The position numbers and the translations under genes were made by a program. This document shows positions 1-64,000 of a stretch of DNA of 64,000 nt, piece by piece. Source of the stretch: Haplodiscus bocki. Its lineage: Eukaryota. The notes under the pieces are model-generated. The model was not told where the DNA came from. It made no database searches and saw nothing but the letters and a program-made list of their open reading frames with translations. Each line of letters starts with the position of its first letter. The stretch's first letter is position 1. Where the stretch lies: contig OZ296649.1 in the NCBI GenBank assembly GCA_965655095.1, positions 68,200,001 through 68,264,000 on the forward strand. Direction: 5' to 3'.

Positions 1-1430
1 GAATATTTTCGAGTGGTTTTGTTCGCGTAACTTATTCTTATTAAACTGAGAGGTTGCGGCTGAATTTTATTCATTCTTAACTATGTCTTAAAGAATTCAC
101 TCTATGTTGTTTGGCACAACTACGAGACGTTCAGTTCACAACCATGCATTAGCCAGTACTGCAGACCTTGCACGTTCTACTTGTTTCCTGACATGGGGAT
201 GCTACGCTGGTACCTTACCGCCTTTAAGTTCACCGCCCGGTATAGAGTGAATGTTTTTCTACAACAAATCCTATCAACTCTGTGCAAACGAGTTGTTTCT
301 TAGTTCTAAATTTTATAATCTCGATTACTGGTGGTTGTGGTTCTGACTTTCTATCTTCTCAAATTTTAGCAAGCTCTGAACAAATTTCATCTTTCTTTAA
401 TGTTCTTTCGAATGCGTGTTTTCAGGTTCTCGTCACATATATAGTTCGTTAGTAGTAAATCTAGGATTACTTCACTACTATTAAATTGAAAAAGTCGTTT
501 TAACTACTTTATGGCTACTAAAAAGGGATTTGCTTAAAACTTGCTATATAAAAAGTGAAAGAACAAATTTGTTAAGTTGGTTGAATATTTTCTTTTGAGT
601 CTCGAATATCATTAAAGCAAATAATTTTTTGCAACGAACTAAGATTATATATTATATTCTTTTGAACTCACGACATGATGCTGATATAGAAGGTTGAGGA
701 TTGAGATTCTTGTGGTGTTATCGTGTGACGAAGTGAGGGCCCTTGCTTTCTTCTGTTGTCGTCGATGAATATGTCGTGTGGCGAAGTGAGGGCCCTTGCC
801 TTCTTCTGTTGTCGTCGATGTTATTGAATACAAAATTTGGATTTGAGAAAGACAGAGTTTGATTTCTTTTTTTATTTCAGATTGATACAAAGACGTCTAA
901 CGCCAACTTTTGTAGTTCTGAAAATTTTACACCAGCAGCTGTAGAATATCGGCGTTGATTTTCTGTCTCTCAAAATGGGTGGCTAAGAGCAGAGTTTTGC
1001 GAGGCTGTCTTATATACTCTGCCCGGCGTGATCAGTTTTCACGCCTGTTGATATTTTGACGATTTTTAGCTTTTTTTGTCGATCTGGTGCAATCGATGGC
1101 GTAAAAAGTTTCTGGAGTTCGTCCTTGGAATGTTCTGGAATCTTGGTTGTCAAAGCGTTTCCAGGACGTTGCTGTGATGTAGCAGCCATCTCCAAGAGAT
1201 TGTTAAAGCACCAGAAATCATCGCCATTTTAATAATAATTCTGCACTTTTTTTAGACTAAGGTGGCGTAATATTTTGTCATGAGACGTGGCGTGATCAGA
1301 AATATGATAAGTGCAATCTAATTTAGGAATAATAGAGGTGAGCACCACAATTTGAATACAAAAAGTAGTTCAAGAATGTTCGTGTTTAAAAATGTTCTTG
1401 TTTTTTTCTTTTGACAAATTCTGGTTGTCA
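1..1430 (-). repeat. 3' LTR of the Gypsy element (truncated by window start)
   Basis: Matches 11290-12718 at offset ~11289; starts TGACAACC on the minus strand, just after the PPT. Confidence 0.95.
721..826. repeat. 53-bp tandem duplication inside the LTR (also at 12010-12115)
   Basis: tcgtgtgacgaagtgagggcccttgctttcttctgttgtcgtcgatg... repeated twice with few mismatches. Confidence 0.9.
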
Positions 1431-1704
1431 TAATGCTTTCCTTCTCGAAGTTTGTGTCCCACAAACTAAACTGAGACATCGTTGATGGGTTCAAGAAGAT
1501 GGACTGATTGACCATGCGAGGAGCGCTGATGGATAGTTGTGAAAGGGCCCGTAAAAAACTGCGATATGTGGAATGGTTTGTCCTTTTTAGGATCACTGGG
1601 CCACGGGGAGGCGTGATTTTGAGTATGGGGTATTGACTGTCATCAAGGAGTTGAACCATATCATCTACGCCAACGTTGTGAGTTCGACCATCACAAGTTG
1701 TCAT
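1318..1704 (-). CDS. Possible accessory ORF (128 aa) between env and the 3' LTR, running across the PPT into the LTR; unknown product
   Basis: Open ATG-initiated frame in sense orientation; frame open to ~1776 with an AG acceptor-like site near 1802; no recognisable motif. Confidence 0.3.
   Translation of the reverse strand: MTTCDGRTHNVGVDDMVQLLDDSQYPILKITPPRGPVILKRTNHSTYRSFLRALSQLSISAPRMVNQSIFLNPSTMSQFSLWDTNFEKESIMTTRICQKKKTRTFLNTNILELLFVFKLWCSPLLFLN
1436..1446 (-). promoter_or_regulatory. Polypurine tract GAGAAGGAAAG
   Basis: All-purine run on the minus strand 5 nt upstream of the 3' LTR start. Confidence 0.75.
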
Positions 1705-2694
1705 TGATGCAGACGGTAGGCTAAAATATTCACGGGGAGATGCGGAAACCGTCTCGCAATTAGGAAGCTGCTGAGCTTACAAAAGGGGTTCGCTGATGAA
1801 CTGAATTAAAAGATTCAAGTAATAATGTGAACAGTTAGGTTAGTAAAAATCTTTTGAAGGGGTAGAAGAGCCGGTTACTATAATTTGAAGTTTATTAAGT
1901 ATCATTGTCTCAATTGTTTTTTCATGGTTGGGGTGTCTACGTTGAAAAGTAAAAAATTATAATGTTGAGGCGGAGGTTGGGCAAGCAAGGGCATGCGGGG
2001 GTCGCAACAAAGTAAATCTAGGTCTTTCATGAACAAAAAATGGTCGTGGTGAAGCACATCAGGGGGAATTGGAATGAGTGGGGTAATATGGTGTTCGGAA
2101 ACAGGGGTTACAAATAGGGGGTGAATCAGGGCCGTTTAGACATTGGTGGTCAAAACAATGAATAACGGCTGGGGAAGAAGACAAGTGGAACACAAAGTTA
2201 TAGAGGATTTCGGGCAAAAGCGACAGGTTGACGGCAAAATGGACAGCATGTGGCTCGGTGTGTAGAAGGTGACAAGTGTGTCAACGTCTTGGAGGCAAGT
2301 GAGACATTGTTGAAGGCTGAAATGGACTAAATGGCGGATTAGAGGGAGGGTACGCTAGTGCCGCACAGAGGTTCCGAAGAGGCGTTTACTTTTTTTGAGA
2401 ATTACCTTTTTTACGTGGTAACTTTTGTACATTTAAACACTATGATACATTACTTGCAAAGGATACTTAGGCTGATGTGGTTTGTGGGGTATCGACGTGA
2501 GAAACCGGAGCTGGAGTAAAGGTGGTCAGAACCAATTGAGATGTAGTACGGATGGTTCTGGTTCATGCGGTGACGTCCGGGTACAGTTTTTCTTCATCTT
2601 CGGCGGAGTAAGCAAACGGTGCATTAGCTTCAGTCTTTAGTAAGGCTTCTTTAGCAAGAGCACGAAGCGCGGTGAATTCTTGTCGAGTTAAAAT

Positions 2695-4845
2695 TTAAAA
2701 AGAAGAGTCTGAGTCTGGTTTAATGTCGTTCGTGACATGAACAACTTGGCCAGATTTATTCTTGAAGAAACGACGTGGGGCACAGCAAAGTGCACGTGCC
2801 TGTCTGTGAAAGAGTGGAAAGTTAAGTATAAACAAAAATAAAGAAAGTACGATTGATCCGCCTGCGATTAAGAATGAAGTTTTCGCCGGTACAAAATTGT
2901 CAAGTGCTGCTTCGGTGGCAGGATTGAGAGACGTATAGTGTGCAACAATTGGTTCAGTCAGTTGTTGTAAAGTCTCTGGGTCCATTCGTCTAACGTCTGG
3001 ATTTTCAGTCAGTTTAACTGTAAGCTCTCTAGAATTGATTTCCGGGCTGCACCGATGGAGTAACTTGGAAAATTGAGTTTGTCAAACGGGACGTACTGAA
3101 AGACTTGGTTCAAAGGGGGTGCCAGTTTGATTGTTGCAATGTATGGTTCCGGAGTCGTTTGACATGCATCCATATCGTTTGACAGAAAAAGATCGCCTTG
3201 ATTAATGTAAAGAGTACTTTCACAACTTGGTCGAAGGACGCATGCCTGACAATCGATTGTGGACAAACTGAGTCCATTTGATCAGCTATCGTTCTTAACG
3301 TCGATTGTAGGGTGGCGAGAGATGAGGTGGTAGACGCCATTTGCCAAGTAGATTCCCTGTGGGGCTTCTGGAAGAAGAACAGAGGTAACGGGGCAATTAC
3401 GGAGTGCTGGAATGTCTTGATTAAAATACAACGACGTGAGACAGAGAAGCGTTTAATCAGTAGTAGTCGAAAAGCCTTTGAGGCACAGTTTGATTCGATT
3501 ACTGCCCGTGCATTGTTGTAGCGTAGACGCAGCTAACTCTGCAAAATTGGTATTGTCTGTTGCAGTCGCGACGTAGGGTTTCGGAAATTGGTAAACTGAT
3601 GCCGTTTTGCCGTCATCGTTGGGTTTGTATAGAGGTTCGGCTTGGAAAATATTGTGGGTCGCAGATTTGGAGGTCATTGGAATGCCAAGAACAAAAGAAA
3701 TGCCTTTAGGCAACAGCGTGACTTCTAATACGATTTGCAATTCGTAATAGATAGCTTCGAATCCCGATGGTATAGCAGGCGTCAGTTTGCTACCTTTCCG
3801 AAATTCTTCAGCAGCGAGTTCTTGCACTATTTTGGCGAGCTGTGTTGGAAGCAGGAATTGTGGTGTGATGTGTCCCGTAGCGAGAGATGAGATTATTGAG
3901 AAGAAATTGTTTCTATATGCGTAAAATACTAAACGAAATGCTTTAAAGTGTGTGTACAATGTACCAATTTGTGACAAATACAATTATGAGGACTGAAGAA
4001 AGTGGCGGTAAGCACTTTCGAATTGATAACCTCGAAACGCATCTTCAAGAGTGTATATACGCTCGATCATATTTGAAATACGTAGGTAGGTGTCGTTTTT
4101 AATTCGTTCAACACTTTCCTGGGTCAGACGAATTTCGTCTCGAGGTAAAGCAAATTTTTCGTTGTTCTTCTCTTGGACCATCTGAAATGCCTGTTGTTGT
4201 GTTTTTTGTTGTTTGGTCACTTGAGCGAGTTCTCGTTCTATTTCTTCAATAGAATCACAAAGATTAAAAATGGAGAGTGCATTACTTGCTACATTTTTAA
4301 TTGGTTCTCCCAGGGTGAATGCTGTGCCAGCCGCTAGTGTTGCAACAACATCAATGAGCCGACGTGTTCTGTTGTGAGGTTCTTCCTCAACAGTTGAGCG
4401 TCTTTGTCGAGAGGTTCCCAGAGATGCTGTTGGTGGGAAGAAAGATTCTGCAATGGCACTCAGAGTGTTGAGTTCGGATTGTGCTTCGTGAATTTCAGTC
4501 TTAAGATGATTGTACAAGTTTTCCATTTGTTGTAGGACCGGTATGTGGGATTCATTGAACGTATTGTTATTACAACCTGACTGTGTGACTCGGTGTTGCA
4601 TGTGTGAGAGCTTCTCATTGCTTTCGAGAACGATAACACGCACGCTGTCAATATTAACGTCTGGGAGCGTCGGGAAAGGAGAGAATAGTCGGACTTGGCT
4701 CTCACTTTCGTAAGTCACAACTTGGTATTTAAAGATGAAAGCAGCTCCCCGTTTGAATTCCGGTAGCTGTTGTTTGTTCTCAATCGAATACTGTATGGTG
4801 TTCGCAATGCAAAGCGTTGTCCAGATGTATAGTAGCGTTGTGATC
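2695..4845 (-). pseudogene. env: env: class I (F-type) fusion glycoprotein, disrupted; cytoplasmic tail may extend to ~2467
   Basis: Signal-like ITTLLYIWTTLCIA, furin sites RQRR and RTRR, fusion peptide LIDVVATLAAGTAFTLG, heptad repeat, GHITPQFLLPTQL motif, Cys-rich region, TM FLIAGGSIVLSLFLFILNF; stops at 3984, 3453, ~3280 and a frameshift near 3010. Confidence 0.85.
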
Positions 4846-6836
4846 CTGAAAGGAGATCTTCGTTATTTCTGATAATGCGTTTTTCGTTCGCTCGTAGGAG
4901 TTTTATGAAATTTTGTTCCCGACTGTTTTTGTATTTTTCGCTCTGGAGAGTTATAACTTGTAACTATATCAGGAAGATATGTCGTAAAAAGTGGTTGTGC
5001 TTTTCTTTGGGAGGACGTATTAGGTCGTAATTGCATGGAAGACGTGTTTGCTGGAGGCGTTCTTCGAAGATTTCTAGCTGCGGCATCCACAATTGCTGTG
5101 ACGTTGTCGCCTGGTGATTATCTTTCGTGGAGAAAAACATTCTCAGGTATGAGAGGTTGTATGTTAATTTGAGGAGTAGTCGGTGATTGTATGGCAACGT
5201 CATTTCTTGTGTGTGGACTAGGTTGTTCTAATGTCGGTGATCGCGAGAACACAGGAGGCGATCTCGTTACTTCACGTTTCACCGGGTTGGGCGGAGTTTT
5301 TGGTGTAATTCTACTTGCTGTGACGGATGCGGCTGTTCGTCCTACGGCAGGTATTGGTGTGAAAATACTAGAAGGTGCAGGTAGGAAAGTTAAACAATCA
5401 TCGTGATTAAGTGTTCCATCTATGTGTTTGCGTGCGTCTGCTATGTCTTGAGTTGACTGAAAACTTCTTGGTTTATTTCTCGTAGGTACATTGGACGTTG
5501 GCGGGGGTTCGAAAAATGGTTGTAGTCTATCGTAATGCACAATTTGTTGTTTTGATGCATTTTCTTCTTTAACTCTTAATGCGAAATCGTTCAAACATTT
5601 TTCGATCACATACGGTTCTTTCCAAGGGCTTGCGAACTTAAAAGTTGTGCCAACAGGAATAGCTGGATGATAGAGTAAAACTTTTTGTCCTTCTTTATAT
5701 GTCGGGCCGTGGACCTTTTTATTATAGATAGCATTTCGGCGTTTTTGTTTTTCAATCAAGTTGTGTCGAACTAGCTCAAATGCCCGTTGAAATGCTTGCC
5801 GTTTATTGTGTACAAATTCATGAATATCAGTCGTTGTATTTTCTTGTGGGTTAGGATACATGCAATCTAAAGGTAAACTCAATTCTTGTCCGAAAACTAA
5901 GAATTGCGTTGTGTATCCTGTTGATTCATGTACAGAAGATCGATACGCCATCATAACGTACGGCATTTGTTGTGAACAGTTACTTTGTTCTTCGTTTATA
6001 CATTTTGCTAACATGTTTTGTAAAGTTTTATTCATTCTTTCCATCACTGCATTTGACTGAGGATGAAAAGGTGTTGTTCTAGTTTTATCTATTTCAAGAA
6101 GTTGCATTATTTGTTCAAAAAGTTTTGATTCGAAGTTTTGGCCTTGATCGCTGTGCAGGCTATGTGGGCAACCAAATCGACTGATCCAATGATCAACTAA
6201 GGCGTTGGCAGTTGTGACGGCCGTTTGATCTGGTAATGGTATTGCTTCATACCATTTTGTGAAATGGTCGCCAATTACTAAGATGTGTTTGTTTCCATTT
6301 GATAACGGCAAAGGTCCCATGAAATCAATTCCAATGTGATGAAAAGGATAACTGGCTTGCCATTCTACTTGTGCGTGATGATAATTCTTGGGCGGTCCCG
6401 AACGTTTTTGACATTCGGGGCACCGACTGACAAACAATTTTGTGTCTTCCTGCAGTCCTGGCCAGTAAAATCTTTGTTTTATTTTCTCTGAGGTTTTAGC
6501 AACTCCTAAATGTCCGGCTGTTGGTGATGAAAGACACGCTGATAGGATTTCTTGCGTCATTGATGGTGGTACTGTATGTTGTAATAGCACTTGGTTATCT
6601 GCGGTTTCGAATTTTCTGCACAAAATTCCATCGAGGAGTTGTAAACTTTTCAGTTGGTTGTTGAGTTGCCACGCGAGCCGAGGAAGTCCTTGCAGTTCTT
6701 CTGATATGAGCACTTTTCCTTTTTCGATCCATTGAATAAGTTTGGACAATGCTTCATCTTGACGTTGTGCTTGGCCTAGTGCAGAGTGCACTGGCGTTTC
6801 ATCTTGTTTCTGTGATTGTTCATCTTTATTTTGATC

Positions 6837-7225
6837 ATAGACTGTGATAGTTAAGTTTGACTGTGCGCAAATTTCTTTGATAAGGTGTTCTACTTTGTGC
6901 CATTGTAACCGATCATGTCCACAACCGGTTTTTGGCATACTGTGAGTGGTTTTGTGTTTGTTAGCATTATCATGGCTTCTAGTGATTTTCGCAAACTATC
7001 GTAGGTTGGTTTTTGTAAGAAACGTTTCTTCGTAACTAAGTGGTAGATGAAGCGATCATCTAGTTGTTGAACAAAAAGTGGAAAATTAGTGCTCTCTGGA
7101 AGGTTTTACGGAAACTTGCGTTTGAAACTTCGGGCAATTCCCGCAGACATTTTAAAATCTGATGATACGCAGTGGGCTAAGGAATCTTTTGAGTCGAAAA
7201 GATTGCCAGCTTTATGAATGAGTTC
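6837..7225 (-). pseudogene. TARG1/OARD1 (Poa1p-like) macrodomain embedded in pol between RNase H and integrase
   Basis: Manual translation: ELIHKAGNLFDSKDSLAHCVSSDFKMSAGIARSFKRKFP*...[30 protein letters not shown]/fs/[35 protein letters not shown]. It follows the TARG1 motifs GDLF, DSLAHC, MGAGIA, YYLITKK, KPTY..L.KSLEAM, SMPRIGCGLDRLQW and ITVY in order. Confidence 0.9.
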
Positions 7226-9480
7226 AGAAAATTTCGTTTTTTTTGGGTTTATTTAGTTTTTCTTTGCTTTGAGGAGTAGTCACGTGATCAACAATTGGTA
7301 TTCGTGAAAGTCCGTCGGCATGACCATGGCTTTTGCCGGGTCTGTCTTGCACCTCATAGTCAATTGCTGCTAACTTTTCGAGCCATCGTGCTGTTAATCT
7401 ATCTGGATCTTTAGAGTTATGTAACCACTGCAGTGCACGAAGATCAGTGACAATTTTGAATTTTCTTCCAAGAAGGTAATGTTTAAAGTGTCGATTGAAG
7501 GTTACAATTGCTAAAAGTTCTCGTTTCGTTGCAGAATAGTTTGTTTGAGATTTTGAAAATGCCTTTGATGCATAGCAAATAGCTCGCTCTTTTCCGTCTT
7601 GCCTTTGGGCTAATACTGCTACCATTGCTGTTAAACTTGCGTCAGTATACAAAATAAATGGTTCTTTTACGTCCCGGAAGGCTAGGATTGGTGTGGATGA
7701 CAAATGTTTCTTCAAACTCTCAAATGCTTCTTGCGTTTCTTTTGTCCAAGTAAACGAGCTCTTAGTTTCACTAGCTTTGTGCAATGGTTGTGCTATCATA
7801 GCAAAGTTTTTAACATACTGTCGATAATATGAACAAAGTCCTAAGAACGACTTGACATCTGTTTGGTTTTGTGGTACCGGAAAGTTTTGAACTGCTTCAA
7901 CTTTTTCGGGATCGGCCTTCAATCCGTTTTTGCTGATTACGTGTCCTAAGAACTGAAATTTTGTTTGGAAAAAGGCACATTTTGTCGGATTGATTTTTAA
8001 ATTCGCCTCGCGAAATCTTTGAAATACTTGTTGCAGTCTTTTATTGTGTTCTGCTGGTGTTTTTGAAAAGACGATGCAGTCATCTAAGTAAGGTACGGTA
8101 ATGTTCCACGTGAGTCCAACAAGCACGTGTTCCATTAAACTTTGAAATGTTTTCGGACTACCCGTCAATCCCATTGGCATGCGTAGCCCTTTAAATGATC
8201 CGAAAGGAGTACTAAACGCTGTATCGTTTTGGCTTTTAGGTTCCATTGGCAACTGATAAAATCCCCATGACATATCTATTGTTGTGAAGTAAGCACTTCC
8301 GTGAAGTGTATCAAAAATTTCTTCAATTCACGGTATCGGCCAACAAGACTTGATTGTTTGTTCATTTAGTTTTCTGTAGTCTATTACTAATCGTAGTTTT
8401 CCGTTCTTTTTCGGAACTAGCATTGCTGGTGCACTATAAGGACTATGACATGGTTTGATCAATTCTTTTGACCTGAAGGCATCTATTTCCTCTTTTAAAT
8501 CATCTTTGTAATGCACTAGCATTCTTCTATTCGGTAGTCTTATTGGTTGTGAGCCTGGCTTCACATCTCTTCTATGACTAGTTGCATCACATTTTCCGAG
8601 GTCCCATTGATTGATTGAAAAAATATCACTATAGTCATCTAATAAATTTCTAAAATCTGCCCTGCAGTTATTGTTTATTTCTTTACTAATTGCTTTCTTT
8701 ACTTTCTCCAAGTCGTACTTGGGATCCTCTTCATTATAATTTTTCATTTGTTTCTGATTTATTTCTTGTATCAGACGATCTGATACCAGTTGTGACGATC
8801 CCAATGTTGTATCTTTGTAAATTGTTAAAACTTCATCAATTGTATTTGCTACTGTGATAGGAACTATTCCTTTTTCAAAACTAAACAATGCATCATGTGC
8901 TATCTGATTTTCATTATCTATAAAACGCTCGTGCGGTTCAAACAAAGCGACTCTCGCTACTGGTGGCGCTTTCCAACCAGGAATTGTGCCAGGCACAATC
9001 ATAACATGTTGTGGTGGAATTGAGACTTTCTCTAATGCCGCTACTCTATAAACTTGCTCTTCGTCGAACGAAAACTTTTTTTTGTAAAGAGGGACCAATG
9101 TTTTTCTATGGATTTGCAATTTGCTTTCGGAAAATAGTGCATCACATTTATTTGTTTCAAGAAAATCAAGTCCCAGTAAACAATCGGATGCTGCTTCTAT
9201 TAAGACGTAAAATGTAAGCTCGTACGTTTTGGAAATTATTTTGATTGGTACGGATACTGTGCCTTTAATTTGAATGGGCATCTGATTTGCGCTGCTGAGT
9301 CTTGTTGTACTTGGTTGTATTTTGACTTGATGATTTTCGTTGATTTGGTTGAAAAGTTTTTCGTTGAGACATGACACGCTCGCTCCACTATCGCAAACGG
9401 CTTCTACCTGTTTGTTCAAAATTGAAATCTGTACTTACAAACTTCGATGATCCACAACGGAAATGGGAAACTGAGTGAGT

Positions 9481-9539
9481 GGGCCTTCATTAGTGTCGTC
9501 TACGTGTTGACCCTGGGACGTAGACTGGTCTAGCTTAAA
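9481..9539 (-). promoter_or_regulatory. Putative -1 ribosomal frameshift signal (degenerate slippery site plus stem/pseudoknot) at the gag-pol junction
   Basis: T TTA AGC TAG (one change from UUUAAAC), then perfect 8-bp stem GTCTACGT/ACGTAGAC whose loop GGGTC can pair with downstream GGCCC; pol is in the -1 frame relative to gag. Confidence 0.7.
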
Positions 9540-10818
9540 GTATTTTGTTGCTGAGAGGTATTTGCGTTGCGGTCTTGATTGAAATTTCGTGAATTTTGGT
9601 TAACATTCGAATTTTGTTGCCTATTGTTTTGATTTTGTTGCAGTGCTCTACATTCACGAGACATGTGTCGCAGTCTTCCGCAATTAAAACATGCTGGACA
9701 ATCCCCGGACTGGTGATTTCTTCTGTTACAATGCCTACATGGTTGTTGGTTTGTGTTATTTCTGTTTTGTTGCTGGTTTGATGTATTGCGATTGTTATTA
9801 TATCTGTTGTTTTGTTGATTGCCACTGTTATTGTATCTGTTGTTCTGATTGTTGTTGTATCTATTGTTGTCGTTGTTTCAATTTCTGTAGTTTTGGTTTT
9901 GGTTTGTCTTTGCACTTTGTCTGTTTGGTCCGGGACTATTAAAACGAACGAAACGACCGTCGGTACTACCTGTACGTGAATTCGCAGAGTTTTGATTTGT
10001 TTGTGGTAATGCTTTTTGAATTTTCTGTCGGATTGTTTGTATTAATGTTCCCATCATATCATCTTGTGAGGTGGATGCTGTTGCCATCAATGGTTGAGGT
10101 GGAGTGGCCAAAACCATGTTACTATGGCGTGAGATCCACTTCTGAGACTGGGATCCATTTCCATGAAAGCATGCAATTCGACCGCGAGGGCCAGAGCAGC
10201 ATCCGGACTGGTTGGTTTACTTTTTTGAAGTTCCCATCTGAGTTTTGCATCGTGAAATCCTTCGATAAAACTAGTGAGAACCATTTGTTCTTCGATGAGG
10301 GGTTGTCCCCTATAAACTCTCCTAGCAATTGTTCGAACATCACAAAGAAACGCGGCGATGGTCTGGTTTGGTTGCTGCCGAGCAGCTTTCAGCTTTGCTT
10401 TAAGAACTTCAACATTTGTTGTGTACGTGGTGCGAAAAGCTGCTACTAACTGGTCAAAATTCTGTTGTTGTGCTACTGTGAGTGTTGTGTAGAAATGCAG
10501 AGCATTTCCTTTGAGTCCTTATGCAAAATAGTTCGGTCGGTTATAAGTGGTGGCTGTTTGCCATCCTGAAAGTGTTGCTGATGTTGTGAATTGTTGCAAA
10601 TAATCTTCGAAATCTCCTTCGCCGGTGAAAGCTTCTGGCATTAAACACGACGGGAGGGCCGAAAAAACTGCGCCGGCGGCGGCCGTTGACGTGCATGGTG
10701 CGGCCGGTGAGAGAGGAGTGAGAAAAACTGAAACGCCGCTACCTGATCCTGATCCGGGTCCAGCGCCACCACCGCTTCGTGGTGATCCGCTTCGTGATCC
10801 GGGGGCTGACGAAGACAT
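9530..10818 (-). pseudogene. gag: gag (capsid, N/Q-rich linker, two CCHC zinc knuckles), disrupted
   Basis: ATG at 10818; PEAFTGEGDFEDYLQQF...W and *GLKGNALHFY capsid-like motifs; CRHCNRRNHQSGDC-PA-CFNCGRLRHMSREC at 9650-9739; terminal TAG at 9530-9532; internal stop at 10519 plus frameshifts. Confidence 0.88.
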
Positions 10819-11036
10819 TTTGAGCACGAAAACGTTCTTAAGTCTTATTGAGTTTTAACCGAACAAGCACACTGTTTAAAGTTTTAAAGAAAAAAACAAA
10901 AACTGCTTAAAGAACAAATACACTTTTAGACAAACACGCACTATCTGAGAATTTTGTTCAACCAACTTCTTTTTTTTATTAACCAGCTCCTCTCAAGAGC
11001 GAAACAAAGTAGTTTTAATTTTAAGTTGTTTTAAGA

Positions 11037-11130
11037 GCAGCCGTTCGAGAAAGCAACCGTTCGAGAAAGCAACCGTTCGAGAAAGCAACCGTTCGAGAAA
11101 GCAACCGTTCGAGAAAGCAACCGTTCGAGA
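11037..11130. repeat. 16-bp minisatellite (GCAACCGTTCGAGAAA) x ~6 in the element 5' leader
   Basis: Direct reading: five full units plus a partial one. Confidence 0.95.
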
Positions 11131-11238
11131 TCTGAACGTTTTACCACTTACCTTGTGCTGGCAACAGAAGGTTTGAGGATTAAACAGTTTTACGTTGTAC
11201 CAAAAACACACAAAAAAACAAAAGAAGGAGAAAGTCAG

Positions 11239-11256
11239 ATCCCACCCTTGTCACCA
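11239..11256 (-). promoter_or_regulatory. Primer-binding site TGGTGACAAGGGTGGGAT (tRNA-Leu-like; Ser not excluded)
   Basis: 18 nt starting TGG just inside the 5' LTR, complementary to a tRNA 3' end ...ATCCCACCCTTGTCA-CCA. Confidence 0.85.
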
Positions 11257-11262
11257 TTTTTC

Positions 11263-12718
11263 TGACGTGTGTTTTGCATCTTGAGTGATCAATATTTTCG
11301 AGTGGTTTTGTTCGCGTAACTTATTTTTATTAAACTGAGAGGTTGCGGCTTGATTTTATTCTTTCTTAACTATGTCTTAAAGAATTCACTCTATGTTGTT
11401 TGGCACAACTACGAGACGTTCAGTTCACAACCATGCATTAGCCAGTATTGCAGACCTTGCACGTTCTACTTGTTTCCTGACATGGGGATGCTACGCTGGT
11501 ACCTTACCACCTTTAAGTTCACCGCCCGGTATAGAGTGAATGTTTTTCTACAACAAATCCTATCAACTCTGTGCAAACGAGTTGTTTCTTAGTTCTAAAT
11601 TTTGTAATCTCGATTACTGGTGGTGGTGGTTCTGACTTTCTATCTTCTCAAATTTTAGCAAGCTCTGAACAAATTTCATCTTTCTTTAATGTTCTTTCGA
11701 ATGCGTGTTTTCAGATTCTCGTCACATATATAGTTCGTTAGTAGTAAATCTAGGATTACTTCACTACTATTAAATTGAAAAAGTCGTTTTAACTACTTTA
11801 TGGCTACTAAAAAGGGATTTGCTTAAAACTTGCTATATAAAAAGTGAAAGAACAAATTTGTTAAGTTGGTTGAATATTTTCTTTTGAGTCTCGAATATCA
11901 TTAAAGCAAATAATTTTTTGCAACGAACTAAGATTATATATTATATTCTTTTGAACTCACGACATGATGCTGATATAGAAGGTTGAGGATTGAGATTCTT
12001 GTGGTGTTATCGTGTGACGAAGTGAGGGCCCTTGCTTTCTTCTGTTGTCGTCGATGAATATGTCGTGTGGCGAAGTGAGGGCCCTTGCCTTCTTCTGTTG
12101 TCGTCGATGTTATTGAATACAAAATTTGGATTTGAGAAAGACAGAGTTTGATTTCTTTTTTTATTTCAGATTGATACAAAGACGTCTAACGCCAACTTTT
12201 GTAGTTCTGAAAATTTTACACCAGCAGCTGTAGAATATCGGCGTTGATTTTCTGTCTCTCAAAATGGGTGGCTAAGAGCAGAGTTTTGCGAGGCTGTCTT
12301 ATATACTCTGCCCGGCGTGATCAGTTTTCACGCCTGTTGATATTTTGACGATTTTTAGCTTTTTTTGTCGATCTGGTGCAATCGATGGCGTAAAAAGTTT
12401 CTGGAGTTCGTCCTTGGAATGTTCTGGAATCTTGGTTGTCAAAGCGTTTCCAGGACGTTGCTGTGATGTAGCAGCCATCTCCAAGAGATTGTTAAAGCAC
12501 CAGAAATCATCGTCATTTTAATAATAATTCTGCACTTTTTTTAGACTAAGGTGGCGTGATATTTTGTCATGAGACGTGGCGTGATCAGAAATATGATAAG
12601 TGCAATCTAATTTAAGAATAATAGAGGTGAGCACCACAATTAGAATACAAAAAGTAGTTCAAGAATGTTCGTGTTTAAAAATTTTCTTGTTTTTTCTTTT
12701 GACAATTTCTGGTTGTCT
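11263..12718 (-). repeat. 5' LTR of the Gypsy element (~1456 bp)
   Basis: Ends ...ACGTCA on the minus strand 6 nt before the PBS; begins AGACAACC (T>A versus the 3' LTR); TGAC...GTCA terminal inverted repeat; roughly 17 differences from the 3' LTR by eye. Confidence 0.93.
12299..12305 (-). promoter_or_regulatory. Candidate LTR TATA box (TATATAA); same motif at 1010-1016 in the 3' LTR
   Basis: TATATAA ~415 nt into the LTR on the sense strand, with AATAAA about 140 nt further on (871-876 in the 3' LTR). Confidence 0.5.
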
Positions 12719-14200
12719 TAATATTATAACTTATTATAACCTAATGGCACTATTCGCAGATTGCCCGGTCTGCCATTTGCCAAATTCAAGTTATAGGTGC
12801 ATTTTTTTTGTCACGTGTTTTCTTGTTTTATAAAAACGTGTATCGATTTAAAAGTAGGGGCAGAAAATTACATGCAAAGATAGACACCGAGTACTTCTTT
12901 ACATTAAAAGTTATCAGGATGCTTGTGCATTGAGCACGCAAACTGCTAAGAAGCCAAAGACGTTGGTTACAGTTTGCGGAGTAAATAGTGAACCCTGTCT
13001 CAAAGGACTGACAGAATTATTCCTTGGTACAAACAAGCCAAGTTGGCATGCTCCAAAAATGTAATGAGTTTTAATACTTAAGTCTCAAATTTAACGGGGT
13101 AATCTGTCGGGTACTCTTATATTACTGCAATACCAATCAAGCAACAGCTGAGCAGGCTATAATTTCTGGTTTGAAAATATCAATAGTTGACGTCAGTGTT
13201 AATACATGTATTTACGATAATGTAACTTTTTTTCAAACAAGAAGTTGGAGCGATAGTGCATTTGGTAATTGCTTAATTTGAAAAAAAAATGACAAAGAAG
13301 CTGGGGAAGATTAAGATCAAGAGAGCACTGAAGAGGGCGAAAGGGAAAAGGATGTGAAAATAGTGAACAAGGCATTGATAGCAAACGAATTTAAGGGCCA
13401 TTTTTGTGAATTACCTCAAGTGGACTGAAGAAACGACTCTTTAACTGCATGCGTTATCACAAAATACATTTTTGAGCTGGCTCTAGGATGACCCGGACAC
13501 GACAATCAAGACCAAACACGAATCCGCAACAAACATGAGCTCGATCCGAATTATTTCGATAACTGGTAAAATGATTCAATTTTTTTTAAAAAAAAACAGA
13601 CGAATTCTGCAAATTCTACAAAATTTTTCGAATTGTACAACGTTGATTAAAATAGAACGACCCGCGGCACAATTTTTTCCATTTTGAAAAACAATTATCA
13701 CTAAAGCTACAACTTTTATCCAAATTTTTTCCAAAACAAATTTGAGAATATCAGGGAGTTGATTAGGTTGTTTTAAAATTGTTGGGCATCTGTTATGAAA
13801 GTATGGAAATGTGAATGTCGAATGAGTATGTTTTTGATCGTTTTTTGGTTTTTTTGGAAAAGGTTTTTGTGTTACCTTTTAGTTATTGCGAATGGAGGAT
13901 ATCCTCGCATATTTTGACAAACTTCCCCTATTTCGACTATGAGAACAAAGGTTTGATTGATTTCGGCATTCTTCACCCCTTCCACCGTAAGCTCTATCAA
14001 AACTAGGTGTAGTGGGATATTTATCAACCTTTTAAGAAGTCTTTTCTGGAAAGCCCGGTTTTCTATAATTCCATCAGGTAACCAGAAGCTTAGATTTGAC
14101 ATTTTCCCGGTGTTTTAGTACTTTCTGCTCTCTCGGTATCAAAGTCAATTATTACCTTTTTCGAAAAATTTCGCTATTTTCATTTTAAAAAACTTAATAC

Positions 14201-14677
14201 GACGGCCGACTACCGCCAGTACATTTTCTGCCCACTAATTTCGTTAAAGATGCCTTTTAAAAGGATGAAGCGTTTTCTTTCAAAAAATACTTTCTTCATC
14301 AAGTTCTGTAATTTTTCCAAATTTAGAAATTTCCTCTTTGCAAAACAACCTCAAAATTCAGATGAAAAAGACATTTTTAAGATAAAATTTCATTTGATAT
14401 GCATTCTATAGCGAATTTACCACATTCAGCGATTTTGAAAAGAAATCAAGGTTTTTGAAAAAAAAAACATTTTTTTTTCAGAAAAACCCAAACGTATTTG
14501 AGAAAACTTGCTATTTCAGTCGCCTTCTGCGGCAAATTTGCTGATGAAAAATTTTCAGAGTCAAAACCACCCGAAATTTGGAATTCCGACATTATCAATT
14601 GGCTAGTAAACGTAAAAAAAACCTTCGCGTTGAATGGATGATTTTCCTTCCATATTATAAATATGAGCGAAAAATAA
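14201..14677 (-). mobile_element. Non-autonomous Helitron-like dispersed repeat (copy A)
   Basis: Shares termini TTATTTTTC.CCCATATT... and ...GCCGGtggtagCCGGCCGTCTTG-like 3' end with other copies in the window. Confidence 0.55.
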
Positions 14678-17600
14678 CAATGAAATGAGCTGTTTATTGT
14701 TTCTTTTGGAGAAGTACCGAAGATTTCCAGATGCAGAAAAACTGTCTTTTTTTAAAATTTTTATCCGGTATTTTGAGTAGTTTCAATCTATTATTGTTTT
14801 CATCAAAAAATTTTCAGCCTTTTCTAAATAGACATTCAAAAGTGCGCATAGTCAATTAGCCCTTTTGTGATATTATTCAGAAAAGTAGACAATACTTTTG
14901 GCTCCAACAACAAAAATGTCTTTTCCTATTTGTTTGCTTTTTTTCATTTTATCACGTGCGTTTTTGCAGTTTCTCTATTTCATTTTCTCCTGATGATGCC
15001 GAGTTTGAGTAAAAATCAAGTTTTTCTGAAGTGCATATGTTCAATTACCAGCAAAAAATAATTAAAACGAATAGAAATAAAAAACTAAAAATTAGAAATT
15101 GCGGTATTTATACATAATACTCTTTTTGGATTGCCTCCGAGCTCCTGGAGACAATCTAAAATTTGCAGTTTGGTTGTGTCTCGTATCTTCTAACTTCTTC
15201 GGGCCGTTTTTCGGAGCTTTATGGAAAAAAGTGCCCAACTTTTACAGTATTTCTCGTTTTTTTTTGTAGAACACTGTTATCGAAGATGTATTCAAAATTT
15301 ACAAGGCCTTTATGGAACGGACATCTGTTCAAAATAGGAGATAGGGACAAAAAACTGGAAGAAACGCTAAATGGGTGTCTGTAACGTGGTTGTCATCTTA
15401 TCATTCCATGGTAACTGCATTTGTGTGTACCCAGAGTTTTTCAAAACTGCAACTAACAATTTTTTTGACACTTTCTTCTTTTTTAAGTAAAAAGTTTTTT
15501 GCAGCTTTTTTGCTCCAGAGCGATTAGCCGCACCGACTACGATCTTTTCACGCCTAGTTGTTTTTACAATTTTGGCCGAATTAAGTTCTAATATCCTTGA
15601 GGACGGGAATTATCGACAAACTTTAGAGTAAATTTTTATTCAAAAGCGATTGTTTATAGTCGGCAGTTTGCAGCAGCAAAAAAGCTTTTTATTACAGGGA
15701 CTCATTTTTTATTTCAAAAAGTGCCTGGTAGTCCAGAATGTAAGATAATAACGTTTTTTGGCATAGACACGAGTTTGAGTCTAGGGAAGTCCAACTTTTT
15801 TTTCAAGAAAAGGTATATTTTCAATTTCAACGTTACTGACACTCCCATTTTGAGATACCCCCTTGTATATTTTAAGCTTTTAATCCTTTGCTGGTACCGC
15901 GAACTTGAGCGTTCTGGGCTTGTTAGTCGGCGCTTTCCCTCAAGTAAAGACGCCCATTATTGCAGTGGCTTTTTTGTATGACGACAGATTCACTTCGAAT
16001 CAATTCATTTTTAATTACAATTGAACAAAATAGAACTTGCACGAAATTTTTTCTCGTTTGAGTCCAGCAGTGTAGACAGAATGCGTCAAAGTAATTGGGA
16101 CAAATGTTTACTCGGAAAAAAAACATGCCATAACTGAAAACCACCATTTCAGAAAACACTAAAGGAACCCCTCTCTAAAGTGTTGCTGTACAACCTTAAA
16201 AAAGCTTTCGACGGAAAATCCTAACATCGCTTTTAGGGACACCACAATTGTGCCGATGGACCATATATTCTTGGCATTGTGGAACGGATGATTGGTCTCC
16301 GATAACCGAACACAGTGCAATACCACATTTTGCATCGAAAAGTTTTTTTCAAGGCGTATACCAGAAACATTTGGGAGGAGCATACTAATAATTTCCGTGA
16401 TACCCTTTTAATATATCCCAAAGATGTATTTCAAAAATTTTTGCGTTGCCGGAGGGCAGAGCCGTTTCTGAAATGTGCTCGCAATCGTAGATATAACCAA
16501 GAAGACAGGTTGAAAAATGGAAGAGAAGCTCACATTAGCTTGATCGGGAATTTTCTGCGAAAAATTCTAGGGTCGACAATTGTAGTCAAAAATCACCAAT
16601 CTGAATCAAGTAACCGAATTACGTAATCTTCAATGTGAAGAAAGTGAAGATAGAGGAACTGAAAGCATAGGACGAGTAAAAATTATAGTAAGAAAGGCGA
16701 AGTTGTTAATCTGACGGCTGTAGTCGTATAAGCCTAGGACAAGACGACCGAAATGAGGCTCAAGGCTTTTAAATGGCTTTATGTAACGTGTCTTTGAGGG
16801 AGATCCAGTTTTGATTGGACTGAAAATGGTCACGTGAGATCTGGCTGAATGCGTGGAAAAAAGTTCAATCACAAGTTGTCATTCTGTGGCTATGGTTTTT
16901 GCCATATAGCAACCACTCCCAAAGGTGTACCCCTAGGCTCTTTTCTATTCAGAGCAACGATTTCTAATTCTGAAAATTCTGTTCAACTTAATGACTTTAT
17001 GTTTTTTTTTCCACCCGTTTCCTAACTTTTTCTGCCTCGGTGACAGCGAATGCGAATTTCAATCATTTCTCCAAATCGATTTTGCGCAGTTGAGCCCCGC
17101 TGCGGAAACTAATTACAATTTTCAAAAGACGTATATGTAGATTAAACTCTTATTAGAATGTCAAAAAACATTCGTTCCTTTTCAATGAGGCCTAATTTGG
17201 GGGTGCTGTGATTTTTCAAGACAAATTTAAAAGGAAATTTTTGAAAAGCTCTCATTCAAGCAATGGCTAATGTTTAACAAAAACAAAATAACTGCCGTAG
17301 AATTGCGAAGCTTTAGAACCTATAATTGTACCAAATAAGAAATTCTATGTCCACATTTTTTCCCGGGTTGAAGTTGTACAAGTAGTTTATAAAACACTAT
17401 TTCAGACAGACAGAATATTAAGGAAAAACTTCTAAAGGCTTATGCCGTTCACTGCCTCAATTCATTAATTTCCAAAAGTTGTCCCTCATAACCTTTGGGA
17501 TCCGAAATGGTGTTTTAAATACTGTTTTATGAAGTAAACATTAACAATTTGTTTTGTAATTGCAAAATCGGTGAAACTACTATGGCCATTATACCTACGA

Positions 17601-20600
17601 AATTGCAAGTTGAAAGTGCTCCTACAAAACTGACGGGCGCGCCAAAAAGGAAGAAATCATTCCAATTATCTGGAAAACGATTAAAAACACGTGACTTTAA
17701 TAACACTACGTATCACAAATGTGAGTTGAAGGAGCCTCAGTTTATGGTAACTCACTTGATAAAAATTAGGTTCTACAAACGACACATTTAATGATCCTTA
17801 TCATCATAAAAATTCACACACAAACATCGATGGCCACTTTGTCGACAGGCATAAACAGTTCCATTATCTGAGCATAGAACAAATTTAAGTTTGAAAATCT
17901 TGAAAACTTCATTAGAGTGAGATAATTATAGTACCCTTCGCTTATAAACAATATACTCGTTTTCTTTATTCTCAACAAAGTTGGATTAGTATGTAAAAAG
18001 ACTTCCTCTGATAACATCTAATAACACTTCCCAATCCTCTATAACCCAAACACCAATTCACTTTTTAACTATCATAATTCTGCTTTCAGCATCATCTAAC
18101 CTGTAAAATGGAGTTTCGTTCATATGAAATTGTTTCATTGAGAGTCACTACATTTGCTACTAGAGAGAACAAAATCACTGATAAAATCCATATCCTGACT
18201 ATGCACTGACTCATCATTAGAAGATACCCAACAATCAGAATAAATGACTTCAGAGCAGACACCGCGAAAATCTGCTCCAAGCAGAAAACAACAGAATTGG
18301 CAGAATTTACCATTCACAGCAGATTGAGCAGAATAGAAAAATCTCTTGTTTATGCTCTGATTTCAATAACAAAATAACCAAAAAAGATTCGTCTGCCCAT
18401 GAAATAAAATACAATGTGAGAGAATTTTGATGTACACAGAAAAACTACAAGGAAACACAAGTCGAAAAAAACATGGAGGTTTTCCATGTTGCATCGATGC
18501 GTGCAGGGAAATTTTTTTGATAAAACATGAAAAAATTCATAAAAATTTTTACAAAACATCTATGCAACGTGCAAAATTTTCTAAACTTCGAAGAATTTTA
18601 CGAAATTTCATAAAACATGTTGAAGAACTTTAAAAAAACATCTAAGAATTTTACAGAAAATTCCAAGAATTTTACAGAAAAAATTCTGAAGGACAATTCA
18701 ATTTTTCATAGAATATTTCTCAGTTTTTGTCTTTTGCACTGCTGAAACATAGAGTGGAGCTCTGCACGTCCTGCCATGTTGGAAAAATTTGAAAAGCATG
18801 TATATTTAAACTAACTCGATTTTTTGTTAACTCGATTTTTTGTATGTTTCATAAAACAGTTTTTTAAAACCACCAAAATGTCTCTTGACTTTCAAAAAAA
18901 TGTTTGTTGAATGTTAATACGAAAACAATTTCCTAAAAGTTTTGAGTTTTGCATAGAAAATGCATAGATTTTTTGTTAGGTGCATCGAAAAGTTTTCTTA
19001 AAACTTCCATGCTGCAGCCATTCTGCAGCGCATGCAAAATTTTCGATGCATTTTCTAAAATTTTTTTGAAAAGTGTATTCAACATCAAAAATCTTCGAAA
19101 ACCTGCATACAGCTTCGACTAAAGAAAAACGAGCTCAAGTATATTCAAAATGGTTCTTAATTCGATAATTGATGGTTGATTTGTGTTTTTTTGCTTTGAA
19201 GTTATTCAATTCAATAATTTCCGGGGAAATTTTCCAAAAAGCAGAAAAAAGCAGATTTAATTTTGGGCGGCAGCAGAATTTCGGTTTGACAGCAGCAGAT
19301 TTTCGCAGTGCCTGCTTCAGAGGCAGTAAGCTCACACATTTAACATTCCAAAAAGTAACTTGATAACATTCAACTATGTACTTTTGATTTTCATCAATAT
19401 ATTGTGAATTTAGTTCTAAAAGTTAATGTTACCAGTGCAATACTTGGGCGGAAGCCACTTCGGAAACTTCATTGCTCCTTTACCAGTCTGTTATAAAAGT
19501 TATGTCTTATTGCTCTCTCAACAGTTTTATATATATTCCAACCTCAACCTCATCAAATTTAATCTCAATCATCAACCTTTCAGTTTCCATTTTTCGACAA
19601 ATCTGTAAAACCCAATTTTCTACTTTCTAAAATTTTACCTTAGAAAGAGTTGGAGCAGTATCTATTGAGTCCATATTGTTTGCATTATAAAGTTGCTTAA
19701 CTGCTCAATAACGAGACCTAATCTGTTTTTGCATAAATAAATCTAATAATATATGGGCTAATATTTTTCTGCATTAATATAATTTGACTCAGCTTTTCTT
19801 TACTCATACCTCCACTGAAAAGGAAGCATATTCCTTTTGCGTCATCCCAACACGATTACAAGATCCGCCATGCTGAAGGGAAAAATCTTTTGTTCATTCT
19901 TCCTTACTTCCATATTCCCGCGTTTCCCCTTTCAGTCAAAATTATGCCATCAAATCACAGTGTTGAACACTAATTTTGTATTGATCGCTTGGGAGCCAAT
20001 TCATTGCTTTTATTGTTTCAACAACATCTTCAAAGTTCGTGCAGTGGACGGATTAAATAAGGTATTAAAAAACTTTAAACGTACCATTCTCTATACTATT
20101 CTAAAGGTTATCTAAATCCTTGAAGTTTTTGGATTTGAGTATATAAATTTATATATATTAATATTCAAATATTAATATTCAAAACATTTTGGCTTATTGG
20201 CATTAATGAATTTACTTCCAGCATGGGGAAATAAAATTTTTCTGTCTTCTAATCAAATCTTTTGTTTCGTCATACTCTGACACCTTCACAAAACGCACAA
20301 CTACAATTACACTCACCCTCAAGTCATTCCTTCACGATTACGAAAGCTGCAGTTTGTAAGATAATCTTCCTCTGTGCAATTTTCACTATCTCCACACTTT
20401 GGTATTTCATGAATTTTTTCTATCAGTTAGATTAAGGGTACCATCATCTAGTTCTATCACTTTCTTCTTTTTGGAATTCTTCTGACCATTCTTGCGTTCA
20501 AATTTGACTCCCAACATTGTAGGTGCCTTTATTTGTTGTGTAATTTTGCCTTCATGATCGATGAATTTCTTTTGAGGGACTCTTTTGGATTTTATTGTTG

Positions 20601-21149
20601 ATGAAGTTCATTTTTTGGAAATAAATCTGTACAGAACAATTCTATTTTTTGAACGATGTTGTGTTCAGGTTTGGAAACATTTTTCGAAAACCCTAAAATG
20701 TTGGTCTGGACACGTAGATTTCAGGTATGACAATCATCCCGAAAAATTTTCGCCCAAGATCCGAAATTATTTCTCTCAAAGTCCGAAAATAAGATTGAAA
20801 TTATGAATTTCTCAAAAAACATGAGTGTCCTTAAAACGTTACTCTGGACACATAGAATGCAGTTTTGACAGCCGCGTTGGATGTTTTTTTTCGGCTTCTT
20901 TTTGAAAACAGTTTGATTTTTCCACAGAGAAGATTGCCAGTAAAAGTATTTTTCTTTCAATGATTGCATCATAATAAATATTCCACAGGTTATAAAACTT
21001 GAGTGCGTTTAGTACGGGATGCTTGGAGGTCTATTGAGGAACAAAATGTGAAACAGTATCCGTAGATCATTTCAAGGTCTTTCGTTTTAGTCAAGTTACT
21101 CAATTAAACATCTTTGACCCTTGGCAGTTTGAGTTCCTACCATTTTTCT

Positions 21150-21925
21150 TGTAACGGCTGTACAAGAACACTCTATTCTTATACTAAACACCGACGTTGG
21201 TCAGTCCATTAGATTTTAAAAAGACTGTATAAATTTGCTTTGATGAATTAACTCCCACTTTGAGTATTGCTAAAATCGACTTTTTCAACAACTTTAATGC
21301 TGTCTTTGAGCTTTCAGCAATCTTGGTTTCATATCTCCGTCTGACTTAAATTTTGCCTGCATGCTCTAGCATAAAGGATTGCTGGTTTAAATATCGAATT
21401 TTAGATCAACTTTTCTTCGCAGAGCATAATATTATTTCTAAAAAAAGATAGAATATCCAATGTTTACATGGCGAAGAATGACATTAAACATCGCATAATT
21501 CGTGAATAAATTTTCAGAAAATCAAAAACTGAAGCTTTTCAAGCATTTTGGGGCAGGAGATTACCATGGCATTCAAAGCAACTACAACAATCCAAAGTTT
21601 TCGGATTAAGGCAATTTATATAAGGACGTTAAAAAGATAAATTTAACAAATGATCTAAAAATGTGATCTTTAAGCAAAGTAAAAGTATCGGGTGAGAAGT
21701 ATTTGCATAAAAGCACTCAACTGGGTTAGATTAGAGTCATGAAAAGTGGTCAAGATCATCTTCGATATCCAACATCGACGAAAAGCACAGGAAATGACAA
21801 TAAAGGTATGTGAAACGTCAAATTTGAGATGAAACAAGTGAAATCTTAACATTCTCTTAAAAATCAAGCCTCAAACACGGGTCGAAAGGGTCAATTTGGC
21901 AAATATTGTAGAACGTTGAAGCGCC
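21150..21925 (-). mobile_element. Partial LTR related to the BEL/Pao LTRs, inverted orientation
   Basis: Reverse complement aligns with ~43705-44465 up to the ...GTTACA LTR end, followed by a TGGTAGG PBS-like motif (21131-21142). Confidence 0.7.
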
Positions 21926-22075
21926 AATCAATTAAATAATATTCCACAGTATGATTTGTGCACTAAATTCTATGGAAAAGACTGAAAACCAAACAAAAGA
22001 CATGCTTCTCAAGGCGGTTCCAACGGACGGAATAAATAAATTTTTCGTCTCGGAGTGCGCTGAAAGTTACCATAG

Positions 22076-22440
22076 CGGAAAGGCAGAAAAATATAAGATT
22101 TTTGTCTCAAATTTATGTCACCAGCTCTATTAGGATACAAGTTTGACTGATTTTAAGGTCAGGGTAGTGTTAGAAGTGATTTTCAGTGTTTTGATAGCGG
22201 AAGAGCGAAAAATGTTAAGGTTTTTGTCACAACTTTATGTCACCAACTCTATTAGGAGACAGGTTTGAGTGATTTCAAGGTCAAGGTAGTGTTAGAAATG
22301 ATTTTCAGTGTTTTGTTACCGAAGGAGCGGAAAAATATAAAATTTTTCTCACAACTTCATGTCGCCAGCTCTATTAGGGGACAAGTTTGACTAATTTCAA
22401 GGTCAGGGTAGCGTCAGAAGTGAACTTCAGTTTTTCGTTA
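22076..22440. repeat. ~122-bp tandem repeat, 3 copies
   Basis: ...tatgtcaccagctctattagg...tttcaaggtcagggtagtgttagaagtgattttcagtg... recurs three times. Confidence 0.9.
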
Positions 22441-23159
22441 GTGTTTTAAGGGGCAAAATGTGCTAGAATACAGCCCATTGATTTTGTCACATACAAGGCA
22501 ATTGTTAGGGGCTTGTTTAGGGTTAATTCAAAGTTTCTGAGGTTTTCACGAAAAACAACATTTTTGTAAGTTTCAATGTTTTTCAGTCTCCGACCGACAT
22601 AAGTCTGTTCACACACAAAAAATACTCTCTGGTTGAAAAATGGCTTTTTGTCAAGGATTTTTTCCTTAATTTTTATGCTCTGTTCAGCTGTATATGTTGA
22701 ATGAAAATATTTTGGACTCAAAGGGCGGGTCAGAATCATGCCTCATGGCGACAGTAACCACAATGGTCAAGTCAAGCCATATTTGAACCAAAGTCTACTT
22801 CTCAGCAAAAATCCAAAACGTCCTTCAAGTTGGGAACAATGGAATTTCACGAGAAATCCTGGACTGATTGCTGTCAACAAATTCATCAAGTATGAGGTAT
22901 TTCGCGCAGTTGTGAAACTTCTTATAACAACAATTCAATTTTCCCAAAAAGGTTGTAATCCTCAATGTTAGAAAGGGGGCGAAGCATCTGGTTGTTACTT
23001 CGATGACAAATGAAACATTTGCCGTCGAATTCTTTGTTCTGAAGTCACACCTTGGCTTTTTCTTGAACTATTCGTGGCAGGAAATTAGCCTGAGGAAGAA
23101 AAGAAGTCTATTTGCAAGGGCAATTTTCAGCAATTTAACTTCCAACTCGGTTAAACCGT

Positions 23160-23740
23160 AGTACTACTGTTCACGAGACGGAAAATGGGCCGAGATCGAC
23201 AAAAAAATTATAACTCCAAAGTCAATCAAAGGGAGATTCAATTTCGGAGGCGGTGGGGTTCTTCTGCAAATTATATGCCTAACTGTGTAATTTTCACCGT
23301 TCAACTGAGAGGGTGTCTCGTAGCTCTTGACTGTTGGTTTAAAAATTCGAAGAAATTTTTTGTCTCGCAAAGAACTTGAATTAGCTTGGTCAGTTTTCTC
23401 ACAGACAAATTTTCTCAGTTAATAGATATAGTAGTAACAGAAAAATAACGGTTAACAATATAATAATGGCAGATAATACTATCAATTCGTACTCACACAT
23501 CAAATAATTTCGAATTAATACTTCAATAAATACGCTAAAACAGATAATAGCATCAATCAATTTGGAGAAAATTTAACACCACAACCTTACGTTGATAGTC
23601 GGAAAATCTCTCACTACTTCTACAGGAATTGGATCAAACACCAAAACAACAACTCATAAAATTATTAAACGGATAAATCTAGTCTCACTAGATTCTCAAA
23701 CGAAAAACTAATCGATTCCAACAGTCCCAGACTATTGAAC
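23160..23740. repeat. Dispersed repeat, diverged second copy at ~52345-52930
   Basis: aactccaaagtcaatcaaagggagattcaatttcggaggcggtgggg... aligns with aactccaaaatcaatgaaaaggagactcagcttcagaggcggtggga... Confidence 0.7.
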
Positions 23741-24600
23741 AATAACATCTTTGAGAAATAAGGAAGCAAACATTGGGGACCATTTGAAAAAAGGCTCTAA
23801 ATTTGAGCAGCGAGAGCGTAAGTATGTTAATACGTGGGGTGGTGGCGGCCGTGCGCGTGGTCAAAAATCACTCCAAAAGCACTTCTATTGTATTCTTTCT
23901 GTATTTATAACAACTTGTTTTCACTCCGCTTTCACTTTTATGCGCTTCTAAAGTTGCAACTGAACTGTGAATTCTCAATTTTACCATTTTCCGGACCGTA
24001 ATAATTTTCGAATTATTTCTTTGACAACTTTTAAATTTTAGCATGCTGTGAAAATCACCCTAATTGCTCGTCTTGAAATGTAAATTTCATTGGTGAAAGG
24101 CGTTTTGCTCTATCTAAAAGAGCTTTTGAGAAAATTGACGTTGAAAATCGGGTGCGAACTAGACCAAGTTTTAATTTTTATGCTGCTTTTACTTCGCTAT
24201 GTTAATACACGTGACAAGGTCGTTCGAAAAAACTAATATTTGCTCCGCTGCTTGTTGTCATTCCAACGTAGTGCTTATTCAGTTCAATATTCGTTTTTCA
24301 CGTGTTATTCTAACTGCTAAATTCCACGAATTTCACGTGCACTAACACTGCAAATACAGTATTGCAAAAATGGCAAATATGATTGACTTATATCCTAATT
24401 TCTGACCATCAACCTTTTCCCGCAATTAAATACGTAACTTTAAACAGCAATTGAATGGTGCATAATCAATATCAAGGTTAAAATATTATTTAAAAAATGT
24501 ACTACAAATACCACACAGATCTTGATTTTCAGATTTCTTAAGATTTCATAGGAATTTCCACCTTTTTCCTCCGGCAAATAATCAAGTAATGTTGTGATAA

Positions 24601-25058
24601 TTATTTTCCGCCATATTTGTAATATGGAAGGAAAATCATCAACTCAACGAGAACGTTTTTTCTACGTTTACTAGCCAATTGGAAATGTCCGAATTTCTAA
24701 TTTTCGGCGGTTATGACTGAAAATTTTTCATCACCAAATTTGAGCAAATTTGTTGTAGAATGCGACTGAAATAGCAAGATTTCTCAAACGAAATTTTTTT
24801 TGAAGAAAAACTTGATTTCTTTTCAAAATCCGTAAAAAGTGGCAAATTTGCTGTAGAATGCCTATCAAGTTATATCATTTCTTAAAAATGTCTTTTCCAC
24901 CTCATTTGTGAGGGTTTTTTTTTCAAAATAAGATTACCAAATTCGAAAAATTTGATAGGGAAAGAGTATTCTTTTGGAAAGAAACGCTTTCATTCTTTTA
25001 AAAAGCATCTTTAAACAAAATTGGAGAGGAGAATATGCCGGTGGTATCCGGCTGTCTT
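24601..25058 (+). mobile_element. Non-autonomous Helitron-like repeat (copy B)
   Basis: Reverse complement of copy A; ends GCCGG-tggtat-CCGGC hairpin then TGTCTT. Confidence 0.55.
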
Positions 25059-27048
25059 TGTTAAAAATACGCACAAAACATTTGGGCCATCTGGCCGAGT
25101 TTCATTCAGTCATAACTTGGGGAAAAATTTGAAAATTCTGAGAAAAGAAAATTTGTCAAAATGCGTTAAGATTTCCATTTTGTCGTTTCAAATGCTCTCG
25201 ATTGTTCAAAGTTTCGTACCGGCCAACCTCTCTTTGAATTTCCCACGTTGAATTAATTTCATCGCCTTCTGTATTTACCTTGGCCTAGATATGCATTGTT
25301 TGTTAAATTGGGCTTCTTCCGGGGTGATTTTTGTGAGAGAAGACGCAAAAATTTCCCAATCTAATCTTTATGATAACTCTTTAGATGTTTCACCTACGAA
25401 GCAGCCATACTTTACTCCCACAAAACTTTACTCCCATAAAAGCAAAAGGATAACGGTATCTTCCGAGCAACCTCAACAGCTTTTGCAGATTCTCAGTCAA
25501 ACATGCCACTGTCCATGCCTAATATAGAGTTTCAGTGTAGAAGTAACAAACCAGTGGGGAAATTTTGGGAGATTCTAGTGAGGTGTGTTTAAGAACCGAC
25601 CAGAAATTTCATTGGACGCTAGTTTTGGATCACGACTTACTGCTTATAGCTGTAGTGAACGATGAAAAAGTTTTAAATTCCAGTTTTTTTCGCACTGACA
25701 AAACGTTTCAGTGAGTAGTCCGTGCTCATTGTCATTTGGTCTCCGAATGCAGTTTACTTGGAGGTCGAACAGAAATCAATTATAACAACAAAACTATTGA
25801 AATCTTTAAAGCGAATGACCAATCAGATTTGGACTTCATGGACGAAAGAGAATTTGCCTGAGTTGCAATCATTTTTTAGAGACGGTATTAAAAATAGCCA
25901 AAGATGAATAAATATGCGTTGCCTAATGAAATGAAGCATTGGCATTGATAACTAATTAGACATTTTGCTGAATTACTCTTTGGGAAAGACAAATTTCGCA
26001 GATTACAATTGCGAGTTTTGAAAATTTATTCAGATTAGCAATAGATCTTTTTAGGCCCACCAAAAATGCATGTGTGTTTACTCAAAATGCAGCCAGCCCG
26101 AGTGTAAAAGAAAGTTATCTGACTTGTCTGCTCAAAATACAAGCAACTTGAATTTTGTACGCAAAATATCTTAAATCTTGCAAGAAAAACAACTTTTTGG
26201 GAGAAACTTGTATATAAATAGCATTCTATGGCAAATTTGGGACAAATTGCTTTTAATAGAAAAAAAAGTGCCGTAAAATTTGAAAATTACATTTTTCCCC
26301 GAAAACGCCTAATATCTGACAATGAAAGAAGTTTTTGGGAAAAAGCTGCTTTATTATCGTTTGTTTTTGCGAGTACGTATCAGTTGATAATAGGTTTTTG
26401 TAGGTTAGAGTTCTGAGCGAAAAATGAACAAATTCTCAATAGAAGTGAACGAATTCTCATTAGAAGTGAGAATGAATTCTAAATCGGCAAAACGTGTCTG
26501 CAAAGAAAGAAAAAGCAAAACAACACTAACCATTGAATAATTTTCCTTTCCATATAAAGTATGGATGCGGAAAACAATGAGGTAGGTTCCTGTACTTTTA
26601 CTAGAAATGCACTTTTGTTGAGTCGAACCTCAGGTTGTTCGAAAATTGAGCTTGATGCTGCGCACTTCCAAAACATACTTCGATTTTATAAAAATGTGGA
26701 TAAGTTCGAAAAAATTGGTGATCAGTGGGTTTTGAATTTTTCCCAGAAAAACTTTAATCAATTTACTACTCACATTAAGCACCACGTTTCAAGTAGTATC
26801 TTCAATACTTTGGTAGTTTAAGGTACCGTGCATTCTTCAATAGTGCTATAAATTTGCAGGAAAACTGCATACACTCCAGGCAAACGTTGACAGGATCTCT
26901 TGTGATCGCGAGGATGTTCCAGTGTTGTACATTACCGGAAAACTGCTGCAAAATGCCCAGTTAGTTGTGAAAACTATTGTTCCGGTGCAAACGAAATTTT
27001 GTTAAATTTGGAAAATAACTTTTGGCATTTTTGAGGTTATATTCCATG

Positions 27049-27514
27049 CAAGACGGCCGGCTAGCACCGGCATATTTTTCGCTCAACTACAAGTATTTTG
27101 ATCAACTTTTCCAAACGGTCAAAAACGAGACTACTGTTTTGAACTTAGCTTTCAAAGGTTTTCTACAAACATCAATTCCATCATTGATTTCGATATGTTA
27201 TGCAAAAGAGGGGGTATCACGAACTTCCGTCGAAATTTTTTTGTCTCACAGTGCCGAAACATTTCGTAAAGGGCCCCTTCAGTGTTTCACTAATTTCGGG
27301 TATCGAAAAATGTGAGGGATAAATCATAAAAATGTTGGCACGACAGAGACTTGAACCCTCGACCTACTGCTTGAGAACCCTGTTGTCCTAACGCAACTGC
27401 TGTCATTTATTTTTGAATAAAAAGAGTTGGCAATTTTGATCTGAAAAAAAAAACAAAAGCGAACCTATTGAATGAATAATTTTTCTTGCATATTACATAT
27501 GTGGCGAAAAATAG
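27049..27514 (-). mobile_element. Helitron-like repeat with family termini but a different interior, head-to-tail with the next copy
   Basis: caagacggccggctagcaccggcatattttt ... catattacatatgtggcgaaaaatag. Confidence 0.5.
27333..27405 (-). pseudogene. tRNA-like fragment (pseudo-tRNA or SINE head)
   Basis: Minus strand ...gtaggtcgagGGTTCAAGTCtctgtcgtgcca, resembling a T-arm/B-box and tRNA 3' end; cloverleaf incomplete. Confidence 0.4.
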
Positions 27515-28440
27515 CAAGACGGCCGGCTACTACTGGCATTTTTTCCGCCCTGCAACTTTTACAAAGAGGCCTTTTGGAACGTTGAAAGCGTTTTTTTCTG
27601 ATGCATACTCTTTCCTTGGTAACCTTTCTAATTTCTCCAAATTTAAAGAATGTCCCATTTTTCCGAAGAAAACTCAATTTAAGGGTACAAATTGAACAAG
27701 GAAAATTTGTGAAAAATAATATCATTTTTTACTAACTCTACAGCAAATTTGCCACCTTTAACGATTTTGGAAAAAATTAAAAGTCTTTTCCCAACTTTTC
27801 CCCAAAAAACCCCAATTTTCGTACGTTCTTGGAAATCCTACTAATTCAGTCGCATTCTACGGCAAATTTGCTAAAATTTGGTGCTAAAAAAATTCAAAGT
27901 CAGAATCGGACATTTTGGTCGTACATTATCAGTCGGCAATAGGCATGTGCGGTTCATTGAATTGATAATTGAAATTCAATTATTTCCCCTGGGTTGAATT
28001 GAATTGACTAAATTGTTGCGAATTGAAAATTTCAATTCAATTCGTTAACATTATTGTTGGTAACAAAATTGTCGTTAAGTATCACAAGTTTTTGTGTTTC
28101 CAGATTTGACTCAACTTAGACGACGTGAAATTAGTATTTGCTATCCAAAAACTAAAGATTTTGAATCAAAAAGTACCGCAGAAAACTACGGCCGGAATCG
28201 TAAAAGCAAATATATCCATAAAAAGGTGATTTTCCACGTGACTAATTTCGAAATTTCAAGACGCCGTGCATTGAATTGATTTTGAATTGAATTGCAATTC
28301 ATGCACTCGAATTGAATTGGAATTGAATTGAATAAAAATTCCCTGAATGGCACATGCCTAGTCGGCAACTAAAGGAAAAGGAAACGTCCGCGTTGATTGG
28401 ATGATTTTCCTTCCATATTGTAAATATGGGCGAAAAATAA
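27515..28440 (-). mobile_element. Helitron-like repeat (copy C) interrupted by a MITE
   Basis: Colinear with copy A on both sides of the 27940-28360 insertion. Confidence 0.55.
27940..28360. mobile_element. hAT-type MITE (421 bp)
   Basis: Perfect 11-bp TIR TAGGCATGTGC/GCACATGCCTA, perfect 8-bp TSD GTCGGCAA (27932-27939, 28361-28368), subterminal GAATT repeats. Confidence 0.9.
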
Positions 28441-29325
28441 TATTGCCAGCATTCTTTGAGAATAAATTTTACTTTCAAGGAAACTATTTAAAAATTTCCA
28501 CTTGCGTTCTTGGTTCGTTCCATAAATTTTTGATCTTTTCCTAAAAGTACTTCATTAATCAGGATTTTTCGGGTACTCTGAAATCATCGCGAAGTCTTTA
28601 GACTAGTCAACATAAACAAAAAACGAAACGAACGTCAAATTCCGAAAATTAAATTATTTCATGCACAGGCAACAATGGGAGTCTCTCAAAAAACCATCTG
28701 TCGATGAGAGTAAATGTTGCAAGAAAATGTCGACTCGAGCCCACCCTGTGTCCTTTATCTTTCGGTGTCGATATTATGGAGACTCCTCCGACATCTAAGC
28801 TAAAACCGGATTTACATTTTACAAGTAAAGCAGGTTTTGTGGAAAGTAAGTTTAGCATTGGCCAATTCGCCGAAAATGAAAAAGATATTTACAGGCAGCT
28901 TCGAATTTCCTTTGGTTTTTAAAAATAGGACAGACAATAACTTTATGCCAGTACTGTACTGTAGACGGTGGATATCATCTTCGCCGAATGCAAAAAAAAC
29001 GAATCGTCACTACTTGCATTTTGACAAAGAAATCAAAGAAATAATTAGCATGGTCAGATTTTGACTTGATTATATCAATATTTTGTACAAATTTTGGTAA
29101 ATAATCGAATGGGGGTAATCTTGACGTGATAAAATAATGAATAGAACGTAATTGAAAGCTACAATTACTTCAGCTCGATCACACGAAATATTCTTCTTTG
29201 ATGCTGAATATCTGAAAAAGCTCTAAGGATATTTCCAGTGAGTGTCGACAAAAATATTAATCACTGAGAAAGAGAACAGGGAACAAGGATAGGTACGGTT
29301 GCGAATTTTCAGGTTAAGTCCTGAA

Positions 29326-31500
29326 TGTAAGAAAGTAGAGGTAGCTAGCTATGATGGTATGATGGTAAGGATGTAAGTCTGTATGATGTACCTGCGTGTA
29401 GTCTGGTATTTTTTGAACGCGAATAAATTTATCAGTAGGTGTTGTGTTGAATGGTGCGATTTGTTGCGACGGAATGCAATAAACAGGGAAAGGGTAACAA
29501 CAATAACAACAATAACAATTAGCGTGACAATGGAGCGGCGAATGAGCTGTATTGGAGCGGATTAAAGCAAATTGGGCTGTATGAACAGCCTCAGGAAACA
29601 AACATGTCGTCATGGTCGTAGACTAACTCCAAACTCATCTCTTTCCATACCACCATTGTCGTCTGTTGTTGTCTGCACTGATAAGCAGCAAGCACAACAT
29701 CAAAGACCCAAGGCAAAATTGATGAGAAAATCGTCACTTCCTCAATGACTTATTACTCGGTCTCTCCAAGTATTTTGGCTCCCTCCTCCTCTTCCATATA
29801 CTAGGCGCTGCTTACCCATTATTATATTACATCAGGGCCCTCACTCATCTTTCGTCTTGAGTAACTCAGCTGTGGTTACTATTTTGTTCTGGCGCCAAAT
29901 GTAGTAAATGACAAGCATGTTCCAAGCCCAAATGTTTTGAAAGTACCAAATTAAGAGACTGCAAAAAGCAGCTATGACTTCAACTAAAGACGAAGCTACT
30001 TGATTAAGAAGTCATCGAAGCTAGGAAGAGGCCTACTCACAGACAGATGAGTGACGTGATATCATCCTTCTTTCAAACTAATTATACTGACGAGGCGAAC
30101 ACCGGACGGAGGAATTGCACTTCAAAAGCCATATCTGCGGGTTTCGATATCGCGACGGAACTCACTGTTAAATTTAATGTATTCACTTATATGGTGGAGC
30201 AAAAATTAGAGAATGTGGCAGACTCTTCAACTGTGAAAGAACCGGAAATTGACCTTGCAACGTGTCTTCTAAATGACACTTGCGTGGGATTCATGCAAAT
30301 TTGAGGGGACGTAATTTTCACTTTGTTGAAAGTGCTTATAAAATGTGAAATATTAAAAGTCAAGGTTATAAACTCGATCGGTTTCTCAAGAAAACTACAA
30401 ATTTACTGAAGTTTGAAGGAAAATTGTGTCTGCTGCGTTGATGTCTTTCAAGCTTTTTAAAAAAGTGAGCCTTCTAAAATTTGAGAATGTTCATATTTTG
30501 CAACATTTCGACCAATGTGCAGCTTCTATTAATCGTGTGGTTGCTGCAACCGTTTTAGTAGCCATGGCAACTATTGCAGTTTAGGCGCCCCGAGAAACAT
30601 TTCGACAGAACAAAGGTGTGGAAGGAAAGTATATTGACCACAACCAATCCGGATTATTAAGAATGCCTCAAGCTTGTATTGAACGATAGTAGTAAAATAG
30701 TATTCTTGATAAAAAGGATGACAGTTGATGATCTAGCTAGTTGAAGAGATTCAGGCAACATAAGATAACGTCTGCATAAAATATGCTTGTAAATAGATAT
30801 TAAAAAATGGCAGTGGCAAATCAGACGTGAAACGAGGACGGTCTTTGAGTCGGTGAAGATCCCTTAAGGTCACCGGGGATTAATTCTGATCAAAACTTTT
30901 CTGAAGGCTGTATAGTGCTACATATATCCGACGCCGAGATCTGTCCTTTTCGGTGCCTACTACGAACACGTAGTCGTATACCATTGGTTACTGCAATTGT
31001 TTCAAAAGATTTCACATGCGTAGCTCTACTGCAAAAAACTGAACAGCGTTTGCCAGTTTATGTACATTGTTTCCATTATACGACAGATCAGAAATGGAAA
31101 TCAGGTTTTTCCACAGAAATGAAAGTTTGCGCCTTGAGTAAATCCGAGACCTGAAATGTGACTAAAAGTCAGAGATATCTTAGTGCGGGCCAGATATGCA
31201 TCCCTGGCATCATAAATTACCTAATGTGGTCAAAGTATGCGCCATCATAAGATATTTCCTGACCCAGCTCTGGGCGTTAGTTTGGTATCTAAGGGCCATT
31301 CATTTACCATGTTACCTAATATTTATGAAGTTCATGGAAAAACCAAAATTGAAAGTTTGCGAAATTGCATTCAGGCCAATTATCCTTCTAAAAGACATAT
31401 CAAAACAATGCTAGTTTATCGTGACCTCAAATATGAAAATTTAAATATTTTAGACTGATTATCAGTTAACTTAGTAAACTTTATCTACAAAATAGCAGCT
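29326..31500 (+). mobile_element. Possible heavily decayed LTR-retroelement fragment
   Basis: TGTAA... start, TGGCGCCAAA PBS-like motif near 29891, weak protease-like PDPALGVSLVS near 31255; poorly supported. Confidence 0.25.
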
Positions 31501-32099
31501 GTTGTTACAAATTCTTCAGAAGCCGAAAGTATTATATGCGATAAAGTTGCCAATCAGTTGTAGGAATACACTTCAGTACCAATATTGGAGCTCACATATT
31601 GGGAACCAAAGATGATTTACTAAAATTCTACTACGATCCAGAGATACTTCACAAGATCCTATAAGGTCACAAAAACTTACAACGTACTATCACTGTACCA
31701 GGGCATTCTCCGTACAATCTTGCAGGCTAATATCTCACATACCAATCTAAGTTTTGAAAACTGGACCACATAAAGTTTTAATTGGTATCAAAAAGTCTGA
31801 AAGTTTGAGAAAAGTTATCGTTTTTTATTGTGGTCCTGTCTACTGAGGAACTTTTCAAAAATGACTTTACCAGAAAAAAGTGTAATTCTATGGTTGAAAG
31901 CGAGTTGAAGTTTCAAAAAATCTTTTCCGCTATTTACCGGAGAATTGTTGCTAGAATGATTTCAACATTCTTCACATTCTTTACACAAAAAGCAAGGCTA
32001 GAACAAAGTTTATTATAGCTCGCCAACACGGAGAATTTTCCGCTTGCAACCCAATTCATGTTCAAAGGTTTTGTAGCTGCATGACATTCACCTCCTCTC

Positions 32100-35000
32100 A
32101 ACTTTTTACTTCTAATCTGAATTATCGGGGTTGTAGTCGACACCGTTATCATCGGATGTCTTCTGTTGTTTCTGTGCAGGTAGTTCTTTGCACCTCCGTC
32201 CTGTAATAGAAATTTGAAACTAACATCCAAAACAAATTTCAAAAAAAATGATAGGCTACCCAAACGGTCTGTTGGCGCACATTTCCGGTTTGATCTCCGT
32301 ATATGAACAATTTCAACCAATGAATTGTTTCTGTTTTCATCTTTTTCGTCTTTTACTTTTTCTTCTTCTGATCAGTTCAGTAACAATGACAATGACTGTG
32401 TCTTGTTTCTTTTTTGAAAACTCTTTAACCACGCATGCGTGCACCAATTTTCCCTCTGACTTATCACAACACCTAAATCACCATCATTGTTGTGGCATTG
32501 AAATTTAATCAATTCTTCATTTGGGCGCTCTGAGATGATTCCGTCTTAGTTCGGCCCTTTAGTCTCAGCTACTCTTACGTATTTTTTTCGGGCGCCTCTC
32601 TGAGTGTGCCTGTTCGGTGATTTTCTTTTTTTCGGTGACTCCTGAATTTTAACAGCAACTGAAAAAGTTTCTTGGTATGGTGCTTCTTTTTCTACAGTTG
32701 ACAGCGTGCATTCTGTTCTATTTCCAATTCTCGTGTAAATTTTCCTGGAAAGTTTCCATAAAAATTTTCCTTCCAAAACATTTCACGGAAAGCTAAATTT
32801 ATCACTAAGCAGTTTCATCAGTTTTATTTTTGGTAACATTTCTCTCAAATATCAAGCAAATTTCTTCCTCCGTGTCATGATGAAGTAACTCGCAAGTTCA
32901 TTTTCGCTTTTTGGTGATCATGAAACAGGATCCACTTCCTTGCAAATGAAACATCTGATTCTGTTTAACAGGATAAGTAGCTTTTCTCATCTTCAAAAGT
33001 ACTGATCAAATAAGTTAATGGCTTTCTCCTATATTGTAATTCTAAAAGTTGATTTTTGAGGAAACCATTTACATTGAAAGGCTTCATTCTGTACGCGTGA
33101 TTCACATTTCTAATAGAACGGGATTCATCTTCAAAATGATCATTTCTTTTGGTTCTTCATTGTTCGTAATTCACTGTCGACCAGCATGTAAGTTGGGTGA
33201 GCTATTTTTCGATTCAAAAGTTTCTCGTTTTACAACAGTCTTCAAATTTGTGTCAAAGAAAAGCAATACCCAATACCCAAGTATTGTTCAATTTTTTCTG
33301 GTACCCCCTTACTAATAGATCAAACTCTCTAAAAAAATTATCACATTTCGCGCGTCTCTGGATTGGAAAACTAAAACTACAGCACTTCAGTACATCTATC
33401 ACGCTCTGCTGTGTTCCACAGTTCACTAACGAAAATGTTTTTTTTTGGTAGGTTGTCGGAAAGATCAATGTGAACTTCTTCTCCAGGTTTCCATAAAAAC
33501 TGTTAAGTTTCCTTGAGTTCCCTGAGGCCTTTTTTTCATTTTCCCATTTCTCAGCAGAACTCTTCCAAATGTTTCTTTTTGTCTTTTATGGTATCCGCTT
33601 ACCAAGAAATGCCACTTCCAGATATTAAATCCTGTTTTCTGTGAAGGCAAAAATCTACTGCGTCCACTACTTTTCTCTGTATTTTTTAAAACGTTGCGTC
33701 AGTTGATTGGAAGCGGGAAGAAAAATTTCGGTCTGTTGTTGCATCTGATTTTTCTTTGAAGTCTTTTAGTCGCAACAGTTTGAGATAAAACGAAGTGTTT
33801 TTGCAATAGAGATTTCAGATGCACCATGAAACTAAATTCTGCCTTCTCCAAGTTTTCTCGCCTATGCCGCGTTCAATTTCGGTATGTCAATCACTCACAA
33901 TATTTATCTGAGATTTTTGCATTGTCTTTCCAGCTATATCGAAGTCATCAAAAGCAGCTTTTTGGAAAATAATGGCCCACCGGAAAACTTCATCCTCTCC
34001 ATGTACGAAACGTTTTTGAGTTCTATCTTTTTCTTGTTACTGTTGAATTCGAAGTAGACACTTCCTCTTTTCGGTCCTCTCTTTCAAAATAAAAAATCGA
34101 TATAATATTCTGCTACATCCTCTCATCCACTTTTGTCTTTTTGTGGCATCATTACATTTCCGCTCAAATTGCTATCGATTTTGATCCGTTGACTGCAGCA
34201 AACTAGAGATTTCACATCGAATGTTTTTTCATCAGTTTCATCGAATTATCTACTTGAAAAATCAATCACAGTTCTGGTGTTCTAACATTTTGTGTCTACC
34301 ATAGTAGTCTCCGAAAAGGAGCTCGGCCAGTGTCCATTGTTACGGAGTTACATCAGTCTCCAGTGAGATGTTCTGAAAAAGGTTGCTTGGTTAGAAACTT
34401 CCTCTTTTTAGATTTTCAGGTTAATATTTACACCAGTTCCATTCTGGTTTTTCTTCAAAAATGTCGTATCTTGTCTGTTTTTACAGAAGAATTTGGCGGG
34501 AAATTTGCAAATTTCAGTAACACCCCGAAAAAGTTTTTTACTCGTTCAACAGTTTTCAGTGATCTATTTCTAGTATCGGTTGTCTCTCGTTCGTTTTCGT
34601 CCCATGGCTGATTATATCGAGTCCAACACATGTTGTTTCCTTCTAAACTGAAAATGTCAGTTGCTTTTTTACTTTTCTTCCATCAGGTTTCCTTCAGCTG
34701 TTTCGTTATTTTTGACGAAAGTTCCGTTGTTGATACCGTGTAACTACAACGTTGTTTGATAGCTTGAAATTGGATCATTTTTTCCTTGGAAGGTTTTTGC
34801 GTTGTAGGATAAAACGAAGAACTAAAGTTTGAGTCTGGGATGGGCTTTAAAATGTGCTCTTGTTATTACAAAGATAGACTGTTTCATCGGATGAGTCAGT
34901 TTGCAAAATGGGGACTCGAAGTGTATATTTGATTTGCACAATAGATGATTCTGTAGTTTTGTTAATTACAGTATCTGATTCATCTAATCCGCCTAATTAA

Positions 35001-35905
35001 CGTATGCGATCCCATTTTACGCCACTGTTGATTAGTTTCTTTGATGCTAAAGTGAATTTTTAACGACGTGCCGTTTATAATAACGGAGATACCGAAAAAT
35101 ATGCTTTTAGTTTACTAACTTCTGTCCAAATTTACAACTAATATCACTTTTTTTATCAAATTCAATGTTTTTTTTTGCACTGGTACAGTGTGGGTCTCCC
35201 TTTTGACTTAACCGGAAGGTGTCCTGGCGTCAGTGGCGTTTTTTGGCATTTTTCCGCTTTTCTCGTTCTGGATAATAGGATTAACTGTTTGAAAGGTTGA
35301 TCTCCTCTGATTGTTTTCCTGATGGCATTTGAACGTCCCATCTGAATTATCATAACCAGTGGAGTACCAAAAATACTTTTTTCATCGGTGATAAGAGTAA
35401 AAAAGCTTTTCTAAAGCCTGCTGTTTTTCGGTTCCACCAACTTTTTTGCATGAAGTTTTACCTCAAATATTTCAACCTCTTTCTACCTATTCAATTGTGC
35501 TGAAACTCTTTTATTCTTTATTAGTTTGTCATCCAGTTGTCTTTTTGTAACTCAAATGCTAACGTACGTTTTAAATCCTTTGGTTTTGATGATCTTTGTC
35601 AGGTAATTGTCTTTTCTGTTAGGTGTCTTGTTTCAGTTATTTTGTATACCGATCTGTTTGATTCGCTTGTTCTGTTCCGTTCGGTAGAAAACTTTCTTTT
35701 GTTTTGGGGCATTTCTTGACCTTATTTTACATAACTGCGCGAAGTGACCATTGCTGATGCAATTGAGACAAGTAACTCGTCTTTCGGGCGTTTATGGTTC
35801 CGATTCTATTTTCTTGCGTTTTTCTGTGGACATTATGCAAAAAATACATTTAAGAACAGTTCTTAAAGTTCATAAACTTGCTGAATTTTCACTTGAGAGG
35901 TTGTG
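32100..35905 (-). mobile_element. Decayed Gypsy-like gag-pol remnant, probably continuing at ~44470-44960 beyond the BEL insertion
   Basis: CLNCISNGHFAQLC zinc knuckle (35729-35770); GVPEKI...AF..KFEDCCK...SPNLHAG integrase-core-like fragments at ~33170-33310; many stops and frameshifts. Confidence 0.55.
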
Positions 35906-35910
35906 TTGTG

Positions 35911-37137
35911 TGTTGCGGTTGAAGACTTAAATGATTGAGAAATTGGAAAATTTTCTTTTCTGATTGAGAAAGATGATAGATGTTTTTCAGCCTCAAAAAA
36001 ACCTTACCAGTTGCTCAAGACATGATATCATTAACAAGGTGCATTACACCGTCTTTATTTACTCTAAAACAATACAAAACAGTGAATTCTACACCTGATC
36101 CCACCATGACATTTAAAGTGTCGTATTTCAAGGTCACGTAATGCTGTTGACCTCAGTTTTCGGTCTGCCCGTTCTATGTGCACCATTGTACCTATGTGCC
36201 AACATTCCGCCTGAACGGAGAATAAAAATTTCAAATTCTTGCCTTTTGGGACCTATTTGATGGTTATATCTGATTTCATAAATTTTTGAATTTTTGGCCA
36301 ATTTTCGATATATTATTTTTAAGTTCATTTTTGAGAGCTTCACTTAGTTCATTGGTGTTGCAACTTTCTAGAATGAATGCCATATTGTCCTGTGTGACCC
36401 GTGTTTAATGTTTGATTTACATATAAGTAAAAATTTCTGATGTTATGGGGAAAACTCTGTTGTTTTACATATCTTTTTTGTCATTTCCTGTACTTTGTGT
36501 CCCTGTTGAATGTCGAATGTGATCTCATCTACTTTCATGACTGAAATCTTCCCCACTTTAGTGCTTTAATGGTATTATTTCGCATCCGATATTTTTTACT
36601 TCCTTCAATGATCACATATTTAGAATAAATGTTACGTTTATTTTATTAATTTGTTTAAATCTTTTGCCTGGCTCTGAAAACCTTGTAAAGTTTCAGCTCG
36701 TTTGGTCCCCATTGTAACCACCTGCCCCAACATGTTTCAAACATGTTTCAAAAGTTCCGGTGTTTGATTTTTACGGAAAGTTATTCACGAAGTATGCTGT
36801 GTTTGATGTCATTATTTGTTGTGTAAACTTTGGATATTCTAGCTGAGTTCAGGGTAATATTTAACTCACCGAAGAAGAGTTGCTCTGAAACTCGATACTT
36901 TAACCAGCAATTCTTTACGCTAGAGCTTGCTTGCAAAGTTTCAGTAAATTAGAGATTTGAAACCAGGATTGCTGAAAACTTAAAGACAGCATTAAAGTTG
37001 TGGAAAACTTCGAAATTAGAAATTGCCAAAGTGGGAGTTGTTTCAACCAAGCAAAAAATACTGTCCCTTCAAACCTATTGGGCGGACCAAGGCCGATGTA
37101 ACAAATAGGAATAGTGTGTTTTCGAACAACCGTTACA
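35911..37137 (+). repeat. 5' LTR of BEL/Pao element
   Basis: TG...CA termini; aligns with 43264-44465 with substantial divergence (very roughly 20% by eye). Confidence 0.88.
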
Positions 37138-37139
37138 AT

Positions 37140-37157
37140 TTGTCCGCCGACCCGGAC
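37140..37157 (+). promoter_or_regulatory. Degenerate PBS (tRNA-Tyr-like)
   Basis: TTGTCCGCCGACCCGGAC right after the LTR, resembling TGGTCCTTCGAGCCGGA. Confidence 0.55.
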
Positions 37158-37483
37158 ATCATTTCGATCCATCAGTGATTTCTTCAAGGGTTTGGAAACT
37201 TCGGTTGATACTTCAATGATGAAAAAGTAGCTGACACCGAAAAAATGTATTTTTTTTGAAAAAACAACTTGAGCTGGAAGTTCAGGAAATGAAAAAAAGG
37301 CTTGTGTAGTCAAGCATTGAACAGAGGTTTTGCGAGAGTTTTCACACGTCTCCCTGAACTCGAAAAATTCGCAACAGAATTATCAAACAGTTTGTACCAA
37401 AAGGCCTTGATTGTCGTCACAAAACTTCTACGTCCGACTACTTCGCCAACTCAGAAGCATTTACATCCTATTTTGCGAACTTT

Positions 37484-40400
37484 GTGGGACATTTACAGGC
37501 AATGCATTTGAAAGAAGAAGTGATTTCACGAAGTCCTTCCTGGCAATCATCACTGGAAGCTGCTAGAAATGAAATTCTGGAAAAGAAGGAAAAGCAAGCT
37601 ATCGAACGACGAAAAAAACAACGAAGAAAAGAACTAATGAAAGTGCAATCAATGAAAGTCCCTTTAACAGTTCCATCAAAAACAGTAACTTTCACTCCGA
37701 CAGTGAGTACTTCAAAGGTGGAGACAATGTCAGTCGCGTCATTTGTGTCATTCCATGGTGACGATTGTCACAATATCTCCGACAACAAGCACTGAACTAG
37801 CAGTGTCTGCCAGTGGTGGGAATGCAAAGAAGAATAACCTGAGTTCAAGTGAAACTCAAAAAACCAAAAGTGGAGCGCTCGAATTTGACAGACTATCACT
37901 TGGATCAAACTGTTCCAATGGTAGTCAAAAAAGACAACAGTCATCAAGCAGTCATCTGAAACATCAAAAACTGAAGCTCGAGCTGGAGTCTAAACGAATC
38001 AAATTACAAGCAGAGCAATATCAAAAACAGAAAGGGGAAGATTTGCGACAACTGCAAGAGAAAATGCAACTTCTGGAATTGGAACATTAACTACGCCAGT
38101 GCGGTGGCGAAAGTGAATATGAAACAGTTACTGGCTTTAAAGTCCTCGATGTTTGGAATTATTTGGAACTGGATAACAACAGTCTTGTTGGCTCTAAAGC
38201 TGTGATTGGCATCATGGCTCCACTGGTATCGCAGTCAGACGTCCGAACTAAGCTTTCAAATGATTAGCAGAATAATGTTTTGAACGATTTGCCTAACGAA
38301 AACGGATTTGATCTCAGTACGCTCAAAGTCAAAGCTGAAGAAACACCGAAGTTTTCGCTATTCCCTACTTTGAGTGCGGAATCTCCACTGAGGAGATTAC
38401 TGGGTGAGTTCACTCCAACATATTTTCAGACAAGTTCGATTCCAATGGAAAACATGGGAGCAGTGAATTCAGCTAACAAAAACCATCAAAGTGCGGGTCA
38501 AATGGCATTCAATGGTCGATATTTACCCAAAATTAAACTGAAGGAGTTTGCTGGCGACCCTTTGGAATGGCAGGAATGGAGTGGAAATCTCAGTCTACAG
38601 TTGGGAGAAATTCAAAAACCAATGATGAGAAAATGAGTCATTTTATAACTTCACCGACATGTGCGGCGAGGAGATCAGTTCAAGGTTTGGTTTATTCTGG
38701 GTCCATGTTCAGCGCTGCTTAGAATACTTTGGAAAGAAAGTTTGGACAACTTTATTTCATCATATCCGCACAGCTATCCAGAATATAGTAGTATCCATCA
38801 ATGAAATATCAGGATTCTAAAAGTTTAGTGGACTTTGCTGATATCCTTTCAGATTTTGTTGGTGTTCTTCAACAATTTGGTTACTCTAACAACTTATTTT
38901 CGACGAGCATTCTGGAAATGGTCTTTGGAAAGTTGCCTCTTGACATGAGACGCAAGTGGTTTGTAATTATTGAGAAACACCAAATCCGTGCAAAACCACC
39001 TAGCTTGATGGATTTGAATACTTGGCTACAAGAGCAGGCATTTGTACATGAGCGCTTTTTGAGTGGCTTGAAAACATCAGAGTATGATCTCGGCAGGCCC
39101 AATGAGGATTCCAAGAAAAGGGATCCAAAAGACCGCAAGTGTATTTCCGAAGTCGTTGTCAGTGACAAAAAGAGCACTAACCATTGCCCATTGCGAGACG
39201 GTGTCCAACGTATTTGGCAATGTGAAGCCTTCAAGAAAAGGTTCGCAGATGATCGCTAAAAGGTTGTGAAAAACGAAAGAAATTGTTTGTCATGTCTCAA
39301 TGGTAGCCATCAAAACAACCATTGCAAAACAGGAAAGTGTGGCATTGATGCACAATCGGTTGCTTCACAGAGCAGTCAAGTCAGTGGAGGCTGCCGTTAG
39401 CAAAGCAGAAACAAATATGACAACTATCAGTGGAACCAATGTGCGAGGAGCTTTGCCAGTGGTTCCAATCAGGGTCCATGGGCAAATTGGGTCTCATGAA
39501 GACACCATGGTTTTGTGTGATACCGGCTGGTCACAGACATGGGTTGATCAAGTGTTCTGAGAAAAGCTCAATTTGGATGGAGAGGAAAAGACAATTCATG
39601 TAGCTGGTAACCACGGTACCTCACCAATTCAGAGCCAGGAAGTTGAAGTTCTACTTGGGCCGGCAGATAGCAGTGCCGCTAACACATGTACTATATTGTT
39701 GAACAGTCTCAAGATTTTTGCCGTTGGAAAAGAAGATTTTGACTTGAGGCCACTGTAGCGAAAGTATGGTCATTTTTCATGCATTTGTCAAAACACCATA
39801 CGCCTGTCTGAAGTGGAGGTATTGCTAGGACAGGACGCATTCCCTTGATCTGCCCTGTTGCCTTCAAGAATCGTGGCACGAATACCCCTTGTGCAGTCAA
39901 GTTGTCACTGGCTTGGACGCTAAGCGGACCATTTCCCGCCTCAGAAAAGGCAAAATTCTATTCAGTCTGTAGTAAGAGCGAAGAATTGACAGCTGTTGTG
40001 AAACAATGGTGGATTTTGGAGTCCTACAGAACAGTGGTTTCGGTGGATGATTATAGCAGCGGTGAGAAACAAGCTTTATCTCATGTCAATAATACTATTT
40101 AATTTAAGGACGGAATATACATTGTGGGTCTCCTTTCGAATGGACAGCAAAAGGACCTTTAGAACAACTATTCGGCTGCCCTCAGCCAGCTGAAGTCACT
40201 CGAGGAAAGATTTGGCAAAAATGAATTTTTGAAAGATTGTTTTTCTGACACTATTGAAAGTGACCTGAAGAAGGGGCATGTCTCAAAATTGGAGACATCA
40301 GATAACATCAGTGAAACTCTGTGTTGGTATCTTCCTCATCATTCTGTTCTCAGCCCGACCAAACTTGAAAAGGTACGAAGAGTTTAAAATGCTACAAGCA

Positions 40401-43282
40401 AACTCAGAGGAACTTCTTTGAATGACGTATTGTTGATTGGACGAGACCTACTACAGAGTTTGTGGGGTATTATCCTCTTATTCCGAGAAAAGCCTGTAAC
40501 CCTGTTGGCAGACATTGAAAAAATGTTTCTCCTGGTGGAAGTGGAAGTAGACGACAGAAACTTATTTCGAGTTTTATGGAGAAAGCATGATGGACAATTA
40601 CAAATGATGGGTTTAACAATTACATTTTTCGAGCAAAGTCATCACCAACATGTGTTAATTTTGCACTTCAGCAGTGAGGAAAAGACTCAGAGACTTGGAG
40701 GCCCACAAAGTGGTTTTGTCAAGCTTTTATATGGATGAATTGTTGGTTTCAGTCGAAGATGTTGAGAGAGCCAAGGTTTAGTCGAGTGAATTGCAGACAG
40801 TGCTTATGACAGGGAGTTTCAACTTGACTAAATGGGGTTCAAACGACGCAGATGTATTCAAAGATTGAACACCAGCCAAGAAAAACCCTACAGTACTCGA
40901 GCTGCAATGGCCGCTAGAGCGCGACGAATTGAAACTTTGTTCTGGGGTCTCTTTCGAAAGTCAACATCAGTGGACAAAGAGAGAAGTGTTATCAAAAGTG
41001 TCAAATCGATTTGACCCATTGGGTTTTATGTTTCTATTCTCAATAAGAAGGAAACTGGTCATGAACAACATCTGGCAAACTCAATGGCAACTATGGGAAA
41101 AGCCAATTGGAGAGAGTTCGGAGAAAACTTTCAATACCTGAAATTTAGAGTTATCGCAAAACAATACAATGGCTGTACAATGATTGTTCAAAATGACTAA
41201 CAATGAAAAACGAGAGCTGCATGCTTCTGGAGATGCTTCATAGGACGCCGTTTGTGCAGTTGCATACGTGGTGAAAGGTATAGATTACAGGCATGTCAGT
41301 TTTGCCATGGACAAACCAAGATTTGCACCAATGAAGCATCATACCATACCTAAGCTGGAACTAATGGCAGCTGTTACTGCAACAAGATTGAAAGAGATGT
41401 TGATTAAAAAACTTGAGTGTAACTTCAGTGGAATCTTCATGTGGACAGATTCGACGACTCTGTTACAGTGGATTAGAATCAGTGACAAGAAGCAACCAGT
41501 CTTTGTGGCCGATAGAATAGCGGAAATTTTGTTTTCGACAACAGTGGATCGTTGAAATCACAACGATGGCGTAAAGGACCCAGCTAATCTGGGAGCACGT
41601 GGCATCAGCCATCCAGAATTTATGGAAAGTGATTGGGTGTAGGGTCCTCTTTGACTGAAAGACGAGGACTTGATATCACATTTTGATCAAAATTTGACTA
41701 GTGAAGACCAACAAGTGGATGATCACTTTAAAGAGGCCACCAATTTTGAAACGCAGGCGTTTTCTGGGGCTTTAGCTCAAAAGTCAATTGAGTGGGGACG
41801 ATGTTCACAGTTCAACCGCTTCAAGTTTATGGTAAAGCCATTTCTGTAAATGCTCTCAAAATGCAGATGTTTGAGTTTGGTCCAGCTAATATTGTTGGCA
41901 GAATTCAAAATCTGGTTGCTAGTGCAGCATGAGTGTTCTTCGAGTGAATGTATTGCTTTGAGGAAGACCATGATGGTACATAGCAAGAGCAAGTTAATTG
42001 GACTCTTGCCGTTTTTAGACAGTGATGATATCATGCATTCGAATGGAAGACTACGCAAAGCAGATGAGGAGTATCAGACAAAACACGTCATCATACTGCA
42101 CAGTCAACACAGGGCAGGGAAACATTTTCTCGATGAAATGCACAAAACATGCCATCATGATGGTGATGAATATCTGAGAAGCGAAGTCCAGCAAAAGTTT
42201 TGGATAATTGGTTTGAGGAATGCTCTTCGATCTGTGAAGCATGATTATGTTCATTGCAAGAATTTGGCACGAGCAATGAATATTCAAATGTCAAACCTAC
42301 CAGCAAGTAGATTGGATGGAACGAATCATCTTTTCCGTATATGTGGAGTGGATAACTTCGGGCCATTCCAAGTGAAACACTCCCAGAAGACAGTGAGAAA
42401 TGTGATTTTTCTGTTCACCTGTTTCAGCACCAGAGCAATCCACCTCAAAATTGTGTCGTCACTGGACACGCCAAGTTTTTTAGATGCCACTCATAGATTT
42501 TTGGCTAGACGAGGGTGTCCAAAAATCATTCTATCCGTCAAAGGTACCAATTTGGTTGAAGCAGCTCAAGGGTTTCGTGAACTACTTTCCGGTTTGCATG
42601 GAACTCAACTGGAAGAAGATACTGTCAAATTGGGTATCAATTGGACATTCAACCCATCGAGGGAACCACAGTTTGCCGGAGTTTAGGAAAATTTGGCGAG
42701 ATCACGCAAGAAAGCCATATTTAATATTCTTGGTTCTCAATCGCTGAAGGAAGAGCAACTGACAACGATAATTTGTTCAGTGGAAGAACTGCTTATTATC
42801 AGTCCTTGACAGCATCCAGCAGCGATACTGCAGATTTGGAGGCACTTCGTTCAAACGATTTCATCTCCGGACGATCTACGTTTGACTACCCAAGTGTAGT
42901 ATTCAATGGTGGGTCCACTGCCTTGAAAAAGGCTTTCTGGGCACTTAGTCAATTCATGAAGAAGTTATGGGACAGGTGGATGAAGGAAAATCTACCGCAG
43001 TTGACAACAAGAAAGAAATGGGCAACTGAAGAGAAACGACTGATGTCAGTTGGAGAATTTGTTTGGATTTGAGACGAGCAATGTCACCCCTTTAACTACC
43101 CTATGGGAAGAAATCTGGAGCTTCACACTGGTGACGATGAAGTATCCAGATCAGCAACAGTAAAGACTAGTCGAGAACAATTCAAAAGACCGCATGTCAA
43201 CTCGGTTCGTCCGGAGATTGACCGCAATGATGTGTTTTTGACGACCAAAGCCATGGCCGGCGATGTTGCAGTCGAAGACTGA
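37484..43282 (+). pseudogene. BEL/Pao gag-pol polyprotein, fragmented
   Basis: LPKIKLKEFAGDPLEWQEW (gag), Cys-His clusters at ~39180-39370, LCDTG (PR), ADIEKMF (RT), GDAS/TIPKLELMAAV/WTDST (RNase H), GVDNFGP (IN), WDRWMKENLPQL (C-terminal domain). Confidence 0.9.
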
Positions 43283-44465
43283 AAAACTTGAGAAATTGGA
43301 AAGTTTTCTTGTCTGGTTGAGATAGATGATAGAGGTTTTTAAACCTCAAAAATGCCTTACCAGTTGCTCAAGACATGATATCATTAATAAGGTGCATTAC
43401 GCCGCCTTTATGAACCCTAAAACAGTACAAAACAGTGAATTCAAAACCTGATCCCACCCTGATCTTTAAAGTGCCGTCTTTCAAGGTCACTTAATGCTAT
43501 TGACCTGAGTTTTCAAAGTTCCCGTTCTATATGCACCAATCTATCTATGTGCCAACATTCAGCCTAAACAGACAATGAAAATTTGATTTTTTTGCCCAAG
43601 TGGACCTGTTTGATGGTTATATCTCATTTCATAAACTTTTGAGTTTTCGGCCGATGTTTGATCTATTTTTTTGAAGTTCATTTTTGAGGGCTTCAGTTAG
43701 CTGCGTGGTGCTGCAACGTTCAAGAATGATTGCCATATTGACCTTTGCCTTTGTGACCCGTGCTTGAGGCTTGATTTACAAATATGAGAAAGATTTCTCA
43801 TGTTTTGGGGAGAACTTTGTTTTTTTTACAAACTTTTTGTCATTTCCTTCATTTTCTGTCCTTGTTAAATGTCAAATGTGATCTCGCCCGTTTTTTCGAC
43901 TATAGTCCGCCCCACTTGAGTGCTTTTATGGTATTATTTCTTGCCCGATATTTTTACTTTCATCAAAGATGCAATTTTTAGTATAATTGTTACGTTTATT
44001 TTGTTATAATGATTACATCTTTTGCCTGATTCTGAAAACCTTGTAAAAGTTTAGCTGTGCTGGTCCCCATGGTAACCCCTTGCCCCAACACGTTTTAAAA
44101 ATTTCAGTTTTTGTTTTTATGAAAAGTGTTTGCTGTCATTATTTGTTGTGTAAACATTGGATATTCTGGTTTAGTTCAGAATTAATAAATATCTCACCGG
44201 AAAAAAGTTGCTCTGAAACTCGATACTTTAACAAGCATTTCTTTATGCTAGAGTTTGCAGGCAAAGTTTCAGTCAGATAGAGATTTGAAACCAAGATTGC
44301 TGAAAGCTCAAAGACAGCATTAAATTTGTGGGAAACTTCGATTTTAGAACTAGCCAAAGTGGGAGGTAATTCAACCAATCAGAAAATACAGTCCTTTCAA
44401 AACTATTGGACGGACCAAGGCCGGTGTAATGTATAAGATTAGAGTGTTCTTGTACAGCAGTTACA
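43264..44465 (+). repeat. 3' LTR of BEL/Pao element
   Basis: TGTTGCAG...GTTACA, homologous to the 5' LTR. Confidence 0.88.
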
Positions 44466-47177
44466 TTGTATGTGTTCGAATCTATTTCTCTGGCGTGTTG
44501 CTTTGCTTCCCAATCTTCTTGTTGGACTGGTTGTTTTTTCTTTCTTTCACGTTTCATTTCGAATCTACAAAAGCTTCTTCGGATTTTAAGGAATCGATAT
44601 TTAAATTGGTGTATTGATTTGATTTTTTCAAGCATTGTCAGTTGCTGTTGATGCCTTTTCTTTCTTTTCCTCCTGAATCAGGGCGCAGTATTTTCAATTT
44701 TTCTTCGGTCATCTTTATGTAGTCGGTATCGGTAACCTTTCAAGATCGTTTCTTGCGTTAAAACTCTATTTTAAAACGCTTGCTGGATTTGCAGTGTAAA
44801 TTTTTACGGTTAAAAATAGTTAACACATCAAAAAATCTGTGCCACTATATATAACGGAGAACTATAGATTGATTTCATCCTTCTTTGGATAATTAGCAAG
44901 TGTCGAACAAAGTTTATCATGGTTTCTTCAACACCAGAAGTTCCTCGGCGTAAAACTCAATTCTCGTTAAGCGGTTATGTAAAGCGGTTATATCTGGTTA
45001 TGACAAAGAAAAAGAGACTTTCGGAAATGTTTGAAAGAAATTGTGGAAACTGCATGGCAGGAGATAAATACACGTATAATTGTTCTTGTTTTTGAAAGTG
45101 CCAGTTACAGCAAGCTCTCTTACATCAAAGTGAGAAAAATATTCAGTAGAAAATTGACTTTCTGGCAGAAACTGATGACTGATATTAGGTTACCTTTTTT
45201 GCAAATTAGGTCAAATGAAATGTTAATACGAAATTTTGTTGCCTCATTAGACGCATCATTGTTTAGATAGTAAACAATTTTGAAACTACAGCATAGCTTT
45301 GTCCGAAAATTTCACAGGCAACTATCAGACAACTTTTCGAAAACGCAGCCGTTGTATTAAGTTGTGTTTGAAGCGAAAAAATTTGAAGTTGAAACTCTGA
45401 GGTGAGAATTCGGAGCACATAGTGTACTCCTGTATTTCTTAGAAGATATAAATTTAGATAAGGACGGGGCAGTCTGTTGTCTGCCTTCTGTGTTAACTTA
45501 CTGTTTTTTGGGAATGTTTTTTTCATCAATTTTCAACTATTTTAGCCCCATCTATTTTCATCGTGTTCCATCTATGGTCCATCGATGGCCATTGTGAAAA
45601 GCATAATGGCTATCGATTGAGAAGGGATGGTTCATTGATGGAAGTCGATAGAGGGTGAAAGTTCCATCGATGGAAATTATTGGTAGATAAACCTGCGCGA
45701 CTGGTTTCTTTAACGCAACGGAGTTAGCGGTGGTTGCATTTTTACTGTTGCTACTCGTCTCATTGCGACCCACTTGTGTCACATTGACGGCGTTTTCACT
45801 AAAACTTTGTTCACCGTTACCTGTTGAATGATCGGGAAGTGATCTACGTTCAGACTCCTTCTAATCTGTCTGGTGCTCAGACCACTTTGTGAAGATGTAG
45901 GTTGCTTGATGAATTGACTTAATGTTTTCTATGAAACTTCTACTAATACTTTGCCCTATTTTACAAACATTCAAATTTGAAAACTCAAATCAAGAAATTC
46001 AGCGCTCCCTGAGACCAAAGAATGGACTGACAAAAGGCTTTTGTAGCTCCCATTTATATAATTTGCAAGTTGCCTATGATTTATCATCTAAAAAGAAGAA
46101 GTTACTTAAAATAGCACCAAAATGATACACATAGTGCTGACATGGAATCAAGCTATTTTATGTTTTCAACGGCGGATGACTTTTTTTTATTAAACTGCGT
46201 AGCCTACACATTCGATCTCAGTTATAAAACACTGTAAAGTACAGTAAAAGGAATTCGATTAGATTATGTTTCATGTTTAACCACTTTAACGTTTAAAATG
46301 CCATGAGAATACTTCTTTGTTTTCACGTATATACAACAAACTAATTGTGGCCACATAAGAAATGTTTTTCGTTTTTGTTATGCACTGTAACTTTTGCAGT
46401 TTGAGCTTCAAATTGAAAACTTATGTGTAAGTTATCTGAAAAATTGTAAGTTAGTGGCGTTTGAGTACTGTTCTGCAATTTTTCGAAGGATTTGTGTATA
46501 TTAAGCGATAACAGTTGGTAATTGATAGCTCTCACATTTAGGCAATGTGAATTGTGCATGAGACTCTACTATACTTTGTTTAAGAAACGTTTTGAATATT
46601 TCCGTTATGTACATTTCAAAAACATTCTGAATTCGAAACTGGTACCAAATTTCGCTTGGCGAATCAAACTTACTATAAACCACCAACGTTATAAACGACA
46701 ATTGTTAACTTGGTTTTCTTAAATTAAAGTCTAGAAGCTTAAAACACATTATCGACGTCCATGTCTCTGCTCTCAGCATGCATGTGGTTGGAAATAGGTC
46801 ATGTCACTTACTGCAAAAGGCTGACAATCGCCCCATGCAAGTAAATCTGGGCAAAAAGCTAAGTTGGAGATAAATTTTAGACACATTTTGCAAAGTGCCC
46901 CAATAGTCACATCAAAAGTATTGCTTTCTTTTGACAAAAACTAGTTGCAATTACCTTCGGAAACGTCGGTCTGTCCTTGGTGTAAAATAATTTGCAAAAA
47001 TTTCCGAAGCCACAAAAAATTCACAAAGCACATTTTTCTGCCATTTTGCTTGCATTAAAGAACTCAAAATTCCAGTATAACAGGCTTTCAACTGATTCAT
47101 GTGTACGTCGATTAGTCATTTTATAACGGGCGAATATCAATCTCCAACAAAGTTTTACAAACAGATATCGCTCAATT

Positions 47178-47664
47178 AGATTTTTCCGCCCATATTCATA
47201 AAATGAAAAAAAATATCCACTCAAAGCGGTGCGTTTTTATTTGTTTACTCGCCACATGTCTGGGCAGACCACCCAGGTTCTGAACTTGGAATTTGTCATC
47301 ATCAAATTATAACAAATTTACCGTAAAATGCGATTGAAATGGTATGATTTCTCAGAAACGTACGAAAATTCAGTTTTTTTTTGAAAAAAATTGGGTGTTT
47401 TTTCGGCAGAACCTGATTTTTTTTTCAGAATTGATTGAGGTGCCAAATTTGTTGAGCACTGCGTATCGGATGATACAATTTCTCAAAAATATTTATTCCA
47501 CCTTAACTGTGACTTTTTTTGCAAAAAATCAAAAATTTTCAATTTAGAAAAAATGCAAAACTTGATGAATAGTATTTTTTGGAAGCCAACTTTTTCATGC
47601 TCTTAAAAAGCATATTCAACAAAATTGGAGGGTGGAAAATATGTCGATGGTAGGTGACCGTCTT
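47178..47664 (+). mobile_element. Helitron-like repeat (copy D); further partial copies at ~51135-51496 and ~53440-53845
   Basis: tttttccgcccatatt... to ...aaaatatgtcgatggtaggtgaccgtctt, colinear with copy B. Confidence 0.5.
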
Positions 47665-50499
47665 TTTTAGTTATTACCCTGCATAGGCGATTCTTATATA
47701 CAAGAATTCAGACACTTCCTGTTTTTTGGGTGGGCAATCTTTGCGTTTAAATAATCACACCTATTCACCAGACACACACGTCTCAAATTTCAGTAACATT
47801 TGTGAAAAATGGTTCTAAGGGCTAAAATAGTGTGATTTTGGCGTACAGACCAATTTAACTTGAGAAAACGTTAATGCAAAAATGAACTGATTTCCAGTTG
47901 TTTGGACTAGATAGTGAATTTAGCTCAAAAAAGGAAGCAGACGATGCTTCCGGAAACGTGAATAATTTTCAATTTGAATATATTAGGTCCAAAAAAGGAT
48001 GGTCAATGTTATGCCCGCACGAAGGAAAAACTGAGTTTTCTACCTATACCTAAAACTACGTCTTTGTTTTATATGTAGGAAGCAACTACAGTTGATAAGA
48101 TCTTGATGCAAGTTGTGTAGCCGAAAATTGCGAAAAAGTCTAAATACAACTCTGACATATAACTTCCCCTCTCCCCCGATATCAATGCAATTTTATAATA
48201 TAATACACACTATGCAGTTTGTAAAAATAGGTATTGCTGAGCCTTCTATAAATTTGCAGTTTTATATACACCGAAACCAACTGTGCAGAAATCACCAGAA
48301 ACGTGAAACATATTGGCTTTAGAATCTGACAGAAGCTTATAGGTGAAATTGCGCTTTAAGACACTAACAGACACCGGTGCGTTTCAGCCAGAAGCTTGCA
48401 TCCTTACAAGTGATCTCTGTAATGCATCTCCCGACCTTTCTGGTGCCTGAGTTAGTAACTACATGTAATGGCGCTAACGCAGATAATTTCCGATGTCTGA
48501 TAACCCTTCAAATTGATACAGTCAATCTAATAGCACACAAGACATTTTGTGACATCCCACATGGACCGTGGCAGTGGAGATGACAGGGCAACAGCCGAAC
48601 AAGCTGATACATCAAGATACCGACATTTTCCGATGTCTGCAAAAATCAAGCAATCTTGGCAATCTAGCACACGGAAATTCTCCGATGCAAATCGGAAACT
48701 GTGGTAGACACCTTCATTTGATTATGTGAACATGAAATGTCATGTCTATGTCAAATCTATAACTTACATTCAGTAGTTAAACGAATCTTTGCTCCATCTC
48801 TTTATTATTCGTAGTGTTGCGCATTAATTTGCCTCAATGTCATGCGTATGAGACCCTAGCGGCGGATTTGCTTCTCACACTTTTTTTAATTGTTTAACGC
48901 TAAAACGAAGAGCCAATAAGAGCTCACTGATGGTGAAAATTGCGTCATAACATTGGTCACGTGACCGCGCAAATACGTCCACAAAGAGAAACATGCACCA
49001 TTCATTAACGCAGAGATACGGCAGAAGTCAAAGCTAGCCAGTACCGATTGAAGAGCAGAAAAGTTACTTGAATGCACGCATCGCTTTACATCTGTTTTGC
49101 TTTTTTTTGTTAAACCAATAAATATTATTTTAATCTGACAACTGTCAATATTGCCTAAAATTCAATTGTTTCACTGATTTTATGAGCTTTTCCCTTGACT
49201 ATTGGACTCTTTGAAACGGTAAAACTTACAGCCAGAATTTACATCTTAAAATGTTCGTGAACGCTGTAAACTTCCCTGGTGCTCCCGTGATTCAAAGGGA
49301 GAGCAGATCAGCCCATCACTGGAGTCTCGCGCGACCTGATCGAGGAGAGAATCAAAGCGAACTTGGAACTCCTCAACGAGCAGATTTCTATGTTGGCGGA
49401 GCCATTGAACTAGCTGATTAAAAAACTCGACTTGTAACTCCCCAACGGCAGGTCCCCGTACTCAGCGTACGCAACCGGAACTCTCGCCCGGTAGTGATAT
49501 CGGAACCTCTAGAGGCCTGCGGGGAACAGCAACCGGGAGGAGGGGATCCCCGTTGGACAGTCAAGGACATTTTTTTGTTTCCTTGAGCCAGTCTTTTGAA
49601 TTTCGACTGACGGCTAACTGAAAAGAGATTTGGAAAACTTAGTTGAAGTCGAAAGCTCTATAAAATGCTTTACTTTTCACAATGCAATAATTTTTTTCTT
49701 TTGAACATTATTTTCTGCTAAAGTTTTCTTTTTCAAGGACAATTCTTAAGATAATCAACAACTAATCCTGCGTGGCAGGCTAGAAGGCAGATCAAGACAA
49801 CAGCGAGTCGGTAGTTTTAGCGTTTCAGCTTTCAAATCGCATAACAATCTTCGCAACTTTAACGTGCCAATCACAGCTTGAGTTCGGACTTGCTGTTACG
49901 TCTTGCATTAAAGTTTTAGGGAAATAATTCCATCTTGTTACATCATGAGTGTTTCCAAATTAATGGCACTTTTATATCAACTTTGCTCGCTTCCTGAGCA
50001 AATTGACAGATGACACGGAGAAAAAAACGCTGAAGTGGAGACTTGCTTTTATTTAGGATGTGTTCCTAAACTTTATCGGTTGAAAAAATCAATCGATCTT
50101 TTAATAATTCCCTGGTTTCATACACAAACAATAATTATAAAAAAAACAACGTAACTTCTCGATTTATGAACATTCAGATATTAGATACAGTTCAAAGAAA
50201 TAGTTCTGAAACAAAATATCAGTGCTCTAACAAAACGTTACAGCAACGTTGAAAAGTTATGCACACGCATAGGGGTTGAATGAGACACTCTTATCTTAAT
50301 AGCTAGGGAATCCGGAATACCATTCAACTTAGAGATGCGATGAACATCCAGTCGGATTGTGCTGTAAACACAGCTTGAAATAAAAGTAAATATGCATCGT
50401 AACAAACAGAAAGAAAAATTTCAACTCAATCTTTTGAATTATGGCCCAGATAGAAAAAGTTTTCACTCATTTTTGATGCATTTGTTTTAATCTCTGCTG

Positions 50500-51123
50500 T
50501 CCCGGGTTCAAGTCCCAGAGATAATCCGCACTGAACAGCGCAGCTTTAAAAAATTGACGTTTTTCATCGCTGATCCAGAGCACATGAAGAACATCAGCGC
50601 TGATCAGCGCGATTTCAGAACTGATCAGCGCGACTTCAGAACTGATCAGCGTTAATTTACTCTGAATCAACTCGGATACTAACACATGTAGAAGAGATTA
50701 TCAGAATGTGATAACGTAGTCAGAAGTGATGGAAGCGCATGAAGTAAAATGGCATTTCTGGTATTAAAGAAAATGAAAATTTTCCCAAAATTCTGCAAAA
50801 TGACAGCAAAAATTCAAATTTTTCGAAATAATCTTGAAAGTTCATCCCACTAAAACGGGAAAATGCTTTTGAAAGTTTGAACCATATTAGCTTTGTTACT
50901 TGAGCAGTGTGAGTTTGTGTTATATCATTGGTCCGGAAGAAGATTGAGTAACTGAATTTTTGGTCACTTCATCTCGAAAATTGGGATGAAAATTAGAGTT
51001 ATGTACCTCAAAAATAAGATATTGTTTACTATACTGAAAAAAAAGCCAAAAAATTGTAAATCGGAATCCTTCAGGAATGAGCGCTGTTCAGCGCTGTATC
51101 AGAGAAACTCAGCGCTGTTTCAG
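50500..51123. mobile_element. Probable non-autonomous DNA transposon fragment with CAGCGCTG subterminal repeats
   Basis: Clusters of (t)cagcgc(tg) at 50530-50650 and 51078-51123; no complete TIR/TSD found. Confidence 0.35.
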
Positions 51124-51644
51124 ATATAATGCGAGAAGTTTATCGCCGTAGAATGCGATTGAAATTGTGAGAATTCTCAAAAAGGTACAAAAAGATGGGT
51201 TGTTTCGAAAAAAGGTGGGTGATTTCTGAAAAAAAACCTGATTTTTTTAAATGAAAATCGGTGAAGCTCGCAATTTTAATGCAGATTGCGACTCAAAAGA
51301 TGTTTCTTGAAAATGTTTTTTTTCCACCTTATACATGAGGTTTTTTTGCGAGAGGTCGGAAATTTTTTATTTTTGGAAAAATTTCAAATTTGAAGATGAA
51401 AATCTATTTTTGAAAGAAAACGCTTTGATCCTTCTAAAAGGCATCTTCAACGAAGTTGGTGGGCGCAAAATATGCCGGTGGTAGCCGCATGTCATGTTAG
51501 TTGTTGCCTCGATGAAAAAAAAACAATGAGATTTATCATAAATTAAAAAATAAAAACTCCAAAACAGGCGCAAATTCCGTAACGCAAGGCTCGTGATGCA
51601 CAAGAATTGTGACAGAAGTAAAAACTTCACCAGTGGAACTTTTT

Positions 51645-51844
51645 NNNNNNNNNNNNNNNNNNNNNNNNNNNNNNNNNNNNNNNNNNNNNNNNNNNNNNNN
51701 NNNNNNNNNNNNNNNNNNNNNNNNNNNNNNNNNNNNNNNNNNNNNNNNNNNNNNNNNNNNNNNNNNNNNNNNNNNNNNNNNNNNNNNNNNNNNNNNNNNN
51801 NNNNNNNNNNNNNNNNNNNNNNNNNNNNNNNNNNNNNNNNNNNN
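51645..51844. other. Assembly gap (200 N)
   Basis: Run of N. Confidence 1.
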
Positions 51845-54800
51845 TTTAGTTTTCTTAGTTGTAGTTTCCGTCCTGAGATAGGGGCAAAAATGTTCTGCGA
51901 CTTCCCTTGTGGACATTTCCACATGTAATGTCGTATACTTGTCCGTCGCAAGCGGCCGATCGTGACACTGCCATTTTCACTTCTTATAACGTTCGTCTAG
52001 GAGTTCAAAATTGGCAGCTGGCTCAATGCAAAGGAACCGGTATTTTAAAAGGAGGTTCAGATATAAATCTAGAGCCGTCAGCGGATAGTTTTTTTTCAAA
52101 CGGTTGACTTTTGAAAAGATATTCAGGTAACTAGGACGGTCCAGTAAAGGGAGAAAAAACACTAAAATTAGGACTACATACTTAGTTTTCTTTACATATA
52201 GAGATATCACAATTTGTTCAAATGTTAATACAAAATACCCTCTGCACGGTATCTATATAACGGCGTTCTTTGTGATGATTTATATTTAAAACCTTTCGAA
52301 GTCTGTAGAATTTTAACAAGTAACTTCCAGCTCGTTGAAGCACAGTACCATTGATCACAAGATGGCCAACGGGCCGATATGAACAAAGTTTGTGAACTCC
52401 AAAATCAATGAAAAGGAGACTCAGCTTCAGAGGCGGTGGGATTCTTCTTCAAAATATATGCCCAATTGTGTAACTTTTACCATTCATATGAGAGCGGTGA
52501 CTTGTCGTTTGAGGCTGTTGGATAGGGAAATCGAAGAACTCGTTTGCTTGACAGGGAATTTGAATTAATTTTGTCAAGTAATCACGTCGAACAAACTTTA
52601 TCAGAGAGTAAATGTAACACTGATAATACTGTAAAAATTAACAAAGAGACAATTAGTAAAAATGTATCACATACTAGTGGTCCTGTTCACACCTCAAATT
52701 TTAGTTAATAATAGAGAACTGTGTTTAAACGAATGAACAGGAACAATGGCCCTGAACGGGGCTAGGAAAAACTACGTTTTCTTTCGAAAATATTCTCTTC
52801 TCCTCCAATGGAAATGGACAGAATACCAGTGTCACGGCTCCGCTCGCGACTGGAACTTTTAGCGTTTATTCAAAGAAGACTTCGATTGGAATCAACTAAG
52901 CGAAAGTAGCAGTCCTGGACTGTCCAACAAAAAAGGTTTTGCAATTTAGTCTATACTTTCTATCCCTGACCAAAAAGTAGCTTTAAGCAAATGGCCAGCA
53001 ATTCAACTCACTTTTTCCTTGCCCGTTAAGTGCCAATCAATTTTATTCTGATCTCGGTTCAGAGTACAGTTTTTTGTTAAAATCCCAATGAAATCCATTA
53101 CTTCAGTCTCTGACTATTTGAATGGAATGCTGCATACACACAAACGGCTCAATCAATTGCACAACTGCCAGGCAGGTAAACTAACTCTTAATTGGCAGAG
53201 TTTTCGTTCACTCACTTGGCCTTTTTTTCTCTTTTCCGTGATTTTATCGCTAGAGTTTTCGGGCCTTACTTTGAAACATCCGGTTGTTCGTATCCAACTT
53301 TTAGTCTAATGACTGACTGATTCTCCTTGGTTACTTTGTATTTTGCCATTAATTAACTACAGATGGAAAATCTTCCATCCCAAATGAACGTCTTTTTTAT
53401 CAACGTTAGCCACTTCATTATGTCCGATGTTCGAAGACTAATCGGTCATTTTTTCACGGTGAGTTTTTCTGCAAAAGTTTGCTAACATTTGTTCAAAGAA
53501 TAAGACTGAAAAATGAAAAATCTCGAAACTTTTAAAAAATGTGTTTTTTTGAGAAGATACATGGGTCTTTCGATAAACAAATATTTTTTAAAAATCGGTA
53601 AATCTGGCCAATTTGCTGTAGAATGCGTATCAACCGATAATATTTCTTGAGAATATCTTTGCCACCTTACTTGTGTGGTCTTCATGGCCAAAAACTAAAC
53701 TTACAAAAGATTTAAAACTGGAGAAGATAAAAAATATGTTAAGAGAACAGAGTTAATTGGAAAGAAAAGGGTTTGACCTGTAAAAAAAACATTTTTTTGA
53801 AAATTAAAGTGCGAAGTTTTTGACGGCAGCAGCGGGCCGTCACGCTTTATTTCTCATCAGTGGTACCATTTATTTCTAGTTTCAGTACTACTCACTTTCT
53901 GTTTTTTTTGGATCGCATCAAATAAAAATATTTGGTATTTTTCGTATCCATTAGCATTCTTGTGGCCTTAGAGAATGACTAAAAAATATCTTGTTCGTTT
54001 CAATTTGCTTAAAGCTTCATTCTGATTGACAAGTTCTTTCAGCTGATATGTCAGCCTTTTTTTTCGTAGCACACAACCGACTGCTACCAAAACGAGTGGT
54101 TTAAAAAGTTTTTAAATCAGGGTTCATCAATTTTTCTCTGCATTAAGGAATTCTCGCAAAAAATTATAACTTTTACTGCAACATCAGTTTATTGTGTCTG
54201 ACAAAAAATTGTCTCTGTTAAATTTTGAGAACATCGTAACAAGCGGTTTTCAGTTGTATTTTTGGCCAAAAGCCACCAATTATTCAGAATGTTTGCGGTC
54301 AAAATACTTTTCATTAGAAGCCAGAAATTCCTGTTCGATTGATTTTTTTGATCACTTAGACGTCACAATCTCCAGCGTATATTTTTTTTCCAGATGACAA
54401 ATGGTGATTTCTTGTTGTACATTCGAAGGCCAGTGTCTTACCGTATGGATGATGACTCCGGCTGATCTCAACAAAATTCATGAGATTTCTTACAAAAGGT
54501 ATAGTTTTTTCAAACTTTGACCACGTGGGTCTGGATTTAAAGTCAATTTTCTGAACGTTTAGGCAAAACGTCAGCAAAATCTTTGGTTTGTTTCCGGGGT
54601 GACGTTGTCAGAAACATTGTGTTAACATTTGAACTTCCTATTATCTGAAAATTGCAGGGAAACCTAGTCCTGCTGCAAGACGATATTTCAAAAAAACCGC
54701 CTTTTCAGCGAGTTGTTATATTGCGATTCGTCCACTAAGAGCTCGCCAAGATCCTTCCATAGTCTTTTCTGTTTCATGGTTTTGTTAGAATTTCCATTGC

Positions 54801-56423
54801 TGGTGGTTTGATTGATTTCTTTGATTTCTGGCTATTTGTTGCCGAATAATCAAAAAACTGCCTCTTTTAACACATTTTGACAACTCTTGGCGTTTTTCAA
54901 CATTTGCAACTCTCGATCAGTTAAATGAGTCAATGTAATGGAAACACATATTCAGGGAAGTTGGGGTGTTCAAAGATTTTACCTGTGAGACTGTTCCAGT
55001 TTTTTCTGTCGCGTCAATCTTTCAAAATAAAGTTTTGAAAGAACTGATTTTTCAAAATTAGAACAAAAATTTTGTGACACTGTTTTGCGTAACAAAATTT
55101 CACTTCCTTTTTTAATCGACTTTTTTCATTTTCTAAATCTATGCTCCATTTTGGATGTAGTGTTCACTGTCGAGAAGCGTTTGTCAACATCCTTTCCATG
55201 TACGAGATTTTTGGATGCACTTTTTGAAACCTGAACAGCGGAAGGTACCAAATTTGAGACGTGGCTGCGCTAATATGGTAGTGCAAAAGGTAGTTGCGAC
55301 CATGCACGTTTTCAAAAACTGTTCTTAATATATTCCCTCTGTTTTTGTGATTTACAGTCATAAGAATTTACCTTCTCTTCACTAACAATTTTATGTATTT
55401 TGAACGTTGACACCGAGATGAAAAATCATAATTTTGATAGTTTTTGGAACCTAATAACTTCCAATTTTTTAGGGTGCTTTTTGTTTTTCCGATTTTGATG
55501 ATAATCACATGGCATTATTTAGTCAAAATATAGTTTTCTTCAAAGGAAACAGTTTGCATCTGTCGAGATTTGCCGTTGAGAATAATCCGGTTGAAGGTAG
55601 AGTTCGAATTAAGACAGGGAACAAAATTTATGCTGAGGTAGCTTTGCAATTCTAATACACCTATCGGCAGTCATTCCGAAAGATTTATAGCTTTCAGCGT
55701 CGTTTGTAATCATTCCATATTATTGAATAATCAGTTCACAATTGAGTTTTTACGTATATTCTCATGCTAAACTCACGCGTATTAACAAAGAAAGGATGCA
55801 ATTTTAACGATGGCAATTCTGATCGATTTGGAGACTAGTTTTAGGTTCTTGAACCTTCTTCGAGTAATTGAACTTGTAACCTCAAACAGCAATTAAGTAA
55901 CAGAATCGATAAACGTGAAAATAATAGCAAAAAGAACGCGTTTACTACTAGGAAATGCGAATGGGCTCTTTGGTCGTTACCCGCCTTTATAATAATGGGT
56001 TGCACCGTTGGATGCCCAGTATGTTAAAAAAGTACCAAGTCTATAACTTCGAATTTTTCACATGCAGTTGCGAAATCCGATATCAGCTTCCGCTAGGTTT
56101 CCATTACAAATATACATTTCCAGATCAGTTGAGAACCTTAGAACCTTGGAAATAGCGAATAAAGTAACACTATAGCATGCTTCATTTCATCCGCTACAAA
56201 TTTGGTAACCGGTTAAAAAAATTTTGACTGGTTAACCGGATAGCTTTTTTTTCAACTGCTGAGGGCTTTTAATTGAGATAATTGCTGCTTGCTTCGCACT
56301 GATTAACCAGTACTATTTGAAAGATAGCCAAAACCATATATTTTGTTAAAACTTCAATTTTAGGCAAAATCTGGCCCCAAAAGTGACACCTTTACCTTGA
56401 AATTGTGCTTGTGAGACAACTTC

Positions 56424-56426
<3 letters not shown>

Positions 56427-56476
<50 letters not shown>
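56427..56476. repeat. (AC)25 microsatellite
   Basis: Direct reading. Confidence 0.98.
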
Positions 56477-56479
<3 letters not shown>

Positions 56480-56644
56480 TGCTTGACTAGTTGAAACGGG
56501 AATACAAAGGGCTAAACTGAGCCTTGCTTGTCTTTCCACGGTAACTTTACTAGGAGATTATCTGAGGAGAGTTGATTATCCACATTGGACAATTTTTCGA
56601 CATTGCGTGAATGAATATGTGTTTTAGGTTTCAAAGCCTACAAA

Positions 56645-56836
56645 ATGATAAAACAGTATTCGTATGAACACAATTTGTCCGAGGAAGCCATGGCGTACAG
56701 TGTTTGTCTTTTCAAACAAGGAGAATATATCCGAAACTGGAGAAGTCGTCATTTCCTGCTTCTTAGGAATGGAAGTTTCTTAGGATTCAACCGAAACCCC
56801 AATGATACTGACTGCGTTTGCAAAAGCGCCGAGAAG
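56645..56836 (+). CDS. Akt/PKB-like PH-domain protein, coding exon 1
   Basis: LFKQGEYIRNWRSRHFLLLRNGSFLGF resembles Akt PH LHKRGEYIKTWRPRYFLL..DGSFIGY; AG acceptor at 56626-27, ATG 56645, donor AAG|GTTCGT (phase 0). Confidence 0.8.
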
Positions 56837-57016
56837 GTTCGTTCTTAGAATCTATAATCAATAAAGACTAAAAGTGTATCATCATTTTTGGATTTATCTG
56901 GTTGGCATGAGTAGTTTGAAAGCAATGGGTTGTTGATGTAGTACTCATATTGTATGCATTGGTTCAAACTGAGATTATGTATGTACGATTAATTACATTT
57001 CACGCATTTATTTTAG

Positions 57017-57207
57017 GCTCCGCCTGTTAAACAGATCAATCATTTCACGGTCGGAGGTTGTGCAGTGAGGACTTCTGATATCCAGGAACCTGGAAAGTAC
57101 ATTTTTGTACTAGAAGACTTGCTGCGAACTGAGGATGACAATCATGTCACTCGTCACTTCTACGTCACTTCCAAAACTGTGTTCGATGAGTTGATTAAAC
57201 AAATCAG
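57017..57207 (+). CDS. Akt/PKB-like PH-domain protein, coding exon 2
   Basis: TTTTAG acceptor; in-frame APPVKQINHFTVGGCAV...YIFVL...VTRHFYVTSKTVFDELIKQI resembling Akt LNNFSVAQC...ERTFHV...EW..AI; donor AG|GTGTGT. Confidence 0.75.
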
Positions 57208-57649
57208 GTGTGTTTCAGTCTATTTATGCTTGAGGCTAATTGGTCATTGTTTTCTTGCAATCATTGTTGAATTTGGAGACGAGTTTTGAACCTTGAAAAC
57301 TGATTTTAGATGGGTACAACCCTGGTCGAACTTTTTTGGGAAAACGCCGCTATTTTTCCGGTATAGTGGCGTAAACACCGCTAACGCCGCTAACTTACTA
57401 GCAAAACGCCGTTAACACCTTTATACCGACAAGGAACGCCGTTAACGCCTTTAGCGTTCCAGTTGAACGCCGTTAACGCTGTTATACCAGAAAAAACATA
57501 TGTCTACAAAAAATCTGAATTTCTCACTCCATGAGAAATGAGAAACTCATAGTCAAACATTTTTTTGACAAAGGATTAGGAGGCTTTTAGAACATATTTC
57601 CTCGAAAGTGTGGGAGAACTGCAAGGTACTGGAGTCCGGGCCTGAACGT

Positions 57650-58800
57650 GGCGGCATTGCTAGTGTCATTGAACTTGCCACGGCTAAACAAGTTTACAAA
57701 AAAGTTGATCATTTTACGATTTGACTAGTTGGAGTCTTGCAGAAGTTTTGACAGTTTTAACCTAAAAGCCTCCCTCAAAATAATTTTAGTTTATTTCTTC
57801 CTTGTTACAAGATCCATCTTTAGTTTTTGCCTTTCGGGTTTTGTGGTTCCTTTGGTTTGTTCTCTAATGCCAAGCGTGAAAGTTTTGAGTTTATGGTCTG
57901 AAATATTCAAATGGTTATTAGGTGAAACCCATGTTTTTGGAAGGATCTACAATTTTTGAATTTTTCTTTGTAATGGTGGACCTCTGGATTTGTTCTGACA
58001 CATGGTAGACCTGTCAGTGTCATTGACCATGTCACGACGAGCTAAGACTACGCAAAAGTTGAGCATGTCAAGACTTGACTTCTGAATTCTGGTTTTGCGA
58101 AGTTCCAACGGTTTTGATCTAAATTCCCTTTTTTCAAAGTTTTGTTGTTTAATTCTTACTGTTCACGAGGGCCATGTTCAATTGATGCTTTTAGGTTCCA
58201 CTGGGTTTTTTTTGAAAAGTCGAGAATAATGTTTCTGTTCTTTTCAGTCTTAAATCTTCAAACTGTTTTCCGGTTAAAACCCATATTTTCGAAAGGTCCT
58301 TCACTTTTTATACTTTTGTTTGTAATCGTGGGGCTTTAAATTTGCGTTTGCACGTGGTAGCCCTGCCAAAGTCACTGACCTTGTCATGACCAGCTAAGTC
58401 TACGTAACAGTTGAACAAGTCAAGACTTGAATTCTTAGTTCTAGTCTTGCCAAGTTCCTACAGTTTTAATCTGACTGCTTTTTTTTCCATTTTTTCTTCA
58501 GTTTATTTCGTCCTGGTTACAAGGTCCGTCTTCAATTGTTGCATTTAGGGACCGTGCGTGTCACGGGATTGTTTGATCTAGGCTAGAATTGTATTTTTTT
58601 TCGTCTGAAATCTTCAAACGGTTTTTCCGTGAAACTCATTTTCGGAAGGTCCTTCATTTTTTGTACTTTTGTTTGTAATCATGGGGCTTTGTTTTTGCGC
58701 CTGCAAACAATAGCCCTGCCAGCGTCAGTGACCATGGCGCGACCAGCTAAGACTTCACAAAAGTTGAACATTAACAGACTGGCATTGCGAGTTCGAATTT
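57650..58800. repeat. ~352-bp diverged tandem repeat, ~3.3 copies
   Basis: cctgtcagtgtcattgaccatgtcacgac.agctaagact...aagttga motif recurs at ~57656, 58010, 58361, 58714. Confidence 0.8.
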
Positions 58801-59039
58801 TTCGACAGTTATAAGTCCAGCCTTGCTTTTTTTCGCGTTACTTTTTATTCTTTTGGTGCTATAATTCATAGTCTGTCCTTTTTAGACGCTGTTTTTCGCT
58901 GTGGTTGATTTCATTTAGGAAGATAAAGCTTCCAGATGTTGCGAGTTTAATGACGGAGAAAACAGTCCCCGTTTTTTTCCGATAAACCAGCGTTAAAACT
59001 CGGCCGGTATTTTACCGGTATAGCAGCGGAAACTACCGC

Positions 59040-62000
59040 CGCTGTTTTTCAGGTTAAACGCCGTTAACGCCGCTATTTTCCGGTTAGACGCCGTTAACGC
59101 CGCTATTTTTCCAGTTCAACGCCGTTAACGCCGCTATTTTTCCGCTTCAACGCCGTTAACACAGCTATTTTTCCGGTTCAACGCCGTTAACGCCGCTATT
59201 TTTCCAGTTCAATGCCGTTAACGCCGCTATTTTTCCACTGCAATGCCGTTAACACAGCTATTTTTCCGGTTAAACGCCTTTAACGCCGCTAATTTCCCTG
59301 TTCAACGCCATTAACGCTACTTTTTTTCCGGTTCAACGCCGTTAACACCGCTATTTTTCCAGTTCAATGCCGTTAACGCCGCTATTTTTCCACTTCAACG
59401 CCGTTAACACAGCTATTTTTCCGGTTAAATGCCTTTAACGCTGCTATTTTCCCGGTTAAACGCCGTTAACTCCGCTATTTTCCCGGTTCAACGCTACTGA
59501 GGCCGCTATTTTTCCGGTTAAACGCCTTTAACGCCGCTAATTTCCCTGTTCAACGCCATTAACGCTACTTTTTTTCCGGTTCAACGCCGTTAACACCGCT
59601 ATTTTTCCAGTTCAATGCCGTTAACGCCGCTATTTTTCCACTTCAACGCCGTTAACACAGCTATTTTTCCGGTTAAATGCCTTTAACGCTGCTATTTTCC
59701 CGGTTAAACGCCGTTAACGCCGCTATTTTCCCGGTTCAACGCTACTGAGGCCGCTATTTTTCCGGTTAAACGCCTTTAACGCTGCTATTTTCCCGGTTAA
59801 ACGCCGTTAACGCCGCTATTTTCCCAGTTCAACGCTACTGAGGCCGCTATTTTTTCGGTTCAACGCCGTTAACGCCGCTATTTTTCCGCTTCAACGCCGT
59901 TAACACAGCTATTTTTCCGGTTCAACGCCGTTAACGCCGCTATTTTTCCGCTTCAACGCCGTTAACACAGCTATTTTTCCGGTTCAACGCCGTTAACGCC
60001 GCTATTTTTCCAGTTCAATGCCGTTAACGCCGCTATTTTTCCACTGCAATGCCGTTAACACAGCTATTTTTCCGGTTAAACGCCTTTAACGCCGCTAATT
60101 TCCCTGTTCAACGCCATTAACGCTACTTTTTTTCCGGTTCAACGCCATTAACACCGCTATTTTTCCAGTTCAATGCCGTTAAAACAGCTATTTTCCCGGT
60201 TAAATGCCTTTAACGCTGCTATTTTCCCGGTTAAACGCCGTTAACGCCGCTATTTTCCCGGTTCAACGCTACTGAGGCCGCTATTTTTCCACTTCAACGC
60301 CGTTAAAACAGCTATTTTCCCGGTTAAATGCCTTTAACGCTGCTATTTTCCCGGTTAAACGCCGTTAACGCCGCTATTTTCCCGGTTCAACGCTACTGAG
60401 GCCGCTATTTTTTCTGTTCAACGCCGTTAACGCCGCTATTTTTCCGCTTCAACGCCGTTAACGCCGCTATTTTTCCAGTTCAATGCCGTTAACGCCGCTA
60501 TTTTTCCACTGCAACGGCGTTAACACAGCTATTTTTCCGGTTAAACGCCGTTAACGCCGCTATTTTTCCGGTTCAACGCCGTTAACGCCGCTATTTTTCC
60601 GCTTCAACGCCGTTAACACAGCTATTTTTCCGGTTCAACGCAGTTAACGCCGCTATTTTTCCAGTTCAATGCCGTTAACGCCGCTATTTTTCCACTTCAA
60701 CGCCGTTAACACAGCTATTTTTCCGGTTAAATGCCTTTAACGCTGCTATTTTCCCGGTTAAACGCCGTTAACTCCGCTATTTTCCCGGTTCAACGCCGTT
60801 AACGCCGCTATTTTTCCAGTTCAATGCCGTTAACGCCGCTATTTTTCCACTGCAATGCCGTTAACACAGCTATTTTTCCGGTTAAACGCCTTTAACGCCG
60901 CTAATTTCCCTGTTCAACGCCATTAACGCTACTTTTTTTCCGGTTCAACGCCGTTAACACCGCTATTTTTCCAGTTCAATGCCGTTAACGCCGCTATTTT
61001 TCCACTTCAACGCCGTTAACACAGCTATTTTTCCGGTTAAATGCCTTTAACGCTGCTATTTTCCCGGTTAAACGCCGTTAACTCCGCTATTTTCCCGGTT
61101 CAACGCTACTGAGGCCGCTATTTTTCCGGTTAAACGCCTTTAACGCCGCTAATTTCCCTGTTCAACGCCATTAACGCTACTTTTTTTCCGGTTCAACGCC
61201 GTTAACACCGCTATTTTTCCAGTTCAATGCCGTTAACGCCGCTATTTTTCCACTTCAACGCCGTTAACACAGCTATTTTTCCGGTTAAATGCCTTTAACG
61301 CTGCTATTTTCCCGGTTAAACGCCGTTAACGCCGCTATTTTCCCGGTTCAACGCTACTGAGGCCGCTATTTTTCCGGTTAAACGCCTTTAACGCTGCTAT
61401 TTTCCCGGTTAAACGCCGTTAACGCCGCTATTTTCCCAGTTCAACGCTACTGAGGCCGCTATTTTTTCGGTTCAACGCCGTTAACGCCGCTATTTTTCCG
61501 CTTCAACGCCGTTAACACAGCTATTTTTCCGGTTCAACGCCGTTAACGCCGCTATTTTTCCGCTTCAACGCCGTTAACACAGCTATTTTTCCGGTTCAAC
61601 GCCGTTAACGCCGCTATTTTTCCAGTTCAATGCCGTTAACGCCGCTATTTTTCCACTGCAATGCCGTTAACACAGCTATTTTTCCGGTTAAACGCCTTTA
61701 ACGCCGCTAATTTCCCTGTTCAACGCCATTAACGCTACTTTTTTTCCGGTTCAACGCCATTAACACCGCTATTTTTCCAGTTCAATGCCGTTAAAACAGC
61801 TATTTTCCCGGTTAAATGCCTTTAACGCTGCTATTTTCCCGGTTAAACGCCGTTAACGCCGCTATTTTCCCGGTTCAACGCTACTGAGGCCGCTATTTTT
61901 CCACTTCAACGCCGTTAAAACAGCTATTTTCCCGGTTAAATGCCTTTAACGCTGCTATTTTCCCGGTTAAACGCCGTTAACGCCGCTATTTTCCCGGTTC

Positions 62001-64000
62001 AACGCTACTGAGGCCGCTATTTTTTCTGTTCAACGCCGTTAACGCCGCTATTTTTCCGCTTCAACGCCGTTAACGCCGCTATTTTTCCAGTTCAATGCCG
62101 TTAACGCCGCTATTTTTCCACTGCAACGGCGTTAACACAGCTATTTTTCCGGTTAAACGCCGTTAACGCCGCTATTTTTCCGGTTCAACGCCGTTAACGC
62201 CGCTATTTTTCCGCTTCAACGCCGTTAACACAGCTATTTTTCCGGTTCAACGCAGTTAACGCCGCTATTTTTCCAGTTCAATGCCGTTAACGCCGCTTTT
62301 TTTCCACTGCAATGCCGTTAACACAGCTATTTTTCCGGTTAAACGCCTTTAACGCCGCTAATTTCCCTGTTCAACGCCATTAACGCTACTTTTTTCCGGT
62401 TCAACGCCGTTAACACCGCTATTTTTCCAGTTCAATGCCGTTAACGCCGCTATTTTTCCACTTCAACGCCGTTAACACAGCTATTTTTCCGGCTAAATGC
62501 CTTTAACGCTGCTATTTTCCCGGTTAAACGCCGTTAACGCCGCTATCTTTCCGGTTAAACACCTTTAACGCCGCTATTTTCCCAGTTCAACGCTACTGAG
62601 GCCGCTATTTTTTCGGTTCAACGCCGTTAACGCCGCTATTTTTCCGCTTCAACGCCGTTAACACAGCTATTTTTCCGGTTCAACGCCGTTAACGCCGCTA
62701 TTTTTCCAGTTCAACGCCGTTAACGCCGCTATTTTTCCGCTTCAACGCCGTTAACACAGCTATTTTTCCGGTTCAACGCCGTTAACGCCGCTATTTTTCC
62801 AGTTCAATGCCGTTAACGCCGCTATTTTTCCACTGCAATGCCGTTAACACAGCTATTTTTCCGGTTAAACGCCTTTAACGCCGCTAATTTCCCTGTTCAA
62901 CGCCATTAACGCTACTTTTTTTCCGGTTCAACGCCATTAACACCGCTATTTTTCCAGTTCAATGCCGTTAAAACAGCTATTTTCCCGGTTAAATGCCTTT
63001 AACGCTGCTATTTTCCCGGTTAAACGCCGTTAACGCCGCTATTTTCCCGGTTCAACGCTACTGAGGCCGCTATTTTTCCACTTCAACGCCGTTAAAACAG
63101 CTATTTTCCCGGTTAAATGCCTTTAACGCTGCTATTTTCCCGGTTAAACGCCGTTAACGCCGCTATTTTCCCGGTTCAACGCTACTGAGGCCGCTATTTT
63201 TTCTGTTCAACGCCGTTAACGCCGCTATTTTTCCGCTTCAACGCCGTTAACGCCGCTATTTTTCCAGTTCAATGCCGTTAACGCCGCTATTTTTCCACTG
63301 CAACGGCGTTAACACAGCTATTTTTCCGGTTAAACGCCGTTAACGCCGCTATTTTTCCGGTTCAACGCCGTTAACGCCGCTATTTTTCCGCTTCAACGCC
63401 GTTAACACAGCTATTTTTCCGGTTCAACGCCGTTAACGCCGCTATTTTTCCAGTTCAATGCCGTTAACGCCGCTTTTTTTCCACTGCAATGCCGTTAACA
63501 CAGCTATTTTTCCGGTTAAACGCCTTTAACGCCGCTAATTTCCCTGTTCAACGCCATTAACGCTACTTTTTTTCCGGTTCAACGCCGTTAACACCGCTAT
63601 TTTTCCAGTTCAATGCCGTTAACGCCGCTATTTTTCCACTTCAACGCCGTTAACACAGCTATTTTTCCGGCTAAATGCCTTTAACGCTGCTATTTTCCCG
63701 GTTAAACGCCGTTAACGCCGCTATCTTTCCGGTTAAACACCTTTAACGCCGCTATTTTCCCAGTTCAACGCTACTGAGGCCGCTATTTTTTCGGTTCAAC
63801 GCCGTTAACGCCGCTATTTTTCCGCTTCAACGCCGTTAACACAGCTATTTTTCCGGTTCAACGCCGTTAACGCCGCTATTTTTCCAGTTCAACGCCGTTA
63901 ACGCCGCTATTTTTCCGCTTCAACGCCATTAACGCTACTTTTTTTCCGGTTCAACGCCGTTAACACCGCTATTTTTCCAGTTCAATGCCGTTAACGCCGC
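59040..64000. repeat. 31-bp satellite (AACGCCGTTAACGCCGCTATTTTTCCGGTTC) with higher-order repeats; runs past window end
   Basis: About 160 monomers; diagnostic variants recur at 248, 806, 1612 and 1178 bp. Confidence 0.97.

Follow-up and report, generated by a model that had tools for sequence, protein, structure and literature searches.

Envelope-carrying Ty3/gypsy elements have been surveyed by Chary and Hayashi (2026, PMC13524379), who catalogued 1,512 of them, with env genes of the F and gB types, across most invertebrate phyla; Echinodermata and Porifera were found empty. An F-type env is thus a known feature of invertebrate gypsy elements, and the env gene discussed here enlarges an existing catalogue by one family; such elements are no rare lineage. 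The Drosophila errantiviruses gypsy, ZAM and Idefix (PMC12992720) have been shown to be infectious, whereas the present element is known from its sequence. Like these three, it carries env as a third ORF after the integrase, with an F-type layout that includes a cytoplasmic tail. In contrast to them, its Env is too distant for a direct Pfam match, the tail is 113 residues long and Pol harbors a macrodomain. The insect errantivirus clade (gypsy/ZAM/Idefix) is recognized by its position on an RT tree and by a pseudo-RNase H in the bridge of Pol, the place that the macrodomain occupies here.

The element lies on the minus strand of the stretch analysed (64 kb, hereafter the window), is about 12.7 kb long and is arranged LTR-PBS-gag-pol-env-PPT-LTR:

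11263..12718, minus strand: 5' LTR, about 1,456 bp (ends +/- 5 bases), with TATA at 12305 and AATAAA at 12165
11239..11256, minus strand: primer-binding site (PBS), starts TGG
9530..10818, minus strand: gag, broken, with Retrotrans_gag, an Asn/Gln-rich stretch and a zinc knuckle
4863..9460, minus strand: pol, broken by stops and frameshifts, with protease, RT, RNase H, macrodomain, integrase and a Pro-rich tail
2467..4862, minus strand: env-F gene, broken by 5 internal stops and 1 frameshift, about 795 codons if unbroken
1436..1446, minus strand: polypurine tract (PPT), between the env side and the 3' LTR
1..1430, minus strand: 3' LTR, cut by the window edge; identity to the 5' LTR 98.8%

Two LTRs, a PBS and a PPT are present, as in Ty3/gypsy elements (Metaviridae). 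The Pol order is PR-RT-RNase H-IN with an RT of the Ty3 type, according to both a Pfam search and comparison with solved structures, among which this RT is nearest Ty3 (E 7e-60), the next entry scoring 1e-32 and retroviral RTs 1e-28 or weaker. The LTR pair differs by 16 substitutions in 1,432 columns (K2P 0.011). The outer end of the 3' LTR and a target-site duplication, if there is one, would fall beyond the window. Neither of two 10-base PBS probes had a counterpart in the PBS table of PMC13524379, and no tRNA genes were found in the window. As gag, pol and env are all broken, this copy is non-functional; relatives with unbroken Env and unbroken Pol proteins exist. An errantivirus in the broad sense of PMC13524379 joins Ty3/gypsy Pol and an F- or gB-type env in one element, as is the case here with an env of the F type, but also has intact ORFs, which this copy does not, and it would fail the intactness filter of that survey. 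With the F-type 'ancient errantiviruses' described there, it shares the Ty3/gypsy gag-pol-env order, the LTRs, the PBS, many near-identical copies, and an F-type ectodomain between signal peptide and transmembrane (TM) segment, with furin site and fusion peptide. It differs from them in having two furin sites and a TARG1-type macrodomain in the bridge from RNase H to integrase.

The env frame opens after the pol stop (4863-4865) and ends with the stop at 2467-2469, directly downstream of a pol whose last domains are the integrase and the Pro-rich tail, so that the extent of the gene and its rank as third ORF after integrase were both correctly predicted. The F-type layout (signal peptide, furin site followed by an apolar fusion peptide, single TM helix, tail) was scored by hydropathy and motif scans rather than by a dedicated predictor:

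4797..4844, minus strand: signal-peptide-like segment, hydropathy 1.72 over 13 residues
4398..4409, minus strand: first furin-type site, RQRR, from the motif scan
4359..4370, minus strand: second furin-type site, RTRR, directly preceding the fusion peptide
4299..4358, minus strand: fusion peptide, Gly/Ala-rich and apolar, drifted in this copy
3990..4250, minus strand: long helical region, HR1-like, after the fusion peptide (helices 205-236, 241-274 and 278-291 in the model)
3837..3875, minus strand: GHITPQFLLPTQL motif, at the start of the region aligning to the solved 'fusion protein' 9w4c and to Pfam Baculo_F
3162..3512, minus strand: cysteine-rich beta domains, eight cysteines, pLDDT about 87-96
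2809..2874, minus strand: transmembrane helix, 19-residue hydropathy 2.31
2572..2586, minus strand: LYPDV, within the 113-residue cytoplasmic tail

The original prediction had named most of these parts, and the signal-like segment, fusion peptide, GHITPQFLLPTQL motif, Cys-rich domain, TM helix and long tail with LYPDV were all found. A furin site is likewise present, but there are two furin-type sites where one had been expected. The heptad repeat was the weakest item claimed: long helices are predicted, but a simple test for hydrophobic a/d positions (best of 7 phases) gave only 0.48 vs 0.32, and residues 148-239 have pLDDT below 50. Hydropathy of the fusion peptide is 1.36, compared with 1.7 in 7 of 8 close relatives. 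The internal stops are located at 3984-3986, 3453-3455, 3282-3284, 2695-2697 and 2563-2565, and the frameshift near 3015-3018. Against P0003, an unbroken relative of 750 aa, tblastn aligned 4718-3015 at 90% and 3018-2470 at 91% identity, and the C-termini of the two proteins coincide (91% over 183 aa). Because of the five stops, the frameshift and the loss of 2 of the 12 family cysteines, this copy cannot make Env.

Env homologues numbered 152 (E<=0.001) among 7,994 candidates scored, and 1,049 with the family profile, which excludes a chance origin of the frame. Intact copies had been sought as a check, and unbroken relatives of about 750 aa (749-771) were recovered at 86-90% identity; sister families stand at 40-51%, and clusters hold up to 188 members. 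Conservation of the ORF across the family, on which the earlier proposal depended, also extends to its features. Of the 39 relatives of 700 aa or more, 37 have an R-x-[RK]-R furin site, 35 a TM segment (hydropathy 1.6 or more) and 27 an x-YP-x-[VILF] sequence in the tail; both furin-type sites occur together in eight, all from the close subfamily. Each of the eight cysteines persists in 91-99% of the aligned relatives that have a residue at that position. Cleavage site, fusion peptide, cysteines, TM segment and tail motif are common to families only 20-50% identical. A quick Env tree of 38 rows (P0102 and P0110 left out, no taxon labels, long branches), used only for family depth and for the end branch of this copy, indicates a deep family and a long end branch. 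Within the tail, LYPDV is likely a YxxPhi (tyrosine) sorting signal, judging from its sequence, because only the Y-P pair and the hydrophobic residue are kept. An ALIX-type late domain was also considered and ranked below this reading, as the Leu and Asp vary among relatives.

Baculovirus F (Ld130 family, Pfam Baculo_F) and paramyxo/pneumovirus F share with this Env a matching fold, a cleavage-activated fusion peptide and cysteine-rich beta domains; in contrast to them, it is retrotransposon-encoded, and identity is only 8-14%. At the sequence level, the window's own env read-through matched no Pfam family at E<=0.1 and, in a single-sequence search, no viral fusogen in the PDB. Of 24 aligned members, 4 matched Baculo_F (PF12259), the best at E 3.4e-8, and 19 of the 20 distant relatives scanned gave no match to it. 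P0272, found with the family profile at E 1e-43, scores above the curated Baculo_F cut-off; it is also a row of the alignment, and the profile comparison with it is circular and was excluded as evidence. The profile of 83 Env sequences found as its best match the solved 'fusion protein' 9w4c (E 7e-6 over 208 positions), presumably a baculovirus F. Profile matches to haemagglutinin, RpoD and NUP62 were set aside as short coiled-coil matches.

An early model built on 24 sequences reached a pLDDT of 47, and a VIA search with that model retrieved nothing but helical bundles. The read-through with X at stops, folded as a monomer on the 83 sequences, gave pLDDT 77.5 and pTM 0.71, with the fusion-peptide region unmodelled (pLDDT <50 for residues 148-239). 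The Foldseek comparison with viral F proteins proposed earlier retrieved paramyxo/pneumovirus F in the PDB (40 of 40 among the matches listed, best E 2.5e-6), at low TM-scores (TMq 0.18-0.31, rmsd 9-36 A). From BFVD it retrieved baculovirus F at E 4e-18 and glycoproteins of chu-like viruses at TMq 0.53-0.57, with an abalone herpesvirus protein in sixth rank. VIA-align, run without Foldseek, aligned NDV F (Z 8.6, rmsd 6.0, 290 residues) and RSV F (Z 8.3, rmsd 7.7, 389 residues). In the VIA ranking, eight generic helical bundles with Z of 8.8-11.3 stand ahead of the F proteins. It is extremely unlikely that the ORF encodes some generic membrane protein with coiled coils and no relation to class I fusogens, even though a direct Pfam match is lacking, the bundles head the VIA list and the heptad test is weak: the bundle matches are confined to residues 60-320 with 104-156 aligned, compared with 290-389 for F proteins, which span both helical and beta domains, and the sequence profiles link the family independently to Baculo_F and 9w4c. 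Despite low global TM-scores, the model supports a paramyxo/pneumo/baculovirus F fold for the ectodomain, and the class I assignment made at the outset is upheld by Baculo_F, the 9w4c profile, Foldseek and VIA-align together.

The best TM-scores, which are those to chu-like virus glycoproteins, and the rank of the herpesvirus protein could also mean that env was acquired separately, and fairly recently, from an RNA virus (chu-like/toro-like) or a large DNA virus, instead of descending from an ancient errantivirus F stock. This is improbable, since the relatives span a deep and graded range of identity (90, 50, 42 and 20-26%) with the same layout of about 750 aa, and the sequence search of 7,995 candidates yielded no viral glycoprotein longer than 1,080 aa; the distant relatives carry no origin labels. 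The region is very probably the decayed F-type env of an envelope-carrying Ty3/gypsy retrotransposon, whose working relatives encode an Env that would act as a class I fusogen. Gene anatomy, homology, fold class, conservation in unbroken relatives and position in the element are the demonstrated parts of this reading.

As for its expression, pol and env share one frame, separated by a single TAA. There is no in-frame ATG ahead of the signal-like segment (the first is at 4601), and in each of the eight close relatives reaching at least 700 aa the gene call begins downstream of that segment. Two candidate splice sites are present:

11146..11154, minus strand: candidate splice donor in the leader (AAG|GTAAGT), downstream of the PBS and ahead of gag
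4846..4856, minus strand: candidate splice acceptor from sequence pattern, a pyrimidine tract plus CAG directly before the signal-like segment

The acceptor is the only acceptor-like pattern match between 4600 and 5300. The donor is the sole exact match in the window on both strands, but 0.83 are expected by chance and 59 of 100 shuffles contain one, so that only its place is suggestive. Env would most likely be translated from an RNA spliced from the leader upstream of gag to the acceptor immediately behind the pol stop; in Drosophila elements, env is as a rule expressed from spliced RNA (PMC12992720). The shared frame with its one stop would also suit readthrough from pol into env, yet this would bury the signal peptide and ignore an acceptor-like site exactly at the env start. 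Neither a longer form of Env nor a Pol-Env fusion was seen among 7,995 longer candidates scored, a weak argument that is blind to stop readthrough, and overall we regard readthrough as very unlikely.

Following the spliced route, Env of working members would enter the secretory path by its signal peptide and then trimerise. Furin would cut at one site and free the fusion peptide, or, in the close subfamily, at two sites and release a 13-residue peptide. Two furin sites flanking a short peptide resemble the p27 arrangement of RSV F. The single TM helix would hold Env while the YxxPhi motif of the tail sorts it to the budding site of Gag capsids. Acting as a class I fusogen, Env would then fuse particle and target membranes, so that a copy produced in one cell could insert into the genome of a different one. 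Transfer would probably run from soma to germline by analogy with Drosophila gypsy and ZAM, and it is likewise by analogy with Drosophila elements that the lineage might be infectious, as the original prediction had it. Alternatively, the F-type Env may not be used to infect other cells but persist as a passenger, fuse cells, or block superinfection for the host: the transmission route outside Drosophila is unknown according to PMC13524379 (section 11), and many Env relatives in the database are fragments. That all entry features are kept across such divergent families, and that unbroken Env clusters reach the sizes given above, as expected of selection through replication, renders a non-infectious role unlikely.

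A further frame follows env:

1902..2436, minus strand: candidate decayed accessory frame, Cys-rich

Three CxxC motifs fall in one stop-free piece (2139-2354), a number seen in 1 of 2,000 shuffles in a post hoc test. Frame length after env is not above chance (32% of 2,000 shuffles), and these frames have no family or atlas match.

Together with env, the macrodomain had been thought to make this a complex retrovirus-like element. It is real and belongs to the same element as env, but it is a domain inside Pol and not a separate accessory gene:

6835..7240, minus strand: macrodomain of the TARG1/OARD1 type, flanked by RNase H and integrase and disrupted in this copy by one stop and one frameshift

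It matches human C6orf130/OARD1 (phmmer E 2e-17); in the relative P0298 the match covers the whole domain (E 1e-27), and in P0358 the macrodomain lies in one ORF with RT and IN. The catalytic pair named for TARG1/OARD1 (Lys84/Asp125, PMC8120803) is aligned, and both residues are kept in 73 of 84 relatives covering both sites (113 aligned), so that whole-domain homology and the Lys/Asp pair both indicate the TARG1/OARD1 type. OARD1 is a free enzyme, and in some fish (epsilon-like) ERVs macro ORFs have been reported (PMC4977317, citing Basta et al. 2009), as separate ORFs of a true retrovirus; in contrast to both, the macrodomain here is part of a Ty3/gypsy Pol polyprotein. The word 'macro' is absent from the main text of PMC13524379, and its 7 supplements contain it in species names alone, although the bridge is surveyed there (section 7). 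Among the open-access papers listed, judged by their listings and the openings of their abstracts, no report of a TARG1 domain in gypsy Pol was found. Macro-type domains have been noted in some Repbase elements, and macrodomains are a means by which several RNA viruses undo host ADP-ribosylation. A conserved TARG1 domain of catalytic type in one polyprotein with RT and integrase suggests, from its sequence, a retroelement countering an ADP-ribosylation defence.

The combination of F-type env and a macrodomain in Pol matters more than env alone. Xenacoelomorpha, Chaetognatha and Placozoa have no occurrences in the supplements of PMC13524379; if the host phylum is uncovered or empty in that survey, the family would extend the case for a pre-Cambrian env. 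Its many unbroken and many decayed copies allow a direct test of selection on env. Tentatively, and with some doubt, the lineage may consist of infectious, complex retroviruses of the gypsy type from an invertebrate group that the published survey did not include, with an active TARG1-type eraser in Pol, a doubly cleaved RSV-like F and, after env, a zinc-binding accessory gene. The eraser would enter the target cell together with RT and integrase and free viral nucleic acid or protein of host ADP-ribose. If true, ADP-ribosylation would be an anti-retroelement defence in invertebrates, with a direct way to test it.

The env gene (positions 2467-4862, minus strand) shares its reading frame with pol and opens directly behind the stop of that gene (4863-4865); sequence comparison places its terminal stop at the C-terminal end of an unbroken 750-aa relative. 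Read on the minus strand, it has the layout first described for it. This copy is a pseudogene with 5 internal stops and 1 frameshift near 3015-3018; two of the twelve family-conserved cysteines are missing, and close relatives have a more apolar fusion peptide. For the searches, X was put in place of the stops and env was used in two parts, P0001 (617 aa) and P0002 (204 aa). The element has two LTRs of ~1,456 bp, spaced by 11,289 bases, with differences in 16 of 1,432 columns; the 3' LTR extends beyond the window edge. Downstream of the 5' LTR comes a PBS, and upstream of the 3' LTR a polypurine tract. In the interval, gag with its zinc knuckle is followed by protease, RT, RNase H and integrase, the Ty3/gypsy order (Pfam), and Ty3 is the nearest solved structure to the RT. 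Both gag and pol of this copy are broken too.

Searched directly against Pfam and the PDB, the Env protein of this copy gave no fusogen match. Baculo_F is matched by 4 of 24 aligned family members (Pfam) and, above the curated cut-off, by 1 of 20 distant env relatives, while a profile of 83 sequences ranks the solved "fusion protein" 9w4c first (E 7e-6). A first structure model of Env failed; the second (pLDDT 77.5, pTM 0.71) does not resolve the cleavage/fusion-peptide region. In Foldseek against the PDB, all 40 of the rows listed are paramyxo- or pneumovirus F (best E 2.5e-6, TMq 0.18-0.31). The BFVD matches listed include baculovirus F at E 4e-18 and chu-like virus glycoproteins with TMq up to 0.57, besides an abalone herpesvirus protein and torovirus S. 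VIA-align, run on 48,161 chains, puts eight short helical-bundle matches above the F proteins. The first rows to cover most of the ectodomain come next: NDV F with Z 8.6 and rmsd 6.0 over 290 residues, then RSV F with Z 8.3 and rmsd 7.7 over 389 residues. The low global scores would fit a monomer model with its helical part in neither native state. The likeness to viral F structures expected in the original prediction is borne out, and profile and model evidence combined make the F-type class I assignment of Env secure. Uncharacterised abalone and ranid herpesvirus proteins also resemble the F-type model (BFVD rows 6, 26 and 31; E 7e-16 to 2e-7).

Searching with P0001 matched 152 proteins among 7,994 candidates scored, with identities of 92 to 40% among the 120 of 152 listed. 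The matches listed include unbroken Env proteins of 749-771 aa at 86-90% identity, whose clusters hold as many as 188 sequences. A profile from 24 relatives reaches 1,049 proteins at E<=0.001; among the best 150 of these, full-length env forms go down to 19-26% identity. In the 39 listed relatives of at least 700 aa, a furin-type site occurs in 37, a TM-strength segment in 35 and an x-YP-x-[VILF] tail motif in 27; eight, forming a close subfamily, have a double furin site. Because these furin, TM and tail motifs are kept across relatives, the frame is conserved in the family, contrary to the lack of conservation named beforehand as telling against an envelope gene. A published catalogue spanning most invertebrate phyla lists 1,512 Ty3/gypsy elements that carry an env of the F or gB type, and the F-type features in its accessible part are the same in this Env (PMC13524379). 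An F-type env in an errantivirus-like element therefore stands as a class but not as a novelty: the observation is real and correctly classed, this copy is non-functional, and the kind is already known.

The decay of gag, pol and env is far beyond what 98.8% LTR identity allows (positions 1-12718). From the 1.1% LTR divergence ~0.56 new env stops are predicted since insertion, against 5 observed (Poisson P 0.0003; 0.03 allowing threefold bias), and in a quick tree the end branch of this env is 0.089, compared with 0.006-0.04 in unbroken sisters. Given this excess of stops and the long branch, inactivation of the copy probably came before the event that last made its LTRs alike. A functional helper element could have mobilised it in trans; alternatively, the LTRs could have been homogenised through conversion or tandem duplication.

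No in-frame ATG occurs upstream of the signal-like segment in this copy, and for all 8 close relatives of at least 700 aa the called start lies downstream of that segment. An acceptor-like site is located at the env start. The one exact donor consensus in the window lies in the 420-base leader before gag; since chance alone would give about one such match in a window of this size, it is informative by its location only. In Drosophila, the spliced env-F RNA draws on exons that lie before gag or inside it, according to the accessible part of PMC12992720. The missing ATG, the candidate sites and the Drosophila splicing together favour a spliced env RNA as the source of Env. Class I fusogens follow an established pathway of secretion, trimerisation, furin cleavage, fusion-peptide insertion and hairpin refolding. 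Env from the spliced RNA would accordingly be secreted and then trimerise; furin would cleave the trimer, and the fusion peptide would insert before hairpin refolding. By likeness to gypsy and ZAM, particle formation and germ-cell infection may be envisaged.

Just downstream of the candidate donor, the leader carries a 16-base tandem repeat (six copies, 11036-11130). An ATG at the LTR/PBS boundary starts a 25-codon hydrophobic frame (11180-11257, minus strand) ending shortly before this donor. Each LTR contains a direct repeat of 47 bases with a spacing of 53 bases (721-820 and 12010-12109), and U5 appears unusually long, ~900 bases past AATAAA. Two further frames were noted:

1902-2436, minus strand: frame starting with ATG between env and the 3' LTR; it holds three CxxC motifs, is interrupted by 2 stops and may be what is left of a zinc-binding accessory gene
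1435-1776, minus strand: 114 codons uninterrupted by stops, immediately upstream of the polypurine tract; weak PH-like atlas leads only (<0.9)

Family and atlas searches found no match to the candidate accessory frame.

Elsewhere in the window, decayed frames at 37358-43000 (plus strand) resemble a BEL/Pao element in their motifs, as judged by eye; three pieces of this region matched no Pfam family. The region is flanked by a 1.2 kb repeat, 80% identical (35911-37137 and 43264-44465). A satellite with a 31-base unit (160 copies, 59037-64000) runs up to the window's end, tandem arrays have units of 352 bases (57896-58770) and 122 bases (22072-22435), and a stretch of N at ~51600-51850 marks an assembly gap (the window contains 200 N).

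Between RNase H and integrase, Pol carries a domain for which the PDB offers strong matches to human TARG1/OARD1 alone (E 2e-17 with the broken copy; E 1e-27 across the domain with a relative). A macrodomain search of longer proteins gave 113 matches among 159 candidates. Most of the matches also bear RT, RNase H or integrase domains, and their clusters include two with 923 and 219 members; one protein, P0358, holds PR-RT-RNase H-Macro-IN within a single 1,563-aa frame. The catalytic pair of TARG1, Lys84/Asp125 (in the accessible part of PMC8120803), is kept in 73 of the 84 matches spanning both sites. Co-occurrence was compared for 85 of 113 macrodomain and 82 of 120 env entries, nearly all single-member clusters; 15 env/macrodomain pairs have longest contigs of identical size, a proxy for env and macrodomain being together in other copies. 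Similar macrodomain segments turn up elsewhere: P0384 is another Pol in which the segment precedes the protease, P0381 is a named thrips protein that also has gag and Ig domains, and P0385 bears a viral methyltransferase. These settings hint at repeated capture. For the RNase H-integrase bridge, the accessible part of PMC13524379 names mini and pseudo RNase H and leaves a macrodomain unmentioned. Fish epsilon-like ERVs are reported to carry macro ORFs (PMC4977317, accessible part), whereas here the domain sits within a gypsy Pol, for which the literature within reach of our search held no report. What makes this family a variant worth attention is the TARG1-type domain embedded in Pol, with the catalytic pair kept, along with the double furin site and the possible accessory frame.

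Follow-up and report, generated by a model that had tools for sequence, protein, structure and literature searches.

The stretch of Haplodiscus bocki DNA analyzed here (64,000 nucleotides, hereafter the window) opens with a Gypsy retroelement, and a sequence-only reading of it had recognized a TARG1/OARD1-type macrodomain, the fold of a human ADP-ribose-removing enzyme, within the pol gene of this element. The locus therefore raises the question of what an ADP-ribosylhydrolase fold is doing in a retroelement polyprotein: whether the domain is truly of the TARG1 type, whether it belongs to a family of elements or to a single broken copy, and what has kept it in place.

The element fills the first 12.7 kb of the window, LTR to LTR, and all of its features lie on the minus strand. 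The 3' LTR (1..1434) is 98.8% identical to positions 11291-12722 of the 5' LTR (11263..12722) over 1433 nt, with 16 mismatches and 1 gap, and the flanking genome shows that it extends ~27 bases beyond the first base of the window to a terminus of GTCA. A primer-binding-site-like sequence beginning with TGG was read directly after the 5' LTR (11241..11256). Gag with a zinc knuckle is split over several frames at 9530..10854 (Pfam Retrotrans_gag E 1e-7, zf-CCHC E 1e-5) and is followed by protease (~9156-9434) and reverse transcriptase (RT) within 7749..9434 (gag-asp_proteas E 1.5e-8, RVT_1 E 2e-26), a stretch with in-frame stops near 8330 and 9437, by RNase H ending in ADGLSR at 7303..7748 (RT_RNaseH and RT_RNaseH_2, E < 1e-31), and by the integrase zinc finger and catalytic core at 6060..6572 (Integrase_H2C2 E 5e-19, rve E 2e-11), with the integrase C-terminal domain downstream of the core. 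The order of gag and then protease-RT-RNase H-integrase, found by Pfam in both the window ORFs and the sister pols, together with two LTRs and the primer-binding-site-like sequence, is that of Ty3/Gypsy. A broken env-like gene at 2470..4862, which shares 86-89% identity with a 797-aa ORF from a sister copy, has stops near 3986, 3455, 3284, 2697 and 2565 and a frame change near 3016. Downstream of it, tblastn with a sister ORF recovered the decayed remnant of a RING-finger accessory ORF (2026..2345) in three pieces and three frames (E 7e-23); the RING identity comes from sister ORFs that score zf-C3HC4_3 at E 7e-5 and 2e-4, under the curated cut-off.

With four stops and two frame changes in pol and five stops and one frame change in env, the window copy is a dead member of its family and cannot make the protein. 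These roughly nine stops and three frame changes exceed the decay expected from the identity of the LTRs, perhaps reflecting mobilization of an already dead template or gene conversion between the LTRs. Repeats were also seen in the element, with a 16-nt unit present six times in the gag leader (11020-11146) and a 47-nt unit duplicated within both LTRs (721-820 and 12010-12109). Elsewhere in the window, ORF remnants with a BEL/Pao-type look by eye lie on the plus strand at 38792-39259 and 41850-42686, and a tandem array of more than 150 copies of a 31-nt unit occupies 58920-64000 and reaches the window end.

The macrodomain lies between RNase H and the integrase zinc finger in two pieces. Its N-terminal part ([42 protein letters not shown]) runs over ~7219-6971 with one in-frame stop at 7106-7108, and its C-terminal part ([18 protein letters not shown]) occupies 6837..6965 in the integrase frame; of the two frame changes, the first lies near 7240-7260 in an A-rich linker ahead of the domain and the second near 6945-6975 within it. 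The N-terminal part holds the equivalents of TARG1 His32 (7172-7174), Ser35 (7163-7165) and Lys84 (7028-7030), and the C-terminal part those of Gly123 (6918-6920) and Asp125 (6912-6914), which we take to be a binding-loop residue and the catalytic partner, respectively. In the window copy, His replaces the Leu124 of TARG1 and of the sister copies (GCGHD vs GCGLD). The sequence-only reading had described one stop and two frameshifts and had proposed that Lys84 and Asp125 were retained; we found all of these, with the motifs at the coordinates it gave, on the minus strand. It was also right that the C-terminal part shares the integrase ORF, but this ORF runs from stop to stop over 5118-6995, and the boundary given for it, 6938, is the first Met. 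The domain does stand upstream of integrase, as proposed, but it does not directly adjoin the zinc finger: ~90 residues separate the two, comprising a short linker and a region of one helix plus three strands (6573..6782, from the secondary structure of a sister model) that would fit the 'mini' domain described for ancient errantiviruses (PMC13524379).

When the two pieces were compared separately with PDB chains by phmmer, each matched TARG1/OARD1 independently, at E 3.8e-17 for the N-terminal part (with X at the stop) and E 3.8e-7 for the C-terminal part. Human TARG1 was likewise the best PDB sequence match of a natural sister domain, and relative to these matches (E 4e-17, 8e-28 for the sister, and 4e-7) the next macrodomains were at least three orders weaker, a resemblance in sequence far beyond chance. 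The profile check that had been suggested gave a divided answer, since Pfam Macro, in contrast to phmmer, made no match on either window piece. On intact sisters it reached 22.1 bits for P0096 (cut-off 22) and 17 bits for P0112 and P0142, and its failure on the window pieces reflects a low sensitivity of Pfam to TARG1-type domains. This combination of misses and borderline scores may be why the domain is easily overlooked.

Structure prediction, also suggested earlier, agreed with the sequence matches. In a model of the segment from RNase H to the zinc finger of a natural sister, the macrodomain was predicted with pLDDT mostly 67-95, flanked by two low-confidence linkers, and Foldseek with this model returned TARG1 at ranks 1-8, the best with a TM of 0.85 over the target, 2.0 A and 45% identity. 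DarG structures ranked next, and the MacroD-type domains of alpha- and coronaviruses far lower. An ESM Atlas search with the RNase H-macrodomain-zinc finger segment returned generic RNase H/integrase clusters only, at 0.80 or less. The TARG1-type identity first proposed from motifs is thus borne out by the matches of both pieces and by the predicted fold of a sister.

Sister copies show whether the domain belongs to the family. A search of the 1.5 Gb host genome gave 6,069 first-look candidates, a figure that is not a copy number; among the 150 best-scoring ones, 143 had no stop inside the match and ~65, by hand count, lay in open pol frames of at least 1,500 aa. Twenty loci were fetched from six subfamilies, and in 20/20 of these pols the macrodomain stands in frame between RNase H and integrase. 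The same env family was present in 18/18 loci long enough to show env, with all six subfamilies env-bearing, and a protein database entry (P0142) represents a seventh subfamily. A macrodomain in the pol of an env-bearing Gypsy element, as originally described, is therefore a trait of the family with intact, in-frame copies in this genome and not a peculiarity of the dead window copy. His32, Lys84, Gly123 and Asp125 are each kept in 20/20 host pols and Ser35 in 19/20. Just after RNase H, all six subfamilies have a hydrophobic-Asn (or Gln)-x-hydrophobic motif, which we take to be a putative Gypsy protease site. Searches of viral contigs and of JGI metagenomes returned 11 loci at 30-44% identity and one contig at 82%, respectively; contigs from two sequencing runs of one study, which may itself be the source of the DNA, cover all 30 bins of positions 6000-8000, which is not independent support and is silent on expression.

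The domain is under purifying selection. Among copies picked for open frames, which lowers pN, pN/pS of the macrodomain was 0.04 in subfamily A, 0.10 in C, 0.14 in D and 0.09 in F, with too few differences to measure in B and E. These values are near those of RT, RNase H and integrase, and the linkers have values of 0.21-0.53. Between subfamilies the macrodomain is 54% identical; the linkers reach 12-21%, RT 84% and the integrase core 73%. Synonymous sites are saturated at this distance (pS 0.79), so the invariance of the active-site residues does not merely reflect recent ancestry. With TARG1 matched by sequence, sister copies holding the domain in frame and selection acting on it, none of the sequence-level outcomes that had been named as counting against the sequence-only reading occurred.

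The env of the family is probably an F-type class I fusogen. For the 797-aa ORF of a sister, the nearest ESM Atlas clusters were Baculo_F and paramyxovirus F at 0.94-0.96, with a recognition value of 1552 that is below the tool's mark of 2300; env had no Pfam match, nothing below E 0.08 in a PDB sequence search, and a single-sequence model that was unusable at pLDDT 35. Downstream of env, the subfamily of the window carries one or two RING-like ORFs plus a small orphan ORF, all with Pfam scores below cut-off (L071:1097-1516 on the minus strand; L072:2600-3019 and 3658-4101 on the plus strand). Other subfamilies instead have an ORF of more than 300 aa with a coiled coil and, in those copies whose end was retrieved, a J-domain-like HPD motif (L083:7997-9001 on the plus strand, with DnaJ at E 1.8e-5, below cut-off; also L076, L080, L082, L086 and L088).

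The capture had been pictured as an event in a single element, but TARG1-type domains recur across several lineages of Gypsy elements, at three different places in pol. A second env-bearing lineage of the same genome, lineage H, accounts for 11/15 loci picked from an RT search (L179-L192), with a pol of ~1,640 aa and an RT 43-46% identical to that of the window's family. In this lineage the same slot is occupied by a diverged TARG1-type domain (TARG1 match at E 1e-15), which retains Ser35, Lys84 and Asp125 but has other residues in place of His32, the Gly-rich loop and Gly123. This domain is nevertheless constrained (pN/pS 0.14), indicating that selection can maintain the fold even when the ADP-ribose pocket is not intact. 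A distantly related env is present in 3/3 lineage H loci (L194-L196). Downstream of env in one of them lies a 392-aa antisense ORF (L194:4543-5718, minus strand) with a His-x-Glu..His pattern that looks JmjC-like by eye; it has no Pfam match at E 0.01 and is not known as an element part. In a more distant Gypsy group of the same genome, collected by an integrase search, the macrodomain was absent in 30/30 loci, showing that the domain is not needed to multiply in this host.

Gypsy pols of other hosts extend the pattern. P0145 and P0146 carry the macrodomain after integrase, and a search from P0148 gave 38 long proteins, of which 37 were analyzed (one non-pol protein seen earlier was left out) and 27 had pol domains; named hosts among these other pols include Harmonia axyridis, Sipha flava, Rhynchophorus ferrugineus and Uroleucon formosanum. 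Among the 27, some of which are automatic gene models that could be misjoined, 14 have the macrodomain between RNase H and integrase, 7 have it downstream of integrase (two of them judged from weak integrase matches) and 4 ahead of RT; in the other 2 it follows RNase H and no integrase was seen. All 27 retain His32 and Lys84, and 26/27 retain Asp125. In RT trees, the macrodomain-bearing elements are scattered over several distant lineages, and in the macrodomain tree an AU test rejected a single clade of all retroelement domains (p=0.013). Clades of the window's family alone (0.51), or with addition of the host gene (0.24), four other RNase H-linked domains (0.14) or P0145 and P0146 (0.12), were not rejected. 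The test used 60 of 151 domains (20 drawn at random) over 136 columns, leaving out lineage H. These trees lend modest support to at least two acquisitions of a macrodomain by Gypsy elements.

Several further sequences were noted during this comparison. In two pols the bridge contains one further macrodomain, degenerate and arranged in tandem with the first (P0308 residues 661-787 and P0317 residues 879-1007). These copies score 25.8 and 44.0 bits, respectively, where shuffled sequences reach at most 5.7 and 9.5, and macrodomains in decay may account for some of the 'pseudo' domains in the bridge of errantiviruses. In P0233 and P0182 a protease is directly followed by a macrodomain of the host clade with no RT in the same frame, and no close copy was present among 82 scored matches in the host genome. 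P0229, the polyprotein of an insect RNA virus that includes a TARG1-like domain, falls near the element clade in trees with moderate support.

The host genome contains both a possible cellular counterpart of such a domain and candidate ADP-ribose transferases for it to oppose. A lizard OARD1 query gave a single OARD1-like match that stood out (P0315 = L031:1486-2469, minus strand), with the macrodomain in one open frame, at the end of a 328-codon frame and behind ~180 residues without a Pfam match. This candidate host OARD1 has no DNA similarity to the element and stands apart from the element domains in the best trees, with the joint clade not rejected by the AU test given above. Of 31 PARP-domain matches, counted in this genome alone, the 16 ORFs picked for long open frames comprised nine SF1/ZNFX1-type helicase-PARP fusions (L102-L109, L114), PARP1, tankyrase, three WWE-PARPs, an ankyrin-WGR protein and a PARP-only ORF. 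Eight of the at least nine fusions are 1,680-2,243 aa in one frame with one or two PARP domains, and the two that were inspected have a cysteine-rich stretch and an H-Y-E triad. ZNFX1 is an RNA-sensing defense helicase.

Our leading explanation, which we consider plausible at slightly less than even chances, is that the domain is a working enzyme within the Pol of this env-bearing Gypsy clade, an eraser that counters host ADP-ribosylation. The element would make a candidate TARG1-type ADP-ribosylhydrolase as part of the Pol polyprotein, and because Pol is packaged, as is established for Gypsy elements, the domain would enter the particle with it. Cleavage at the protease-site-like motif after RNase H would leave the domain on the integrase side, in line with the sequence-only reading, so that processing probably retains it on the N-terminal side of integrase. 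From there it could strip ADP-ribose that host defense PARPs may place on element RNA, single-stranded cDNA or proteins, a role modeled on RNA virus macrodomains and on the phage protein AdfM. Near-invariant active-site residues in domains that share only 54% identity between subfamilies argue for this explanation, the presence at three positions in pol is easier to explain for an enzyme than for a structural part bound to one place, the nine helicase-PARP fusions are candidate transferases, and the RING and J-domain ORFs show that the same elements carry other accessory genes. Counting against it, lineage H is selected without an intact pocket, a macrodomain-less family multiplies in the same genome, and nothing links the helicase-PARPs to these elements.

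Some of this evidence could also be accommodated if the domain were a reader rather than an eraser, binding ADP-ribose or poly(ADP-ribose) on chromatin or DNA breaks and steering integrase in the way of the chromodomain of chromoviruses. The position after integrase in P0145, P0146 and 7/27 other pols (two of these on weak integrase matches) is that of the chromodomain, in the host clade the domain probably stays with integrase, and both lineage H and the degenerate copies in P0308 and P0317 are retained without a full active site. A pure reader, however, need not keep the Lys84 and Asp125 that persist in all 20 host pols and in 27/27 and 26/27 of the others, 4/27 of those pols have the domain before RT, and the changes in lineage H strike the binding pocket itself, given the role we presume for Gly123; we regard a reader as unlikely. 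Slightly more unlikely still in our judgment is a clean-up enzyme with no immune role that removes the PARP marks of DNA damage from cDNA ends, nicks or integrase, for which the host has a canonical PARP1, the position beside integrase is suitable, and TARG1 itself acts on DNA termini and is recruited to damage (reviews including PMC11088682). The macrodomain-less Gypsy family of this genome speaks against such a function, and repeated gain and relocation would be more typical of conflict genes. To our knowledge, almost every known Gypsy element and retrovirus manages integration with no macrodomain.

The fold might instead have been co-opted for nucleic-acid binding or as a folded spacer of the bridge, its residues kept by structure or recent ancestry. 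Several small domains unrelated to one another are accommodated in the errantivirus bridge (PMC13524379), there are lineage H and the degenerate tandem copies, and the domain is less conserved between subfamilies than RT or the integrase core; but saturated synonymous sites argue against recent ancestry, and the same residues are kept in what appear to be separate acquisitions, making a role unrelated to ADP-ribose distinctly improbable. A neutral passenger, left by a one-off insertion of a host OARD1 retrocopy, is suggested by the broken window copy and by the open frame of the domain in the host OARD1-like gene, but 143 of the best 150 matches are stop-free with ~65 in full-length pol frames, pN/pS is 0.04-0.14 and the element shares no DNA similarity with the host gene. 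The open-frame copies and the selection on them refute it, leaving it a negligible chance. Returning to the eraser, its broadest form is that TARG1-type erasers are a recurrent and undescribed accessory module of Ty3/Gypsy Pol in animals, gained more than once and retained with an intact catalytic site because invertebrate hosts restrict the elements by ADP-ribosylation of their RNA or cDNA, with an expanded set of ZNFX1-type helicase-PARP fusions as the writers in this host; we put this forward tentatively and would sooner doubt than assume it.

Human TARG1/OARD1/C6orf130 (4J5Q, 4J5R, 4J5S, 2L8R) is the closest solved relative of the domain and shares with it the His32, Ser35, Lys84, Gly123 and Asp125 positions, but TARG1 is a stand-alone cellular enzyme whereas the element's domain forms part of a retroelement polyprotein and, in the subfamily of the window, lacks a few residues in the segment behind the first long helix. 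TARG1 is reported to strip ADP-ribose off acidic residues as well as the ends of DNA and RNA and to be recruited to damage (reviews including PMC11088682), to remove terminal ADP-ribose from DNA and RNA (PMC11088682), and to undo thymidine-linked ADP-ribosylation on DNA, with loss of function in K84A (PMC8501950). On the retroelement side, the family resembles env-carrying Ty3/Gypsy elements (errantiviruses in the wide sense), in particular the 'ancient' group with F-type env of Chary and Hayashi (PMC13524379), in its LTR-gag-PR-RT-RH-IN-env-LTR order, its probable F-type env and its 'mini'-like region before the zinc finger. That 2026 structural survey assigns RNase H, mini and pseudo-RNase H domains to the bridge but names no macrodomain, the terms macro, ADP, OARD and Poa1 being absent from its main text and its supplements giving hits to species names only; this comparison rests on the text of the survey, with its 'pseudo outlier' and 'Other' classes outside it. 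The present domain adds to the list of Pol accessory domains a Pfam-elusive member that the survey (PMC13524379), devoted to this same region, does not name. Word searches of PMC9503650, of PMC4245714 (among the passages listed) and of PMC5408684 found no retroelement macrodomain. At the level of abstracts, and outside Repbase, GyDB, CDD, subscription journals and bioRxiv supplements, the literature gave no report of a macrodomain in Gypsy pol, and it may well have been annotated before.

In certain fish retroviruses, pol carries an insertion that separates RT from integrase, and if this insertion is the macro domain, the arrangement seen here would have a retroviral precedent. Some fish epsilon-like endogenous retroviruses carry macro domain ORFs, termed additional ORFs (Basta et al. 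2009, as described in the review PMC4977317), and by the description in that review they are, like the present family, retrovirus-like elements with a captured macro domain, but they belong to Retroviridae and not to Ty3/Gypsy. The closest functional model is AdfM of chimalliviruses, a DarG/TARG1-like macrodomain of a mobile element that removes ADP-ribose added to phage DNA by host DarT (PMC13309987); AdfM differs in being a stand-alone protein and in setting a phage against a bacterial DarT. With the element domain scoring 35.5 bits against a DarG model whose cut-off is 250, AdfM and DarG would be functional analogues at most. Positive-strand RNA viruses also place a macrodomain inside a viral polyprotein (alphavirus nsP3, coronavirus nsp3 and P0229), those of alphaviruses and coronaviruses being MacroD-type and that of P0229 of the same TARG1 type as in the element, but these viruses have no DNA stage. 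TARG1-like homologues are reported from many viral genomes (PMC4245714).

ADP-ribosylation is an established antiviral and anti-phage weapon for which direct evidence against LTR retroelements in animals is thin, and a selected eraser-type domain that keeps its catalytic residues, in Pol of several Gypsy lineages and at several positions, is the sort of footprint expected of a conflict with PARPs, hinting that animals may tag such elements with ADP-ribose. If true, this would be a conflict of PARP against macrodomain over an endogenous retroelement, parallel to those of RNA viruses and phages, and it could be tested within one genome that holds the eraser domain, candidate writers and natural controls in the form of a degenerate lineage and a macrodomain-less family. 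Macrodomains are known from RNA viruses, phages and fish retroviruses, and what appears new here is a selected module of the TARG1 type in Gypsy Pol, with its catalytic residues intact and present in several lineages and at several positions.
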